Positions 1 through 64,000 of a DNA stretch of 64,000 nucleotides are shown here, one piece after another. Origin of the DNA: an uncultured Verrucomicrobiota bacterium (GTDB lineage Bacteria > Verrucomicrobiota > Verrucomicrobiia > Limisphaerales > JAYPEY01); assembly GCA_964519245.1 (NCBI GenBank), contig CAZFLK010000008.1:5854-69853 (forward strand), read 5' to 3'. Position 1 is the first letter of the stretch. Every line of letters begins with the position of its first letter. Position numbers and translations under genes: made by a program. A model generated the notes under the pieces. The model saw only the letters and a program-made list of their open reading frames with translations, did not search any database and was not told where the DNA came from.

Positions 1-1
1 G

Positions 2-364
2 GAATCTGCGGATCAAAAGGCCAAACGCCTGTGTCGGCCCGAAGTCTTCAAGTGGCTGGAGGCGTTGTTGAAACCGCGGTCGGGATTGAGCATCGAGGAA
101 AACGCCATGACCCGGGAGGTCACAGTCCGATCCGGCACCAGTTCGCTCCTGCGCTACCAATGGAGACAGAGCTCAGACCTGATCTCCTGGAGCGATCATC
201 TCGGCGAATTTGACGGCACGGGCGCCGAGGCGACCAGCGCCATGACGCCGCAGCCCGGCGAACATCTCTTTTTCCAACTCGGCCGCTGGCCCATTCCGCC
301 GCCGCTCGACGATCCCGATCACGCGGGCTTCTTCCTGGATTACGCGGACTTCGATCTCCAGTAG
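2..364 (+). CDS. hypothetical protein, C-terminal fragment (gene starts upstream of the window)
   Basis: Frame 2 is open from base 2 to the TAG at 362-364. The ORF track shows only the part from an internal Met at 65. No family recognised. Confidence 0.35.
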   Translation, partial: ESADQKAKRLCRPEVFKWLEALLKPRSGLSIEENAMTREVTVRSGTSSLLRYQWRQSSDLISWSDHLGEFDGTGAEATSAMTPQPGEHLFFQLGRWPIPPPLDDPDHAGFFLDYADFDLQ

Positions 365-379
365 ACAGCGCGGACGCCC

Positions 380-1885
380 TTACTCCGTCATCGGCTCCAT
401 CGTGAACGGGTCGCGGAGGGGGAGAATCTTGAGCTTGCCGCCGGCGAGGGATTCGAGGCGTTCGGGGTGATCGGGGTGACCCTTGAGCAGGTCGTCCTTC
501 TTGCCAACGACGAGGATCACGAGCTTCTCCGGATTCAGATACTTGTTCGCCACACGTTTAACATCCTTGTTGGTGATCGCTTGGACCCGGTCACGGTAGG
601 TTTTCCAGTAGTTGGGATTCTTGGCGAAGCGGCCGGTGAATTCGTCCTCGGAGAAGGTTCCGGCAACCTGGCTCTTGGTTCCAAAGTTCTGGGGGAAAGT
701 GTCGATGAACGAGGCCTTGCTGACCTTGAGCTCCTCATCGGTGACCTCCTCGTTGCGGATGCGCTCCATTTCCTCCATCACGATGGAGGAGGCATAGGCG
801 ACGGTGCGGTTCTTGGATTGAAAACCCGCCATGAAGATGGAGGGAAAGTACGTGCCGCCCGGGAAGTGGGAACCGGCGGAATAGGCGAGGCCCTCGTCGG
901 AACGCACGCGGTTCATGATGCGCGAGGTGAAGCCGCCGCCGCCGAGGATGTCGTTCATGATGCGGATGGCGAAGTAGTCCGGACTGTCGCGCTGCACGCC
1001 CGGAAGGACGATCGAGACGCGGCCCTGGTTGACATCCTTATCCACGAGGTAGGCGCCGGGCTCGGCGAACTCTATGTCGGTGGGAATCGGCTTGGGCGTC
1101 TCGCCCTCGAACGGCCAGTTGGAAAACAGCTTGTCGAGCTTGGCGATCAATTGGTCGCGGTCGAAGTCGCCATTGGCGGCAACGACAAAACTCTCGGGGT
1201 GAAACCACTTGCGATGAAAGGCCTTCAAGTCGTCCTGGGTGATGGATTCGATGGAGGCCTTGGTGGCGTGTTGATTGGACCAGAAATCCGCGCCCCGGGT
1301 GAGGAAGCCGCGCTCGCGGGATTCGATGTCGCGGGAGTCGTCATTCCGCTGCTTCATCTGTTGCAGGATCTGCTGCTTCCGCAGGTCGATCTTGTCCTGC
1401 TGAAAACGAGGCGAGGTCAGGACCTCGCGCAGGATCTTGAGGCCTTCGTCGAGATCCTTGGAAAGCAGGTTGATGCTGACACTGCCCTGATAATCACCGA
1501 TGCCCGAGGAAACGTCCGCGGCCAGGAAGGCGGTGTGTTCCTCAAACGCCTCGGCGGACCAGGATTTCGCGCCACCCTTGCTGAGCAGGTAGCCCGTAAA
1601 GCTGGCGAGGCCTGCCTTGCCCTTCGGCTCGAGGTACTTTCCGACACGCACCTTGACAGAGAGATTGACCAGCGGCAGTTCCTTATCGGGAACGATGTAG
1701 GCCACCGGTCCGCTCTTCAACTCCACGCGATACTCGGCGGGATTGGGCGGCTCATAGACGAGCGGCTTGAACTTCAGCTTCTCGGGCCGATCCGGGATAT
1801 CGGAAGCGGCGAAGGATGTCGCGGCGAACGAAACCAGCGTCAAACCCGTGATGATTGAAATCGTTTTCATGGAAATGTCTTTCAT
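380..1885 (-). CDS. M16 (pitrilysin/insulinase) family peptidase-like protein, probably the non-catalytic partner
   Basis: Two-domain M16-like sequence. Where the HxxEH zinc motif should be, it reads [12 protein letters not shown]. Signal peptide [23 protein letters not shown]. The ORF-track start at 1921 is TTG; the ATG at 1885 (or 1870) is more plausible. Confidence 0.75.
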
Positions 1886-1917
1886 CGGTGTCGATCCGTG
1901 TTGATTCCTGGTTCCGC

Positions 1918-3666
1918 TCAATTCGAACCTCCTTCGATCTCCTTGATCCGGGCCTCAACCTTCTTGCGGTAGATCTTCATGAACTGCTTTTCCTTCTCCC
2001 CCGCCTGGCTCATGCGCGCGGTGACCTGCTCGAGCCCCGCCTTGAGTTTTCCGGCGTCGTTCTCGGCCTTCAACGCGCCGGCGATGCGGCGGATCATGGC
2101 TTTCTGTTGTTCGTCGAGGCCGACGAGATCGGGGTCTTCGTCCTTGCTTCCGCCCGGCTTGCGCGTGTAGGTCGCAACGGCGCGATTCTCCTTGGTGAAG
2201 TATTTCGTTGCCACGCGCTTGATGTCTTCGGTCGTTACCGCGAGGGCCTTCTTGCCGCCCTCGTTGATCTCCTTCCAGTCGCCGAGCCCCTCGTAGAAGA
2301 TCAGTTGGATGAGGATGTAGAAATTGTTGCGGAGCTTGCGGTATTCGTAGGCGGCGAATTGATTCTTCACCTTCTGCAGTTCGTTCTCCGGAACGTCTTC
2401 ATTCTTCAGTTTCTCCAGCTCTGCGTAGATGGCCTGCTCGACTTCCTCAGGCGTCTTGCCGTCCTTGGCCTCGCCGCCGGCATTGAACAGACCGGCCCAC
2501 TTGCGCGAGTCCTGGCGGGCAAAGACGCTGGTGGCTACCTCCTTGCCCAACACCAAACCCTTGTAGAGGCGGCCCGTGCGGTCGGACAGAATCTGGGAGA
2601 TCACATCCAGCACGTAGGAGTCCGGATGGCCAAAGGGAACGGTGTGCCAGAGGATGTCCACCTGCGGATTGGCCTCCACCTCGGCGCGCATGCGCTTTTC
2701 GATCTGCTGATCGAGCTCCAGGGTCACGACATCCGGGGCCTCCTTCTTGCCGCGCGGAATGCGACCGAAATACTTCTCGGCAAACTTCAGCGCCGGGCCG
2801 TTCTGGAAATCGCCGACCAGGACCAGGGTGATGTTCTGCGGCGCATAGTAGGTCGCGTAGAACTCGTCGGCCTGCGCCTTGGAAATGGCGGGAATATCCG
2901 ACGGCCAGCCGATCACCGGCCAGCCATAAGGATGCGACACCCAGAACATGGAGTTGAATTGTTCCTCGGCCCGGCCCAAGGGCGTGGATTCCGTTCGCAT
3001 GCGCCGCTCTTCGAACACCACGTCGCGCTCGGCATAGAATTCACGAAACACGGGGCGCAGCAGCCGCTCGCTTTCCATCCACATCCAGAGTTCCAGTTTG
3101 TTGGAGGGGACGGTGATGAAGTAGCCGGTCTTGTCCTCGGTGGTGAAGGCATTCATGCCTGACGCGCCGGCCGCGGTGTAAATCTTGTCGAACTCATTCT
3201 TCACCAGGATCTCGCGCTGGGCGTCGATGAGTTTCTTGAACTCCGTGTTCAGCTCCTGGTAGCGCTGAGTCTGGTTTTCCGGCTTGAGGATGTCATCGAT
3301 CTCACCGCGTCGATAGGCCGCGCGCATCTTGGCCTCCTCCTTGCGCATCAGGTCGCGCACGCGCTCCTGTTCCGCGATGATCTCCTGGTCCTGCTCGTAG
3401 TCCTTGGTGCCGATGGTCGGCGTGCCCTTGAACATCATGTGCTCGAACAGATGGGCGATGCCCGTGATGCCGGGGCGTTCATTGGAACTGCCGACCTTGA
3501 CAACCCAGCCGCCCGAGACGGTCGGCTCGCCCCGACGCTCCACCATCAGGACCTTCATCCCGTTGGAGAGGGTTTTCTCGATGACAGGCACCTGCGCCTG
3601 CGCGGCAGCGACAGCGAACAGGAGCGCGAGGAGGGGAACAATTCGACGAGTGGCTTTCATGGGCAT
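1918..3666 (-). CDS. M16 family zinc metallopeptidase (catalytic, HxxEH intact)
   Basis: [14 protein letters not shown] contains the inverted zincin motif HxxEH. Signal peptide [25 protein letters not shown] begins at the ATG at 3666. The longer ORF reaching 3741 is a low-quality N-terminal extension. Confidence 0.85.
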
Positions 3667-3857
3667 GGGTCGTTCTGAAATCGCCTGGCGGACTGACACC
3701 GACAGCTTGATACAACTGCCGCAAAGGCGGCCTCGCGTCAACGCGCAAGGGCGCGAAGCGCAACGCTTTGTTCATCCTGCCGGGGAACTTCAGGCCATCT
3801 CGTCGCGGCGCAACCTTCGATTGTCATTCGAATCGAGTTGCCGTTTAATCCCGCGCC

Positions 3858-4835
3858 ATGAGACGCGGTCCCATTTCGAAATTCATCAGGCGGAACTATC
3901 GTCATTTCAACGCGGCGGCCTTGGTTCGGGCGGCGGACGGCTACAACGAGCTCCTGGCGGACGGCGGCAAGATGTTTGTCACCCTGGCCGGGGCCATGAG
4001 CACGGCCGAGCTGGGCATCTCGCTGGCCGAGATGATCCGGCAGGACAAGGTGCACGCGATCTGCTGCACCGGGGCGAATCTCGAGGAGGACATCTTCAAC
4101 CTCGTTGCCCATGATCACTACGAACAGGTCCCGAACTACCGCTACCTCAGCGCCGAGGACGAACAGGCGCTGCTTGACCGACAGCTCAATCGCGTCACCG
4201 ACACCTGCATCCCGGAGGAGGAAGCCATGCGCCGCATCGAGCACGTGGTCGTCAAGGAATGGTCCAAGGCCGACCAGGCGGGGAAACGCTTCTTTCCGCA
4301 CGAGTTCCTGCAGAAGATCCTGCGCGGCGGACGACTGAAGAAGCATTACCAGATCGACCCCGCGAACAGCTGGATGCTGGCGGCGATGGAGAAGAAGCTG
4401 CCGATCTACGTGCCCGGCTGGGAGGACTCGACGCTCGGGAACATCTACGCGGGCCACAACATCAAGGGAACGATCAAGAACGTGACGACGATGCGGAGCG
4501 GCATCGAGTACATGATTGATCTCGCGGGTTGGTATCAGAAGACCAGCCGGAAACATAAGATCGGTTTCTTCCAGATCGGCGGCGGGATTGCCGGCGACTT
4601 TCCGATCTGCGTGGTGCCGATGCTGGAACAGGACCTGGAGCAGAAGGACGTGCAGCTCTGGAGCTATTTCTGCCAGATCAGCGACTCCACCACCAGCTAT
4701 GGCTCCTACTCGGGCGCCGTGCCGAATGAGAAGATCACCTGGGGCAAGCTGGCGCCGGACACGCCGAGCCATGTCATCGAATCCGACGCCACCATCGTTG
4801 CGCCCCTGATCTTCGCGCACGTGCTGGGTTTGTGA
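3858..4835 (+). CDS. deoxyhypusine synthase family protein (bacterial DHS-like)
   Basis: The 325-aa sequence is recognisable as DHS-like: LAGAMSTAELG, CCTGANLEEDIF, FFQIGGGIAGDFPICVVPML, SYGSYSGAVPNEKITWGKL. Confidence 0.8.
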   Translation: MRRGPISKFIRRNYRHFNAAALVRAADGYNELLADGGKMFVTLAGAMSTAELGISLAEMIRQDKVHAICCTGANLEEDIFNLVAHDHYEQVPNYRYLSAEDEQALLDRQLNRVTDTCIPEEEAMRRIEHVVVKEWSKADQAGKRFFPHEFLQKILRGGRLKKHYQIDPANSWMLAAMEKKLPIYVPGWEDSTLGNIYAGHNIKGTIKNVTTMRSGIEYMIDLAGWYQKTSRKHKIGFFQIGGGIAGDFPICVVPMLEQDLEQKDVQLWSYFCQISDSTTSYGSYSGAVPNEKITWGKLAPDTPSHVIESDATIVAPLIFAHVLGL

Positions 4836-4839
4836 GGAG

Positions 4840-5003
4840 AGTATTCAGTATTCAGTTTCAAGAGTCGTCAATGCCTTCCGGAGCGCGGAATTCATTCCGC
4901 GCCCCGTTTCCTGGCCGGCGCAGCCGCCCATCTGAAGAACACCAGATCTTGAATCGCCGCTCCCGTTCTGAATACTGACCGCTGATTACTGATCACTGAT
5001 TAC
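4840..5003. repeat. composite intergenic repeat element (tandem heptamers, 11-bp inverted repeat, central GC hairpin)
   Basis: agtattc x2 at 4840-4853. tcagtattcag (4845-4855) is the exact reverse complement of ctgaatactga (4968-4978). tgattac/tgatcac/tgattac in tandem at 4983-5003. Central hairpin at 4883-4902. Confidence 0.55.
4883..4902 (+). terminator. candidate hairpin terminator downstream of the DHS-like gene
   Basis: gcgcggaa-ttca-ttccgcgc forms a perfect 8-bp stem with a 4-nt loop, 48 nt after the stop at 4835. No clean U-tract follows (cccgtttcc), so function is uncertain. Confidence 0.3.
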
Positions 5004-5014
5004 CGCTCCCTCCC

Positions 5015-5854
5015 ATGTTTCCCGACTATCTCACCATCACCTCCGAGCGCCTTGGCTCCGATTCGCCCGTGTCTGTCGTCATCGACGGCGACAAGGCTTC
5101 GCTCGCGCGCCACTTGGCGGCCGCCATCCTTGAGGAGTTTCGCGCCGGGCAGGCCCGGGGCAACGGGGCGACCTTGATCTTGCCGGTCGGCCCGGTGGAT
5201 CAGTTTCCCATCCTGGCCGCGATGGTGAATGAGGCGAACCTCGATATCCGCGACGCGGTCATCATCAACATGGACGAGTACCTGACCGATGACGCCCAAT
5301 GGATTCCCGCGGACCATCCGCTGAGCTTCCGCGGCTTCATGGATCGCTTGTTCTACTCGCGGCTGAAGCCGGAGCTGGCGCCGCTGGCGGCGAATCGCAT
5401 TTTTCCGGATCCGGACGACTGTGGCGCCATCGGTCGCCTGATCGAGGCGCGCGGCGGCGTGGACGCCTGCTTCGGCGGCATCGGAATCAACGGCCACATG
5501 GCGTTCAACGAACCGCCGGAGCCGGGCGAGACCATGGGCGATGACGCCTTCGCCGCCTTGCCGACGCGGAATCTTTCCCTCTCCCGCGAAACCCGGACGA
5601 TCAATTCCGTGACCGTGGGCGGCGAGACTGCGGTGATTCCGCATCGCGCCGTGACGGTGGGGATGAAGGAAATCCTCGAGGCCAAGCGTTGCCGATTCTA
5701 TTGCAACCGTCCCTGGCAGAGCGCGGTCGTGCGCCGGGTTCTGCACGGACCGCTGACACCGGCATGTCCGGCGTCGTTCCTGCGGACGCACCCGGACGCC
5801 AGCCTGACCGTGACCGATTACGTGGCCGAACCGCCGGATATCATGCTGCGGTAG
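5015..5854 (+). CDS. glucosamine-6-phosphate deaminase/isomerase (NagB) family protein
   Basis: GGIGINGHMAFNEPPEP matches the NagB/6-phosphogluconolactonase-superfamily active-site block. Length of 279 aa fits. Confidence 0.7.
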   Translation: MFPDYLTITSERLGSDSPVSVVIDGDKASLARHLAAAILEEFRAGQARGNGATLILPVGPVDQFPILAAMVNEANLDIRDAVIINMDEYLTDDAQWIPADHPLSFRGFMDRLFYSRLKPELAPLAANRIFPDPDDCGAIGRLIEARGGVDACFGGIGINGHMAFNEPPEPGETMGDDAFAALPTRNLSLSRETRTINSVTVGGETAVIPHRAVTVGMKEILEAKRCRFYCNRPWQSAVVRRVLHGPLTPACPASFLRTHPDASLTVTDYVAEPPDIMLR

Positions 5855-5915
5855 CTGACCGGCAAGTCCCGCAGTCCGAGGTTGTTCATTCGCGTCGACG
5901 TTGAAATAGTCGCGC

Positions 5916-7295
5916 ATGCTCCAGAATCGGAATCGCCCATTCGGCCCTGTCATTCTCATTGGATTGCTGACGACCGCGGGTCTGCTGTGCGCCGCTGACA
6001 AGGCGGCCGGACCAGCGCCCAACATTCTTGTCATCACCGCCGACAATCTCGGCTACGGCGACCTCAAATGCTACAATCCCGGGTCGCCAATACGCTCGCC
6101 GAGGTTGAATCGATTGGCTGCGGAAGGCGTCCGTTTGACCAGCTTCTACACGGCGTCCTCCACCTGCACGGTTTCCCGCGCCTGCCTGTTGACCGGCCGC
6201 GTTCCGCAGCGGCACGGCCTGGTCAACCAGCTTCCCGGATTGGCCGGCAATTATGGCGTCGGGCTGAATCACAAAGAGCGACTGATCCCACATTTCCTCA
6301 AGCAGGCGAAAACGCCCTATGCGACGGGTTGCTTCGGCAAATGGAACATCGGCTTCGCGAAGGGCTCCCGGCCGACCGAGCGCGGCTTCGATGAATTCAT
6401 TGGCCACGCCTCCGGCAACATCGATTACTACAGCCACAACTACGCCGGCAAACACGACCTATACGAGGGCGTGAAGGAGCTGCATCGCCAAGGCGAGTAT
6501 GCCACGGACATCTTCGCCGACGCCGCCATCGATTTCATCCGACGAAAATCAGAATCCGGCGGCCCCTGGTTCTGTTATCTCCCGTTCAACGCCCCGCACT
6601 TTCCCAGCAAGAAGAACAAGAAGCCCGGCCAACCGAACATCTACCAGGCGCCGGATTGGGCCTTCGCAGAGTACGGCCTCTCGCCCAACGAGGCCGATCC
6701 CAAGAAACGCTATGACGCCGTGGTGACCGCCCTCGACCGCGCGATCGGTCGCGTCCTCGACGCCTTGGAGGACAGCAACGTCGCCGACAACACTTTTGTC
6801 TTCTTCATGTCGGACAACGGGGGGTTCCGGCTGGGGCGAAAAGGCCTGGATGTGGGCATCAACGAGCCGCTGCGTCATGGGGGCGTGACTTGTTGGGAGG
6901 GCGGGATTCGCGTCGCGGCCATGGCCCGGTTTCCCGGTCGCATCCAGCCGGGGTCCGTGATCGAGGAGCCCTTCTGGTCTCCGGACATCCTGCTGGCCTG
7001 CGCAAAGCTCGCCGGTATGTCCCTGCCCAAAAAGACGACTTTCGATGGCAGGGATCCACTGCCATTGCTGACGCAAGGCGCGCCGTCGCCGCATGAATCC
7101 CTCTTCTTCACCTTCCGCAATCACGCGGCGCTGCGCGAAGGCGATTGGAAAATCGTACGGGAGAAGCCGAGTCAACCCTGGCAGCTGTTCAATCTGAGGG
7201 AAGACCTCGCCGAGTCACACAACCTGGCGGAGGAACAACCGGAGCGCGTCGAGGAGCTGGCGAGGACGTTCCGGCAGTGGGAGGCTTCGTTCTGA
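5916..7295 (+). CDS. sulfatase (arylsulfatase family S1) with a non-canonical CTVSR maturation motif
   Basis: N-terminal hydrophobic signal. NILVITADNLGYGDL, SSTCTVSRACLLTGR, GKWNIGF, FFMSDNGG are typical type-I sulfatase blocks. The formylglycine motif has Val where Pro is expected (6165-6179). Confidence 0.85.
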   Translation: MLQNRNRPFGPVILIGLLTTAGLLCAADKAAGPAPNILVITADNLGYGDLKCYNPGSPIRSPRLNRLAAEGVRLTSFYTASSTCTVSRACLLTGRVPQRHGLVNQLPGLAGNYGVGLNHKERLIPHFLKQAKTPYATGCFGKWNIGFAKGSRPTERGFDEFIGHASGNIDYYSHNYAGKHDLYEGVKELHRQGEYATDIFADAAIDFIRRKSESGGPWFCYLPFNAPHFPSKKNKKPGQPNIYQAPDWAFAEYGLSPNEADPKKRYDAVVTALDRAIGRVLDALEDSNVADNTFVFFMSDNGGFRLGRKGLDVGINEPLRHGGVTCWEGGIRVAAMARFPGRIQPGSVIEEPFWSPDILLACAKLAGMSLPKKTTFDGRDPLPLLTQGAPSPHESLFFTFRNHAALREGDWKIVREKPSQPWQLFNLREDLAESHNLAEEQPERVEELARTFRQWEASF

Positions 7296-7460
7296 AATTT
7301 CGGCGTCTTCTTTGGGTTTGTGTTTCGCCCGGCGACGGTTAACGTTCGCCATTCCGGCCTCACGGCCGGGATTGACGAAACCTTCCGGGGTTTATCGGCG
7401 TTTCGAGAAAAAACACATGCCGTCCGAGCGGCGGTCCAAATCAGCAGAAGGAAAACATTC

Positions 7461-8497
<1,037 letters not shown>

Positions 8498-8498
<1 letters not shown>

Positions 8499-9271
8499 TG
8501 AGCGCCTGGCAACGTTTCCAGATCTACAACCTCTACATCCCGTCGCGGGAGTTCGCGCATGGGTTCCGGTCGGCCAGTCGCGCGATCCGGGAAAGGTTGG
8601 GGTTGCGCAAGAAGCGCGCGAACGAGGTGGGTTGGAAGCTGCCGGCGGTTCACTGGTCCTCCATTTGCCGCCCGAACGGCGCGCAGTTCCTCGAGACCGA
8701 CAAGGCGGACGGCAATGTCAACCTCACCGAACTCGCGGTCCTCAATGCCCTGTGCCGGACCTATCGACCGAAGCAGATCTTCGAGATCGGCACGTTCGAC
8801 GGCCGCACGACCCTGAACCTGGCTCTCAACTCCGAGGCCGAGGTGCACACGCTCGACCTTCCCGCCGAGGAGCTGGAATCATCGGAAGTCATCGGCGCCG
8901 ACAAGCGCTATGTGGACAAGCCGTCGTCGGGAGCTCGCTTCACCTCGCCGCCGCACAGCGCGTTGCCCTGCGTGAAACAGATCGAGCTGCTGCTGGGAAA
9001 CTCCGCCAAGTTCGACTTCTCGCCCTGGCACGGGAAGATGGATTTCATCTTTGTCGACGGCGCGCACAGTTACGATTTCGTGGTCAATGATTCCGACGTT
9101 GCGCTGAAGCTGCTCAATCCGGCGGGCGGCGTGATCGTCTGGCACGACTACGGCGTCTGGCCGGACGTCGCCAAGGCGCTGCAGGAACTCAAGGAAAAGA
9201 AGCCCGGCCTGCCGCTGGTCCACGTGAAGGGAACCAGCCTCGCGGTGTCAGTGTCCGGCGAAGCGGCGTAG
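8498..9271 (+). CDS. class I SAM-dependent methyltransferase (O-methyltransferase-like)
   Basis: IFEIGTFDGRTTLNLA (motif I-like), DFIFVDGAHSYDFVVND, GGVIVWHDY. The ATG overlaps the MoxR TGA by 1 nt (ctgATGa). Confidence 0.65.
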
Positions 9272-9433
9272 CCGCCACATGGCGCGCGTTGTCAGTCCGG
9301 ACGGACCCACCCCGATTGAACTCTCATTTTCCGCTGCGCGGGAGAGTTCAAAATCCCCTCCGCGGAGGGGAACGGACTCGTGGAGGCGCCCAGCGTCGGG
9401 TAACCATCGACGGCCAACTGCTATATCCTCCGA

Positions 9434-10024
9434 ATGTCCGCTGCCGCTTCCAACGACGACATCGATTACGACGCGCTGATCCGCCGGACGCGCGCCGGCA
9501 ATCTCGCCGCATTCGAGTCGATTGTCCGACGGCTGGAGCGCCCTTTGCGGGCCTGGTTGGCAACCCATGTCTCGCCCGGCGTCGACGTGGATGAAATCGC
9601 GCAGCGGAGCTTCGTCATCGCGCATTCCCAACTCGAGCGCTTCAAGCCGGGAACCAATTTCCCCGCCTGGTTGTTTGCGATTGCTCGATTTCAGTTGAAG
9701 GCGGAACTGACGCGGTTGCGGCGGGTGGCGGACTATCACGCGCGGTTTGCGCCGGATCTGCTGCAACGGGAGCTCGAACGCCGGGCCGATGAACCTGGAG
9801 AGGAACAACAGGAGCGATTGGATTGTCTCAAGGAGTGCGTCGAGTCGCTGGGCGATAACCTTCGCCGCTATGTCTCTTGGCGTTATGAAGAGGAAATCCC
9901 GTTGGAAGCGATGGCGGAGCGGACGGGGCGTTCGGTCGGAGCGATCAAGAAACAACTTTGGCTGATCCGGCGCAAATTGCAGGAATGCGTGGAGGCGAAG
10001 ATGGGAATGAAAGGAGCAGGATGA
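9434..10024 (+). CDS. ECF-type RNA polymerase sigma-70 family factor
   Basis: The 196-aa sequence has a region-2-like part (FESIVRRLERPLRAWL, FPAWLFAIARF) and a region-4 HTH part (LEAMAERTGRSVGAIKKQLWLIRRKL). Resembles the Rhodopirellula/Verrucomicrobium ECF group. Confidence 0.8.
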   Translation: MSAAASNDDIDYDALIRRTRAGNLAAFESIVRRLERPLRAWLATHVSPGVDVDEIAQRSFVIAHSQLERFKPGTNFPAWLFAIARFQLKAELTRLRRVADYHARFAPDLLQRELERRADEPGEEQQERLDCLKECVESLGDNLRRYVSWRYEEEIPLEAMAERTGRSVGAIKKQLWLIRRKLQECVEAKMGMKGAG

Positions 10025-11385
10025 TGAACGAGCAGGATCGATTCGAAGAGCTGTGGAACGATTATGTCGAAGGCGAACTGAACGAAGCCGGCATGGCCGA
10101 GCTGAAGGAACTCCTCGCCGAGGATGGCGCCCGCATGGCCGGGGCGATCGACAGCTTTCAGACGCACCGCCTGCTGGGCTTGTGCGCGCAGGATTCCGAG
10201 GAACGGCATGAGGACTTTGTGCGGCAGACGATGGACGCGCTGCCTGCGGAGGACGAGGCATTCGTCCAAGATGTGATCCAGTCGATCCCCCCGACGCGCA
10301 ACCGACGCCTGGTCCCGCTGATTCCCAATTGGTTGTTGTCGGCGGCGGCGGCCGTCGCGCTGACCGTGGGCGTCTCGTTGTTGACGGACGACGCCTCGCC
10401 GACGATCGCCACGATCAGCGATCTGAGCGGACCGGCGCTGTGGACCGGGGATGAAGGACGGGTGATCCGGGACCTGAAGGCGGGCACGCCGCTCTCCGGC
10501 GGCACGTTGGAGGGAACCGCGCCCAACTCCTGGGTGAAACTGACCTTCAACGACGGTTCGGTCGTGACCTTGTCCGGCGATTCCATGCTGACCTTTTCCG
10601 AATTGGGCCAGAAGGAGCTTCACCTCAAGCGCGGCGGCCTGTCGGCCGATGTGGAGCCCCAGGCCAAACCGATGCTGATTCACACGCGTTCGGCGACGCT
10701 CACCGTCCTGGGAACGCGCTTCGATGTGGAGACGGAACTGGCGACAACGGCGTTGAATGTCAGCGAGGGTCGGGTCGGCATTCAGCGTATCAGCGACGGA
10801 CGTTCGGTCGAAGTGGCGGCGAACCACAGGGTGGTCGCGGCGGCTGATGTGGAATTGACGCCCGTGCGGCTGCCGGAACAGGTCCATTCCTGGCAAAGCG
10901 ACATGAGCCGGGGGCCGAAGACGATGTATGGCAAGTGGGCGCCGGACCAGGGCGAAGACGGCGGTCGTCTTTGGGCGATTCCGTACGTCACGGAGAATGA
11001 GAAGACGATCTTCACGACCGGAGCCTCGGTCTCGCGATCGCGCACGCCGGTGGTTCTCAAACCGGATTCCAAGGTCCGCGTGCGTGGCCGCCTCAAGAAG
11101 CACAGCCATGTGTTTGTCGGCATGACGCTTCGTCATCGCAACGGCGATTTTGCCGGACGTTTTCAGGTTGTGCTTCCGAAGGAGGAGTTCTCGCCGAACG
11201 AGGAATTCGAGCTGACTCTTCCGCTGCCCCGATTCGGACTAGACCCCTCGCTGAATCATCAACGGGCCAAGCTTCCCGTAAAACCCGACGGCCTGATGGT
11301 GGAATCGATCTGGAGCCACAGCCTCTACAATCAGGCGTGGTTGAGTGTCAGTCATTTCGGAATTGAGGAAGCGGCGACGGAATAG
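10021..11385 (+). CDS. FecR-family anti-sigma factor with a long uncharacterised C-terminal domain
   Basis: The ATG at 10021 overlaps the sigma-factor stop (ATGA). N-terminal zinc-finger-less anti-sigma helix (FEELWNDYVEGELNEAGMAELKELL), one TM segment (WLLSAAAAVALTVGVSLL), FecR block (LHLKRGGLSADVEP...TLTVLGTRFDVE...NVSEGRVGI). About 230 further residues have no recognised family. Confidence 0.75.
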   Translation: MMNEQDRFEELWNDYVEGELNEAGMAELKELLAEDGARMAGAIDSFQTHRLLGLCAQDSEERHEDFVRQTMDALPAEDEAFVQDVIQSIPPTRNRRLVPLIPNWLLSAAAAVALTVGVSLLTDDASPTIATISDLSGPALWTGDEGRVIRDLKAGTPLSGGTLEGTAPNSWVKLTFNDGSVVTLSGDSMLTFSELGQKELHLKRGGLSADVEPQAKPMLIHTRSATLTVLGTRFDVETELATTALNVSEGRVGIQRISDGRSVEVAANHRVVAAADVELTPVRLPEQVHSWQSDMSRGPKTMYGKWAPDQGEDGGRLWAIPYVTENEKTIFTTGASVSRSRTPVVLKPDSKVRVRGRLKKHSHVFVGMTLRHRNGDFAGRFQVVLPKEEFSPNEEFELTLPLPRFGLDPSLNHQRAKLPVKPDGLMVESIWSHSLYNQAWLSVSHFGIEEAATE

Positions 11386-11403
11386 GCTCACTGGTCTGGT
11401 TTT

Positions 11404-11679
11404 ATGAGAACATCATCGGAAACAGGCCAGCATGGCTTGACGGATCGAGAGGTTCAGGTATTGCGTTGCCTTTCCATGGGCATGAGCAGTTCCGCAATCG
11501 CGGGCGCCATGGAGATTTCGGAGAACACCGTGAAGAATCACGTGAAACAGATCTTTGCCAAGTTGCGGGTCAAGAACCGCACAGCCGCCGTGATCAAGGC
11601 GGCTCAACTGGAAATCATCCCGGCCCCGGGCATGGCTGCGCCGACGGACAACGCGTCGTCCCATCGTCGGGCCGAATAA
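11404..11679 (+). CDS. LuxR/GerE-family HTH transcriptional regulator (stand-alone DNA-binding domain)
   Basis: LTDREVQVLRCLSMGMSSSAIAGAMEISENTVKNHVKQIFAKLRVKNRTAAV is a classic GerE/LuxR C-terminal HTH. No receiver or ligand-binding domain. Confidence 0.8.
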   Translation: MRTSSETGQHGLTDREVQVLRCLSMGMSSSAIAGAMEISENTVKNHVKQIFAKLRVKNRTAAVIKAAQLEIIPAPGMAAPTDNASSHRRAE

Positions 11680-11691
11680 CCACACAGTTTC

Positions 11692-13038
11692 ATGATTCGC
11701 TTCGACAAGAGTGTTCTGCTTCTGATTGGTCTCTGCCATGCGCCGGCAGTCCCGATCGAAGCCGCTGAGAATGCGGTTTCTCCCGAAGGCCAGGTTCGTA
11801 TACACCGATTCAAGGGAGTGAATCGCTCCGTCTACGACGCGTTCGTCTACCTGAACCGGTTGCCTGAGAAACCACAGGATGGAGAACGGGCGTCGGACTT
11901 TGCGGGCCGCGTCTACGGCCGGCTCGCCAATCAGGAGGGGCGCATTCTCATCAAGTTGCCGCCTTCGATGAATCGCAGCGCCTACCGTGGATACAAGACC
12001 TTCATGGGTTCCGAGGGGGACGAACAGGTCCGCAATTGCGTGAGTTGCCATGCGCCGTCTGACTTCAAGGACGCGTCAACCCATGTGACCGATCGCAGCG
12101 GCAAGGCGAAACCCACGCCGGGCCTGCGCAATCTCAAGCAGAGCGAGGCCGAGCTGGCGGAGATCCTGCGCGCCAAGATTGTGGCGAGCTGGCATCGACA
12201 GACCGGAGCGATGAAGATTGACGAGGCCTACGACGCCATGGCCATCACCGAGAAAGACATTCCCGATCTGGTGGCCTTTCTGAAAACGCTTCGCGACGTT
12301 CCGGATGAAAGATTCCGACAACTGATCGTTGAAGCCGAGGTCACGGATGTGCTCGCGGAAGCCGGTCCGACAAAGGTGAACCCATCGACTGCATCGTCGG
12401 GCACGATCATGGGCGTGGCGCGGTTCGAAGGGCAACGGCCCAAGGCCAAGCCCGTACCCATGGACGGAGCCAGCCTCAAACTGCATAAGTCCCAACCGTT
12501 GGAGGAGAACGCGTTGATTGGTCCTGATGGCGCCTTGGCAAACGTCTTTGTCCAGGTGAAAAAGGGATTGGAACGCAGGGAGTACGAGCCGCCCAGGGAG
12601 CCCGTCTTGATGGACCAAATTGGTTCGGTTTTTCGTCCGCGTGTGCAGGGCATCATGGTGGGGCAGAAGTTTGTCATGCGGAACAGCGATCCCTTCATCC
12701 ACAACGTGCGTTCCATGTCCCTGCGCAATCGCGCCTTCAATGTCGCCCAGCCTCCGGGGACAGCCGATCGCGAGCAGACCTTTCGTCGTCGCGAAGGCCC
12801 GATCCGCATGGGCTGCGATTTCCACAAGTGGATGCGAGCCTACCTGTTCGTCGTGGAGCATCCCTACTTCGCGGTTACGGATGCGAAGGGGCAATTCGAG
12901 ATCAAGGGCCTGCCTCCCGATGAGTATGAGCTCGAGGCCTGGCATGAGGAGTTCGGCGAACTCGAAGCGAATGTGACCGTCGGCCCGGATGGCAAGGCGA
13001 CAGCGGAGTTCGTGTTTCAGTCGAAGAAAGAGGATTGA
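11692..13038 (+). CDS. secreted cytochrome-c-motif protein with a C-terminal cupredoxin-like/carboxypeptidase-regulatory-like domain
   Basis: Signal-like N-terminus. One CxxCH (NCVSCHAP). The C-terminal half (FVMRNSDPFIHNV...CDFHKWMRAYLFVVEHPYFAVTDAKGQFEIKGLPPDEYELEAWHEEFG) matches a widespread cupredoxin-fold family. Confidence 0.6.
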   Translation: MIRFDKSVLLLIGLCHAPAVPIEAAENAVSPEGQVRIHRFKGVNRSVYDAFVYLNRLPEKPQDGERASDFAGRVYGRLANQEGRILIKLPPSMNRSAYRGYKTFMGSEGDEQVRNCVSCHAPSDFKDASTHVTDRSGKAKPTPGLRNLKQSEAELAEILRAKIVASWHRQTGAMKIDEAYDAMAITEKDIPDLVAFLKTLRDVPDERFRQLIVEAEVTDVLAEAGPTKVNPSTASSGTIMGVARFEGQRPKAKPVPMDGASLKLHKSQPLEENALIGPDGALANVFVQVKKGLERREYEPPREPVLMDQIGSVFRPRVQGIMVGQKFVMRNSDPFIHNVRSMSLRNRAFNVAQPPGTADREQTFRRREGPIRMGCDFHKWMRAYLFVVEHPYFAVTDAKGQFEIKGLPPDEYELEAWHEEFGELEANVTVGPDGKATAEFVFQSKKED

Positions 13039-13046
13039 GCGGAATC

Positions 13047-15617
13047 ATGGAGTTCCAACACCAGGCAAGGCCCATCGGAGCGCGGACATCCTTGTCCGCA
13101 TGTTGCGTCCGAGTGTTCCGACGCGCGGACAGGGATGTCCGCGCTCCCTTTGCTGTTGTTGCCGTCTGCCTGATCGCAAGCGCCCCCCCGGCCATCGCCG
13201 CTACCCCCGACTTCCAATCCGCCGTCGCGCCCTTGATCGAATCGTCGTGCATCGACTGCCACGACGGGGACACGGAAACGAATCTGAACTTTGATTCCCT
13301 GGGCTTCAATCTCTCGGACGCCGACACCTTCAATGCCTGGGAGAAGGTCTTCGACCGCGTGGTGAAACACGAGATGCCGCCACCAAAGAAAAGGCAACCG
13401 AAGACCGACGTCCGGAACAAGGCCCTCGACGCCCTGCGCGACTCGCTCCACAAGTCCAACGCCGCCCGACAGACCAGGGAAGGCCGCGTTCCCGCGCGTC
13501 GCCTCACCCGGACGGAGTACGAGCATACGATGCGCGACCTGCTCGGCATTCACGCGAATCTCGCTCGGTTCCTCCCCGCTGAAAACGACGGCGCCGCCTT
13601 CGACACCATTTCCAGTGGTCAGGGTTTGTCCCCGGTCCATATCCAAGCCTACCTGACCGCCGCCGATCGCGCCCTGGACGAGGTGATCCAACTCGGCCGC
13701 AAGCCACGTTGGCGTGAGAAGCCCTATGATCTCGATTATGTCAACCGCCACTACATCAAGATGTGGTTCGACCGGCCGTTGCGAAACGGCGGGAGCACAA
13801 TCAAGCCGGAAGGGGACGAAGTCGTGACCTTCGAGAAGCGCAACCATTCCATGCGCTCGGACGCCGTCGGTTTCCGGCCCGCCTATCCTGGAATGTACCG
13901 CATCGAGATGACCGCGCGCGGTTATCAGGCCAAGACGCCTGTGACCCTTGCGATCATGAAGGCGAGCGACAAGGCGGGCGGATCGGAATTGGTCGGTTTC
14001 TACGATCTGTTGCCCGAGCAACCTCGCCGAATCTCGCTAACCACCTACTTTACGCCGGATCACTATTTCTATCCCATCCCGATGGATGACGATGTGGCCC
14101 ACGCTCGGGGCTATGGCGGCATTTACGCCTACGGCGCCAAGAAGTATCCCGGTGAGGGCGTGGCCTTGAAAGACGTGACGATCCGCGGGCCCTTGGAAAA
14201 GGAATGGCCGCCGAAACATACGCGGGAATTCTTCCACGGTGTCGGGTTGCGCCATCGCGAAGTGCGGGAGCAGGAATGGCGTCGCATCTGGCGACAAGGC
14301 GGGGAGCGGATACGTCTCTACGAATTCCAGATGTCAAAGCCGCCGCTGGAGCATCTCCGCGAAATGATCGAACGCATCGGGCCGCGGGCCTTGCGCCGCC
14401 CGTTGCAGGACGACGAAGCCCAGGCGTTTGCAAACCTGGCGAAACCGGCGTTGGAGGCGAAGCGCGGATTCGATGACGCCGCGCGCGTTGCCTTTCGCGC
14501 CCTGTTCAGCTCGCCGCAGTTTCTCTTTCACTCCGCTGAGCCCGGTCCCTTGAACGATTACGCATTGGCAACGCGATTGTCCTACTTTCTCTGGAAAAGC
14601 GCGCCGGATGACCAGCTGTTCCGCCTGGCGGGGGAAGGAAGACTGGTCGAGGAGAAGACCTTGTCCGCCCAAGTGAACCGGATGCTGAACGATCCCAAGT
14701 CCGCCCGGTTCGTGAGAGATTTTCTGGACCAGTGGATCGGGCTTAACCGCATCGACGCGACCACGCCCGATGACAAGCTTTACCCAGAATATGACGATAT
14801 ACTGCGCCAAGGCATGCTGGCTGAGACGCGCGCCTTCTTCCGCGAACTGATTGCGAGGAATCTTCCGGTGCGAAATCTGGTCGATTCCGATTTCACCTTC
14901 CTGAATCGCCGGCTCGCGGAGCACTACAGGATTCCCGACGTCGCGGGCGAGGCGTTGCGGCGCGTGGACTTGCCCTCGTGGAGTCCCCGCGGTGGATTGA
15001 TGACCCAGGCCAGTGTGCTGAAGATCACCGCGAACGGCACGACCACCACGCCGGTGAAGCGCGGCAACTTTGTATTGAGCACATTGCTGGGCCGCGCGGT
15101 TTCATCGCCGCCGCCGGCCGTAGAACCGATTGAACCCGACACGCGCGGCGCCACGACCATTCGCGAGCTTCTGGACAAGCATCGGAACGTCGAGAAGTGC
15201 GCGGTCTGTCATCGCAAGATCGACCCCCCGGGTTTTGCGTTGGAGAGCTTTGATCCAATCGGCGGCTATCGCACGCGTTACCGGTCAAACGAAAACGGCG
15301 ATCAGCCCGTCCGCAAGCTGCGCGGCCGTTGGATTTATGAGTACAAGCTCGGGCCGAAGGTCGATGCGAGCGGCACGACGGAGGAAGGCGAGGCTTTTCG
15401 CGACGTTCGCGGATTCAAGAAATTTATGCTGAAGCACGAGAAGGACATCGCCCGGAATCTCCTCGCCAACCTCGTCGCCTACGCCACCGGAGGTGAGATC
15501 CAATTCGCGGATCGCACGGAGTTGGACCGAATTCTCAAACGACTGGAGCCTGCGGGTTTCAACACGCGCACCATGATTCACGAGGTCGTGCAAAGCCGGA
15601 TGTTTCGAAACAAATGA
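13047..15617 (+). CDS. DUF1592/DUF1588/DUF1585/DUF1587/DUF1595-family protein with an N-terminal CxxCH
   Basis: ESSCIDCHDGD (CxxCH), RLSYFLWKSAPDDQL, LMTQASVLKITANGTTTTPVKRGNFVL, CAVCHRKIDPPGFALESFDPIGGYR are signature blocks of this PVC-typical family. The ATG at 13047 is preferred over the TTG at 13035. Confidence 0.85.
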   Translation: MEFQHQARPIGARTSLSACCVRVFRRADRDVRAPFAVVAVCLIASAPPAIAATPDFQSAVAPLIESSCIDCHDGDTETNLNFDSLGFNLSDADTFNAWEKVFDRVVKHEMPPPKKRQPKTDVRNKALDALRDSLHKSNAARQTREGRVPARRLTRTEYEHTMRDLLGIHANLARFLPAENDGAAFDTISSGQGLSPVHIQAYLTAADRALDEVIQLGRKPRWREKPYDLDYVNRHYIKMWFDRPLRNGGSTIKPEGDEVVTFEKRNHSMRSDAVGFRPAYPGMYRIEMTARGYQAKTPVTLAIMKASDKAGGSELVGFYDLLPEQPRRISLTTYFTPDHYFYPIPMDDDVAHARGYGGIYAYGAKKYPGEGVALKDVTIRGPLEKEWPPKHTREFFHGVGLRHREVREQEWRRIWRQGGERIRLYEFQMSKPPLEHLREMIERIGPRALRRPLQDDEAQAFANLAKPALEAKRGFDDAARVAFRALFSSPQFLFHSAEPGPLNDYALATRLSYFLWKSAPDDQLFRLAGEGRLVEEKTLSAQVNRMLNDPKSARFVRDFLDQWIGLNRIDATTPDDKLYPEYDDILRQGMLAETRAFFRELIARNLPVRNLVDSDFTFLNRRLAEHYRIPDVAGEALRRVDLPSWSPRGGLMTQASVLKITANGTTTTPVKRGNFVLSTLLGRAVSSPPPAVEPIEPDTRGATTIRELLDKHRNVEKCAVCHRKIDPPGFALESFDPIGGYRTRYRSNENGDQPVRKLRGRWIYEYKLGPKVDASGTTEEGEAFRDVRGFKKFMLKHEKDIARNLLANLVAYATGGEIQFADRTELDRILKRLEPAGFNTRTMIHEVVQSRMFRNK

Positions 15618-16849
15618 AAACCAACCGTCGCCAATTCCTCCGAGCCGCCGGCGTTTCGCTCGCTTTGCCTTGGCTTGAATCGTCCGGCCGCGCCGAGACG
15701 CCGCCGCCCAAGCGCGCGGTCTTCATCTGCACGGCGTTGGGCCTTCACCCCCCGTCGCTGTGGCCAAACAAGGCAGGCGCGGACTACGGCTCCACCGAGT
15801 ATCTCGACCTTCTCAAGGAACATCGCTCAGACTATACGCTGTTCTCCGGGCTCTCGCACCCGGACCAGGGCGGCGAGCACGAAACGGAGCGCACCTTCCT
15901 GAGCGCCGCGCGCAATCCCCAACAGGATGGTTTCCGCAATTCGATTTCCGTCGATCAGTTCGCCGCGGGCAAACTCGGCTATGTCACCCGTTTCCCCTCG
16001 GTGATCCTCAGCTCCAACGGCTCTTCGAGTCAGTCCTTCACCGGCGGCGGCGTCATGGTTCCGGCGGAGCACAGTCCCTCCCGCATGTTTGCCCGGATGT
16101 TCCTGAAAGGGAGCCCCGAGGAGATTGCCCGGCAAAAACAGAAGCTCGCCGATGGCCGAAGCGTCCTCGATGAGTTGATGAATCAATCCAAGGCCCTGCG
16201 CGGCAACTCGACCGCCGCTGATCAGGCCAAGCTGGACGAGTATTTCGAATCGGTCCGCAGGACCGAGCGCGACCTGCGCGAACAGCGCGCCTGGATGGAT
16301 CGCCCGAAACCGTCCGTCGAAGTCGAGCAGCCGAGGGACATCTACGACAAGTCCGACATGATCGGCCGCATTCGGTTGTTGATGAACCTTGTCCCGCTGA
16401 TCGTGCAGACCGATTCCTCGCGCGTCATTAGCGTGGTCATTCAGGACCACCTGACCATCCCGCAGGTGGCCGGCGTCGAGAGCGAGCATCACAACCTGTC
16501 GCACCACGGCAAGGAACCCGGGAAGATCGAGCAACTAAAGAAGATCGAAATCGCAATCCTGAAGCAGTTCGAAAGCCTGTTGTCGCAGTTGAAGGAGAAG
16601 TGCGAAGCCGGCGGTTCGCTGCTCGACAACACCATGACCTTGTTCGGCAGCAACCTCGGCAACGCCAATGCGCATGATCCCCGGAACCTGCCCATCTTCC
16701 TTGCGGGCGGCGGATTCAAACACGGCCGTCACGTGTCACACGATTCGCGCAACAACACTCCCCTGTGCAATCTTTACGTTCGCATGCTCCAGGAAATGAA
16801 CATCGAGATCGATTCGTTCGCCACCAGTTCCGGGGTGTTGAGCTGGTAG
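15614..16849 (+). CDS. DUF1552 domain-containing protein (partner of the DUF1592-family protein)
   Basis: Tat-like N-terminus RRQFLRAAGVSLALPWLES. FSGLSHPDQGGEHE, SEHHNLSHHGKEPGKIEQL, FLAGGGFKHGRH. ATGA overlap with the upstream gene. Confidence 0.85.
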   Translation: MKTNRRQFLRAAGVSLALPWLESSGRAETPPPKRAVFICTALGLHPPSLWPNKAGADYGSTEYLDLLKEHRSDYTLFSGLSHPDQGGEHETERTFLSAARNPQQDGFRNSISVDQFAAGKLGYVTRFPSVILSSNGSSSQSFTGGGVMVPAEHSPSRMFARMFLKGSPEEIARQKQKLADGRSVLDELMNQSKALRGNSTAADQAKLDEYFESVRRTERDLREQRAWMDRPKPSVEVEQPRDIYDKSDMIGRIRLLMNLVPLIVQTDSSRVISVVIQDHLTIPQVAGVESEHHNLSHHGKEPGKIEQLKKIEIAILKQFESLLSQLKEKCEAGGSLLDNTMTLFGSNLGNANAHDPRNLPIFLAGGGFKHGRHVSHDSRNNTPLCNLYVRMLQEMNIEIDSFATSSGVLSW

Positions 16850-16951
16850 AACGATTGCGGCGGGAAACAGGAGTTGAACTGACGATGAAGCCAACGCGCC
16901 AACAGGCCGATCCCAAGTCAGCCCTCTTTCGTTCCTTCAGGAATTTGAAGT

Positions 16952-16992
16952 GGGCCGCCTGCGGCGAGGCGGCCCTACCCAAGTTGGTAGGG
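16952..16992. other. two adjacent GC-rich hairpins in the intergenic region
   Basis: gggccgcc-tgcggcga-ggcggccc (8-bp stem, 16952-16975) and ccctacc-caagtt-ggtaggg (7-bp stem, 16973-16992). They lie about 100 nt downstream of the DUF1552 stop. Confidence 0.3.
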
Positions 16993-17108
16993 ATGGCTCG
17001 CCGAGCCGTCCCATTTCAAAACCCCAAAGGGGTGACACCACCCCAATGATTAACCTCCGCCGAAGTGGAATGAACTCCGCGTCCCGCTGATCTCCAAGAA
17101 TATACACC

Positions 17109-18788
17109 ATGCTCCCCCTCAAACGTCATCATCAACTCGGCATCGCGACGCTTCTCTCGTCGTGCAGCCTCACGCCTTGCTACGCCGACGTCGCCTCAAA
17201 CTGGCATCAATGGCGTGGACCCGAACACAACGGTGTTTCCCGAACCGCCAATCCGCCGATCGAGTGGAGCGAAAGCAAGAATGTCCAATGGAAGACCGCC
17301 ATTCCCGGCGCCGGCAATTCCACGCCGATCGTCTGGGGCGGCAAGGTCTTTGTTCTGACGGCCATCAACACCGGCATCGTCGATCCGGGCCTCCCGAAGC
17401 CGGAGGATCAACCCCAGCGGGTCTTCGGCATCAAGCGCCCCAACACGACGCACTCCTTTTTCGTGCTTTGTCTGGACCGGGAAACGGGCCGTGAAATCTG
17501 GCGGCGCCGGGCGACCGACAACATTCCGCACCAGGGTCACCACAAGGACGCCTCCTTCGCGTCTTCTTCCCCGATCACCGATGGCGAGCGTCTTTACTGC
17601 TGGTTCGGGTCGACCGGTCTGTTCTGCTACGACCTCGATGGAAAACTTCTCTGGCAGCGCGATCTCGGCCATGTGCATGTCGGCGCCGATCTGGGAGAGG
17701 GAACCTCCCCCGCGCTGCACGACGGCAAACTCGTCATCGTCCGCGACCACGCGCGTCAGTCCTATATCGAGATGCTCGACGCCAGGACCGGCGACACGCT
17801 TTGGAAGAAGGATCGCGACGAGGACAACACCTGGGCGACGCCCGCGATCGTGAAGCATAACGGCCGGACGCAAGTCATCACGCCCGGCTCCAAGAAGATC
17901 CGCAGCTACGACTTGAATTCCGGCAACCTCATCTGGGAGTGCGGCGGCCTGACCGGCAATCCCATTCCTTGTCCGGTTGTGAAAGGCGACCATGTCATTT
18001 GCATGACCGGTTACAAGGGCCACTCCGTGATGTCGTTGCCGCTCTCGGCTGAGGGCGACATCACCGACTCGGATCAAATCAAATGGTCAAGAAATCGCGG
18101 GACCCCCTACATTCCTTCGCCGCTGCTCTATGACGGCCTCGTCTGGTTCAACCAATCCAACCAGGGCCTGTTGACCTGTCTTGACGCGGAGACGGGCGAA
18201 CCGCTCATTGATCGCCAGCGTCTGGGCCGCGTCCGCAACATGTACTCCTCGCCTGTTGGGGCGCAGGGCCGGGTCTACGTCACAGCTCGCGATGGAACGA
18301 CGCTGGCGCTCAAGAACGACAAGACATTCCATGTCCTGGCGACCAACAGGCTCGACGACTCCATCAATTCGTCTCCGGCGATGGCGGGCGATCAGTTGTT
18401 CCTGCGCGGCGATCGGTTCCTCTACTGCCTTTCAGCAAAGGCCGGGTCCAAGAAGCCAACGCTAAACATCCTCAAGGGCGACGAACGCTCCGTGATTCAG
18501 AAGGGCGCCGCGCGTCCGGCGACCAAACCCATGAAAGGCCCGAACGCGAAGCTTCTGGCAACGATCGATGCAGGTCCGATGCCCAAGGATTACCCCGGCG
18601 GCAAGGGGCACCAACCATGGGTCGACAGTTGGATGAAAAAGTTCAGCGAAGAACAACGCCACCAACTCGGCACGCTTTGGGCGGAGAAAATGCGCACCGA
18701 TCCCGCCATGCCGAATAAGGGCATGTCTTTCGTCAAGATCCTCAAGTACGTCCGTGAGAACGGGAAGAAACAGTCCGGCGACAAATGA
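17109..18788 (+). CDS. PQQ-like (BamB-like) beta-propeller repeat protein with the shared C-terminal module
   Basis: Signal peptide. WHQWRGPEHNGVS followed by repeated propeller blades (GKVFVLTA, ERLYCWFGSTGLFCYDLDGKLLWQ, DGKLVIV, GRVYVTARDGTTLAL, DQLFLRGDRFLYCL). The C-terminal 80 aa form the shared module. Confidence 0.8.
   Translation: MLPLKRHHQLGIATLLSSCSLTPCYADVASNWHQWRGPEHNGVSRTANPPIEWSESKNVQWKTAIPGAGNSTPIVWGGKVFVLTAINTGIVDPGLPKPEDQPQRVFGIKRPNTTHSFFVLCLDRETGREIWRRRATDNIPHQGHHKDASFASSSPITDGERLYCWFGSTGLFCYDLDGKLLWQRDLGHVHVGADLGEGTSPALHDGKLVIVRDHARQSYIEMLDARTGDTLWKKDRDEDNTWATPAIVKHNGRTQVITPGSKKIRSYDLNSGNLIWECGGLTGNPIPCPVVKGDHVICMTGYKGHSVMSLPLSAEGDITDSDQIKWSRNRGTPYIPSPLLYDGLVWFNQSNQGLLTCLDAETGEPLIDRQRLGRVRNMYSSPVGAQGRVYVTARDGTTLALKNDKTFHVLATNRLDDSINSSPAMAGDQLFLRGDRFLYCLSAKAGSKKPTLNILKGDERSVIQKGAARPATKPMKGPNAKLLATIDAGPMPKDYPGGKGHQPWVDSWMKKFSEEQRHQLGTLWAEKMRTDPAMPNKGMSFVKILKYVRENGKKQSGDK
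18546..18785 (+). other. shared C-terminal module, copy 1
   Basis: AKLLATIDAGPMPKDYPGGKGHQPWVDSWMKKFSEEQRHQLGTLWAEKMRTDPAMPNKGMSFVKILKYVRENGKK aligns with copies 2 and 3. Confidence 0.7.
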
Positions 18789-20596
18789 GCTTTAGACTGC
18801 TTCTTCTATTCTGCTTGTTGCCCTCAGCCGTCCTGTCGGCTGGGCGGCCCAATGTTGTCATCCTCCTCGCCGATGATCTTGGAACGAAGGACCTCGGTTG
18901 CTACGGCGGGCCGGTCAAGACGCCGGTGTTGGATGGACTCGCCGCCCGGGGCGTGAGGTTCACCGACTTTCATGCTGGCGCGGCGATTTGCTCGCCTTCG
19001 CGGGCGACCCTTCTCACCGGGCGGCAGCATCTGCGCACGGGCATTTACGGCGTGCTCCAGGATCACATGCACATCATGCACTTACTGGAGCGCGAAGTGA
19101 CGATTGCCGAAGTCCTCCAAGAGGCCGGATACGGAACGGCGCATTTCGGCAAGTGGCACATCGGGATGACTTCGGGCAAACGCAAGAAACCGTCGCCCAC
19201 CGAACACGGCTTTGATTACTGGTTCGGCCTGTCCAATGGCGCCCATCCCAATCACAAGGATCCGACCAACTTCCTGCGCAACGGCAAGCGGGTCGGCCCG
19301 ATGAAGGGCTACTCCTGCCAGATCGTGGTGAGTGATGCGATCAACTGGCTCGAAACGAAGGACGACCCCGATCAACCGTTCTTCCTGAACATCTGGTTCA
19401 ATGAGCCGCACGCCAAGATTGCCGCCCCGGACGACATCGTTTCGATCTACGGCGACGTGAAGGATGAAGCCGCGATCTATTCCGCCACGATCGACAACAC
19501 CGATCGCGCCATCGGACGGCTCGTCGCGAAGCTCAAGGCGATGGGCAAGCTCGACAACACCTTGATCATCTATTCCTCCGACCACGGAAGCTATCGTCCG
19601 GATCGCAACGGCGGCTTGAACGGCAACAAGGGTTCGAATTTCCAGGGCGGGTTGCGGTCGCCCGGCATCTTCTTTTGGCCCGACGGCATTCGCGGCGGCC
19701 GGACTGAAGCCACGCCTTCCGGCTCGGTCGACCTGCTGCCGACCATTTGCGGTCTGGCGGGAATCGACAAACCCGAGGGTGTGCATCTCGACGGAGCCGA
19801 CCTGTCGCCGCTGCTGACGGAGAAAGGAACGTTCTCCCGCGCCCAACCGCTGCTCTGGCTGGCGCCCTCATCCGGACATCTCGCAACCCTGCGCGACGGA
19901 CGCTACACGTTGATGGGATTTCGCGGCTATGACCTGCCCTTCGAGCGCGAGAAGCTCAACGCCATCCTGCGGAGAATGGCCGAACTTGCCGGGATTGATC
20001 CGTCGTCTCGAAACCTGTTGACCCGCGTGAGCAACACCACGTTTTCGAACCCCGAGTTCAGACGATTGACCGGCGAAAGAGTGCGCCTTCAGACCTTCCA
20101 GGAATCATGGATCCCCATTATCAGGAAAGGCGGCTTCCGGCGCTTCGCGCTTTACGATCTGAAGGCTGATCCCCTGCAGAAGAAGGACATTTCCCAGCAG
20201 CAGCCGAAAGTCACCGCGCGCCTCAAGGATAAGTTGCTGGAGCTATACGCGGATGTCATGGCCGATGCGCCCGGATTAGATGAATACCGTTCAGCCTATA
20301 CTCCTCCACCAGCCTCACGGGCCAGCGCCAAGCCAGCCCAGGTCAACATCCCACGGCCCGCGCCCAAGGACGTCGATCTCGACATGCTGTTGAAACGAAT
20401 CGAAACGACGGATCTGCCCAAGGGGTATCACGGCTCAACCCACCAGGCCTACGTTGATCGGCGAATGGCCGAACTCACCCCGCAACAACGTCAGCGCATC
20501 GGCCGGCTTTGGAAAGAGAAACGTCGCCTCCACCCAAACATGAAGAACGTCGGTGGATCGTTCGTGAAGATCATGGAATTCGTGGCCGGCCGGTAA
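18785..20596 (+). CDS. sulfatase (S1 family, canonical CSPSR) with the shared C-terminal module
   Basis: Signal peptide. PNVVILLADDLG, AAICSPSRATLLTGR, GKWHIG, IYSSDHG. ATGA overlap with the upstream gene. The C-terminal 71 aa form the shared module. Confidence 0.9.
   Translation: MSFRLLLLFCLLPSAVLSAGRPNVVILLADDLGTKDLGCYGGPVKTPVLDGLAARGVRFTDFHAGAAICSPSRATLLTGRQHLRTGIYGVLQDHMHIMHLLEREVTIAEVLQEAGYGTAHFGKWHIGMTSGKRKKPSPTEHGFDYWFGLSNGAHPNHKDPTNFLRNGKRVGPMKGYSCQIVVSDAINWLETKDDPDQPFFLNIWFNEPHAKIAAPDDIVSIYGDVKDEAAIYSATIDNTDRAIGRLVAKLKAMGKLDNTLIIYSSDHGSYRPDRNGGLNGNKGSNFQGGLRSPGIFFWPDGIRGGRTEATPSGSVDLLPTICGLAGIDKPEGVHLDGADLSPLLTEKGTFSRAQPLLWLAPSSGHLATLRDGRYTLMGFRGYDLPFEREKLNAILRRMAELAGIDPSSRNLLTRVSNTTFSNPEFRRLTGERVRLQTFQESWIPIIRKGGFRRFALYDLKADPLQKKDISQQQPKVTARLKDKLLELYADVMADAPGLDEYRSAYTPPPASRASAKPAQVNIPRPAPKDVDLDMLLKRIETTDLPKGYHGSTHQAYVDRRMAELTPQQRQRIGRLWKEKRRLHPNMKNVGGSFVKIMEFVAGR
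20381..20593 (+). other. shared C-terminal module, copy 2
   Basis: DMLLKRIETTDLPKGYHGSTHQAYVDRRMAELTPQQRQRIGRLWKEKRRLHPNMKNVGGSFVKIMEFVAGR. Confidence 0.7.
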
Positions 20597-20677
20597 GAAC
20601 GCAAATGAAAGCAACGGAAGGAAGCCGTAAATTTGAGCCAAGTCCTCCTCGGCCAACCGGCTGATGCTGACGCTCAT
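20597..20677 (-). pseudogene. truncated ParE/RelE-type toxin remnant
   Basis: The ATG at 20677 overlaps the antitoxin stop (ATGA). The first ~20 codons (MSVSISRLAEEDLAQIYGF) look like a ParE N-terminus. The rest of the 80-aa ORF is the antisense of the sulfatase 3' module and has no toxin features. Confidence 0.45.
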
Positions 20678-20922
20678 TTCCGCGCCAATGATCGACCCTG
20701 TTCCCAGATTCCCTTGAGAACCTTGGGAGTGAGCTTGCGATGCGAGCTGTCCTTGCCAACCTGGATCAAGGAATCGAATTCGTCGGGATGATCGGGCAGT
20801 TCATAGGCCTGCAAAATCACCAATTTGCCACCCCGCACGATAACGGTCGGTTTTCCTTCAATCGCTTGATCGGCCAATTGCCCCAGCTTTCCCTTCGCTT
20901 CACTGACAGTGCAGGTTTCCAT
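20674..20922 (-). CDS. Phd/YefM-like type II antitoxin (apparently orphaned)
   Basis: METCTVSEAKGKLGQLADQAIEGKPTVIVRGGKLVILQAYE is a typical Phd/YefM-type N-terminal fold signature. 82 aa. Confidence 0.6.
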   Translation of the reverse strand: METCTVSEAKGKLGQLADQAIEGKPTVIVRGGKLVILQAYELPDHPDEFDSLIQVGKDSSHRKLTPKVLKGIWEQGRSLARK

Positions 20923-20924
20923 AA

Positions 20925-20952
20925 CGGTCCAAATTTGGCCATTCGTGGACCG
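20925..20952. promoter_or_regulatory. candidate operator palindrome upstream of the antitoxin gene
   Basis: cggtcca (20925-20931) and tggaccg (20946-20952) form an inverted repeat. It partly overlaps a perfect 10-bp palindrome, ccaaatttgg (20929-20938), that begins 7 nt upstream of the antitoxin ATG. Confidence 0.25.
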
Positions 20953-21189
20953 GAGTCAAATATCGTGGAATGGTAAGAAACTGATTCAACCCTCACTTGG
21001 ATGCTGCTTTGGGTATTCAGTGTCCTCCGTGGTTGTTTGCAGTCAGCTATTGAGGCGTTCACTGAATTCTGATCGTTTTCTCCGGTAACCATTTCACTCC
21101 GAGTGATATTCCCTCTAAACCATTGTGACTGATCCGCAGTCCCAGCCGATCCAACGTAGTCAGATAAACGAGGACAGAAATCGAACAAC

Positions 21190-23190
21190 ATGAAGACACT
21201 CAGCCTCCTCTCCCGCGGCGTTTTCTTGGCGACGCTCTTCGCGCTGGTCTCACCCGCGGAAGCCAAATCACTCACCGGCAAAGTGGTCAGCGCCGAGGGC
21301 GGACCCATGGGCGGCGTCATGATCAGCGCCTTTGACGAGAAGCATCGCAAATGGGTTTCCGTCTTCAGCAAGAAGAACGGTTCCTACCAGCTCGATGGAC
21401 TCCGCGAGGTTGAGCACGAAGTTCGTGCGCGATTGTTGGGCTTTGTCGATGAATGGCGCGAGGATATCCAACCGGGACGCGACACGGTGGATTTCAAGAT
21501 GAGCCCGGCCACGGGTTACGACCTCGAGGAACAACGTCCGGCCAATAGCGGGTTTGCCATGCTCAAGTTCGACAGCATGCGCGACAAGCTGAACTTCAAG
21601 ATGATGTGCAGCTACTGCCATCAGATCGGGACCATCCCTTTCCGCACGCCCGAGAAGCCCGTCGACTGGGAGACCATGCTGCGACGCATGGATGGCTTCG
21701 GCGGGCTCTATCCGCACCTTCAGGAACAGATCATCCCGCGCATCATCGACACCTACAAGGACGCGGCCGTCGAGAAGTGGCCGAAATACGTCCCGCCGCC
21801 GCCGCCGTCCGGCACGGCCGCCAAAGTGCGCATCACCGCCTGGGAATTCGGCGAACAGTTCGAAAGCTCATTCCACGATCTGGAGTTGGGGCCGGACGGA
21901 CTCGTCTACGTCGTCAACATCAGCAAGCACTACCTGGGCGTCCTCGACACGAAGACCGGCAAGCAGGAGCAGTTCAAGATGCCGCGCGGCTCCTGGGGGC
22001 CGCACTCCATTGAACCGGACCTGGACGGGCACATGTGGATCACGCTCTGCGCCTCCGGCCAGATGGGCAAGTTTGATCTCAATACCCGGAAGATCACCGC
22101 CTACTCCAGCGCCGAGGCTCCCGCAAAGCGCGGCTCCTATCCGCACACACTGCGCGTCGACCCCAAGGATCCGGAAGGGTTGATCTGGTATACCGACGCC
22201 GGCCGCAATTCGGTCTTCTCCATGCATCCGAAGACCAAAGCCGTGAAGGAGTATCACCTGCTCAGCGAAGGGCAGGCGGTTGGCGCGGGCAAGGGCGAGT
22301 CACGCGGCATCACGCCCTACGGCCTGGACTACTCGCCCATCGACGGAATGATCTGGTATTCCAAGCTGAACGGAAACCGCATCGGCCGCATCGATCCCAA
22401 GGCGCCGGACGGCGACGTGAAGGAATGGAATCCGCCTTTCCGCGGTCCGCGTCGATTGCACATCGCGCCGAACGGGATCATCTGGGTCCCGGGCTTCGGT
22501 TCCGGCGTGCTGGGCAAGTTTGATCCCAAATCCGAGAAGTGGACGGTTTACGCCCTGCCCGATTCCGAGAATCAGATTCCCTATGCGCTCAACGTCGATC
22601 CCAAGGGCTTCGTCTGGGTCTGCGGCACGGGCAACGACACGATCAACCGCTTCGATCCCAGGACCGAGCGCTGGGTTGAGATCCGCCTGCCCATGCGCGT
22701 CAGCTACACACGCGAGATCGAGTTCGACGAGGAAGGCAATGTCTGGACGAGCACCAGCGGACCTTCGCGTCACATGGAGCGCGCCCTCGGTCAGGTCATC
22801 AAGATCGAGGTTCTTGAGGATCAAGGCGATGGAGTGAAGTTGGCCAAGGTCAATCTCACCGGCGACATGCTTGGCGCGCTGACGGCCGAGAACAAACCCA
22901 AGCCCATGGGAAAACGTCGCTACACCCCGCTGCCGAAGAATCCGCCCAAGGCGCGGAAGATCGACCACAAGCTGCTGGCGCACATCGAGAAGAACGTGAA
23001 ATTGCCGGAAGCCTATCTGAAGTCAAAGCACCAGGACTACGTGGACAAGCGCATGGCTGGATTCAACCAGCGTCAGCGCGAACGCCTTGGCCGGCTTTGG
23101 CAGGATAAACGCAAGGCCGCGCCCAAGATGAAGAACGCGGGTCATTCGTTCGTGAAGATCCTGGAGTTCGTGGGTGAGAATGTGAAGTAG
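21190..23190 (+). CDS. secreted multidomain protein: carboxypeptidase-regulatory-like N-domain, CxxCH motif, Vgb/SMP-30-like beta-propeller, shared C-terminal module
   Basis: Signal peptide. LTGKVVSAEGGPMGGVMISAFDEK...GSYQLDGL (CarboxypepD_reg-like). MMCSYCHQIG (CxxCH). Repeated blades: GPHSIEPDLDGHMWIT, PHTLRVDPKDPEGLIWYTD, PYGLDYSPIDGMIWYS, PRRLHIAPNGIIWVPG, PYALNVDPKGFVWVCG. Confidence 0.6.
   Translation: MKTLSLLSRGVFLATLFALVSPAEAKSLTGKVVSAEGGPMGGVMISAFDEKHRKWVSVFSKKNGSYQLDGLREVEHEVRARLLGFVDEWREDIQPGRDTVDFKMSPATGYDLEEQRPANSGFAMLKFDSMRDKLNFKMMCSYCHQIGTIPFRTPEKPVDWETMLRRMDGFGGLYPHLQEQIIPRIIDTYKDAAVEKWPKYVPPPPPSGTAAKVRITAWEFGEQFESSFHDLELGPDGLVYVVNISKHYLGVLDTKTGKQEQFKMPRGSWGPHSIEPDLDGHMWITLCASGQMGKFDLNTRKITAYSSAEAPAKRGSYPHTLRVDPKDPEGLIWYTDAGRNSVFSMHPKTKAVKEYHLLSEGQAVGAGKGESRGITPYGLDYSPIDGMIWYSKLNGNRIGRIDPKAPDGDVKEWNPPFRGPRRLHIAPNGIIWVPGFGSGVLGKFDPKSEKWTVYALPDSENQIPYALNVDPKGFVWVCGTGNDTINRFDPRTERWVEIRLPMRVSYTREIEFDEEGNVWTSTSGPSRHMERALGQVIKIEVLEDQGDGVKLAKVNLTGDMLGALTAENKPKPMGKRRYTPLPKNPPKARKIDHKLLAHIEKNVKLPEAYLKSKHQDYVDKRMAGFNQRQRERLGRLWQDKRKAAPKMKNAGHSFVKILEFVGENVK
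22966..23187 (+). other. shared C-terminal module, copy 3
   Basis: HKLLAHIEKNVKLPEAYLKSKHQDYVDKRMAGFNQRQRERLGRLWQDKRKAAPKMKNAGHSFVKILEFVGENVK. Confidence 0.7.
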
Positions 23191-23238
23191 GCGGCGGCGG
23201 AAGCATGAGATCAGACGCGCCTCAACCGCACGGTCAAA

Positions 23239-23432
23239 GGCCCAACGGGCCGACTCTATGTCAGCCCAGGCCAACGGCCTGGGAAACCGAATCGCCACAA
23301 AAGCAGAGCCCCAACGGGGCGGCCCTACGAGCGGCCAAGGATGTCATAGGGCCGCCCCTTTGGGGCTCCAGAATCGATAATGCACAACCCGGGGAGCTGC
23401 CTTGGGCTGACATAGGGCTGGCCCGTTGGGCC
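23239..23432. repeat. ~195-bp nested imperfect palindrome built from GSCCC-NNN-GGGSC mini-hairpins
   Basis: The outer arms (23239-23270 and 23400-23432) pair as 13 + 12 perfect bp. The inner arms (23306-23328 and 23346-23368) match at 21 of 23 positions. Local hairpin cccaggcc-aacg-ggcctggg at 23265-23283. Confidence 0.6.
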
Positions 23433-23497
23433 GGAATCCTGCACAAGAACTCCGAAGACGCGGCATATCCTGTTCGACTGATCAACCTCAACAAACC

Positions 23498-24268
23498 ATG
23501 AACAAATCCCTTCCCATTCTCGCGGTCCTGCTGTCGTGCGCAGCCTTGGCGACCGCCGTGTTCAACCGCCCTTCGTCAGTCGGTTCGACGAACACGTCTT
23601 CCACGGCCGCATCCGATCAAACCGGTCTCGCCGAACTCAAGAATGAGATCGCGCAACTCAAGACGGCCAACGCGGCGCTGAAGGCGCAACTCGCCGAGAT
23701 GAACAGCAAGCCCTTGCGCATCGTGGACAACACGCTCGAGGTCCAGGCCCTTGGCGAACGCATCGCCAAGCTGGAGAGCTCCCAGAGCGAGGTGATCGAG
23801 GCGGTGAATGAGACCGACAAGTATGGCGTTATCGCCGCGATGGAGAAGGAGATCGCCAGCGCCTACACGACGCTCATGGACGCCGAGCAGTCCGCCGGAG
23901 CGCGGTTGAAACAGGTCGGACAGTTGAAACGTTACGGCTACTTCGACGAGAAGGCGTTGAAGGCTGTGACCGACATCTACGCAGGCACGGACGATTTCAA
24001 TCAGAAAGGCGCGGCGTTGCGGGCGATGACGGGATCGATCACGCCGCAGATCCGCGATCAAATCCTCGCCGATCTGAGCGCCGAGGTCGAAGCCGGCAAC
24101 AAGTCCGGACGGTACCGCTACTACGCCATCGAGGCCCTGGAGCCTTTGGCCAACGATCCAACCGTTCAAGAATGGCTTGGCCATCTCGCCCAGAACGATC
24201 CCGAACCAAAGCTGGCCGCCCGAGCCAGTCAGGCCTTGGGTGGAGATCCAGCGCCACGTAGGAAGTAG
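23498..24268 (+). CDS. hypothetical membrane-anchored/secreted protein (coiled coil plus HEAT-like C-terminus)
   Basis: The ATG at 23498 gives MNKSLPILAVLLSCAALATAVF. A heptad-like stretch (LAELKNEIAQLKTANAALKAQLAEM) follows. No family recognised. The ORF-track start at 23426 lies inside the palindromic element. Confidence 0.55.
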   Translation: MNKSLPILAVLLSCAALATAVFNRPSSVGSTNTSSTAASDQTGLAELKNEIAQLKTANAALKAQLAEMNSKPLRIVDNTLEVQALGERIAKLESSQSEVIEAVNETDKYGVIAAMEKEIASAYTTLMDAEQSAGARLKQVGQLKRYGYFDEKALKAVTDIYAGTDDFNQKGAALRAMTGSITPQIRDQILADLSAEVEAGNKSGRYRYYAIEALEPLANDPTVQEWLGHLAQNDPEPKLAARASQALGGDPAPRRK

Positions 24269-24305
24269 ATTCACTCTTCGTCACCCTCCCCGTTTTTCGC
24301 ATTCC

Positions 24306-27300
24306 ATGAATTCTCGCGCATTACTTTCAATCTTTGCACTGGCGGCAACTGCGGCGACGACGTCCGCCGCGCCACAACCCGCCACGATCGGTCACCCTTC
24401 CTTCCTCAGCCCGCACTCGCGTCCCATTGCCATTCACGACAAGCATGTTTTCGTCGCGAACACGCCAGCCGATACGGTCGATGTCATCGAAAGGACATCG
24501 CGGAAAGTCGTTCGACGCATCGACGTCGGCATTGACCCGGTCAGCGTGGTGGTGCGTCCGGATGGAAAAGAGATCTGGGTCGCCAATCACGTGTCGGACT
24601 CGGTGAGTGTCATCGATCTGGATTCAGCCAGTCCAACCCGGTTTCACGTCGTTGCCACGGTTCAGGATCTGGACGCCAGATCAAAGGCCACCCGATTCGA
24701 TGAACCGGTCGGCATCGCCTTCGCCAACAATCAAAAGGCCTACGTGGCTTTGTCCTCAGAGAACAAGATCGCGGTCGTCGATGTGGCTTCCCGCAAGGTC
24801 ACGAAGCGTCTGAACATCACGGCGCAGGATCCGCGCGCGATCGCGGTTCACGGCGACCGGCTTTACGTCGTTCCGTTCGAGTCAAACAACAAGACCCAGT
24901 TATCCGGGGGAGCGAAAGAGAAGATCGACGGCGACCTGGTGACCTTCGACGCCTGGGAACATTCCATTCGCGTCAACAACGTCCTGTCCATCGGGCACAG
25001 GACCGACATCGTGAAACATCCGCGCGTGCCGGATCGCGACCTGTATGTCTTCGACACGAAGACCGACAAACTCGTCAAGACGGTGGATACGTTGGGCACC
25101 TTGCTTTACGGGCTGGCGATCGATTCGAAAGGCAGCGTCTTCATCGCCCAGACGGATGCGCGCAACGACGCCAACGGCCGGGCCGGCACAAAGGGGCACG
25201 GCCTGAAGGAACTGGAGAATCGCGCCTTTCTGAATCGGATCACAAGGGTTGATTTCGATGGCGCCGCCGCCAGGAAGCCAAAGTTCATCGAGCTTGAGCC
25301 GCTTCCGCCGAATCATCCCGATGACGATCAGGCGTTGGCCACCCCGTTTGCCATCCGGGTGAGCAAAGATGGCTCCACCTTGGTCGCGACCGCGGCGGGG
25401 TCTGACAAGTTGTTCACGGTTGATGCCGCGAGCGGGAAAGTGCAGGGGCGCGTGGAGGTCGGCTCCGTGCCGCGAGGCATTGCGCTGGAATCCGACGAAA
25501 ACGGCAAACCCGAACGGGCATGGGTGTTGAACGCCGTGGACAACTCCGTCTCGGTGGTCGATGTCAGCGAGTCAATCAAACTTCGCGTCACGGCGACGAT
25601 CCCGTTGAACGATCCGACTCATCCAGCATTCAAGCGCGGTCGCATCGCCTTCAACAAGGCCGCCGCCTCGACGACCGGCACGTTCTCCTGCGCCAGTTGT
25701 CATCCCGACGGGCACACGGACCAGCTTCTGTGGGTGCTGCAGACGCCGGTCGTCACGCGCGGCAGCCAGATCATGCCGCGTTCCACGATGCCCGTGCGCG
25801 GCCTGCGCGACACCGAGCCTTACCACTGGGACGGCATTCCCGGCGATCCCTACGGCGGCATCAACAGCGCCAGCGTCCGCAAGCACGTCCCGCCCAACTG
25901 CGATGTCAACGTCCCTGAAAGCGCGACACGGCACCTGATCGACGGAGGGCTCGCCGCCACGATGGCCATGGTCGGCGACAAGACCAAGAACGACGAAGGC
26001 AAGCCCGGCCGCCTCACTGCGAAGGAGCGGGATGACATGGCGAAGTTTCTTCTGAACGTCACCTATCCGCCCGCTCAACGGCGGGCCTACGACAACGAGT
26101 TGTCGACGGGGGCGCGTCGGGGATTCGAATTGTTCAACATCATTGGCGACATTGGCAACAAGCCTGGGACCATGCATTGCGGCAACTGCCACCGCATGCC
26201 GTTCTGGGTGAGCACCAATACCCGCGGTTCAGGCATGGACGCCCCGACCTGGCGCGGCGCCTACGATCGTTTCCTGATCCTGCCGCAGGGGCGCCTGAAC
26301 ATCATTGGCTTTCCCTTCTATCGACGCATCGCCGATGGCGGACAGAATGAGCGCGACATTTGGCGCATGTCCTGGAGCAGCCGCAAGGCGTTCGATCCGG
26401 TTTGGAACATGGTCCTCGAGGGCAGCACGGGTTTCTCGGGTTCTCTGGGCAGGCAAACCACGTTGAACAAACAGACCGCGAAGGAGGAGCTCAACGCCGA
26501 TCTGCTAGCGGCATTGGAGAAATCGGCTTCGGAAGGCGGCGTGGTCCTCCAGGTCGAAGGCGCGTTCATCAACGACAAGAAGGTCAATGCGACAAGGCTG
26601 CAATTCCGAGATGGCGTTTACTTCGACGCCGCGAATCCAGACAAGACCTATCCCCGCAGGCGACTCATCCAACTCGCGTCGACCGGCAGGTTCGTAGGCA
26701 CATTCACCGGACGCCACGGGGAGAACGACGACTACGACCACCCGCAACCCGCGCTCTGGACGCGCGGGCCGATCCACACGCAACGCGGCAAGCAGGAGTT
26801 CCCCAAGCTCTATGGCGACAACCGCACCATGAAGGTCAGCGGACGGCACATTCGTGAAGGAGCGCATATCATTGTCGACGGTCGCCGGGTTTCCGGAACC
26901 ATCCGCATTGCCGGGAAAGACAATGTGGACATTGCCCTGGATGAGCTTCCCGAATTTGGCCTGCATTTCATCCAGGTTCAGAATCCGAACGGCCTGTTCA
27001 GCAACGATTTCATCTTCCACGTCACGGACGGACCGGAGAAAGCCGCCGAATTGCAGACGGCCCTCGAGGCGGCCGTCGCTTTGGGAGACCTCGAGGAAGC
27101 CAAACGGTTGATCGCTCGAGGCGCGAAGATCAATGCGCTGGCCAGGGAAAGCGGATCTCCCATGAGCACGGCTGCCTACCACGGCCGCATGGCAATGCTG
27201 CGACAATTGCTCGCGGACGGCGGCAATCCCAACTTCGAGAATCGCGATGGCAATACTCCGCTTCACGTCGCCGCGTTTGCCGGCGAGATTGAAATCGTGA

Positions 27301-27506
27301 AGTTCCTGCTCGCGAAGGGCGCGTCGACGGCCAAGCGCAATCGCAATCGGCAAACCGCCGCCGATATCGTTGCCGGTGAATGGAGCGAGGAGACCGCGGG
27401 GATCTATCGCGCCATCGGGGATGCGACCGGACGCGAGTTCGACCTTGATCACATCCGTGAGATCCGCCCCAAGGTTGCCAAACTTCTCAACTCCCGTTCG
27501 AAGTAA
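24306..27506 (+). CDS. secreted multidomain protein: YVTN-type beta-propeller, two CxxCH motifs, IPT/TIG-like segment, C-terminal ankyrin repeats
   Basis: The ATG at 24306 gives the signal peptide MNSRALLSIFALAATAATTSAAP. YVTN-like repeats (VFVANTPADTVDVIERTSRKVVRRIDVGIDPVSVVVRPDGKEIWVANHVSDSVSVIDL). FSCASCHPDGHTDQLLW and MHCGNCHRMPFW. Ankyrin repeats (NRDGNTPLHVAAFAGEIEIVKFLLAKGAS). Confidence 0.7.
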   Translation: MNSRALLSIFALAATAATTSAAPQPATIGHPSFLSPHSRPIAIHDKHVFVANTPADTVDVIERTSRKVVRRIDVGIDPVSVVVRPDGKEIWVANHVSDSVSVIDLDSASPTRFHVVATVQDLDARSKATRFDEPVGIAFANNQKAYVALSSENKIAVVDVASRKVTKRLNITAQDPRAIAVHGDRLYVVPFESNNKTQLSGGAKEKIDGDLVTFDAWEHSIRVNNVLSIGHRTDIVKHPRVPDRDLYVFDTKTDKLVKTVDTLGTLLYGLAIDSKGSVFIAQTDARNDANGRAGTKGHGLKELENRAFLNRITRVDFDGAAARKPKFIELEPLPPNHPDDDQALATPFAIRVSKDGSTLVATAAGSDKLFTVDAASGKVQGRVEVGSVPRGIALESDENGKPERAWVLNAVDNSVSVVDVSESIKLRVTATIPLNDPTHPAFKRGRIAFNKAAASTTGTFSCASCHPDGHTDQLLWVLQTPVVTRGSQIMPRSTMPVRGLRDTEPYHWDGIPGDPYGGINSASVRKHVPPNCDVNVPESATRHLIDGGLAATMAMVGDKTKNDEGKPGRLTAKERDDMAKFLLNVTYPPAQRRAYDNELSTGARRGFELFNIIGDIGNKPGTMHCGNCHRMPFWVSTNTRGSGMDAPTWRGAYDRFLILPQGRLNIIGFPFYRRIADGGQNERDIWRMSWSSRKAFDPVWNMVLEGSTGFSGSLGRQTTLNKQTAKEELNADLLAALEKSASEGGVVLQVEGAFINDKKVNATRLQFRDGVYFDAANPDKTYPRRRLIQLASTGRFVGTFTGRHGENDDYDHPQPALWTRGPIHTQRGKQEFPKLYGDNRTMKVSGRHIREGAHIIVDGRRVSGTIRIAGKDNVDIALDELPEFGLHFIQVQNPNGLFSNDFIFHVTDGPEKAAELQTALEAAVALGDLEEAKRLIARGAKINALARESGSPMSTAAYHGRMAMLRQLLADGGNPNFENRDGNTPLHVAAFAGEIEIVKFLLAKGASTAKRNRNRQTAADIVAGEWSEETAGIYRAIGDATGREFDLDHIREIRPKVAKLLNSRSK

Positions 27507-27518
27507 ACGGACTTCTCC

Positions 27519-28955
27519 ATGAAAAAGACGCTGCTTCTGGCCTTGGCTCTCTGCTTTTGCCCTGCGCTGTTTGGAGATCCGTCTGCCGGGCCCAATGTGC
27601 TCTTCATCGCCGTTGATGACCTGAATGACTGGACGGGTTGCCTTGGCGGTCATTCGCAGGGCAAGACGCCCAACATCGATCGTCTCGCCGAACGGGGCGT
27701 GCTGTTCGAACAGGCGCATTGCGCGGCGCCGCTTTGCAGTCCATCCCGCACGGCGATCATGATGGGGCTTCGTCCTTCCACGACCGGCATCTACGGCAAC
27801 CTCTATTGGTTCCGCGACCTGCCGGAATACACGGACTGGGTGACCTTGCCGCAATACTTCCGCCGGCATGGCTACCTGGCTTGGGGCGGCGGCAAGCTCT
27901 ATCATATGGCGCAGGGCAAGTTCTCCGACGCCCAGGCCTGGGATCATGTCTACTCCACCCGCACCGGCGCTCTTCCTCCGCCCAAGAGCGAACGCTACCA
28001 GCACGGTCTGCGACCGAAGTTTGAATCCAATCCCATCCTCGCCCGCCTGATCGACTGGGGGCCGACCGATCATCCATTGGAGGCGAATCCCGACTGGAAG
28101 ACGGCCGATGGCGCCGCTCAGTTCCTGCAACGCGATCACGACAAGCCCTTCTTTCTCGGTTGTGGAATCTATCTCCCGCATCTCCCGTGGTATGCTCCGC
28201 GAGAGTTCTTCGATAGGCATCCGTTGGAGGATATTGAGCTCCCTCCGCACAATCCCAATGACTTTGACGACATCCCGGCCATCGGCCGACGCATGGGGGA
28301 GAAACACATCAAGCACATCCGCGCGAGCGGCAAGTGGAAGGAAGCCGTGCAGGCCTGCCTGGCCGCCGATTCCTTCGCCGACGCCTGCGTGGGACACGTC
28401 TTGGACGCTTTGGCGAAGAGTCGGTATCGCGACAATACGATCGTCGTTCTCTGGGGCGATCACGGTTACGACATCGGCGAGAAGAAGATCGCGAAGTCGG
28501 CCTTGTGGGAACAAACGACGCGCACACCGCTGATCATTCATGTTCCGAGAAAGCTGCGCGGCAAATCGTGGAACACCTCGACCACGACCTGCAAACGACC
28601 GGTCAGTCTGCTCGACCTGTATCCCACCTTGATCGAGCTTTGCGGCCTGCCGCCGAATCCGAAACTCGAAGGCCGCAGCCTCGCGCCGCTCGTTCGCAAT
28701 CCCGATGCCGATTGGCCCTATCCCGCCCTGATCACCCACTCGCCACAGTGGCATGGCAACAATCACGCCGTCCGCTCAGAACGCTGGCACTTCATCCACT
28801 ACGCCGACGGCGGCGAGGAACTTTACGACATGAGCAAGGACCCCAATCAGTGGACGAATCTTGCGAATCATCCTGATATGAGTTTGGTGAAGGCAAGGCT
28901 TCGCAAGTGGCTGCCCAAGACAAACGCCAGACATTCACGCGGCAAACAGAAATGA
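27519..28955 (+). CDS. sulfatase (S1 family, iduronate-2-sulfatase-like, canonical CSPSR)
   Basis: Signal peptide. PNVLFIAVDDLNDW, APLCSPSRTAIMMGLRPS, VVLWGDHGYDIGEK. Confidence 0.9.
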   Translation: MKKTLLLALALCFCPALFGDPSAGPNVLFIAVDDLNDWTGCLGGHSQGKTPNIDRLAERGVLFEQAHCAAPLCSPSRTAIMMGLRPSTTGIYGNLYWFRDLPEYTDWVTLPQYFRRHGYLAWGGGKLYHMAQGKFSDAQAWDHVYSTRTGALPPPKSERYQHGLRPKFESNPILARLIDWGPTDHPLEANPDWKTADGAAQFLQRDHDKPFFLGCGIYLPHLPWYAPREFFDRHPLEDIELPPHNPNDFDDIPAIGRRMGEKHIKHIRASGKWKEAVQACLAADSFADACVGHVLDALAKSRYRDNTIVVLWGDHGYDIGEKKIAKSALWEQTTRTPLIIHVPRKLRGKSWNTSTTTCKRPVSLLDLYPTLIELCGLPPNPKLEGRSLAPLVRNPDADWPYPALITHSPQWHGNNHAVRSERWHFIHYADGGEELYDMSKDPNQWTNLANHPDMSLVKARLRKWLPKTNARHSRGKQK

Positions 28956-31531
28956 AATCAATCAACGCGCTGCCATCACTGATCGTATTGGCTTGTGTCT
29001 TGTTGTCGGTAGGGGCTCAGGCCGCCGATTATATGTCGGCGGATCTTCGTGGTCGGGTCGAACAGTTGAAGAAGGAGGTGAAATCGTCGCCTTCGACCAA
29101 GGAGAACGGGATAGCTCGCGCGCGGGTCGTGTGGAAATGGGCGAATGCCCATGCTCTGAACGGCGGCTCGCTTCCGGTCGAGTTGCCGTCGCTGATTTCA
29201 CGCGTGATGGGCAACTACGCGACCAGTCGTCGGAATCTGCAGGCGCTTGATCAAACCATCCGCGAACTAACCATCCATGACGAACGCCCGAATGCCATCG
29301 GCAAGCTGACAACGGATCAAGAACGACCGTTTGCGCCGGGATCCTACGTGACCGTCCGGCAGACCTACCACGTTGGTGAGATGCCCATGTCCCCGGGCGG
29401 CGGTTTCCTGGTTGGGCGACACTTCATGTCGAATCAGGGGCTCTATCAAACCAGCAATCCGGACCAGGACAACTACATCACCATCCAGGCGTCCAGTTCT
29501 TCCGCAAGGTTCGCGCCCAATACGCGACTGCTCCAAGGCATGCACGGCGGGTTTCGGCGAGGCGCTCCGGGTCTCTTCTTCGAACTCAAGGAAGGCGAGT
29601 TGAAAGAAGGCGACACGGTCACGATCACTTACGGCGACAAGAGCGGCGGCTCGCGCGGGTTCAAGGTGCAGACCTACAGCAACGACGCCTTTCCGCTTCC
29701 ACTCTACGTGAATCTCAAGGGCAACCGCGACTTGTACACGCTGCCGCTGCAGACCTATCGCGTGGGCGGCGGGTCGGTGTTCGGCGTCCGCGGATTCGCG
29801 CCTTCGATCGTCGCGCCGGGTGAGAAGTTTGATGTCTCCGTTCGCAGTGAGGATTTCTATTACAACCGGGCCAGCGGTCCGGTTCCAGAATATGCGATCA
29901 CGGTCAACGGCAAGCCGTTCCGCAAGATCGCCGCCGGGACGAAGGCGATCTCGGTTCTGAAGAGCATCAGTTTCGAGGAGCCTGGAATTCTCCGACTCAA
30001 GATCGAATCAACCGACGGCAAAGTTGTAGGCGAATGCAATCCAATCTGGGTGCGCGAGAATCCCAGGCTGCGGGTCTTCTGGGGCGAGACCCACGGACAT
30101 TGTGGATTCGCCGAAGGACAGGGAACACCCGACGCGTATTTCCGTTTCGGGCGCGACGACGCTCGACTGGATTTTCTCACGCTATCCGAACACGACCTTT
30201 GGATGGACGACTCGGAGTGGAAACGGCTCATCGAGAAGGTGGACGAGTACAACGACGACGGCGATTTCGTCGCCATAGCCGGATACGAATGGACGGTGGC
30301 AACCGGGCGCGGCGGGCATCACAATGTGTTCTTTCGCGACACCGAGGATCGGCAGCGCGTTCCGAACCAGACCGCGCCGGTGTTGTCCCAGCTCTATCGG
30401 CGACTTGCCAACGAGAATGACATGGATGATATCCTGATCATCCCGCACGCGCACCAACCCGGCGAGTACCGCATGAACGACCGGCACATGGAGACATTGG
30501 TCGAGATCATGTCCATGCACGGCCATTTCGAATGGTTCGGGAAGATGTATCTCAAGCACGGGCACGAGGTTGGATTTGTGGCGGCTTCGGACGATCACCT
30601 CAGCCACCCGGGCTACAGCGCTCCGTTGCCAGGAGGCCTGGCTGCGCGTGGAGGATTGGCCGCCGTGTGGTCTGCGGAAAAGACGCGCGATTCCATTTTT
30701 TCCTCGATGAAGCGCCTGTCGGCCTACGCGACGACAGGGCAGCGCATCATCATGGACCTTCGCATGAATGGCGCGCGCATGGGGATTCGGACGGACTTCA
30801 GTGTGAAACGAAACGTGCGCGGCAAGATCGTGGGCACGTCTCCTTTGGCCGAAGTCGTTGTCGTCAAGAACGGAGAAGTCTATTGGTCCAAGGATCTGTT
30901 GACGGCACAGAGTCCGTCGAAGTCTGGGAGAGACCGGTTTGAGATCAGCTTCCATTCCACGACAGATCCTGAGATCCGGGATAGTCCGCGCGGCTGGCGT
31001 CCTTGGCGGGGGACGCTGACGGTCAATGGAGCGAAGTTGGCGTCTGTGACCTCGCCTGCGCTTCAGAACCGGCTTGCGGAGCGTCTCGATCGCACCGGCG
31101 ACAACGAGGCCGAGTTCGGGTTGATAACCCGCGGGGCGTGGAAGAACCTGGTGGTCAATCTGAGCGACATCGAAGCTGACGCTGAAGTGACGTTGAATCT
31201 GAAGGCCGTCACTGAAAACCCCAGCACGCCCGCAACATTTCGCAAGCCCGGCCGGCTTCCGGCGCAAGAGATTCGATTCAAGCTCAACGATCTGAAGGAC
31301 GGTTTGTTGAGCCATCGAAAGCGCATTGATCAGTTCTTCGACACGGTCACGATTCGCAGGATGCGCGATGACGCGCCGTTGGAATACGATCTCGATTTTG
31401 TGGACACGCATGACCCGCGCCGGGGTGACCACTACTATGTGCGTGTCCGTCAGGTTGACGGCGGCGTTGCCTGGTCCAGTCCCAACTGGGTTGGCGGATT
31501 CGCCAAGCCGCGTGAGTTGGAGCCGAGGTGA
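28952..31531 (+). CDS. DUF3604 domain-containing protein (PHP-like metal-dependent hydrolase fold)
   Basis: The ATG at 28952 overlaps the sulfatase stop (ATGA). Signal peptide MKSINALPSLIVLACVLLSVGAQA. FWGETHGHCGFAEG, DFLTLSEHD, GYEWT, GGHHNVFF, IIPHAHQ and AASDDHLSHPG resemble DUF3604 blocks. Confidence 0.65.
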   Translation: MKSINALPSLIVLACVLLSVGAQAADYMSADLRGRVEQLKKEVKSSPSTKENGIARARVVWKWANAHALNGGSLPVELPSLISRVMGNYATSRRNLQALDQTIRELTIHDERPNAIGKLTTDQERPFAPGSYVTVRQTYHVGEMPMSPGGGFLVGRHFMSNQGLYQTSNPDQDNYITIQASSSSARFAPNTRLLQGMHGGFRRGAPGLFFELKEGELKEGDTVTITYGDKSGGSRGFKVQTYSNDAFPLPLYVNLKGNRDLYTLPLQTYRVGGGSVFGVRGFAPSIVAPGEKFDVSVRSEDFYYNRASGPVPEYAITVNGKPFRKIAAGTKAISVLKSISFEEPGILRLKIESTDGKVVGECNPIWVRENPRLRVFWGETHGHCGFAEGQGTPDAYFRFGRDDARLDFLTLSEHDLWMDDSEWKRLIEKVDEYNDDGDFVAIAGYEWTVATGRGGHHNVFFRDTEDRQRVPNQTAPVLSQLYRRLANENDMDDILIIPHAHQPGEYRMNDRHMETLVEIMSMHGHFEWFGKMYLKHGHEVGFVAASDDHLSHPGYSAPLPGGLAARGGLAAVWSAEKTRDSIFSSMKRLSAYATTGQRIIMDLRMNGARMGIRTDFSVKRNVRGKIVGTSPLAEVVVVKNGEVYWSKDLLTAQSPSKSGRDRFEISFHSTTDPEIRDSPRGWRPWRGTLTVNGAKLASVTSPALQNRLAERLDRTGDNEAEFGLITRGAWKNLVVNLSDIEADAEVTLNLKAVTENPSTPATFRKPGRLPAQEIRFKLNDLKDGLLSHRKRIDQFFDTVTIRRMRDDAPLEYDLDFVDTHDPRRGDHYYVRVRQVDGGVAWSSPNWVGGFAKPRELEPR

Positions 31532-31658
31532 GTGAAAGTTCTGCTTGGGCGCATGCTGGATCGGAGTGCGATTGCGCTCGCGAGGGTGTGGCCCGCCTCA
31601 CCTTCGAACTTTTCGACCGCGCTTCGATTCGTATGATGACACGGCACCTGACGGACTC

Positions 31659-32891
31659 ATGAAGAACACGCACAACGACAACGCGGGAAACTCCCGCAAG
31701 GGCATCCTTGTTCTGCTGTGCGCCATGGCGTCGCTGGCGATCGGCCTTCTCCTGCCGGACAGGAATGAGACGTCCCTATCCACCACCGCCGCACAAGTCC
31801 AGCCACGAGCGGAGGCTGCGGGTTCCTCAGGTCGGCCGGACGACCTGGCTCACGGGCGCTCCGGCGTGGACCTATCGCGTTTCGACGCCCGCGCCCGCGC
31901 ACAACAAAGGGATGCGCTGCGGGATATGAATGATGCCAGGTCGCGGCTGCAGACCCAGCGTCGGCGATGGACGGAGCTCCTGGAACGTCATGCCCAGGGG
32001 GACAAGGCGGCGCTCACGAAGCTGCTGAGCTCCATCACGACAGCGAACGCGTTGGAAGTCTGGGACCTCGCCAGGAGCTCGAAGCTATCCCGGGAGGACA
32101 AGGCGCGCCTCTATGAGACGCTGGGCATGGCCGGCGGAGCAGGCCTGTTTCACCAGTTGGTTGGCCTTGGCGATCGCGATGCGGCTCTCGCCGTCAAGGG
32201 CTGGAGCCGGATTGATCCTGCCGGCGCCTTCGATTGGTTTCGCCAACTCGACGTCAACAAGAACCCCGAAATGCAGCAATACCTCGCGGCCGCCAATCTT
32301 GACGAACACGGGTTCCTCGACAACGTCTCCGCCGGCCTGCTCGACTCGCTTGAATCTCAAGACTCTGGCGCGGCCTTCGCCGAAGCGGCCACCGAATTGG
32401 TGGAATCGCTTATGAGTGAGGACCCGATGAAGGGTGAGGCGATGATGCGCGAAGTCACCGAACGTTTTGTGGATCTCTACGATTCCAGCGCCTTGACCGA
32501 CTGGTTCAACCAGATCGACGATCCCAACGTCCAGAGCGCCGCGATTCAGCGGATCATTGAGACCGGCGCGTTCAAGGATGATCCCTTCGAGGCCGTGGAC
32601 GTGGCCTTGTCGCTGGACAATTCCAGGAGTCGTCAGACCGCCCTCTCCGCGGCGTTCGGTCAATTGGGCGGCGGCGTGAGCGGCGTCGATCCGAATTCGG
32701 TCGCCGCCCAGCTCAACGAGATGCCCCCCGGTCGGGACAGGGACTTCGCAATCAATGGATTCGCCCATGGCCTCGTCGGTCAATCCCCGGAATCCGCCCT
32801 GCAATGGGCCAACACCATCTCCGACGACGGCTTCCGCCAGACGGTCACCCGGAACATCAACCGACGGATCGGGGCGCAGGGCGGAAAGTGA
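31659..32891 (+). CDS. hypothetical membrane-anchored protein with helical repeats
   Basis: The ATG at 31659 gives MKNTHNDNAGNSRKGILVLLCAMASLAIGLLL (one TM segment). The rest is predicted helical and repeat-like. No family recognised. Confidence 0.5.
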   Translation: MKNTHNDNAGNSRKGILVLLCAMASLAIGLLLPDRNETSLSTTAAQVQPRAEAAGSSGRPDDLAHGRSGVDLSRFDARARAQQRDALRDMNDARSRLQTQRRRWTELLERHAQGDKAALTKLLSSITTANALEVWDLARSSKLSREDKARLYETLGMAGGAGLFHQLVGLGDRDAALAVKGWSRIDPAGAFDWFRQLDVNKNPEMQQYLAAANLDEHGFLDNVSAGLLDSLESQDSGAAFAEAATELVESLMSEDPMKGEAMMREVTERFVDLYDSSALTDWFNQIDDPNVQSAAIQRIIETGAFKDDPFEAVDVALSLDNSRSRQTALSAAFGQLGGGVSGVDPNSVAAQLNEMPPGRDRDFAINGFAHGLVGQSPESALQWANTISDDGFRQTVTRNINRRIGAQGGK

Positions 32892-32895
32892 TTTG

Positions 32896-32956
32896 ACCCC
32901 TTCTTCCCGGGTTGCGTCTCCAGTTCTTTGATGGTTGGGGGTAACCCCTTCTTCCC
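32896..32956. repeat. 13-nt direct repeat pair upstream of the efflux operon
   Basis: accccttcttccc occurs at 32896-32908 and again at 32944-32956, in the 390-nt gap before the adaptor gene. Confidence 0.3.
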
Positions 32957-33281
32957 CGCTGCTATTCACAACAATGCCTCCATCATCCGCCAGATACCCA
33001 TCGGCCCGTCCCGCCTCTGACCGGGCCAAGCTCGGCGGCCATCAACGCTTTCAACGATTCGACATGAAAGCCGACACCGGGCAGACTTCCGACCTTTCCA
33101 ATAAGCCTCCGCGGGTGTTCGAGCGTCTCAAAAGCGAACTTCTCCGGATCAACCAGGGCGTCATGACCGACGCGTCGGATTGGAACGGATCAGAATCATC
33201 ATGACAAAACATTGCCCCATCCAATCGCCGACGATCGGAGCGCCGAGCATTGATCGGCCGGAACTTGCGCAAGGCTCACGA

Positions 33282-34472
33282 ATGCCGAGCAATGCTCGGC
33301 GCTCCTTCATCTTGGGTTCGGCAGCGCACTTCCTCCTCGTCTTCATGGCCGCGGCCGCATTCACCGGTTGCGACGGAAATAAGGGAGAAGAGGAAGCCAA
33401 GGCGAAGGCCAAGGCGGCGGGACCGCCGGTGATCAAACCCACGCTGGTGGAGTTGGAAGAGGTCAAGCGCGGCCCCATTGAGGCGCTGCTGGAACGCTCC
33501 GCGCCGCTGGAGGCCGAGGCGCAGGTGCAGGTGTTGGCGCGGACGCAGAATCCCGCAATCGAGCTGCTGGTCGAAAAAGGCGACACGGTGGAGAAGGGGC
33601 AGGTCCTGCTTCGCCTTGAGGACGATCGGCAGAGGACGGAGTTCGACCAGTCGCTCGGACAGATGGAGCAGGCGAAGATCGATCTCGCCAAGAAGCAGAA
33701 CCTCTACGACCAGGACCTGATCAGCGAGACGGAATACCTGACCGCGAAGTTCAACTTCACCCAGGCCGAGCTGCGACACGAGAACAACAAGCGTCAACTC
33801 GACTACACGGAGGTCCGCGCGCCGATCAAGGGCACGATCACCAGCCGCACGGTCAAGGTTGGCGACACGGTCAACATGGGCACACCCATCTTTCAGATCA
33901 TCGACCTGGAATCGACCGTCGCCCTGATCCATGTGCCCGAACAATACCTGCCCCGGCTCAAGTTGGACATGGACGCGCGGCTCACCTCCACCACCTACGA
34001 CGACCAGGTCTTCGCGGGCTACGTGAAGCGCATTTCCCCGATCGTTGAGGCGCGGGCGGGCACGGTCGAGGTGGTGGTGGCATTGAAGGAACTGGGTCCG
34101 CTGCGGCCCGGCATGTGGGTCGATGTGGAACTGGTCCTGGACACCAAGGAGGACGCCCTGCTCATTCCCAAGCGCGCGATCGTCTACGACAACGACCAGA
34201 CCTACGCCTTCAAGTCCTTCACCGATCCCAATGGCGTCAAGCGCGCCAAACGGTTTCTGGTCGAGCCGGTGAACATCGACAAGGAACACATCGAGCCGAA
34301 GGAGAACTTTGCCGAGGGCGACAAGATCGTGGTCGCGGGCCAGGTCGGCCTGAAGGATCTCGCGCCGATCCGAGAGCTCGGCGACGCCAAGACCATCGCC
34401 AAACCCCAGGCGCCGGCTGAAAACAAAGGAAAACCGGGGGCCGCGCCGGGGAAGAAGCCCAAGAAGAAATGA
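33282..34472 (+). CDS. efflux RND periplasmic adaptor subunit (MFP/HlyD family), probable lipoprotein
   Basis: Lipobox-like LVFMAAAAFTGC. Barrel-sandwich/coiled-coil blocks (LEDDRQRTEFDQSLGQMEQAKIDLAKKQNLYDQDLISETEY, YTEVRAPIKGTITSRTVKVGD). Alternative ATG at 33201. Lys/Pro-rich tail. Confidence 0.85.
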   Translation: MPSNARRSFILGSAAHFLLVFMAAAAFTGCDGNKGEEEAKAKAKAAGPPVIKPTLVELEEVKRGPIEALLERSAPLEAEAQVQVLARTQNPAIELLVEKGDTVEKGQVLLRLEDDRQRTEFDQSLGQMEQAKIDLAKKQNLYDQDLISETEYLTAKFNFTQAELRHENNKRQLDYTEVRAPIKGTITSRTVKVGDTVNMGTPIFQIIDLESTVALIHVPEQYLPRLKLDMDARLTSTTYDDQVFAGYVKRISPIVEARAGTVEVVVALKELGPLRPGMWVDVELVLDTKEDALLIPKRAIVYDNDQTYAFKSFTDPNGVKRAKRFLVEPVNIDKEHIEPKENFAEGDKIVVAGQVGLKDLAPIRELGDAKTIAKPQAPAENKGKPGAAPGKKPKKK

Positions 34473-34640
34473 GATCCCAAATCCCAAGCTCCAGACCCCA
34501 AGCTCCAAAGGGAGCCGAGGGGCGCAGCGCCTATTCCGCGTCGACGTCCGGAGTCTGTCGGCTTGAAACAATACGGCGGCGCGATTTGAGATTTGGAGCT
34601 TGGAGCTTCTTTGGGATTTGGAGCTTGGAGCTTGGAGCTT
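34473..34640. repeat. intergenic nested inverted repeat with tandem TGGAGCT heptamers
   Basis: ccaaatcccaa (34477-34487) pairs with ttgggatttgg (34611-34621). ccaagctccaaa (34498-34509) pairs with tttggagcttgg (34592-34603). tggagct is tandem x2 and then x3 in the right arm. Confidence 0.55.
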
Positions 34641-34697
34641 ATTGCCTTCCGCCGAATCCCCCGGCGAACTGATCCCCCCTTCACGTCCGACCACCCC

Positions 34698-37600
34698 ATG
34701 CACTCCCCCCACCCGGATCCCAACTTCACCACCGATCGCCCGGTCGCGGTGTTGATGGTGTTCGTGGCGGCGGTGGTGTTCGGCTACTTCTCCCTGGGGC
34801 AGCTTCCGGTGACGTTGATGCCGGAGATGAGCTACCCGACCCTGACCGTGCGGACACAGTATCCCGGTGCGGCGCCGGAGGAGGTCGAGAACGACATCAG
34901 CCGGCCGATCGAGGAGCAGCTCGGCGTGGTCAGCGGCCTCAACGAAATCAGCAGCATCAGCCGCGCGGGGGTGAGTGATGTCTTGCTCGAGTTCGTCTGG
35001 GGCACGGAGATGGGCGACGCCATCCAGAACACCCTGGAGAAGCTCGACATGGTCTACCTGCCGCAACAGGCGGAGAAGCCGCTGCTCCTGCACTATGATC
35101 CCTCACTCGACCCGGTCATGGAATTGAGCCTGTCCATCGCCAAGCCCGGGGCCGAATCGGATGACGACGCCAAAGGCGATGTGAACGCCGCAGCTCGACG
35201 GCTCCGCCGCGTGGCCGAGTTGCAGGTGAAGCGCGCGTTGGAGCCCATCTCGGGCGTCGCGGCGGCGCGGGTTCGCGGCGGATTGGAGGAGGAGATCCAC
35301 GTGCTGATCGATTCCGCCAAGCTCGATCGGGTGAACATCTCGATCAGCCAGGTCCTCGACAAGCTTCGCGCGGCGAACATCAACGCCGCCGGCGGCCGGA
35401 TCCGCGAGGGCAACGCGGAATACATGATCCGCACGATCAATGAGTTCGAGAACATCGACGAGATCGCCAACACCATCGTCTACCGTCAGGAGGGTCGGGA
35501 AATCCGGTTGAAAGACATCGGCGTCGTGGTCTACGGGCAGCGGGACCGCGAAATGCTCACCCGGACCGACGGCCGGGAAAGCGTCCAGATCGACGTCTAC
35601 AAGGAGGCCGATTCCAACATGATCCATGTCGGCGAGCGCATCAAGGCGGCCGTGGGCGGGCTCGATGGCGACCCACAGACGACGCTGGCGGGACGACTGC
35701 TCAAGGATGAGGGGCTCGCGCTGCAGATCGTGGCGGATCGTTCCATCTTCATTGAGAACAGCATCAACGAGGTCAAGTCCACCGCCATCACCGGCGGCGC
35801 CTTGGCGATCGTTGTCCTGCTGTTGTTCCTCCGCGACCTGCGTACAACCTCGATCATCGCGTTGAGCATTCCGATTTCGATCTTTGTCACCTTTGCGCCG
35901 CTCAATCTCCTGGATGTGTCATTGAACATCATGTCGCTCGGCGGCCTGGCGATGGGCATCGGCATGCTGGTGGATTCCTCGATCGTCGTGCTGGAATCGA
36001 TCTACCGCTGCCGTGAGGAGGGTGACTCCGTCCGCGCGGCGGCGATCCGGGGCACGAAGGAGGTTCGCGGCGCGGTGATCGCCTCGACCCTGACCTCGAT
36101 CTGCGTGTTCTTCCCGATGGTGTTTGTCGAAGGATTGGCCGGACAGGTCTTCAGCGACCTGGGTCTGACCGTGGTGACCTCGCTGGTCGCGTCGCTGATT
36201 GTGGCGATCCTCTTCATTCCGATGCTGGCCAGCCGCACGGGTTTGAAGCTCAAGGGCGGCGCGGGCATGGTGTCGCATCCCTTGGGCGGTTTCAACGGAC
36301 GGCTCACCCCGGCCTCGCTGGCCTTCCGCGTCATCATCCCGCTCGGGCTGCTCATGGTCGTGATCGTCGGGACGCGGGTCGGCTACGTTGACTGGATGGA
36401 GGGGAAAGCGGAGGCGGCGGCCATCGAGAACGGCATGCCTCCGCCGACCGAGGATGACAAGGTCGACCGGAAGGAGCTGACGTTGGAAACCTTCAAGAAG
36501 TGGGGGCGGATCTTCGTGATCCCGCTGTTGGTGGCGTTCGCCAAAGTCCGCTTCGGACTGAAGGACAAGACGGGCAACTCCTTCACCGGAATCTGGTCCT
36601 CATTCCGAACCTTCGCCGACAGTTTGAAGGGCAACATTTTCCTCGCGATCATCGCCTTTCCCTACGTGCTGCTGCGGCTGCCCCTGGCCTTCGTTATCGA
36701 GGTGATCGGTTTGAACCTCGCCTGGCTCGTGCGGCTTGGAGCCGGCATCTTCTGGCTGAAGTTCAGGATCATGGGATTCCTGAAGCGGATCTTCGTCCGG
36801 GAGAATAAGGCGATCGATCCGGAGGCGGAACGGGGGCTCTACCCGAAGCTGCTCCGCCTCGCGCTGAGGTTTCCCGGGGCCATGGCCCTGCTGGCGGTCG
36901 CCTGCTTCGGAGTAACCTGGGTCGTCGGGAAGCAACTTCAATCCGAGTTGCTGCCCGAAGTTCGCCAGAACGAATTCACCTTCGAGGCCGCCATGCCTGT
37001 GGGCACGCCGTTGGACGCAACCGTCGCCACGCTGGGCCAGGTCGAACAGGAGATCCTCTCCCGCAAGGAGGCCCTGCAGATCGACACGATGTTGGTGATG
37101 TACGGCTTCGACACCGCGAACATGAAGCGGTCGGACGAGGGCGAGCATTCGGCCCGGTTCAAGGTTCTGTTGAAGAAGACCGAAACGCCGCATGAAACGG
37201 AAGACCGGGTGATCGAGGAAATGCGCGGCCTGTTCCAGAACGTGCCGGATATCAACGTCCGCCTGACCCGGCCCGTGCTGTTCAGCTCCAAGAAGCCGGT
37301 CGTGATCCAGATCAATGGCGAGGATCTCGAGGAATTGAAGCGGTTTTCCGACCAGGCGACCGAGTTGTTGTCCAAGGAGCCCGAACTGGCGGATGTGGAG
37401 CCGACGCTTCGCACCGGCGCGCCGGAGGTGCAGATCAGCTACGACCGCCAACAGATCGTCCGCCACGGCCTCAACATCAACTGGGTCGCCAGCCAGGTGC
37501 GCGACCTGGTCAAGGGCGCCGAGGCGACCCGGCTCAACCGGCGCGACCGGCGGGTGCCTATCGTCGTGCGGTTGGATGAGGAGGACCGCGAGCAGGTGGC

Positions 37601-38417
37601 CGATGTCGGCAAGCTGACCATCAACCCGGGCGGTCAGACGCCGATCCCGCTCAGCTCGATCGCCGAGCTGACCGTGGGCGAGGGTCCCAGTGAAATCAGG
37701 CGCATCGATGGCAAACGCGTGGCCCTGGTGCAGGCCAACATTGGCGGCGGCTCGCTGGGGGCCGCGGTCGACGCCGCGCGGAGGAATCTGACCGAGGGCA
37801 TCGATTGGCCGGTCTACATGGATTTCTTCATCACGGGCCAGAACCAGGAGTGGGAGCGCAGTCGGGGCAGCCTTTTCCTGGCGCTGGGATTGAGTCTGTT
37901 CCTGGTCTACGTGATCATGGCTTCGCAGTTCGAGTCATTGATCCAGCCGTTGATCATCATGTTCACCATTCCGCTGGCGTTCGTGGGCACGGTTCTCGGA
38001 CTCAAGTGGCTGGGGATCAACCTCTCGGTGGTGGTCTTCCTGGGCATGATCATGTTGGCCGGCATCGTGGTGAACAACGCCATCGTGCTGGTGGATTACA
38101 CCAACACCCTGCGAAGCCGCGGCATCGTCCTGAAGGAGGCGATCGTCAAAGCCTGCCGCGTCCGGTTGCGGCCGATCCTGATGACCACCGCGACCACCGT
38201 GTTGGGCCTGCTGCCCATGGCCCTGGGCCTCGGCGACGGAGCCGAGATTCGCACGCCCATGGCCATCGCCGTGATCAGCGGTCTGCTCACCTCGACCTTC
38301 CTGACCCTGCTGATCATCCCGACAATCTACTTCATGTTCGCCTGGGTGGGTGAGCGGTGTTTCCAGACAACGGAGCACGACGAGAAAGAAATTCCAAAGC
38401 GCATGAACGCGCTGTAA
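34698..38417 (+). CDS. RND efflux transporter permease (AcrB/MdtB-like) with a ~190-aa central insertion
   Basis: AcrB-family sequence throughout (FTTDRPVAVLMVFVAAVVFGYFSLGQLPVTLMPE, MGIGMLVDSSIVVLESI, VVNNAIVLVDYTN). 1239 aa from the ATG at 34698, against 1048 aa for the paralog. The ORF-track start at 34593 lies in the repeat element. Confidence 0.9.
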   Translation: MHSPHPDPNFTTDRPVAVLMVFVAAVVFGYFSLGQLPVTLMPEMSYPTLTVRTQYPGAAPEEVENDISRPIEEQLGVVSGLNEISSISRAGVSDVLLEFVWGTEMGDAIQNTLEKLDMVYLPQQAEKPLLLHYDPSLDPVMELSLSIAKPGAESDDDAKGDVNAAARRLRRVAELQVKRALEPISGVAAARVRGGLEEEIHVLIDSAKLDRVNISISQVLDKLRAANINAAGGRIREGNAEYMIRTINEFENIDEIANTIVYRQEGREIRLKDIGVVVYGQRDREMLTRTDGRESVQIDVYKEADSNMIHVGERIKAAVGGLDGDPQTTLAGRLLKDEGLALQIVADRSIFIENSINEVKSTAITGGALAIVVLLLFLRDLRTTSIIALSIPISIFVTFAPLNLLDVSLNIMSLGGLAMGIGMLVDSSIVVLESIYRCREEGDSVRAAAIRGTKEVRGAVIASTLTSICVFFPMVFVEGLAGQVFSDLGLTVVTSLVASLIVAILFIPMLASRTGLKLKGGAGMVSHPLGGFNGRLTPASLAFRVIIPLGLLMVVIVGTRVGYVDWMEGKAEAAAIENGMPPPTEDDKVDRKELTLETFKKWGRIFVIPLLVAFAKVRFGLKDKTGNSFTGIWSSFRTFADSLKGNIFLAIIAFPYVLLRLPLAFVIEVIGLNLAWLVRLGAGIFWLKFRIMGFLKRIFVRENKAIDPEAERGLYPKLLRLALRFPGAMALLAVACFGVTWVVGKQLQSELLPEVRQNEFTFEAAMPVGTPLDATVATLGQVEQEILSRKEALQIDTMLVMYGFDTANMKRSDEGEHSARFKVLLKKTETPHETEDRVIEEMRGLFQNVPDINVRLTRPVLFSSKKPVVIQINGEDLEELKRFSDQATELLSKEPELADVEPTLRTGAPEVQISYDRQQIVRHGLNINWVASQVRDLVKGAEATRLNRRDRRVPIVVRLDEEDREQVADVGKLTINPGGQTPIPLSSIAELTVGEGPSEIRRIDGKRVALVQANIGGGSLGAAVDAARRNLTEGIDWPVYMDFFITGQNQEWERSRGSLFLALGLSLFLVYVIMASQFESLIQPLIIMFTIPLAFVGTVLGLKWLGINLSVVVFLGMIMLAGIVVNNAIVLVDYTNTLRSRGIVLKEAIVKACRVRLRPILMTTATTVLGLLPMALGLGDGAEIRTPMAIAVISGLLTSTFLTLLIIPTIYFMFAWVGERCFQTTEHDEKEIPKRMNAL

Positions 38418-38426
38418 TCTGATCCC

Positions 38427-38684
38427 ATGACGCAAAAGGCCGTACGGTTGTTGGAAGAGGTCAGACAGATGTCCCGCGAAGACAGGGAATGGATTGCGGT
38501 ACAACTGTACGCGGATGCACATGAACATTCGGCGGTCGATGCCTTGGTGGGCGACCGCAAGAATGTGGATTCCGTGTTGAAGGAACGGTTGGACGGACCT
38601 TTCGAACCGTTTTCCGATAATTGGAAGGACGACGTTCGAGATCGGGCGGCTGACATGCTGCGAGAAGATCGGGATGAAAGTTAG
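38427..38684 (+). CDS. putative addiction-module antitoxin
   Basis: 85-aa acidic protein (LLEEVRQMSREDREWIAVQLYADA) immediately upstream of, and overlapping by 11 nt, a ParE-type toxin gene. Confidence 0.5.
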   Translation: MTQKAVRLLEEVRQMSREDREWIAVQLYADAHEHSAVDALVGDRKNVDSVLKERLDGPFEPFSDNWKDDVRDRAADMLREDRDES

Positions 38685-38997
38685 TAAGCATCCTTCAGTT
38701 CAGACACGGGATCTGCCCAGAATCTATGCGCGCATCGCTCAAGACAATCCCACCGCCGCGGATCGCGTTCTGGACGCGATCGAAGCCGCGTTTGAGTTGC
38801 TGAGAATGACGCCCTTTGCCGGACCTGAGTACGACATGGAGAACGATGACTTCAAGGGCGTGCGCATGTATCCGGTTCCACGTTCTCCCAATTATCTCGT
38901 GTTCTACGTCCCCAAGGATGAGGAGATTCGGATCTTGTATGTGATGCATGGCGCCCGGGACATTCCGGCGCGCGTTGCCGAAGACCTGAGGAGTTAG
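38674..38997 (+). CDS. ParE/RelE-family type II toxin (plasmid stabilisation system protein)
   Basis: 107 aa. DLPRIYARIAQDNPTAADRVLDAIEAAFELLRMTPFAGP...VRMYPVPRSPNYLVFYVPKDEEIRILYVMHGARD is a typical ParE pattern. Confidence 0.75.
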   Translation: MKVSKHPSVQTRDLPRIYARIAQDNPTAADRVLDAIEAAFELLRMTPFAGPEYDMENDDFKGVRMYPVPRSPNYLVFYVPKDEEIRILYVMHGARDIPARVAEDLRS

Positions 38998-39013
38998 AGC
39001 CTTCTTTGCCCTC

Positions 39014-42000
39014 ATGCCCTCCGACAACAACATGGTGACGAAGATCACCCGGTTCTCCCTGGACCGGAGGATCACCATGACCATGGTGTTCCTGACGATC
39101 ATTGCCGTCGGCATGATCGCCGCCAAGCGTTTGCCCCTGGAGATGAACCCGCGCGGCCTGGAGGGACATTACATGTCCGTCCACGCCCGCTGGAATGTCG
39201 GCGTGCCGCCGGAGACCATGCAGCGGATCTCGCTGCCGATGGAGGAGGAACTGAGCACGGTGCGCGGCCTGGATCACATCACCACTCACGGCTACAAATG
39301 GGGCGGCCGGATCGAGATGCGCTTCAAGCACGGCACGGATATGGATGTCGCCTATCGGGAGGTGCGTGACCGCGTCGAGCGCGCCCGGACCCGCTTTCCC
39401 GAAGGGACGGAGAAACCGCACATCTACAAGCACCAACCCGGGGCCGAGCCCATCGTCAGCTTCCGCATCGCCTACGATCAGGACTCCGATTACTACGAGC
39501 TGATCCAAAAGCACGTCCTCACGCCGCTGCAACGCATCGACGGCGTGGCGGACATCGACTTCCGCATCTACCAGCGGGAACTCAAGATCGAGGTGGACAA
39601 GGACAAGGCCGAGGCCCACGGCATCAACATCAGGGAACTCGCGAACCGCCTGCGCTCGGACAACTTCACCCTCGCCAGCGGCCACGTCATCGACGGCGGC
39701 CGGAAGTACACGCTGAAGTCCTCCAGCTCCTTCAAGAACATGCACGCGATCAAGGACATCCCGATCAAGCCGGGCATCTTCCTGCGCGACATCGCCACGG
39801 TGTCCTTCGAGCCCGAGGAGGCCGAACAGCTCTATCGCTACAAGGGCATGCCGGCCAACGGCATCAACGTGAAGAAGGAAGGCGAGGCCAACACGGTCGA
39901 GATCAGCAGGAAGGTCATCGACACCATCGAAGAGATCAAGCAGAACCCCGAGTTGAAGGGCTTCGACCTGAGCGTCTACCGCGACGAGGGCAAAGACATC
40001 GTCAAACGGCTCTCGGCGCTGATCGACAACGGCAAGGTCGGGGCGATGCTCGCCGCGATCGTCCTGTTCTTCTTCCTGCGCCAGTTTCGCATGACGATGG
40101 TGATCTCGCTGGCCATTCCGCTCTGCCTGCTCGTCGCGATGACCGTGATGTTCTTTGCGGACAAGACCCTGAACCGCCTCACCATCATGGGGCTGGTGAT
40201 CTGCGTGGGACTGCTGGTCGACAACTCGGTCGTGGTTGCCGAGAACATCCACCGCCACTTTACCAACGGCCTCTCCCGTCGGGACGCCTGCCTCAAGGGC
40301 GTCAGTGAAATCGGGTTCGCCATCACCATCGCGACCTGCACGACGCTGATCGTCTTCAGCTCGGCGCTGCTTTTCGACGGCCGGTTGAAGTTCATGATCA
40401 AGAACATGTCGCTGCCGGTGATCACCGCCATCGCCGCCTCGCTGGTCACGGCGCTGTTGTTCATTCCGCTGTGCGTCTACCTGACGCTTTCGGACAAGAA
40501 GCGGGACAAGCCGCGACGCACGCCTTCCTGGCTGTTGGGCGTCGTCTTCAAGTGGATCTACGACAAGACCTTCGAGCGGTTCAACCGGCTCTACAACCAG
40601 GGCCTGAGGTTCTTCCTGCGCCACCGACTCGACATGTCCGTGGTCCTGATCGGTTTGCTTGCCTTCACCTGGACAATGTCCAAGGGGCTCAATCGCGACC
40701 GCAAGGAGCCGGAGTTGCTCCGCTATTTCAGCTTCAACATCCAGTTCCCGGAAAAGTATTCGATGGAAGACCGGCTCAACTACATGAAGAAGGTCGAGCG
40801 GCAGGTCGAGAAGTTCAACGACGTCTATGACCTTGAGGCCTACGAGGTCTTCTATGCCAAGTGGTATGGGCGCTTCGCCGGGTTCCTCGCCGTCGATCGC
40901 GAGGGCGAGTTGTCGCGGGAGGAGGCGGTCGACCGGCTTTTTGAGGATTTCCCGGAGGAGCCCGGCGTGATCGTCAAATACCGCGGCAAAGAGGGCGCGC
41001 ATCGCAAGGACGACCACCGCTTCATGCATCACATCCGACTCGTGGGCGACGACCCGGATCTGCTCAAACAAGTGGCCGAGGAGCTCAAACCCACCTTCGA
41101 GATCATCCCGGGAGTGGAATCCTTCATGGACAGCGCCGACAAGGCCGAGGCGCCCAGCGAGGTGGCGTTGACGATCGATCGCGAGAAGGCGGATTCCCTC
41201 GGCGTGAATCCGCAGCAACTGGCCGGGACCATCGGGGCGGCCGTGCGCGGCGAGCATCTGCCGCGCTTCAACAACAAGGGGCGGCAGGTTCCCATGCGGT
41301 TGTTGTTCGAGGAGGATGACCGTTCGGAGATCGCGGACATCTACAACTTTCAGATACCCGCCGCGGAAGGCCGGGTCAGCACGGTGGGCGCGGTCACGCA
41401 CACGCGCTACCTGAAGAACGAGGACAACGCGATCCGCCGCGAGAACAAGCGCGTGCAGCAATGGTTCGGCATGAAGCTCACTCCGGGGCCGGAGACCTGG
41501 AAGACCAAGGGCATGATCGAGCAGACCAAACGGGCCATCGATCTGCCGGAAGGCGTCTCCTTCGACGAACCGCAGAAGGAATTCAAGGACGACGACCGCA
41601 AGAAGGGCTGGCACATGATCCTGCTGGCGATCCTCTTCGTCTATATGTTGATGGCCTTCTTCTTCGAGAGCACATTGATTCCACTGTCGATCATCCTGAC
41701 CATTCCGCTGGCCTCCCTGGGCGCGGTCGCCGTGCTGAAGTTCACCGACACCTTCATCGACCAGATGGTCTACACCGCGGCGTTGCTGTTGATCGGAATC
41801 GTGGTCAACAACGGCATCGTGCTCGTCGACTACGCCAACCGGCTCCGCAGCGGCGGCATGGAACGCGGCGAAGCGCTGTTGACTGCGGCGCGGCATCGCT
41901 TCCGTCCGATTATCATGACCGCGCTGACCACCATCTGCGGCATGATTCCGCTGACGTTCGGATCCGCCGAGAACATGGGAGTCAGCTTCAAGAGCTTCGG

Positions 42001-42160
42001 CATGGTGCTGATCGGCGGGATGACCTCGGCCACCCTGTTCACGCTGCTCGCGGTCCCGGTCTTTTACACCCTGATCGAGGACGCCAAGAACGGCTTCACC
42101 AACATCCTGGCCAGCGTGTTCGACCGGTCGGGCAAGGCCGGGAACCAGGGCGCGCCCTGA
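39014..42160 (+). CDS. RND efflux transporter permease (AcrB/MdtC-like)
   Basis: 1048 aa of AcrB-family sequence (ITRFSLDRRITMTMVFLTIIAVGMIAAKRLPLEMNP, GLLVDNSVVVAENI, VVNNGIVLVDYANRL). Confidence 0.9.
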   Translation: MPSDNNMVTKITRFSLDRRITMTMVFLTIIAVGMIAAKRLPLEMNPRGLEGHYMSVHARWNVGVPPETMQRISLPMEEELSTVRGLDHITTHGYKWGGRIEMRFKHGTDMDVAYREVRDRVERARTRFPEGTEKPHIYKHQPGAEPIVSFRIAYDQDSDYYELIQKHVLTPLQRIDGVADIDFRIYQRELKIEVDKDKAEAHGINIRELANRLRSDNFTLASGHVIDGGRKYTLKSSSSFKNMHAIKDIPIKPGIFLRDIATVSFEPEEAEQLYRYKGMPANGINVKKEGEANTVEISRKVIDTIEEIKQNPELKGFDLSVYRDEGKDIVKRLSALIDNGKVGAMLAAIVLFFFLRQFRMTMVISLAIPLCLLVAMTVMFFADKTLNRLTIMGLVICVGLLVDNSVVVAENIHRHFTNGLSRRDACLKGVSEIGFAITIATCTTLIVFSSALLFDGRLKFMIKNMSLPVITAIAASLVTALLFIPLCVYLTLSDKKRDKPRRTPSWLLGVVFKWIYDKTFERFNRLYNQGLRFFLRHRLDMSVVLIGLLAFTWTMSKGLNRDRKEPELLRYFSFNIQFPEKYSMEDRLNYMKKVERQVEKFNDVYDLEAYEVFYAKWYGRFAGFLAVDREGELSREEAVDRLFEDFPEEPGVIVKYRGKEGAHRKDDHRFMHHIRLVGDDPDLLKQVAEELKPTFEIIPGVESFMDSADKAEAPSEVALTIDREKADSLGVNPQQLAGTIGAAVRGEHLPRFNNKGRQVPMRLLFEEDDRSEIADIYNFQIPAAEGRVSTVGAVTHTRYLKNEDNAIRRENKRVQQWFGMKLTPGPETWKTKGMIEQTKRAIDLPEGVSFDEPQKEFKDDDRKKGWHMILLAILFVYMLMAFFFESTLIPLSIILTIPLASLGAVAVLKFTDTFIDQMVYTAALLLIGIVVNNGIVLVDYANRLRSGGMERGEALLTAARHRFRPIIMTALTTICGMIPLTFGSAENMGVSFKSFGMVLIGGMTSATLFTLLAVPVFYTLIEDAKNGFTNILASVFDRSGKAGNQGAP

Positions 42161-42241
42161 ATAGACGCGGATTGATGCGGCGTCCGAGATGGGTGTATTG
42201 ATTGGCCCAGGCGGCGCGTCCGCCGCGCCCGTTTTCATCTT

Positions 42242-43552
42242 ATGCCTGTCGCTGCCCCAACTCAGTTCGCGTTCGACCGTCGCCGTTTTCTGCGAGCAGC
42301 CGGGGTGACGTTGGCAATGCCTTTGTTCGATTCGGCGGCGTTGCTGCGAGGGCAGTCTGCTCCCCGGGCCGAACCTGGATTCAATCCGGACGGCGTTCCC
42401 CGGCGGATGGTCTGCATCTGCAACAACATGGGGTTCTATCCGCCGAACCTGATTCCGGAGAAGGCGGACCGCGACTACGAGGCCACGCGTTACCTGAAAA
42501 CGCTGGCTTCATTGCGCAATGATTTCACCTTCCTGTCCGGTGTGTCGCACCCCGAGGTCGATGGCGGTCACGCGTCGGAAAAATGCTTCCTGACGACCGC
42601 GCCGCATCCGGGAGGCAACAGTTTTCGCAACACGGTTTCGCTGGATCAGTTTGCCGCGCCTTATGTGGGACGCGAAACGCGTTTCCCCTCGTTGGTCCTG
42701 ACCGCGAATGGTGAGCAGTCGTTGTCCTGGACCCAGGCGGGTGTGCCGATTCCGGGTTACGCCCGCCCTTCCCAGGTGTTTCGGCGTTTGTTTTTTCGCG
42801 GCACGGCGGCGGAAATGAAGGCGCGGGAGCTGGAACTACGCCAGGGCCGGAGCATCATGGATGCCGCCCTGAGCCAAGCAAGGACGCTTCGCCGCGAGCT
42901 CAATGCGGCCGATCGCGACAAGTTGGATGAGTATCTCACTTCGGTGCGGGAGGTCGAACGCCAGATGCTGCGACAGCAGGAGTGGGACAGCAAACCCAGA
43001 CCCAAGGTGACGGCGAAGCCGCCGGTGGATATCGAAGGCGAAGCCGATGTCACGGGGCGGACGCGTTTGATGTACGAGCTGACCCGACTCGCCTTGGCAA
43101 CGGATTCCACCCGCCTGGTCACCATCTTCGTGGAGGGCTTCTTCGTCGTGCCGCCAATCAAGGGCGTGGATCAGGGCTATCATACGGTCGCACACCACAG
43201 CCAGGATCCGGCCAAGATCGCTCAGTTGGGGATCATCGAAGAGGAACAGTTCCGTATCTTTCGCGATTTTCTGGTGCGCTTGAAAGCTGTGAAGGAGGAA
43301 GGCGAGACGCTGTTGGATCGGACGATGGTCCTGTACGGGTCCAACATCGGCAACGGCAGCAGTCACGACACCCGCAATGTCCCCGCGCTATTGGCCGGCG
43401 GCGGCTTCCGGCACGGGCGACACCTGGCCTTCGATCGGGATCAGAATCAACCCCTCGGCAACCTGTTCGTCTCGATGCTGCAACGTCTGGGAATCGAAAC
43501 GGATCGCTTCGGGTCGGGGCGGGGGACAATGCGCGGTTTGGAAATGACGTAA
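42242..43552 (+). CDS. DUF1552 domain-containing protein (no adjacent DUF1592-family partner)
   Basis: RRRFLRAAGVTLAMPLFDS, LSGVSHPEVDGGHASE, YHTVAHHSQDPAKIAQL, LLAGGGFRHGRH. Paralog of 15614-16849. Confidence 0.85.
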   Translation: MPVAAPTQFAFDRRRFLRAAGVTLAMPLFDSAALLRGQSAPRAEPGFNPDGVPRRMVCICNNMGFYPPNLIPEKADRDYEATRYLKTLASLRNDFTFLSGVSHPEVDGGHASEKCFLTTAPHPGGNSFRNTVSLDQFAAPYVGRETRFPSLVLTANGEQSLSWTQAGVPIPGYARPSQVFRRLFFRGTAAEMKARELELRQGRSIMDAALSQARTLRRELNAADRDKLDEYLTSVREVERQMLRQQEWDSKPRPKVTAKPPVDIEGEADVTGRTRLMYELTRLALATDSTRLVTIFVEGFFVVPPIKGVDQGYHTVAHHSQDPAKIAQLGIIEEEQFRIFRDFLVRLKAVKEEGETLLDRTMVLYGSNIGNGSSHDTRNVPALLAGGGFRHGRHLAFDRDQNQPLGNLFVSMLQRLGIETDRFGSGRGTMRGLEMT

Positions 43553-43572
43553 CGAGGGGCTCCGCCTCCGAA

Positions 43573-45315
43573 TCACTTTACCCGGACGCGAACCGACTCC
43601 AGCAGGAGGCCCTCGACATCCTTGGCCCGGGAGGTTGACCGAAGTCTCAGGTAGCAGAATCCGTAGCGATGCTGCCTAGATACGCCGAACTGCTTGATCA
43701 CCTTTCCATCCAGCAAGGCCCGGCAATTGCCTATGTCATTCCAGCGCAGTTCCAGCTCATGCCAGCGGTCGGGTTGAAGCCGGTGGCTGGAGGCAAGGCG
43801 GCCGCTGGGCGAAATCAACAAACGCATGGGCGCCTCCTCCTCGCCGGCGTCGTCGCAGGGTTCGTAAAATCGATCCGTAACGCTGATCTGCGCGCCGCCG
43901 AACCGGGGGCCGATGCGCAACCCGAGAACGAGCTTTCCTTCCCGCCCCGCCGGAAAATTCCAGACTGCGCCGTCACCGGGCAGTTCATCCGGCTTTCGAA
44001 TCTGCAGCGCCATTTGGCCCGACTTGTCGGGATGGTCGACCAGCCGCGCGCCCGGTTGGCGGTCCCGCCACCAACGCGCGACCGGTCCGAGGCCCTTGAA
44101 AACATGCCAGGCCTCGAGATTCTCGAAGTTTTCGGCCTGCGTCCGCTCCTCCAGCCAATCGGGATCGATCAGCCATCGTCTCCGCCGTTCCGCGCCTTGT
44201 CCCGCCACCAGGAGGATCCTGCCGTCCCGGGTTGCCGTGGCGTGCGGGTAGGCCGTGCCGCGGTCGCCGGACCGGGGCGGTGTTTCGTTGCGCCAAGGGT
44301 CCCGGTAGACCTCGCGAAATCCCCGCCAACTGCGACCCTCGTCCGAGGAGATCGCCGCGTGCAAGGCGTCGCGACCGCCGTAGACTCCGGCTCCCCCGAC
44401 CCGTGGCGGCATGACACAGTTGTTCCAGAAAAGCGCGATGCGATCGTCCGGCAAGCGCGTCAGAAAGGCCGGGGAATTGGATGAGGGAAAGCGGGTCGGG
44501 GTCGCGTCGAACCATTCGGCCCCATCGGGCGAAAAGGATTCATAGAGCGCGCCGGTTTGCGATCGGATCAACATCCAGGTCCGGCCGTCCTTGAGTTGGA
44601 CGAGGCAGGGTTCGCAGGCCCCGTAGTTGGAGCCGTTGTAGCCTTCGACGCACGGCGCCGTCAGGGCCGCCTCAGATGGTTTCCAGGTCCGGCCGTCGTC
44701 GTCCGAGTAGACCGCAGTGCAGACATTGGGCCCGGACGGCGGACCGGTGGGAACGTTTGGTCGCCAGTGGGCGAAGGGCGCGATGATCCTTCCTTCCGCC
44801 AACTGATACAAACCCTGGATCGAGCCGCAGTAGCCCTCGTAGATGCGCTGCGGCTTTGACCAAGTCTTGCGCCCGAAGGTCGAGCGCAGGTGATGGAGAT
44901 CAATGAACCGGTCAACATTGGGGGCGCGTCCCTCGCCGCGGGCTTTGGGAATGACGAGATGAATCTCCTGGTTGCGGTCCAACAACGGAACGGGTCCGCC
45001 CCAACCCCCCGGCTCCAGCCGGGTCAGCAGCTCCGGAGGACTCCAGGTCCGACCATCGTCCTTGGACCGGATTGCGAAGATGCCGACGCCTCCGTCGTGT
45101 CCCCGGCGTTGAAAGGACAACACTGTTCCATCCTTCAAGGTGACGGCAGCCGCAGCTGGAGCCCGGCCTGAGGATGCGGACCCGCCCGGTCCGAGATCAA
45201 TCGGAGCGTGAGGCGCCGCGCCGCCCGGCGATGCCAGCCGGGTCAACGCCAAACCGACAACCAGGATCGTTCGCAATGATCCCACGCCGAACTGTCCCCG
45301 CCCATTCAGTTGCAT
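43573..45315 (-). CDS. BNR/Asp-box repeat glycoside hydrolase (sialidase-like, GH33-type) with a C-terminal lectin-like domain
   Basis: Asp-boxes SKDDGRTWS, SDDDGRTWK and SSDEGRSWR. Signal-like N-terminus from the ATG at 45315 (MQLNGRGQFGVGSLRTILVVGLALTRLA). Confidence 0.7.
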   Translation of the reverse strand: MQLNGRGQFGVGSLRTILVVGLALTRLASPGGAAPHAPIDLGPGGSASSGRAPAAAAVTLKDGTVLSFQRRGHDGGVGIFAIRSKDDGRTWSPPELLTRLEPGGWGGPVPLLDRNQEIHLVIPKARGEGRAPNVDRFIDLHHLRSTFGRKTWSKPQRIYEGYCGSIQGLYQLAEGRIIAPFAHWRPNVPTGPPSGPNVCTAVYSDDDGRTWKPSEAALTAPCVEGYNGSNYGACEPCLVQLKDGRTWMLIRSQTGALYESFSPDGAEWFDATPTRFPSSNSPAFLTRLPDDRIALFWNNCVMPPRVGGAGVYGGRDALHAAISSDEGRSWRGFREVYRDPWRNETPPRSGDRGTAYPHATATRDGRILLVAGQGAERRRRWLIDPDWLEERTQAENFENLEAWHVFKGLGPVARWWRDRQPGARLVDHPDKSGQMALQIRKPDELPGDGAVWNFPAGREGKLVLGLRIGPRFGGAQISVTDRFYEPCDDAGEEEAPMRLLISPSGRLASSHRLQPDRWHELELRWNDIGNCRALLDGKVIKQFGVSRQHRYGFCYLRLRSTSRAKDVEGLLLESVRVRVK

Positions 45316-45406
45316 GTCTTGCTTCACCGCCCACACAGCTTGCCTGATTCACGAACGCATTCCAACGCGCTTGTGGCGCCTGAGGGTTGCGGCTAGCCTG
45401 CGGCGC

Positions 45407-46747
45407 ATGCCGGCTGAGGACAGCGTCAATCGAGAGGAGCCCAGCAGACGAAAGCTGATTGGAGGCTGCTGCCTGATTCTATCCGCGATGAGTCTGGCCT
45501 ACTCATCCGGCCTGGTTCCGACCTTCGAGTGGCTGCGCAGCAACGCCACGGCGCGAATCGTCGGGTTCCTCTTGCACGCCGGCTTCTTGACGATCGGGGC
45601 GGCGATGTTCCTGCCCCGGCGGCCTTCCGCGTTCGCGAAAGCGGGCTTGTCGGTCGCCGCGACACTGACAGCCATTGCGCTGAACGTGGCGATCGTCCAG
45701 ATCTTCGTTGAGATGACGCCGATCACGGTCGGTTGGCGTTCGCGGGCGCCGCTCCGCGAGCTGAACGAGTTCGGCTTCCGGGGTCGCAGTGTGGTCGGCG
45801 ATCCGCAGAAGCCGGTTGTTGTCCTGCTGGGTGATTCGCAGGTCGAGGCGATGGCGGGCACGATGGAGCAGATGCCCGAGGCGCGCCTGGAGCGGCATCT
45901 CGCCGGTCAGGGCATCGACGCGCGGGTCTGTTCCCTGGGGACGGCGGGCTACGGCCAGGACCAGCAGTACTTTGCCCTGCGGGAATACCTCGAGAATCAT
46001 TCGGCCGACCTGATCGCGCTCTGGTATACGCCGGGGAACGACATCTGGAACAACCTCTTCCCCACCTACATGCCGGCGAACGGCGCGGTGAAGCCGACCT
46101 TTCGCCTGATCGACGACGAGTTGAAGCCGCCGTTTCTCGAGTGGGGCTCCCGGAATTTCAGCTCGCCGATCAAGGCGATTGCGTTGTTGCAACGATCGCG
46201 CTCGCGTTCCCTGTTCGAGAAGCGGGACGAGCTATGGGAGACCTTCCTGCCTCCGCCCAATGGCCCGCTGAAGAATTGGACGGGTCCCGTGGACGACGCC
46301 TGGGAGGACGTGCCGGATTACCTGTCGCTGATCCTGGAGAACCTGGAAACCGAGAAGAGCCATTTCTCCATCTGGTTGACCCCGCCCAGCCCGAGGGTGA
46401 AGCACGGAATCCGGCTGACCCGGCGCATCCTGATGGAGATCCGCTCCCTGGCGGAATCCCATGACGCGCGACTGGTCGTGTTCCATGCCGGCCAACCGCT
46501 GCGCACCGACGGGACCGAACGCGTCTTCAGCCTCTCAGGCAAGCAATACCGCGCCGCCGAATCGCAGATTGAGAGGACTGTCGATCAGCTTGCGGAAGGC
46601 TTCGATTGGATCCGTCTGCCCGTGCGCCTGGAGGACTGGCGCGTCAGCGAGGTTGACAGTCATTTGAACGCCGCGGCCAACGACGACACGATGCGCCGGC
46701 TGGCCGTCGAGCTGCGATCCCGGATCGGCGCGCCTGCGGGTGATTGA
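45407..46747 (+). CDS. membrane-anchored SGNH/GDSL-like hydrolase family protein (tentative)
   Basis: The ATG at 45407 is followed by 3-4 hydrophobic segments. Then VVVLLGDSQVEAM (block I GDS), LGTAGYGQDQ (block II), LWYTPGNDIWNN (block III GxND), EVDSHLN (block V-like). Confidence 0.45.
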   Translation: MPAEDSVNREEPSRRKLIGGCCLILSAMSLAYSSGLVPTFEWLRSNATARIVGFLLHAGFLTIGAAMFLPRRPSAFAKAGLSVAATLTAIALNVAIVQIFVEMTPITVGWRSRAPLRELNEFGFRGRSVVGDPQKPVVVLLGDSQVEAMAGTMEQMPEARLERHLAGQGIDARVCSLGTAGYGQDQQYFALREYLENHSADLIALWYTPGNDIWNNLFPTYMPANGAVKPTFRLIDDELKPPFLEWGSRNFSSPIKAIALLQRSRSRSLFEKRDELWETFLPPPNGPLKNWTGPVDDAWEDVPDYLSLILENLETEKSHFSIWLTPPSPRVKHGIRLTRRILMEIRSLAESHDARLVVFHAGQPLRTDGTERVFSLSGKQYRAAESQIERTVDQLAEGFDWIRLPVRLEDWRVSEVDSHLNAAANDDTMRRLAVELRSRIGAPAGD

Positions 46748-46750
46748 GAT

Positions 46751-47545
46751 TCACCAGGCGGTCCAGCCGCCGTCGACGACGAGGTTCTGTCCGGTGGTGT
46801 AGCTGCCCGCGTCGCTGGCCAAGTAGAGCAGCGCTCCCTTCAGTTCGTCCGGGGTTCCCATGCGTCCCATGGGCGATTTCTTCTTCAATCGTTCGACCAT
46901 CCGGGCCGGGGCCTTCTGGGAAGGAAACGGCCCGGGGCTGAGGCAATTCACGCGCACGTTGTCCCGGGCCCAATAGACGGCAAGGTGCCGGGTCTGATGG
47001 ATGATCCCGCCCTTGAGAGTGTGATAGGAAACCGGGCTCGCCGGACAGATGTCCTCATAGGCGTCCGGGTAGGAGCCGACGACCCCATACATCGATCCGA
47101 TCATCACCACACTGCCTGACGCGCCGCGCGCCACAACATGGTCCCGCAGTCGTCTTGCCAACAGGAAGTAGCCGGTTGCGTTGGCGAGAACCTGGTTGAA
47201 CTCCGCTTCATTCACATCGGTCAGATCGTGCGCGTCGCCGGCGTGGCCGTTGTTCACCAGGATGTCGATCTGTCCGGCGGCGGCCACGGCCGCATCGAAG
47301 CCGGCGTTCAGGGAAACGTCGTCCGTTTGGTCCAGTTGCACGGCGAAGTGGCAATTGCCGCGGGCCGTGGCGAGGCGATCAGCGGAGGCCTGGGCGCGAT
47401 CGAGCTCACGGCTGGCGCAAACCACATTGGCTCCGGCTTCGGCGAGGGCGTCCGCGAAGGCCGAACCAAGGTGGCCCGAGGCGCCCGTGAGCAGGGCAGC
47501 GCGGCCGGCAAGGTCAAAGAGCGTTGGCAGGCTGGATGTTTTCAT
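46751..47545 (-). CDS. SDR-family oxidoreductase (short-chain dehydrogenase)
   Basis: LLTGASGHLGSAFADALAEAGANVV (TGxxxGxG), NNGH, the YxxxK triad in YHTLKGG, NCLSPGPF. Confidence 0.85.
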   Translation of the reverse strand: MKTSSLPTLFDLAGRAALLTGASGHLGSAFADALAEAGANVVCASRELDRAQASADRLATARGNCHFAVQLDQTDDVSLNAGFDAAVAAAGQIDILVNNGHAGDAHDLTDVNEAEFNQVLANATGYFLLARRLRDHVVARGASGSVVMIGSMYGVVGSYPDAYEDICPASPVSYHTLKGGIIHQTRHLAVYWARDNVRVNCLSPGPFPSQKAPARMVERLKKKSPMGRMGTPDELKGALLYLASDAGSYTTGQNLVVDGGWTAW

Positions 47546-47551
47546 GTCGGT

Positions 47552-48553
47552 CTATGCAATTGTTTCCCAGCCGCGCGAATCCACAGATTTCAGGGTCGCC
47601 AGATTCACCTTCAGGGTCTGGATTCCCTCGGCGAGGGAACAGACCGGTTCGCCCTCGCCTCCAATCTGATTCAGGAACGAATGGGCCTGATTGATGTAAT
47701 AATCGTCGCGCTCGGCTTGGTAGGTCTTTTCGACTGTCCAATTTGCTCCGGGTTCGCTGCAGGACAGCCAACGGTTGGCGGCGGTCTCCCAGCGCGCTGC
47801 GCCGCGCTGGCAGATGACTGTGAATGTCGTTTCATTTGGGGGTTGATGCTGGTTGACGCTGAAGGAACCCAGGACGTCGCCATGGCGTGTCAGGATGTTC
47901 ACGGTGTCCTCCACGTCCACGCCTGCCAAGGCCAGATGCGCTGCGTCGGCGACCAGGCGATCAACCGGGCCGACCAGCCACTCGGCCGCGTTGAGATGAT
48001 GGGTGACGCAATCCTGGATGGCGCCGCCGCCGCGCGCGCGGTCGGCGTAGTAGATCGCTTGATAGGCGGGGCGATAAAGCGGGAAATGCTGACCGCTCAC
48101 CACGGTCAGCTGCAACGGCTTGCCAAAGCGCTCCGACAAGATCGCCGCCCTCAGGTCGCGGAGCGGCGGCATGCTGCGGAGCGTGTAACCGATGGCCACC
48201 TGGATGCCCTTCGCCGTCACGAGGGCATTGAATTGTTCGACCCCCTCGATCCCCACGCTGAGCGGTTTCTCGATCAACAAGTGCAGGCCGCGCCCGGCCA
48301 GGCTCATGGCGATCGGAATGTGGGTGTTGGCGGGAGTGGCGATGACGGCCGCATCCCAGCGCGGCAAGTCCAACGCCTCCTCCAGGGATGCGTGGCCAAC
48401 GACCCCATACAGCCCCGCGACCTGGGTCCGTCGCTTGTCCATGGTCTCGCAGAACGCGACGTCGCAGCGTCCCGTCGCCTGGAAGCACCGCAGATGCCGC
48501 TCGCCGATCGAGCCGACGCCGATGACGAGGATGCGGAGATTGTTCGAGCTCAT
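47552..48553 (-). CDS. Gfo/Idh/MocA-family NAD(P)-dependent oxidoreductase
   Basis: LRILVIGVGSIGERHLRCF (Rossmann), LLIEKPLS. 333 aa. 6-nt gap to the downstream SDR gene. Confidence 0.85.
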   Translation of the reverse strand: MSSNNLRILVIGVGSIGERHLRCFQATGRCDVAFCETMDKRRTQVAGLYGVVGHASLEEALDLPRWDAAVIATPANTHIPIAMSLAGRGLHLLIEKPLSVGIEGVEQFNALVTAKGIQVAIGYTLRSMPPLRDLRAAILSERFGKPLQLTVVSGQHFPLYRPAYQAIYYADRARGGGAIQDCVTHHLNAAEWLVGPVDRLVADAAHLALAGVDVEDTVNILTRHGDVLGSFSVNQHQPPNETTFTVICQRGAARWETAANRWLSCSEPGANWTVEKTYQAERDDYYINQAHSFLNQIGGEGEPVCSLAEGIQTLKVNLATLKSVDSRGWETIA

Positions 48554-48833
48554 GACAGGGTCAATATCCGACGAGCGGACCGCGATTCAAGGTTTCATGC
48601 TAGAGCCGGCCCCCAGTTTTGAAAGGGCGAATGAAGAGAACGCGTTGGGCGACGGCGATCGAGGCGATGACCTTCTCAGCAATGGAATTCACGCTGAGGA
48701 GTTCGCGGCGGAAGCCGGGTCATCAGCGGGGGCGGTCAGACCGTTCATCAGAAGGCTTCGCGTCATTCCATCGATAAAAGCGACGAACGGGGCATTGTCA
48801 AGGGGAGCAAGGCGCCGCAAAGTCCCATCCGAA

Positions 48834-49241
48834 ATGGAAACTGAAATCAAAGATCCGCCGATCGTCGAGAAGACGAAGGAATTGTGCGCCACCCTGCTCG
48901 AGCAGCCCGAGGTAAAGACCATCTGCGAGGATATGAACGCCTTCCTCGCCAACGAGGAGCTGCGCAGCCGCTTCGATGTGCTGACGATGCAGGGCGAGGC
49001 CTTGGGTCAGCGGCAGCAGCTGGGCCTTGAAATCGAGCCAGAGGAGTTCGAGAAGTTCGAGAAGGAGCGGGACGAATGGATGGCGAACGAACTTTCCCAG
49101 AAGTTCCTGGAGGCCCAGAAGCGGATGCAGGGACTGCAGGACCAGATTCACCAGTACGTTTCCAAGACCTTTGAACTGGGTCGCGTGCCCGAGGTGCACG
49201 ATATCGACTATCACTGCAACGACTGCGATTGTGGCGGCTGA
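48834..49241 (+). CDS. YlbF/YmcA-family (DUF964-like) protein with a Cys-rich tail
   Basis: The ATG at 48834 gives 135 aa. The helical pattern KTKELCATLLEQPEVKTICEDMNAFLANEELRSRF...FLEAQKRMQGLQDQIHQYV resembles YlbF/YheA. The C-terminus is YHCNDCDCGG. The rest of the 349-aa ORF-track entry is antisense to the Gfo gene. Confidence 0.5.
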   Translation: METEIKDPPIVEKTKELCATLLEQPEVKTICEDMNAFLANEELRSRFDVLTMQGEALGQRQQLGLEIEPEEFEKFEKERDEWMANELSQKFLEAQKRMQGLQDQIHQYVSKTFELGRVPEVHDIDYHCNDCDCGG

Positions 49242-49328
49242 GGGCGGGTTTCCCGATTGGCGGCTGAAACCGGGAGACGACAGCGACAACGACAACGCGC
49301 CGCCCTCGTCGACGCCGCCCGGGTTCGA

Positions 49329-49946
49329 CTAGGCGTCGGCCTGCTTGCGTCTGGTCCTGCTCGACCAAATCAGCCAGCCGTGAATCGCCAGCCCGGCCGG
49401 CAACATCAGAGCCATCAGCCAGGACGGCCGCGCGCCGGCGTCGATGATCACGAAATCCTCGACCAGCCGCGGGTGCAGCGCGACCAATTCGTTCCGGTTG
49501 TCGGCGACTTTTTCCCAGCCAAAGCGAATGACGCCTTCAACGTTGCGCGCGACGATCAACGGCTCGGTGTTGGTCGCGAGATGGGCGTTCAGAGTGTGCG
49601 TCACTTCGGCCAGTCCGAGCGCATCGACCCGCAACCGGTAATCATCCTCCAATCCGGCGACCAAGACATGCACGGGCGCATTGCTGGCGCCGGCCGGATT
49701 CAAAGGAATGAGGAACTCGGGCGCGTGGTCGGACTCGACATAGTTGAAATGGCGGGCGCGCAGCAGATCCAGTTCGGCGTCGGTAAGTCGCAACCATTTA
49801 TTGTCCGGCCGGTTCCGGTGAAAGTCCGCAAGCGGCGTCTCGGTGATCGCGCGTTCGCGAACGGCGAGATAGGCGGCCTGTCCTCCCGCGACCGCCAAAC
49901 AGATGCCGACCAAGGTCAGAAATCCTCTGAAGGCGTCCGAGCTCAA
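49329..49946 (-). CDS. hypothetical protein with N- and C-terminal TM segments
   Basis: FLTLVGICLAVAGGQAAYLAV near the N-terminus and WLMALMLPAGLAIHGWLIW near the C-terminus. Its start overlaps the upstream MBL gene stop by 4 nt. No family recognised. Confidence 0.5.
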   Translation of the reverse strand: MSSDAFRGFLTLVGICLAVAGGQAAYLAVRERAITETPLADFHRNRPDNKWLRLTDAELDLLRARHFNYVESDHAPEFLIPLNPAGASNAPVHVLVAGLEDDYRLRVDALGLAEVTHTLNAHLATNTEPLIVARNVEGVIRFGWEKVADNRNELVALHPRLVEDFVIIDAGARPSWLMALMLPAGLAIHGWLIWSSRTRRKQADA

Positions 49947-50767
49947 AACGGCAACAGGGACTGCCCTCCGACCGGAGGGGCCTCCTGGAGGACGAAGGTG
50001 GGGTTGGGCGTATCCTGGGCGGTCGACTCGATCTCCACATGGTTTGCATCCGCCCGCTGCAACCCCGCCTCGATCGCCCTTCTCGCGTGCTCGGGCGAAT
50101 TGCAGTCCCGGCTCAAATGGACCAGGTAGACGCGACGCAGATCGGGCGTGACCGCCTGCTCGAGCAACTCGGCCGCCGCGTCATTGGAAAGGTGACCGTG
50201 CCGGCTGAGAATGCGCTGCTTGATGCTCCAGGGGCGCTTCGTGTCGCGCTCCAGAAGCTCCTGGTCGTAATTGCACTCGAGCAGCAAGACATGGGCCTGC
50301 CGGGCCCGCTCGATGACGGAACGCGTGGCGTGTCCCAAATCCGTCAGCACGCCGATGTTTCCCACTCGCGTCCGCAACAGGAAACCCACCGGATCGTAGG
50401 CGTCGTGAGGCACGCTGAAGTTCTCCACTTCGATGTCGCCGATCTCAAACCTGGCCCCCTCGTTGAAAATGCGGAAATCCAGCGGATCCTTCACCTGTCC
50501 CTCAATGGCCTCCCTGGTCAATCGATTGCAATAGACCGGAATCTGAAGTTTGGCCGCGATGGTTCCCAAGCCTTGCGTATGGTCGCTGTGTTCATGGGAG
50601 ATCAGGATGCCGTCCAGCCGCTCGGGGGTGCGGCCGATGGACTCCAGCCGCTTCCGGATCTGGCGCCCGCTGAACCCGGCGTCAATCAGGATGCGGGTTT
50701 CATCGGTTTCCAGGTAGGAGCAGTTCCCCGCGGAACCGCTGCCAAGCATGGTGAAGCGGACAGGCAT
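49943..50767 (-). CDS. MBL-fold metallo-hydrolase (YycJ/PhnP-like)
   Basis: MPVRFTMLGSGSAGNCSYLE, ILISHEHSDHTQG (HxHxDH), VLTDLGH, HLS. An alternative ATG at 50932 would add a 55-aa Pro-rich extension and overlap the upstream stop (ATGA). Confidence 0.8.
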   Translation of the reverse strand: MPVRFTMLGSGSAGNCSYLETDETRILIDAGFSGRQIRKRLESIGRTPERLDGILISHEHSDHTQGLGTIAAKLQIPVYCNRLTREAIEGQVKDPLDFRIFNEGARFEIGDIEVENFSVPHDAYDPVGFLLRTRVGNIGVLTDLGHATRSVIERARQAHVLLLECNYDQELLERDTKRPWSIKQRILSRHGHLSNDAAAELLEQAVTPDLRRVYLVHLSRDCNSPEHARRAIEAGLQRADANHVEIESTAQDTPNPTFVLQEAPPVGGQSLLPF

Positions 50768-50928
50768 CGGGGCACGATATTCACCGGTCAAAACCGTCGC
50801 AACCGTTTTCGGAAAACCGGGCGCATTCCGGGCGTTGTCGAATGTCCCTGCACCCTCGCGACCGGACGCCGGCGCATCGATGCGGGCGGTTGGTTTCGTG
50901 GGTGGCGGCTGCGTGGGTTGGCACAGGA

Positions 50929-51903
50929 TCATTCCCTCAGGATGCTCGTCCGGCGAAATTCATCATCCGGGTAGACCCTGCCGGAAAGCAACGCCTGGAA
51001 GATGTGTCGGAAGACGACCCCGGGCTGGCCGGCGGTCCGTCCGGATCGGAAGTAGGAGTGTCCCTTGAGCTTGTCGTAGAGATTGTTGATGTCGTCGCAA
51101 TCCACCGAGAAGACGTTCTTCGGCACGACGTCCATGTCCTCCGGCCCCGAGTGCCCGAGGCGTCGGGAGGCAATCTTGTTCTTCAGATTGGCCGCCTTGC
51201 TGGCCCGGAGCGCCAGATCGTCCGACGCATGATAGACCACCACGTTGCGCGCGGACCGACAGATGTGGACGCCCTCCTTCCCCGGCTCCAGGGACTCATT
51301 CACGATGTCCGCGGCGATCAGAAATGCGTTGCGAAACAACAGGGGCACACCATCCGCCAGATCGTAGCGGTTCCAGGTTGCAAGCGTCTCCCGCAGGACG
51401 CGATTGCCCATCGAGTGCGCCAGGATGTTCAATCGTTTCAGGCAGGGATAGGCCTGGGGATTGTATTTCGCGGAATTGCGCCAGTTCAGGAACTTCTGGA
51501 ACACGCGCGCAAACGCAAAGGCGCTTTGGTCCGCCGCCTTCTGGTCGTCCCAGTAGTCTTTGACGATGCCCATGTCGTTGTCGCAGGGCCAGATGAGTGG
51601 AACGACCAGAATCTCCTTCGGCTTCTCCAGGTCGCAAAGTTCCTGAAACTCGCCCGCCGCTTGAAATACATCTTCCGGCAGGTTTGAGAATCCGTGCAGG
51701 TAAACCAAGATCTGGCAGCGGTCCGACTCTTTCAGTCGGCGTAGCAACTCCAGGCTGCCGATCTCCGTGCAGGTCGCGTCGGCGTTCCGTTCGCAGAAGA
51801 AGACGGAATTGCTGGCGGCGTTGTTGTCGAGGTCGAACTGGAACGCGCGTCCAGCCCGGGTGCGAATGCTTTGTTTCGGGAATCGATTGGTGATGAACAA
51901 CAT
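50929..51903 (-). CDS. alpha/beta hydrolase of the DUF900 type (esterase/lipase-like)
   Basis: MLFITNRFPK, ILVYLHGFSN, NILAHSMGNRVL (nucleophile elbow GxSxG-like HSMGN), VVYHASDDLAL. No signal peptide. Confidence 0.65.
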   Translation of the reverse strand: MLFITNRFPKQSIRTRAGRAFQFDLDNNAASNSVFFCERNADATCTEIGSLELLRRLKESDRCQILVYLHGFSNLPEDVFQAAGEFQELCDLEKPKEILVVPLIWPCDNDMGIVKDYWDDQKAADQSAFAFARVFQKFLNWRNSAKYNPQAYPCLKRLNILAHSMGNRVLRETLATWNRYDLADGVPLLFRNAFLIAADIVNESLEPGKEGVHICRSARNVVVYHASDDLALRASKAANLKNKIASRRLGHSGPEDMDVVPKNVFSVDCDDINNLYDKLKGHSYFRSGRTAGQPGVVFRHIFQALLSGRVYPDDEFRRTSILRE

Positions 51904-52168
51904 GGATCAGGAGACGTACAGTGTGGATCGTCAGTGATTCCCTCCGGGGTCTTGTATGCCCGCTGACCGGCGGGCTGTAAAGTCGATTGGAACGCGCGGA
52001 CGCCGGGATCCGATCCCTTGACGGTAGGGTCAGCGATCTCAGAGGCTGGAGAGCGGGCATCCGTGTCCGCGGGTTGGTATGCGCGGGTCTTCCGGCTTCG
52101 ATGAAGGAGCGCTTGGGACGGTGTCGTCCCTGCGCGGCCAGCCGGGGGTGAATCGGCCCCGATCCCGC

Positions 52169-53878
52169 CTAGATTGCGAAAGACCTGCGCCTCAGGAGCG
52201 CTTGACCGGTCAGGCTCAGGCTCACCAGAACACAGCCCCAGCCGAACCAGTCGCCATGGCGGTTGTAGAAGGTTCTGGACGGCCAGGATGCAGGGCGTTG
52301 GAGCGGCATCTTCACGAGCTTGTAGCCGGCGGCATACTCGCTGCGCTCGTCGGTGTAGCGGGTCCCTCGCAGGATGCCGAACTCATCGACCCAACAGCTG
52401 ATGCCGTTGTTGGCGCAGCGGATGATCGGGACGCCGTTCTCTACGGCCCGGAAGGCGGCATTGGCGGCGTGCTGCCACTGTTGGGAACTGGCCCCGAACC
52501 AACCGTCGTTGGTGACATTCAAGAGAAAGTCGGTGTGCTCATCGACGTGTTCGCGGGCGAGGTCGGGGAAGATGTCCTCGAAGCAGATCAACGGTCCAAT
52601 GCGCAGCTTGCGGGGTCGGCGCAATTCCAGCCAGACGGGTTCCGTGCCCGGAGTGAAGCCATTGCCGACCGGGGAGAACATCTTGAGAAACGGGAGCCAG
52701 CGGGACAATGGCACATATTCGCCGAACATGACCAAGCGGCGTTTGTCGTACTTGGCGGTGAGTTTTCCCTCCGGGGAGACCGCGAAGGCGCTGTTGTGGA
52801 AAAGGGGATCACTTTCGCCCTCCGGACCTTTGCCTGGTTCCGCGTCCTCGGCCCCGATCAGCAGCCAGACCTGGTGACGCGCCGCCAATTTCGTGACGCG
52901 GGCGTAGGTTTCCTCGTCGTAGCGCAACAACTTCGGCAGGGCGGCTTCGGGCCAGACGACAATGTCCGGTTTCTCCGCCATGGCCCGTTCGGTGAGGTCG
53001 AGGATGGTCTTGAACGCCTCTTGATTCTCTTCCTCGTCCCATTTCACCGTTTGGGGGATGCTGGGTTGGATGAGGGCCAGGCGTAGCGCGTCGCGCCTTT
53101 CATCGGGGGAAGCCGTCCGGGAAACATTGGCGCGGGAGACGCCGAAAAGGACTGCGGCGGTGACGAGCAGGGCAGGCGCCCCCAGCTCCGCCGCCCAGAC
53201 CCAGTGTTTGGCCGGGCGATGAACCAGCAACAAAACGGAGGCCGCAATGCCGCAGGCGAACCAGACAACCAGGAAGGACACGCCATAGACGCCCGTGATC
53301 GAGGCGATCTGGATGACCGGTGTCAGTTGCTGTTGGGAGACGCCGAGCAGCAGGAAGGGAAATCCGGTCAGGGCGCGGGCCATGACCATCTCCAGCGCAA
53401 TCCAGGCAATTGCGCAGGTCAACAGCCAGCGCGCGCGCGTCGACCAAGGCGTGGCAAAAACCCTCGCAACCTGCGTCTTAAGACCCGGCCCGGATGGCGA
53501 ATCGTCCACGTTCTTCATACCTCCCGGAAAAATTCTCCAGCACAGCCACAGCCAGATTGCCGGATAGAGGGCGAGATAGGATGCCAGCGCGGCCCAACCG
53601 ACATAGGGCGTCACCGGGTAAGGAATGAAACGCAACCAATGGACGGCGGGGATGTAGAAGCCCATGCCGCCCGCAAAACCGATCAGGAATCGCTCTCGGC
53701 CGGTCTGCCCCATGCCGCAGAGAAGCCAGATCCCAGGCGCAATCCAAGCCAGGCCCGACCAGTTGAACGGCTGGAAGGAGGCGGCCAATGCGATTCCCGC
53801 CACCGCCGCCATGCCTGCGCGCTTGCGCAAGCTGGACGCGGAACTTGATGGGTTCTGAAGGGATTCAGGCTGGGCCAT
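52169..53878 (-). CDS. lnt: apolipoprotein N-acyltransferase
   Basis: Multi-TM N-terminal half followed by a CN-hydrolase domain (LALIQPSIPQTVKW, VVWPEAA, GPLICFEDIFP with the catalytic Cys, NVTNDGWF). The ATG at 53878 is preferred over the longer ORF. Confidence 0.85.
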   Translation of the reverse strand: MAQPESLQNPSSSASSLRKRAGMAAVAGIALAASFQPFNWSGLAWIAPGIWLLCGMGQTGRERFLIGFAGGMGFYIPAVHWLRFIPYPVTPYVGWAALASYLALYPAIWLWLCWRIFPGGMKNVDDSPSGPGLKTQVARVFATPWSTRARWLLTCAIAWIALEMVMARALTGFPFLLLGVSQQQLTPVIQIASITGVYGVSFLVVWFACGIAASVLLLVHRPAKHWVWAAELGAPALLVTAAVLFGVSRANVSRTASPDERRDALRLALIQPSIPQTVKWDEEENQEAFKTILDLTERAMAEKPDIVVWPEAALPKLLRYDEETYARVTKLAARHQVWLLIGAEDAEPGKGPEGESDPLFHNSAFAVSPEGKLTAKYDKRRLVMFGEYVPLSRWLPFLKMFSPVGNGFTPGTEPVWLELRRPRKLRIGPLICFEDIFPDLAREHVDEHTDFLLNVTNDGWFGASSQQWQHAANAAFRAVENGVPIIRCANNGISCWVDEFGILRGTRYTDERSEYAAGYKLVKMPLQRPASWPSRTFYNRHGDWFGWGCVLVSLSLTGQALLRRRSFAI

Positions 53879-54028
53879 GACGCTTTCCGGAGCTTGCCCG
53901 CTCGGTTTTCCCGGGCGCAACTGAAAACCGAACACCCACCAGTGATCAACCCGGGCAGTCCTTAAAACCCGCAAATTCGCCGGTTCTTCCCCATTGTGAG
54001 TAAGTCGTGAATAGCCCTCGGCGCCCAA

Positions 54029-54330
54029 TTCTAATATTCATTCTTGACGCCTCAATTCAAGCTGATCTAGCAGGCCGGATCCTGATTCCGGATTCGACTT
54101 CGGACAAGGCCTTGAATGATACTCTTATACTATCCTAAACTGTTTATTACCAATAGTTTAAGAAATATTTGGCTTTCTATTCAAGAAGCCAATCAATTCA
54201 CTTTTTGGCTGGATGTGAGAACATTTTTGTCCATTTTTTGGTCGGCGCCAACAGGGTTACGACCGCTCCAATTCGATGGGTGAATAAAAATTGGGAAATG
54301 GGACTAAAACGTTAAAGTGGCCAAAATGAG
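54029..54330. other. AT-rich non-coding island
   Basis: No ORF of 60 aa or more. My hand count gives 36 G+C in the 120 nt from 54121 to 54240 (30%), against roughly 60% in the flanking genes. Small hairpins ccgga-tcctgat-tccgg and agccaa-N12-ttggct. Confidence 0.5.
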
Positions 54331-54430
54331 CCATACAACGCGATGTCGCATTTGGATAACCGATTGGGAGGCGATTCCGACGATGCCAGAGGCCTCGAGG
54401 ACAGATGTTGCGGCACGGACCGGCTGCCGA

Positions 54431-55612
54431 TCAGCGGTTCAATCCATCGACGAACTTGGCCATGCGTTCGACGGCCTTTTCGATCTCATTCATGGACGCG
54501 GCGAAGCAGCAGCGAAGGAAGCCCTCACCGGCCGCTCCGAAGGCTGTTCCCGGCACGCAAGCGACGTTCTGTTGCTCCAGGAGTTGCACGGCGAACTCGC
54601 TTGAGGTCAAACCGGTGGATTCGATGCAGGGGAAGGCGTAGAAGGATCCGCGAGGCAGATGGCAGGTCAGCCCCATGTCGTTGAACGCTTTGACGATGAA
54701 ATTGCGGCGCAGACGAAAGGCGTCGCGCATCTCGGCCTTGTCGGATTCTCCGTTGCGCAGGGCCTCGATGGCGGCGTCCTGGGCGATGATGCTTGCGCAG
54801 AGCATGGAGTATTGATGGATCCGGGTCATGGCGCCGACCAGGCTTTCGGGTCCGCAGGCGTAGCCAATGCGGAATCCGGTCATGGCGTAGGCCTTGGAGA
54901 AACCGTGGAGGAAGATGGTCCGCTCCCGCATGCCGTCGAGGGAAGCGATGCTGGTGTGATCGCCCTCGAAGGTGAGTTCGGAATAGATCTCGTCCGTGAT
55001 GACCAGCAGGTTGTGGCGGAGCACGACGTCGGCGATCTTCTGGAGCTCCCCGCGCGTCATGGTTCCGCCGGTCGGGTTGGTGGGAAAGTTGAGGATCAGG
55101 ACCTTGGACTTCGGCGTCACGACGGCCTCGATGGCTTCGGCGGTCACGGCGAACTCGGTTTCGGCCGTGCAATTCACCGCGACCGGCTTGCCGTGCGTCA
55201 ACGCGATGCTTGGCGAATAACTCACGTAGCAGGGTTCGTGAAAGATCACCTCGTCGCCTGGGTTCACAAGGGCCCGCAAGGCCAGATCCATGGCTTCGCT
55301 AACGCCGACGGTCACCAGGATCTCGTTCTGCACGGCGTAGCGTACGCCGAATTCGCGGTCCACGTAATCAGAGATTTCCTCGCGCAGCCGGGGCAGACCG
55401 AGATTCGAGGTGTAGCTGGTGCGCCCCCGCTCCAGCGCGTAGATGGCTGCCTCCCGAATGTTCCACGGAGTGACAAAATCGGGTTCGCCGACGCCGAGCG
55501 AAATAACGCCCGGCTGGCCCTGCACGAGCTCAAAGAACGCGCGGATGCCCGACGGCGGAATGGCCGCGACGTGCGAGGCGATGAACTCATCTGGATTGAA
55601 GGAGTTGGCCAT
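54431..55612 (-). CDS. pyridoxal-phosphate-dependent aminotransferase (class I/II, AspC-like)
   Basis: The ATG at 55612 gives MANSFNPDEFIASHVAAIPPSGIRAFFEL. LGVGEPDF, NPTGG, FSKAYAMTGFRIGY (PLP lysine). The upstream part of the 602-aa ORF is low-complexity junk. Confidence 0.85.
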   Translation of the reverse strand: MANSFNPDEFIASHVAAIPPSGIRAFFELVQGQPGVISLGVGEPDFVTPWNIREAAIYALERGRTSYTSNLGLPRLREEISDYVDREFGVRYAVQNEILVTVGVSEAMDLALRALVNPGDEVIFHEPCYVSYSPSIALTHGKPVAVNCTAETEFAVTAEAIEAVVTPKSKVLILNFPTNPTGGTMTRGELQKIADVVLRHNLLVITDEIYSELTFEGDHTSIASLDGMRERTIFLHGFSKAYAMTGFRIGYACGPESLVGAMTRIHQYSMLCASIIAQDAAIEALRNGESDKAEMRDAFRLRRNFIVKAFNDMGLTCHLPRGSFYAFPCIESTGLTSSEFAVQLLEQQNVACVPGTAFGAAGEGFLRCCFAASMNEIEKAVERMAKFVDGLNR

Positions 55613-55713
55613 GGTGGATACGGAAACGGGGATGAAAACGGAATCAGGGGCAATAGCGAATCCAAAATCCGAATTTTGCGACTCGGATGGGCGGACTCCC
55701 GGAAGGAACCCGC

Positions 55714-57012
55714 CTAGGCGGCGGCCTGGTCGGCCTTGCGGCGGATAAGGGGTTTGGCTTCGCCTTTGACGACGGCGCGGGTGATCTTGACGCCGGCAAT
55801 GTCCTCGCTGCCCGGAATCTCGTACATGACGTCGAGCATCAGGCGTTCGATGACGCCGCGCAAGGCGCGCGCGCCGGTGCCCTTCTTGATGGCCTGGTCG
55901 GCCAACTCTTCCAACGCGCCCCGGGTGAAATCGAGCCCCACGCCTTCCATCGCCATGAGCTTGGCAAACTGCTTGGTGAGGGCGTGCCGGGTTTCGGTCA
56001 TCACCTGGATCAGCTGTTCGCGGTTGAGCTCCTTCAGAACGGTCGTCATCGGGAGTCGGCCGATGAATTCCGGAATGAAGCCATAGGCCAACATATCCTC
56101 GGGCTCGACCTTGGCGATGATCTCCCAGATATCGGGAACCTGGTGGGCGTCGGCGCTCTTGGCGGCGTCGAAACCGATGACGCGGTCGCCGAGTCGGCGC
56201 TGAATGATCTTGTGCAGATCGACGAACGCGCCGCCGCAAATGAAGAGGATATTCCGCGTGTCGATGCGGATGTACTCTTGTTGCGGGTGCTTGCGTCCGC
56301 CCTGGGGGGGCACATTGCAGATCGTGCCCTCCATGATCTTCAGCAAGGCCTGCTGGACCCCCTCGCCGGAGACGTCCCGAGTGATGGAAACGTTGTCCGT
56401 GCGACGGGAGATCTTGTCGATCTCGTCAATGTAGATGATGCCCATCTCGGCGCGCTTGACGTCATAGTCGCAGGCTTGGAGGAGGCGGAGGATGATATTC
56501 TCCACATCCTCGCCCACGTAGCCCGCCTCGGTCAGCGCCGTGGCGTCGGAAATGGCGAAGGGGACGTCGATGATTTTGGCGAGGGTGCGCGCAAGCAACG
56601 TCTTGCCGCAACCGGTGGGGCCCAGCAGAAGAATGTTGCTCTTCTCGATCTCGATCTCGTCCTCGTCCTGCGCGGGCGGGAAACTCTGATTCCCGCCGCC
56701 GGCGCCAAAGCTCGCACTCGAGTGGAGGAGTCGCTTGTAATGATTGTGAACGGCGACGGCCAAGGTCTTCTTGGCGTGATCCTGACCGATGCAGACCTCG
56801 TCCAGTTGTTCCTTGATCTCGACGGGCCGGGGCACGCGCAGTTTGGCGTCGGTCTTGACCTTCTTCTCGTCGGCCTCCTTGTCGAGGACGCCCTTGCAGA
56901 TGGTGATGCAGCTGTCGCAGATGTAGACTCCCGGACCTGCAATCAGCTTCTTCACTTCCGAGTGCGACTTGCCGCAGAAGCTGCAGAGCGTGAGATTGGT
57001 CGGGCGGGCCAT
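55714..57012 (-). CDS. clpX: ATP-dependent Clp protease ATP-binding subunit ClpX
   Basis: Zinc-finger N-terminus [26 protein letters not shown], Walker [30 protein letters not shown]. Confidence 0.97.
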
Positions 57013-57027
57013 GGGGCGACGGGGTTG

Positions 57028-57669
57028 CTATTTCTTGTCGGAATCCGGGCTCTGACCGGACTCCGGCGCCGCGATTTCGGTGCGGGACTTCACCACCTCA
57101 TCGACGAGGCCGTATTCCTTGGCTTCCTCGGCGGACATGAAATTGTCGCGGTCGCAATCCTGCTCGACCTTCTCCACGGGCTGACCGGTATGCAGTGAGA
57201 GGATGCTGTTCAGGCGCTGCTTGAGTTTGAGCATGTAGTTGACGCGAATTTCGACGTCGCTGGCCTGACCTTCGGCGCCGCCGAGCACCTGGTGGATCAT
57301 GACGTCGGCATTCGGCAGGGCGAAACGCTTGCCTTTGGCGCCGCCGGAGAGCAGCACCGCCCCCATGCTGGCGGCCTGGCCAATGCAGTAGGTGTTCACG
57401 TCGCAGGTCAGGAACTGCATGGTGTCGTAGATGGCGAGGCCGGAGGTCACGCTGCCGCCCGGGGAATTGATGTAGAGATGCACGTCCTTCTTGGGATCGT
57501 TCATCTGCAGGAACAGGAGCTGGGCGATGATGACGTTCGCCACGGTGTCGTTGACCGGCGTGCCCAGGAAGACGATGCGATCGATGAGCAGGCGCGAATA
57601 GATGTCGTGCATGCGCTCGCCGCGGCCGGTTTGCTCAATGACGGTGGGAATGGGAATATAGTTGTTCAT
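57028..57669 (-). CDS. clpP: ATP-dependent Clp protease proteolytic subunit ClpP
   Basis: [47 protein letters not shown] (catalytic Ser), MIHQ (His). Lies directly upstream of clpX. Confidence 0.97.
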
Positions 57670-58062
57670 GCTTTGAAGATCTCGTTTCAGAACGGGCGGG
57701 CAAACTAACCAAGGGGGTTGGGGGCGTCAAGCGCCCCCGAAGCCGTCCCGCATTCCGGGGATATCGGGGAAAGTCGAAGGAGGGAGGAATGCGCCGTAGG
57801 GACCACAAGCCGGCAACCGGCGGCAGAGGCTCACAGTTCTTTGAGCTCGTGTCGCTGCCCGGTGGTTCCAGCGGGGCGGCGGCGACTTGCGCCGAGCGCC
57901 CCGCCTTTGATTGCCCCTGCGGAACGGGTCTGACACGCCGCCGCGGGGTTGAAACTGCGCGAAGCGCGGTTGGGTCCCGCCTTCGCGACGACCGGCAGCG
58001 CCATGGGAATCGGATGCCCTGGCGACGATGGATTTGACATCCCGGAAGCGGCGTGACAACGC

Positions 58063-60354
58063 TTGCACCCGCGTTACACACGACTGACCAGCGACGGCCA
58101 GCCTCCGGACGCGAATCCAACTTGGGCAGGCGTTGTGAATCACTCCACCGGATTCGATCTCATCTTTACGCGGGAGGACCTCCAGGCGGCCCTATTCGTG
58201 TCGTTGCTGACGGCCTGCCTCATCGTCGCGCTGCTGGTTTTTCTGAACCGCTTCGTGCAGCGGCGGTATTTCACGATCTGGACGGTGGCGTGGGTGTTCT
58301 ACGCGCTTTGGCTGCTGTTCAACTATCGACTGCTGGACGACCGGGCTGACGCGCTTGCCTTTGTCGTGAAGCAATGCTGCGTGGGCATCTCCGCGGTGTT
58401 TCTCTTATGGGGAAGCGCCGAGTTTCTGAGAACCAAGGCGAGGCCGGGGGTGCTGGGGCTCTTCATCGTGTTTCTGGTCGTCTGGAGCTGCATCGGAGCC
58501 TTCCACCTGGACAACCCGTTCGAGTTCCAGGTCCCGTTGTTCTCGCTGATCGGCGTCACCAGTCTGCTGACCTCCTGGTGCTACTTTCACAATCACAAGG
58601 AGAACCGTTGCCTCGGCGCGGCGATGCTCGCCTTCGGGTTCCTGTTGTGGGGATTCTATCTGATCGCGTTTCCGTTTTTCCGGGCCGCCGAGCAGTTGAG
58701 CTCCGTGTTCCTGATATCCATTGTGCTGCATCTCCTGATCGCGATCAGCATGATTGTGCTGGTCCTGGAGGAAGAAACCGCCGCCGTTCGAAAGGCCAAC
58801 GCGACCCTGGATGAGAGCGCCTCGGAAACCCAACAGTTCCGGACCCGCGCCCGGTCTGTGGAGCGCCGCTTCCGCCACCTGTTCGAGCAGGCCGGCGAGG
58901 CGATTGTCGTCGTTTCCGACCGCGACTTCTCCATCATCGAGCTGAACCAGAAGGCGCGCGACATGCTGGGCCTTGAAAAGTTGGGGGTGGACCGCATCCC
59001 GCTGGCGCGGTTTCTCGAGCTGCAGCTGCCCGATCCGCCGCCGGTCACGGGGACAGACTGGTTCAATCTGCTCGCCAAGCAGCCATCGGTGAATGTGCGT
59101 CGTCGCGATGGGCAGAGCAGACGAGCCACGCTGGTCGGTTCGGAGATTCAACTGGAGCAGCGCACGGCCTACCAAATTGTCCTGCAGGACCTGACCGACA
59201 AGTCCCGGCTGGAGCAGCAACTGCGGCAGGCCGAGAAGCTTTCCGCGCTGGGCCAGATGATCTCCGGGGTCGCCCACGAACTGAACAACCCGCTTACCGC
59301 GATCCGGGGTTACCTGGAACTGATTCTCGCCAAGCATGACCTGGCAGAGGTCACCCGGTCCAACCTGGAGAAGGTGGCGATTGAAAGCGAGCGCGCCGCC
59401 AAGTTGGTCACGCAGTTCCTCCATTTTGCCCGTGAACGCAAGGCCCGCCGGGAGATGAGCGATCTGAATGACATTATCCGCCGGACTCTGGAGCTGCGGG
59501 AGTTCGAGTTTCGGGTGGCTTCGCTCAAGGTTGAGCTTGATCTGGATGAGAAGGCGCCGCGCACCTTCCTGGATCCCGACCAGGCCCAGCAGATCCTGCA
59601 CAATCTGATCACGAACGCCCTGCATGCCATGATTAACAGTCATCCTCCGCATCGACTCGGAGTTCGCAGCTTTGTCGAGAACGGCTGCGTCGCGGTCGAA
59701 GTGGCGGATGACGGACCCGGCATTCCGGAGGAACAGCTCTCCCAGATTTTCGAGCCGTTCTACACGACCAAGGAGGTCGGAACGGGCACGGGTCTCGGGC
59801 TCTCAATCGCGCACAGCATCATGGTGGATCACAAAGGTCGGATCGAGTGCCGCAATGCTGAGGAGGGGGGCGCCGTGTTCACCCTCCGGTTTCCCATTGT
59901 CAGCGAGGTCGACGGAGAGGAAACGACCGTCCTTTTTAACTCCGCCGAATTCAGGGATTCGCAGCCCGTGAAAACCGTCGCCGAAACGCTTGTGCTTGAT
60001 GACGAACCGGCGATTGCGGACATGCTGGGGGAAATGATCGACGTGTTGGGCCACAAGGCGACACTCTGCAATTCGCCCCGCAAGGCGCTTGAACTGCTTC
60101 GCGAGAAAGACTTCGACGTCATTCTGTCCGATTTCCGCATGCCCGAGATGAACGGCGAGGAGTTCCATTCGGAAACTCGCAGGATCAAACCCTCCCTGGC
60201 GGAGCGGATCATTTTCATCAGCGGCGATGTGGTGAACGAGAAGACGCAGTCGTTTCTCAAGTCAACGGGCAATCTGAAGATCGACAAGCCCTTCAAGCTC
60301 AACGCGGTTCGCGACGCCATCAATTCGGCGCTCAAGGCGAACGGCGGCGGCTGA
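58063..60354 (+). CDS. hybrid sensor histidine kinase/response regulator with a multi-TM N-terminal sensor
   Basis: About 6 hydrophobic segments, a PAS-like region, the HisKA H-box SGVAHELNNPLTAI, HATPase_c (DDGPGIPEE, GTGTGLGLSI), and a C-terminal receiver (LVLDDEPAIADML, DVILSDFRMPEMNG). The start is uncertain: TTG at 58063, alternative GTG near 58135. Confidence 0.85.
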   Translation: MHPRYTRLTSDGQPPDANPTWAGVVNHSTGFDLIFTREDLQAALFVSLLTACLIVALLVFLNRFVQRRYFTIWTVAWVFYALWLLFNYRLLDDRADALAFVVKQCCVGISAVFLLWGSAEFLRTKARPGVLGLFIVFLVVWSCIGAFHLDNPFEFQVPLFSLIGVTSLLTSWCYFHNHKENRCLGAAMLAFGFLLWGFYLIAFPFFRAAEQLSSVFLISIVLHLLIAISMIVLVLEEETAAVRKANATLDESASETQQFRTRARSVERRFRHLFEQAGEAIVVVSDRDFSIIELNQKARDMLGLEKLGVDRIPLARFLELQLPDPPPVTGTDWFNLLAKQPSVNVRRRDGQSRRATLVGSEIQLEQRTAYQIVLQDLTDKSRLEQQLRQAEKLSALGQMISGVAHELNNPLTAIRGYLELILAKHDLAEVTRSNLEKVAIESERAAKLVTQFLHFARERKARREMSDLNDIIRRTLELREFEFRVASLKVELDLDEKAPRTFLDPDQAQQILHNLITNALHAMINSHPPHRLGVRSFVENGCVAVEVADDGPGIPEEQLSQIFEPFYTTKEVGTGTGLGLSIAHSIMVDHKGRIECRNAEEGGAVFTLRFPIVSEVDGEETTVLFNSAEFRDSQPVKTVAETLVLDDEPAIADMLGEMIDVLGHKATLCNSPRKALELLREKDFDVILSDFRMPEMNGEEFHSETRRIKPSLAERIIFISGDVVNEKTQSFLKSTGNLKIDKPFKLNAVRDAINSALKANGGG

Positions 60355-60374
60355 CAACGCCCGCTGCGACCGTC

Positions 60375-61157
60375 ATGGAACCCTGGCAGTATGCTCTCCT
60401 CGCCGTCGTCGGCTGTATTGGCGGCATCCTGAATGTGCTCGCGGGCGGCGGCTCGCTGCTGATGATGCCGACACTGGTGCTGCTCGGCGTCGAGGGGCCG
60501 ATCGCCAACGGCACCTCCCGGGTCGCCGTGGTCGCCCAGAACCTGAGCGCCATCGCGGGCTTTCGAAACAAGGGATTCTCGGATTTCCGACTGAGTTTGA
60601 CGCTGGCGGCCTGCGCCGTTCCGGGCGGCGTCGCGGGAGCCCTGGCGGGGGTTCGACTCGAGGGCGCCTGGTTCAACCGGGTTCTCGCCGCCATCATGAT
60701 CGGCGTCATGGTCCTCATGGCCGCGGAGAAGAAGAACCGGACGAAAGCCGCGGCGGACAAGTCGGATTCGGAGGCTGCGAGCCCCAATGGCGTCCCGGAA
60801 TCCGGGCGCACGGTTGCGGCGCATCTGCTGATGGTCGCCATCGGCTTCTACGGCGGGTTCATTCAGGCCGGGGTTGGTTTCCTGCTCATGCCCGTCCTGC
60901 ACAAGGTTCTCGGGCTGGATCTCGTGCGGACGAACATGCACAAGGTCTTCATTGTCGCCGGCTACATGATTCCCGCCCTGATTGTCTACGCCGTGAACGA
61001 CAAGGTCCTCTGGACCCTGGGTCTGGTTCTGGCTGTCGGAACGGCCTTGGGCGGGTGGATCGGATCCCACCTTGCGGTCAGGAAGGGGGACCCCTTCATT
61101 CGAATCGTGCTGAATGTCACCCTCGCGGCCCTGGTGGTGAAATTGTTGTGGCTGTGA
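60375..61157 (+). CDS. TauE/SafE-family sulfite/anion exporter (DUF81)
   Basis: LAVVGCIGGILNVLAGGGSLLMMPTLVLLGV and a repeated half (GFYGGFIQAGVGFLLMPVL). About 8 TM segments. Confidence 0.8.
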   Translation: MEPWQYALLAVVGCIGGILNVLAGGGSLLMMPTLVLLGVEGPIANGTSRVAVVAQNLSAIAGFRNKGFSDFRLSLTLAACAVPGGVAGALAGVRLEGAWFNRVLAAIMIGVMVLMAAEKKNRTKAAADKSDSEAASPNGVPESGRTVAAHLLMVAIGFYGGFIQAGVGFLLMPVLHKVLGLDLVRTNMHKVFIVAGYMIPALIVYAVNDKVLWTLGLVLAVGTALGGWIGSHLAVRKGDPFIRIVLNVTLAALVVKLLWL

Positions 61158-61328
61158 CGGCCCCGGAAAACCCGACCGCCTCGGGTTCTCCCACGCCTCC
61201 GCAACCCGCCTTTGACACAGGGCAAATTTGCCCTGCTTCCCGCCAACATCGACATGGCGAACCGTTCGCGAAGGCTGCTTGACTTGCTGTTCGAACCAGC
61301 CACGCCCACAATCCAGCAAGGTCTCCAC

Positions 61329-63410
61329 ATGAAATCACACCCCGCCAATGAACTCAGAAACTTCGCCGTCGTCGGACACGCCGCATCAGGCAAGACCGTG
61401 CTTTGCGATGCCATGCTGTTCAATTGCGGCGCGATCAACCGCATCGGCTCGATCGCCGATGGAACCACCACGTCGGACTACCATCCCATCGAGAAGGAGC
61501 GCGGCAATTCTGTTCACGCGACGCCGCTGCATGCCGAGTGGAAGGATCGCAAGCTGAACCTGATCGACACCCCCGGTTACCTCGACTTCAACCCCGAGGC
61601 GCTCGGCTGCATGATCGCCTGCGACTTCGCCATGATCGTCGTCAGCGCTCATGACGGCGTGCAGGTCGGGGCGGATATCGTCTGGGACTTCGCCACGCGG
61701 TTTGGCATCCCCAAGCTCATCGTCCTGAATCACATGGACTACGAGGAGGCGGATTTCGAACTCGTCGTCGAGGAGATCCGCGAGCATTTCGGCGAGCGCG
61801 TGTTTCCGATCACCATTCCGCAGAACCCAGGCCCCGGATTCAACCAGGTTCTCGATGTTGTGGAACGGCAGCTGATCACCTACGCAACCGACGGGAGCGG
61901 GAAATCCACCGCCGCCGAACCCGAAGGCGACCTGAAACGCTTGTCGGATGAGCAGCACGCGAGGTTCATCGAGTGCGTCGCCGAATCGGATGAGTCCCTG
62001 ATCGAAAAGTTCTTTGACCAGGGCGGCCTGTCCGACGACGAGATGCATTCCGGCATGCACCGGGGATTCCAGGAGCAATCCTATATTCCGCTCTACGTCA
62101 CCTCGGCGACGAACAACATCGGCGTGACGGCTGTTCTGGATTTCGTCGCCCGGTTCGGCTCTTCGCCGATCGACCGGAAGACGGTCGCCGGCAAGGATGC
62201 GGACGGCGCGGACATCGAGGTCTCGATCGACGACGACGAGCCCTCGGCGCTTGTGTTCAAGATGATTCACGAGGACCAGGTTGGCGAGCTGTCGCTGTTC
62301 CGCGTTTATTCCGGGCGGATCAAGTCGGGCGATGAGTTGAAGAATGCGGCGACCGGCCACAGCGAGCGCATTGGCCAGATGTGCCTGCTCAACGGCCGGA
62401 ATCGCGAGTCGGTGGACTCCCTCGGCGCGGGCGACATCGGCGCCGTAGTGAAGCTGAAGCACACGCATACGGGCAATTCGCTTTGTTCACCCGCCCGCGT
62501 GGTCAGGCTGCCCGAGGTCGAGTATCCGAAGCCGAACATTCACTCGGCGATCCGGTCAAGATCACGCGGCGACGAGGACAAGGTCGCCGAGGGTCTCGCG
62601 ATGCTTCACGAGGAGGACCCGACATTTCTGCACCACGTCGATTCCGAGTTGCGCCAAACCGTCATCTCCGGCCAGGGCGAACTCCACATGCAGGTGGTGT
62701 GCGATCAGTTGAAGCGGCGGTTCAACGTGGAGATTGACCTGGTCGAACCCAGGATCCCGTATCGCGAGACCATCCGTTCGAGCGGAGAGTCCCGCTATCG
62801 TCACAAGAAGCAATCCGGTGGCGCGGGACAGTTCGCCGAAGTCTGGATGCGCATAGAGCCGGCGGAAAGGGACACGGGCATCGAATTCAAGGAGTCGCTT
62901 GTCGGACAGAACGTGGACCGCGTATTTGTGCCGTCGGTGGAGAAGGGCGTCCAAGCCGCCTGCGCGGAAGGCATCCTCGCAGGCTACCGGGTGGTCGATG
63001 TGAAAATTGTTTTCTACGACGGGAAGATGCACCCGGTCGATTCCAAGGATGTCGCCTTCCAGATCGCGGGCAAGCACGCGTTTCAGGAGGCGTTCCAGCA
63101 AGCGCGTCCGCTCCTGCTTGAGCCGATCTACGAGATAGCCGTGCGTATTCCCGAGGCCTTCATGGGCAATGTCATGGGCGACATATCGGGCCGTCGCGGC
63201 AAAATTCTGGGCATGGACACCGAGGGCAAACTCCAGACGCTCAGGGCGCACGTGCCTCAACGGGAGTTGTTCCACTATTCGACCGTGCTGCGTTCACTCA
63301 CCGGCGGCCGCGGATTGCACGAGGAAAACTTCAGCCACTACGAGGAAATGCCCCACGACATCGCCGCGAAGGTCATCGCGGCGCACAAACAGATGGGCCA
63401 AGCAGACTGA
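61329..63410 (+). CDS. elongation factor G paralog (EF-G-like translational GTPase)
   Basis: The ATG at 61329. G1 AVVGHAASGKT, G3 LIDTPGYLDF, G4 position reads NHMD. EF-G domains II-V are recognisable (VFKMIHEDQVGELSLFRVYSG, YRETI, HKKQSGGAGQFA, LEPIYEIAVRIPE). It is not in an rpsL-rpsG-fusA-tuf context. Confidence 0.85.
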   Translation: MKSHPANELRNFAVVGHAASGKTVLCDAMLFNCGAINRIGSIADGTTTSDYHPIEKERGNSVHATPLHAEWKDRKLNLIDTPGYLDFNPEALGCMIACDFAMIVVSAHDGVQVGADIVWDFATRFGIPKLIVLNHMDYEEADFELVVEEIREHFGERVFPITIPQNPGPGFNQVLDVVERQLITYATDGSGKSTAAEPEGDLKRLSDEQHARFIECVAESDESLIEKFFDQGGLSDDEMHSGMHRGFQEQSYIPLYVTSATNNIGVTAVLDFVARFGSSPIDRKTVAGKDADGADIEVSIDDDEPSALVFKMIHEDQVGELSLFRVYSGRIKSGDELKNAATGHSERIGQMCLLNGRNRESVDSLGAGDIGAVVKLKHTHTGNSLCSPARVVRLPEVEYPKPNIHSAIRSRSRGDEDKVAEGLAMLHEEDPTFLHHVDSELRQTVISGQGELHMQVVCDQLKRRFNVEIDLVEPRIPYRETIRSSGESRYRHKKQSGGAGQFAEVWMRIEPAERDTGIEFKESLVGQNVDRVFVPSVEKGVQAACAEGILAGYRVVDVKIVFYDGKMHPVDSKDVAFQIAGKHAFQEAFQQARPLLLEPIYEIAVRIPEAFMGNVMGDISGRRGKILGMDTEGKLQTLRAHVPQRELFHYSTVLRSLTGGRGLHEENFSHYEEMPHDIAAKVIAAHKQMGQAD

Positions 63411-63474
63411 GTCAGATCATCACGCGAATCGTGGGAGCCGAGCGGCGAAGGATCCCTATTGCGGGCGGCGGCCG

Positions 63475-64000
63475 CTACCGGACCACGCTTACCTTGAGCG
63501 GATCCGCGTAGTCATTCCAATGACGTTCCGATTCCTCGGCTGCGACGGGTCCGTCGTGGATGTAGAAACGAAAGCGTGAAACGTATTCCTCATTGGGTTT
63601 GATCTCAAACTCCCCTTCGGCCATGGGCGCAAAGCAGAAATAGGGTTTCGAGGGGTGCAGTCGCACGGTTTGCGGCGCTCGAAAGTTGTCCGGGTGTCCC
63701 ATTGCGGTAATGCCGGCCGGGGCGCCGTCGATTTCTCCGTGCATTTCAACCCAACGCGCTTCGGTGGCGTTGCCGTCGATCCAATTCTTTCCCTCACTGG
63801 TGAGGAAGTCGCGCTTGACCGGGATCTTCGCCAGTTCCTCGGGGGAGGTCTCGGCCTTCTTCCTGGTCTTGGCCTTGATCTCCTCGGCTATCTCCGAGTC
63901 GAACCATTGGTCCGTTCCCCGGATCGCCATCGCTCCATAGTGATACTCCTTGATGACCAGCGGCCAGACGGAGACGTTCCGCTGACGGGAATAGAGGTCC
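63475..64000 (-). CDS. PmoA-family (DUF6807-like) protein, C-terminal part (gene continues beyond the window end)
   Basis: The frame stays open from 63930 to base 64000 (DLYSRQRNVSVWPLVIKEYHYGAMAIRG...). NFRAPQTVRLHPSKPYFCFAP and RFRFYIHDG resemble PmoA-family proteins common in PVC genomes. Confidence 0.45.
   Translation of the reverse strand, partial: DLYSRQRNVSVWPLVIKEYHYGAMAIRGTDQWFDSEIAEEIKAKTRKKAETSPEELAKIPVKRDFLTSEGKNWIDGNATEARWVEMHGEIDGAPAGITAMGHPDNFRAPQTVRLHPSKPYFCFAPMAEGEFEIKPNEEYVSRFRFYIHDGPVAAEESERHWNDYADPLKVSVVR

Follow-up and report, generated by a model that had tools for sequence, protein, structure and literature searches.

Introduction

Among the major degraders of sulfated polysaccharides from algae are marine Planctomycetes and Verrucomicrobia, whose phyla (Planctomycetota and Verrucomicrobiota) specialise in such substrates and whose exported enzyme machinery is largely unannotated. 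Several kinds of accessory domain are known to place enzymes at a substrate, a surface or a partner. Nearly all known carbohydrate-binding modules are beta-sandwiches, while the SLH (PF00395) and PG_binding_1 (PF01471) domains have anionic or cell-wall glycopolymers as their targets. The peripheral-subunit-binding domain of E2 (E3_binding, PF02817) binds its partners largely by charge. A further group, the 'Planctomycete-specific' domains PSD1-5 and PSCyt1-3, corresponds to Pfam families PF07624-PF07637 (discussed in PMC5615132). Here we describe a small basic module shared by three exported enzymes of an uncultured Verrucomicrobiota bacterium, which is a genuine homologous domain that is unnamed in the libraries searched.

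Results

Three exported proteins share a C-terminal module

The window, meaning the whole 64 kb stretch of DNA analysed, contains on its + strand three open reading frames that a first-pass annotation had singled out, and their ends and catalytic domains proved to be as described. Carrier A (17109..18788, +; 559 aa) is an exported PQQ_2-type beta-propeller protein (PQQ_2, E = 4.7e-28), and its stop codon overlaps the start codon of carrier B (ATGA). Carrier B (18785..20596, +; 603 aa) is an exported Cys-type sulfatase with a CSPSR motif (Sulfatase, E = 2.2e-62). Carrier C (21190..23190, +; 666 aa), also exported, combines a CarboxypepD_reg domain, a CSYCH motif and a Vgb_lyase/SGL-like propeller.

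The last 71-80 residues of these proteins are homologous segments of about 72 aa, identified by alignment and BLASTP: copy A (18546..18785, +; residues 480-559), copy B (20381..20593, +; residues 533-603) and copy C (22966..23187, +; residues 593-666), with pI values of 9.7, 10.7 and 10.2, respectively. The alignment was said to be almost gapless, and it needs only one or two single-residue gaps; 26 columns are invariant, and the conserved motif reads HQxYVD ... LW ... GxSFVKI. Copies B and C share 56% protein identity and the pairs A/B and A/C 42-48%, with pairwise BLASTP E-values of 4e-14 to 3e-21. When each segment was searched by BLASTP against all six translated frames of the window, the next match beyond the three copies had E = 0.3, and a three-copy HMM, run on every frame of the 64 kb, detected no fourth copy; the other sulfatases of the window thus lack the module, as had been proposed. 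Direct reading of the sequence also bore out that a low-complexity linker precedes each copy and that none has a hydrophobic tail. The linkers, whose approximate ends were set by eye, are Pro/Lys/Ala-rich ahead of copy A (18438..18545, +), Pro/Ala-rich ahead of copy B (20297..20380, +) and Pro/Lys-rich ahead of copy C (22885..22965, +).

Upstream of the carriers lie genes for an ECF sigma factor (open frame 9404-10021, +) and a FecR-type anti-sigma factor (9958-11385, +), which together span 9404..11385 and both have homologues in cluster-bearing Planctomycete loci. They are followed by a cytochrome c plus CarboxypepD_reg protein (11692..13038, +), the halves of which are elsewhere fused downstream of the module or separated by it, and by a PSCyt/PSD (DUF1592 family) protein and a DUF1552 protein (13035..16849, +; DUF1592-family gene at 13035-15617), both constant members of the conserved cluster. 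Downstream are an acidic coiled-coil protein with a lipoprotein-like N-terminus and a pI of 5.3 (23426-24268, +), a YNCE-propeller/CCP-like/ankyrin protein (24177-27506, +) and a sulfatase without the module (27519-28955, +). Homologues of the latter two are fused elsewhere, with the module at the end (P0052, P0060).

Predicted fold and database searches

Modelled alone with AlphaFold, the module gave a confident four-helix domain (pLDDT 89.2, pTM 0.78; helices 2-9, 19-32, 35-51 and 58-72 in copy A). In a longer construct with the heme domain it still reached a pLDDT of about 90, while the rest was poor. The module is thus predicted to be an autonomous four-helix fold.

The first-pass annotation could assign no named domain, and the library searches agree. 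Against Pfam and NCBIfam, nothing reached the curated cut-off for the three window copies: the top match, YozE_SAM_like, had E = 0.0043 and 17.7 bits where 25 are required, and the remainder was noise. No family recurred when 18 module members were scanned. The best PDB match in a sequence profile search had E = 0.29, and Foldseek gave best E-values of 0.98 in the PDB and 0.81 in BFVD, with RMSD above 9 Å.

Two specific candidates were rejected. An acyl or peptidyl carrier protein (PP-binding, PF00550) had no Pfam match and is absent from the listed 50 top PDB matches of Foldseek, none of which has an E-value below 0.98; moreover, the carrier-protein GxDS serine lies where helix 2 starts, whereas the conserved Gx[S]F of the module starts helix 4 and its Ser is conserved in only 60% of copies. 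Nor is the module part of the TIGR02603 heme domain: in P0160 TIGR02603 covers residues 149-283 and the module residues 50-122, and the module itself has no CxxCH.

Distribution, carriers and position in the chain

Module homologues form 137 clusters among 1.84 billion representatives and occur on more than 200 independent contigs, so that the family, though rare, is real, and the three copies are neither unique nor an assembly artefact. The contigs, all from MAGs or single-cell assemblies, carry almost exclusively Planctomycetota or Verrucomicrobiota labels, and the names of many isolates suggest marine samples. The carriers come mostly from one cluster that is kept in both phyla, with ECF-sigma/FecR genes at its flanks. 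The suggestion that the module marks enzymes that belong together is upheld by this conservation of neighbours across both phyla and by their fusion in other genomes.

The module is position-independent and not intrinsically C-terminal. It is C-terminal in the three window proteins and in DUF1080-MOD and Gfo/Idh/MocA-MOD proteins (MOD, module), but well over half of the copies in related loci are internal, and some are N-terminal, straight behind the signal peptide (P0049, P0080, P0075, L015, L017). Internal copies include 18 SULF-MOD-PQQ and nine PQQ-MOD-VGB proteins, as well as 46 cases in which VGB-MOD is continued by a CxxCH heme-domain tail of the TIGR02603 type, about 170 residues long; in 11 loci the other cytochrome c type follows VGB-MOD. 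The propeller protein of the carrier C type is the most constant carrier: of 83 homologous Vgb-like ORFs elsewhere, 75 have the module immediately behind the propeller. Longer fusions such as SULF-MOD-PQQ-cyt c and PQQ-MOD-VGB-MOD-cyt c keep the module internally, chains with two modules occur (e.g. VGB-MOD-cyt c-MOD, PQQ-MOD-VGB-MOD), and MOD-DUF1592 fusions are rare. Retention of the module in fusions, and its presence twice in one chain, fit the binding of a third party via several attachment points. Wherever another domain comes next, a low-complexity linker also lies behind the module. Up to three carriers stand adjacent in a row, and gene boundaries beside the module are very labile, even between relatives that are at least 90% identical.

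The carriers extend beyond the three exoenzymes of the window, and other genomes contain further carrier types. Exported carriers outside the main cluster include DUF1080 proteins (a 3-keto-disaccharide hydrolase family; PMC8121099), Gfo/Idh/MocA proteins, a GH29 fucosidase with F5/8C and a SASA esterase, and beta-lactamase and trypsin-like folds are also represented. The HEAT, EF-hand, trypsin-like and cytochrome c carriers have no obvious glycan link.

Charge, selection and age of the copies

Basic charge is a general property of the module (median net charge +5, median pI 9.9), with a net positive charge in 129 of the 136 distinct copies. The basic alignment columns are 6, 29, 38, 40, 49, 50 and 64, and several conserved charged residues follow one another at intervals of 2-4 positions along the predicted helices. 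One degenerate copy, in L017, lacks the HQxYVD motif.

Purifying selection acts on the terminal copies, whose dN/dS against their orthologues is about 0.03-0.17; copy B is 86-90% identical to its orthologues in L001-L003 (dN/dS 0.08-0.13). A-type copies are about 85% identical, compared with only 70% for the propeller domain of carrier A. The 12-nt (20501 and 23089) and 15-nt (20558 and 23146) runs reported as identical between copies B and C are present, and both encode conserved residues (GRLW and SFVKI). The recent module shuffling or gene conversion that had been read from them is not supported: orthologues elsewhere match the window copies at 84-89% identity (A and B, and for C the fragment P0002, judged by reading the two sequences), whereas the window copies match one another at 42-56%. 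Overall nucleotide identity is 65% for B/C and 54-56% for A/B and A/C, and module consensus sequences specific to a carrier type hold across phyla. The paralogous copies are old.

Discussion

Our preferred, though tentative, reading is that the module is an autonomous tether that would bind a shared anionic target, either a glycan or a protein. The target would most likely be a sulfated or acidic glycan, present either as the polymeric substrate or as a polymer of the cell envelope. A non-catalytic, basic accessory domain of about 72 residues, flexibly linked to exported enzymes, would in every copy bind one common anionic target, and so could keep together at one place sulfatases, propeller and cytochrome proteins, and enzymes of the DUF1080, Gfo/Idh/MocA, fucosidase and esterase types, in the manner of carbohydrate-binding modules or SLH domains. 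This reading is favoured by the prediction of an independent folding unit, with the same fold alone and in the longer construct; by position independence, retention in fusions and double copies; by unrelated carrier folds with a common theme; by conserved basic charge and purifying selection on terminal copies; and by near-restriction to two phyla in many marine samples. Against this reading, a helical fold would be unusual for a carbohydrate-binding module, and some carriers are not clearly glycan-related. The closely spaced conserved charges may pair with each other in salt bridges inside the module instead of contacting a ligand, the most constant context, between propeller and heme domain, could point to a redox-related role, and the degenerate L017 copy lacks the motif.

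It is possible, if rather doubtful, that the module is instead a protein-protein docking domain, binding a partner, a scaffold or another module and so assembling the enzymes of the cluster into a multi-enzyme complex. Carriers are operon neighbours, up to three in succession, that are fused together in other genomes (a Rosetta-stone pattern), and a small basic helical domain amid Pro/Ala/Lys-rich linkers resembles the E2 binding domain. An acidic coiled-coil protein follows VGB-MOD in the Verrucomicrobial loci of the window, L003, L017 and L018, and is encoded nearby in L020, but it occurs in no Planctomycete locus examined. The module is retained even where carriers are covalently fused, and no repeated receptor modules were seen in the conserved neighbours (ECF sigma, FecR, DUF1559, FGE, DUF1592 and DUF1552). 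Packing of the module against the heme domain was not confident in AlphaFold (pTM 0.35), a weak test because the heme domain was poorly modelled. An elaboration of docking, which we consider unlikely, would have the module dock the members of an as yet undescribed, ECF-sigma/FecR-controlled assembly in marine Planctomycetes and Verrucomicrobia, in which sulfatases are held together with c-type cytochromes and with sugar-oxidising and propeller enzymes: a 'cellulosome-like' system with a new fold, linking electron transfer to the desulfation of sulfated algal glycans and to their oxidative cleavage.

The position behind the propeller in most Vgb-like ORFs, the heme domains of two types that come next and the labile gene boundaries would also suit a structured spacer or hinge, which arose as a rigid element between Vgb-like propeller and cytochrome c (for example, positioning the heme domain) and spread by fusion and fission, leaving terminal copies as leftovers with little function. 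Purifying selection on those terminal copies argues against this, as does the stronger conservation of the A-type module than of its propeller; N-terminal copies stand behind signal peptides, other copies are borne by hydrolases without a cytochrome partner, and basic charge is kept in all contexts. We regard this explanation as improbable.

A C-terminal sorting, secretion or anchoring signal is suggested by the extreme C-terminal location of all three window copies in signal-peptide proteins, and is very improbable: internal and N-terminal copies rule out sorting via a free C-terminus and contradict PEP-CTERM, LPXTG, GlyGly-CTERM and T9SS C-terminal domain signals, there is no hydrophobic segment, and the predicted fold is helical and not a beta-sandwich. 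Of the functions first proposed, docking, tethering or partner binding is still the best class, and sorting is dropped. Chance similarity, assembly artefact or recent gene conversion in this genome, for which the identical B/C runs might speak, can practically be dismissed given the strong E-values inside the window, the public clusters and independent contigs, the closeness of orthologues relative to paralogues and the modest nucleotide identity of the window copies.

The module is a new domain family that could enter Pfam or InterPro; it joins unrelated annotations ('arylsulfatase', 'BamB', 'c-type cytochrome') as one functional set, and reveals a cluster conserved in two phyla with repeated sulfatase-propeller-cytochrome fusions. 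If tethering or docking is correct, it would offer a handle on all enzymes recruited to one site, a route to the ligand or partner, and a small portable tag for biotechnology; as a mere spacer it would be just another domain of unknown function.

Comparison with known systems

Like dockerins (PF00404), the module has about 70 residues, is linker-borne and is found on a wide variety of exoenzymes acting in concert, and dockerin-like behaviour would account for the marking of co-operating enzymes. Unlike dockerins, it lacks duplicated Ca-binding F-hand segments, is often internal and is retained in fused proteins. Membership was rejected: there is no PF00404 match, and the column profile has neither an internal duplication nor D/N-rich loops. 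Across about 210 loci, the conserved neighbouring genes revealed no cohesin-like scaffold. The E2 peripheral-subunit-binding domain is likewise small, basic and helical, with Ala/Pro/Lys-rich linkers and a multi-enzyme setting, but at about 35-50 aa and two helices it is half the size of the four-helix module, which is exported and not cytoplasmic; with no PF02817 match, the likeness is functional only. SLH and PG_binding_1, which tether exported enzymes, are also small helical domains found at either terminus, but the module matches neither in Pfam, has its own conserved motif and occurs singly, not in threes like SLH. With the PSD/PSCyt domains it shares restriction to PVC bacteria, unknown function, varied domain combinations and the same cluster; it matches none of their models, is much rarer and, rare MOD-DUF1592 fusions aside, is borne by enzymes and not by PSCyt proteins. 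Carbohydrate-binding modules differ in fold from the predicted all-helical module, which matches no Pfam CBM family, but they too are non-catalytic accessory modules on flexible Pro-rich linkers, may stand at either end of the chain or separate two catalytic domains, can occur more than once per protein, and are joined to a wide range of unrelated catalytic folds whose substrates belong to a single class.

Three exported proteins share a terminal module

Carrier A is a PQQ_2/BamB-type beta-propeller protein of 559 aa (17109–18788, + strand; Pfam E = 4.7e-28), carrier B a sulfatase of 603 aa in which a Cys-type CSPSR motif can be read (18785–20596, + strand; Pfam E = 2.2e-62), and carrier C a CarboxypepD_reg and Vgb_lyase/SGL-like propeller protein of 666 aa with a CSYCH heme-c motif (21190–23190, + strand; E = 8.6e-24 for the propeller). 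The catalytic parts of the three are mutually unrelated according to Pfam, and plausible signal peptides were read at the N-terminus of each translation. The alignment of their C-terminal 71–80 residues contains one or two gaps of a single residue each and has 26 invariant columns. In BLASTP searches of the full window, translated in all six frames, each tail recovered the other two copies at E = 4e-14 to 3e-21, and the next-best match had E = 0.3. An HMM built from the three copies detected no other in the 64 kb window. The first-pass annotation had described this shared C-terminal segment and its absence from the other sulfatases and secreted proteins, and both observations hold. It had also noted a Pro/Lys/Ala-rich linker before each copy and no hydrophobic anchor; the linkers are present, and none of the three copies (pI 9.7–10.7) has a hydrophobic tail.

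Several genes in the window share four bases, with the stop codon lying over the next start (13035–13038, 15614–15617, and 18785–18788 at the A/B junction, which reads ATGA). These overlaps are consistent with translational coupling. Between carriers B and C lies a Phd/YefM-type antitoxin gene (20674–20922, − strand), adjoined by an 80-codon ORF without a family match (20435–20677, − strand) that runs antisense over the last codons of B. The surrounding block of ~2 kb has a lower GC content (0.569). At L003, a related locus in a public genome contig, the B and C carrier genes abut without the antitoxin insert. The insert at 20435–20922 looks like a toxin-antitoxin remnant placed into the operon.

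A new domain family

No model in Pfam-A or NCBIfam matches the three window copies, and no family recurs when 18 diverse members are scanned against Pfam one at a time. A profile search of PDB sequences returned nothing below E = 0.29, and a Foldseek search with the predicted module gave no significant neighbour (best E = 0.98 in the PDB and 0.81 in BFVD). An ACP-like carrier-protein identity was rejected, with no Pfam hit and no carrier protein among the 50 best Foldseek PDB matches listed, and literature searches turned up no description of the module. Related proteins are annotated in databases only as 'arylsulfatase [Verrucomicrobiales bacterium]' or 'BamB'. The module, which the first-pass annotation could not assign to a named domain, represents a new domain family; the libraries searched yielded no relative of it in sequence or structure.

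From an alignment of 18 sequences, AlphaFold2 predicts that the module folds into a compact domain of four helices (mean pLDDT 89.2, pTM 0.78), located at residues 2–9, 19–32, 35–51 and 58–72. An exhaustive HMMER census of 1.84 billion cluster representatives yielded 137 clusters at E ≤ 1e-3, 102 of them at E ≤ 1e-10; the family is genuine but rare. The near-universal columns are L3, I7, P13, Y16, H22, Q23, V26, D27, L44, G59, K/R64 and I65, with the common motifs HQx[YWF]VD, GxLW and Gx[S]F[VI][KR]I on predicted helices 2, 3 and 4, respectively. Net charge is positive in 129 of 136 distinct copies (median +5, median pI 9.9). In several cases, conserved acidic and basic columns lie 2–4 residues apart on the same predicted helix, and these pairs may form structural salt bridges.

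Three independent searches recovered more than 200 contigs. One started from the protein sequence of the B module, another from aligned C-type propellers, and the third, counted among the matches listed, from a degenerate DNA motif for HQx[YWF]VD...LW...GxxFVKI. All contigs come from metagenome-assembled or single-cell genomes, and the isolate names of many indicate marine sampling. Taxon labels tallied from the record titles of the 80 loci that the propeller search retained were Planctomycetota (53), Verrucomicrobiota (25), Kiritimatiellia (1) and 'Alphaproteobacteria' (1). Some contigs with the module are binned as Alphaproteobacteria, Deltaproteobacteria or Methanobacteriota (L014, L015, L130, L133, L170). 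One of these, the 'Alphaproteobacteria' locus L015, encodes a protein with 82% identity to window protein C. Such odd labels probably reflect mis-binned contigs in public MAGs.

The module changes position within its carriers

In stop-to-stop ORFs of the genome contigs (standard bacterial code), the module is often internal. Denoting the module as MOD, sulfatase as SULF, the PQQ-like propeller as PQQ, the Vgb-lyase-like propeller of protein C as VGB, the cytochrome c half of the window protein at 11692–13038 as CYTC and the signal peptide as SP, the arrangements include SULF-MOD-PQQ-CYTC (18 loci, e.g. L008 4246–8184), PQQ-MOD-VGB(-MOD)-CYTC (9), SULF-MOD-CYTC (8) and CYTC-MOD-CarboxypepD_reg (4). 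Two further module-bearing proteins are DUF1080-MOD-SULF (P0042) and SULF-SULF-MOD-SULF (P0055). The module directly follows the propeller in 75 of 83 C-type propeller ORFs, three of the exceptions being truncated by contig ends. At 46 loci it is followed by a tail of ~170 residues with CxxCH; in P0160 and P0100, two proteins of the same architecture, this part matches TIGR02603 ('putative heme-binding domain').

Fusion linkers on the C-terminal side of the module are of low complexity and lack signal-peptide remnants. Copies also start proteins right after signal peptides, as SP-MOD-PQQ (P0049), SP-MOD-VGB (P0080), SP-MOD-VGB-MOD (L015, L017) and in P0075, so gene fission must have occurred on both sides of it. 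A further candidate N-terminal case, L010, was rejected as a SULF-MOD-PQQ gene with an in-frame stop. The module is not a C-terminal tag. Gene boundaries around it are very labile, and the 90%-identity clusters of A and B contain PQQ-MOD-CarboxypepD_reg (P0252, 769 aa) and SULF-SULF-MOD (P0260, 1144 aa). In these relatives of at least 90% identity, the stop/start junctions of the window are differently fused or split. A degenerate copy (…LDKHFKKRMASF…) that lacks HQxYVD is found in the second of two tandem Vgb-like paralogues (L017 9707–9928; L015 3275–3493), a protein with a normal module at its N-terminus.

Most carriers belong to a conserved gene cluster

Most carriers are members of one gene cluster common to Planctomycetota and Verrucomicrobiota, which comprises an ECF sigma factor, a FecR anti-sigma factor, a sulfatase, PQQ-like and Vgb-like propellers, cytochrome c, PSCyt/PSD (DUF1592) and DUF1552 proteins, and which spans ~9.4 kb to 29 kb in the window. 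Planctomycete versions also encode a pseudopilin-like protein (DUF1559) and a sulfatase-modifying enzyme of the FGE type. The cluster was seen at 9404–31531 in the window and at loci L003, L008, L011 and L035–L094. Fusion of its sulfatases with propellers and c-type cytochromes is a recurrent feature. Other carriers include two- and three-fold proteins of DUF1080, a 3-keto-disaccharide hydrolase family as shown for BT2157 (PMC8121099), together with exported Gfo/Idh/MocA oxidoreductases, a DUF1080-MOD-GH29 fucosidase-F5/8C protein, a SASA esterase, and beta-lactamase-fold, trypsin-like, HEAT and EF-hand proteins. The motif-based census counted, among the matches listed, at least ~50 Vgb-like propellers, ~35 sulfatases, ~15 DUF1080 proteins and ~15 PQQ-like propellers. 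The carrier theme is exported glycan- and sulfate-ester-processing enzymes plus redox proteins.

Downstream of carrier C lies an acidic protein (23426–24268; pI 5.3) with a lipoprotein-like N-terminus, a coiled-coil-like repeat pattern and no Pfam match. Homologues directly follow the Vgb-like carrier in L003, L017 and L018 and lie nearby in L020. The Planctomycete loci examined yielded none; in them, the carrier runs on into a heme domain. The protein was rejected as a universal module partner since it was found in Verrucomicrobial loci only, and it shows no relationship to P0046, the HEAT-repeat carrier. The region 24177–28955 encodes a secreted YNCE-propeller/di-haem-peroxidase-like/ankyrin-repeat protein and then a sulfatase without the module; elsewhere the two are joined in a single protein with the module at its C-terminus (P0052, 1637 aa; P0060, 1182 aa).

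The copies are old, and terminal ones are under selection

Window paralogues share 42–56% protein and 54–65% DNA identity, orthologous A and B copies share 84–89% identity with those of L001–L003, and the C copy, by direct reading of the sequences, has a nearly identical orthologue in P0002. Because orthologues are far closer than paralogues, and because carrier-type-specific consensus sequences hold across phyla, the copies are old and have evolved along with their hosts. Two short identical nucleotide runs had hinted at gene conversion; they fall on conserved residues and, given the paralogue divergence, recent conversion was rejected. Terminal copies have dN/dS of 0.03–0.17 against orthologues, including pairs with unsaturated dS (0.5–0.9), and are under purifying selection. 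A-type copies are ~85% identical while the A propeller domain is only 70% identical. The Vgb-like propeller with CSYCH (21190–22965) shares 64% identity between Verrucomicrobial and Planctomycete versions (L008, L011, L013), with hundreds of invariant columns, which is unusually high between phyla and points to strong constraint or to a cluster that was transferred laterally.

Possible roles of the module

The module is probably an autonomous, non-catalytic binding or tethering unit on flexible linkers. This reading is favoured by its independent predicted fold, linkers and free position, by its retention and duplication in fusions and on many unrelated exported enzymes, and by the selection that acts on terminal copies and the conservation of positive charge. 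The preferred, though tentative, reading is that it binds a shared anionic ligand, since the carriers are mainly concerned with breaking down sulfated glycans, the module is retained in already fused carriers, and no repeated receptor scaffold was found among the conserved neighbours of about 210 loci. The likeliest ligand would be a glycan, sulfated or acidic, belonging to the substrate or the cell envelope, and binding would concentrate the carrier enzymes at one site.

The main rival, a protein-protein docking domain that assembles a multi-enzyme complex, is supported by the neighbour and fusion pattern of the carriers and seems somewhat unlikely. Docking to cytochrome c in particular would make the forms X-MOD, X-MOD-cyt c and X-cyt c interchangeable; the existence of VGB-MOD-cyt c-MOD proteins and of carriers without a cytochrome weakens this idea. 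AlphaFold predicted no rigid packing of module and heme domain (pTM 0.35), a weak test given that the latter was poorly modelled without heme. A spacer or hinge between propeller and heme domain fits the commonest context of the module but not the terminal and N-terminal copies under selection, and is quite improbable. A sorting signal and an artefactual shared tail are effectively excluded. The early idea of a common tag on co-operating exoenzymes finds partial support, though not in its C-terminal and sorting aspects or in its hint of gene conversion.

The cross-phylum cluster, the fusion/fission pattern and a testable tether hypothesis lift the module above the ordinary domain of unknown function. 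What is new is the domain family; its inferred role looks like a familiar one, that of an accessory targeting module. As a docking domain it would resemble dockerin or the E2 peripheral-subunit-binding domain, whereas as the proposed ligand-binding tether it would be akin to CBMs and SLH domains, which likewise concentrate enzymes at one site.
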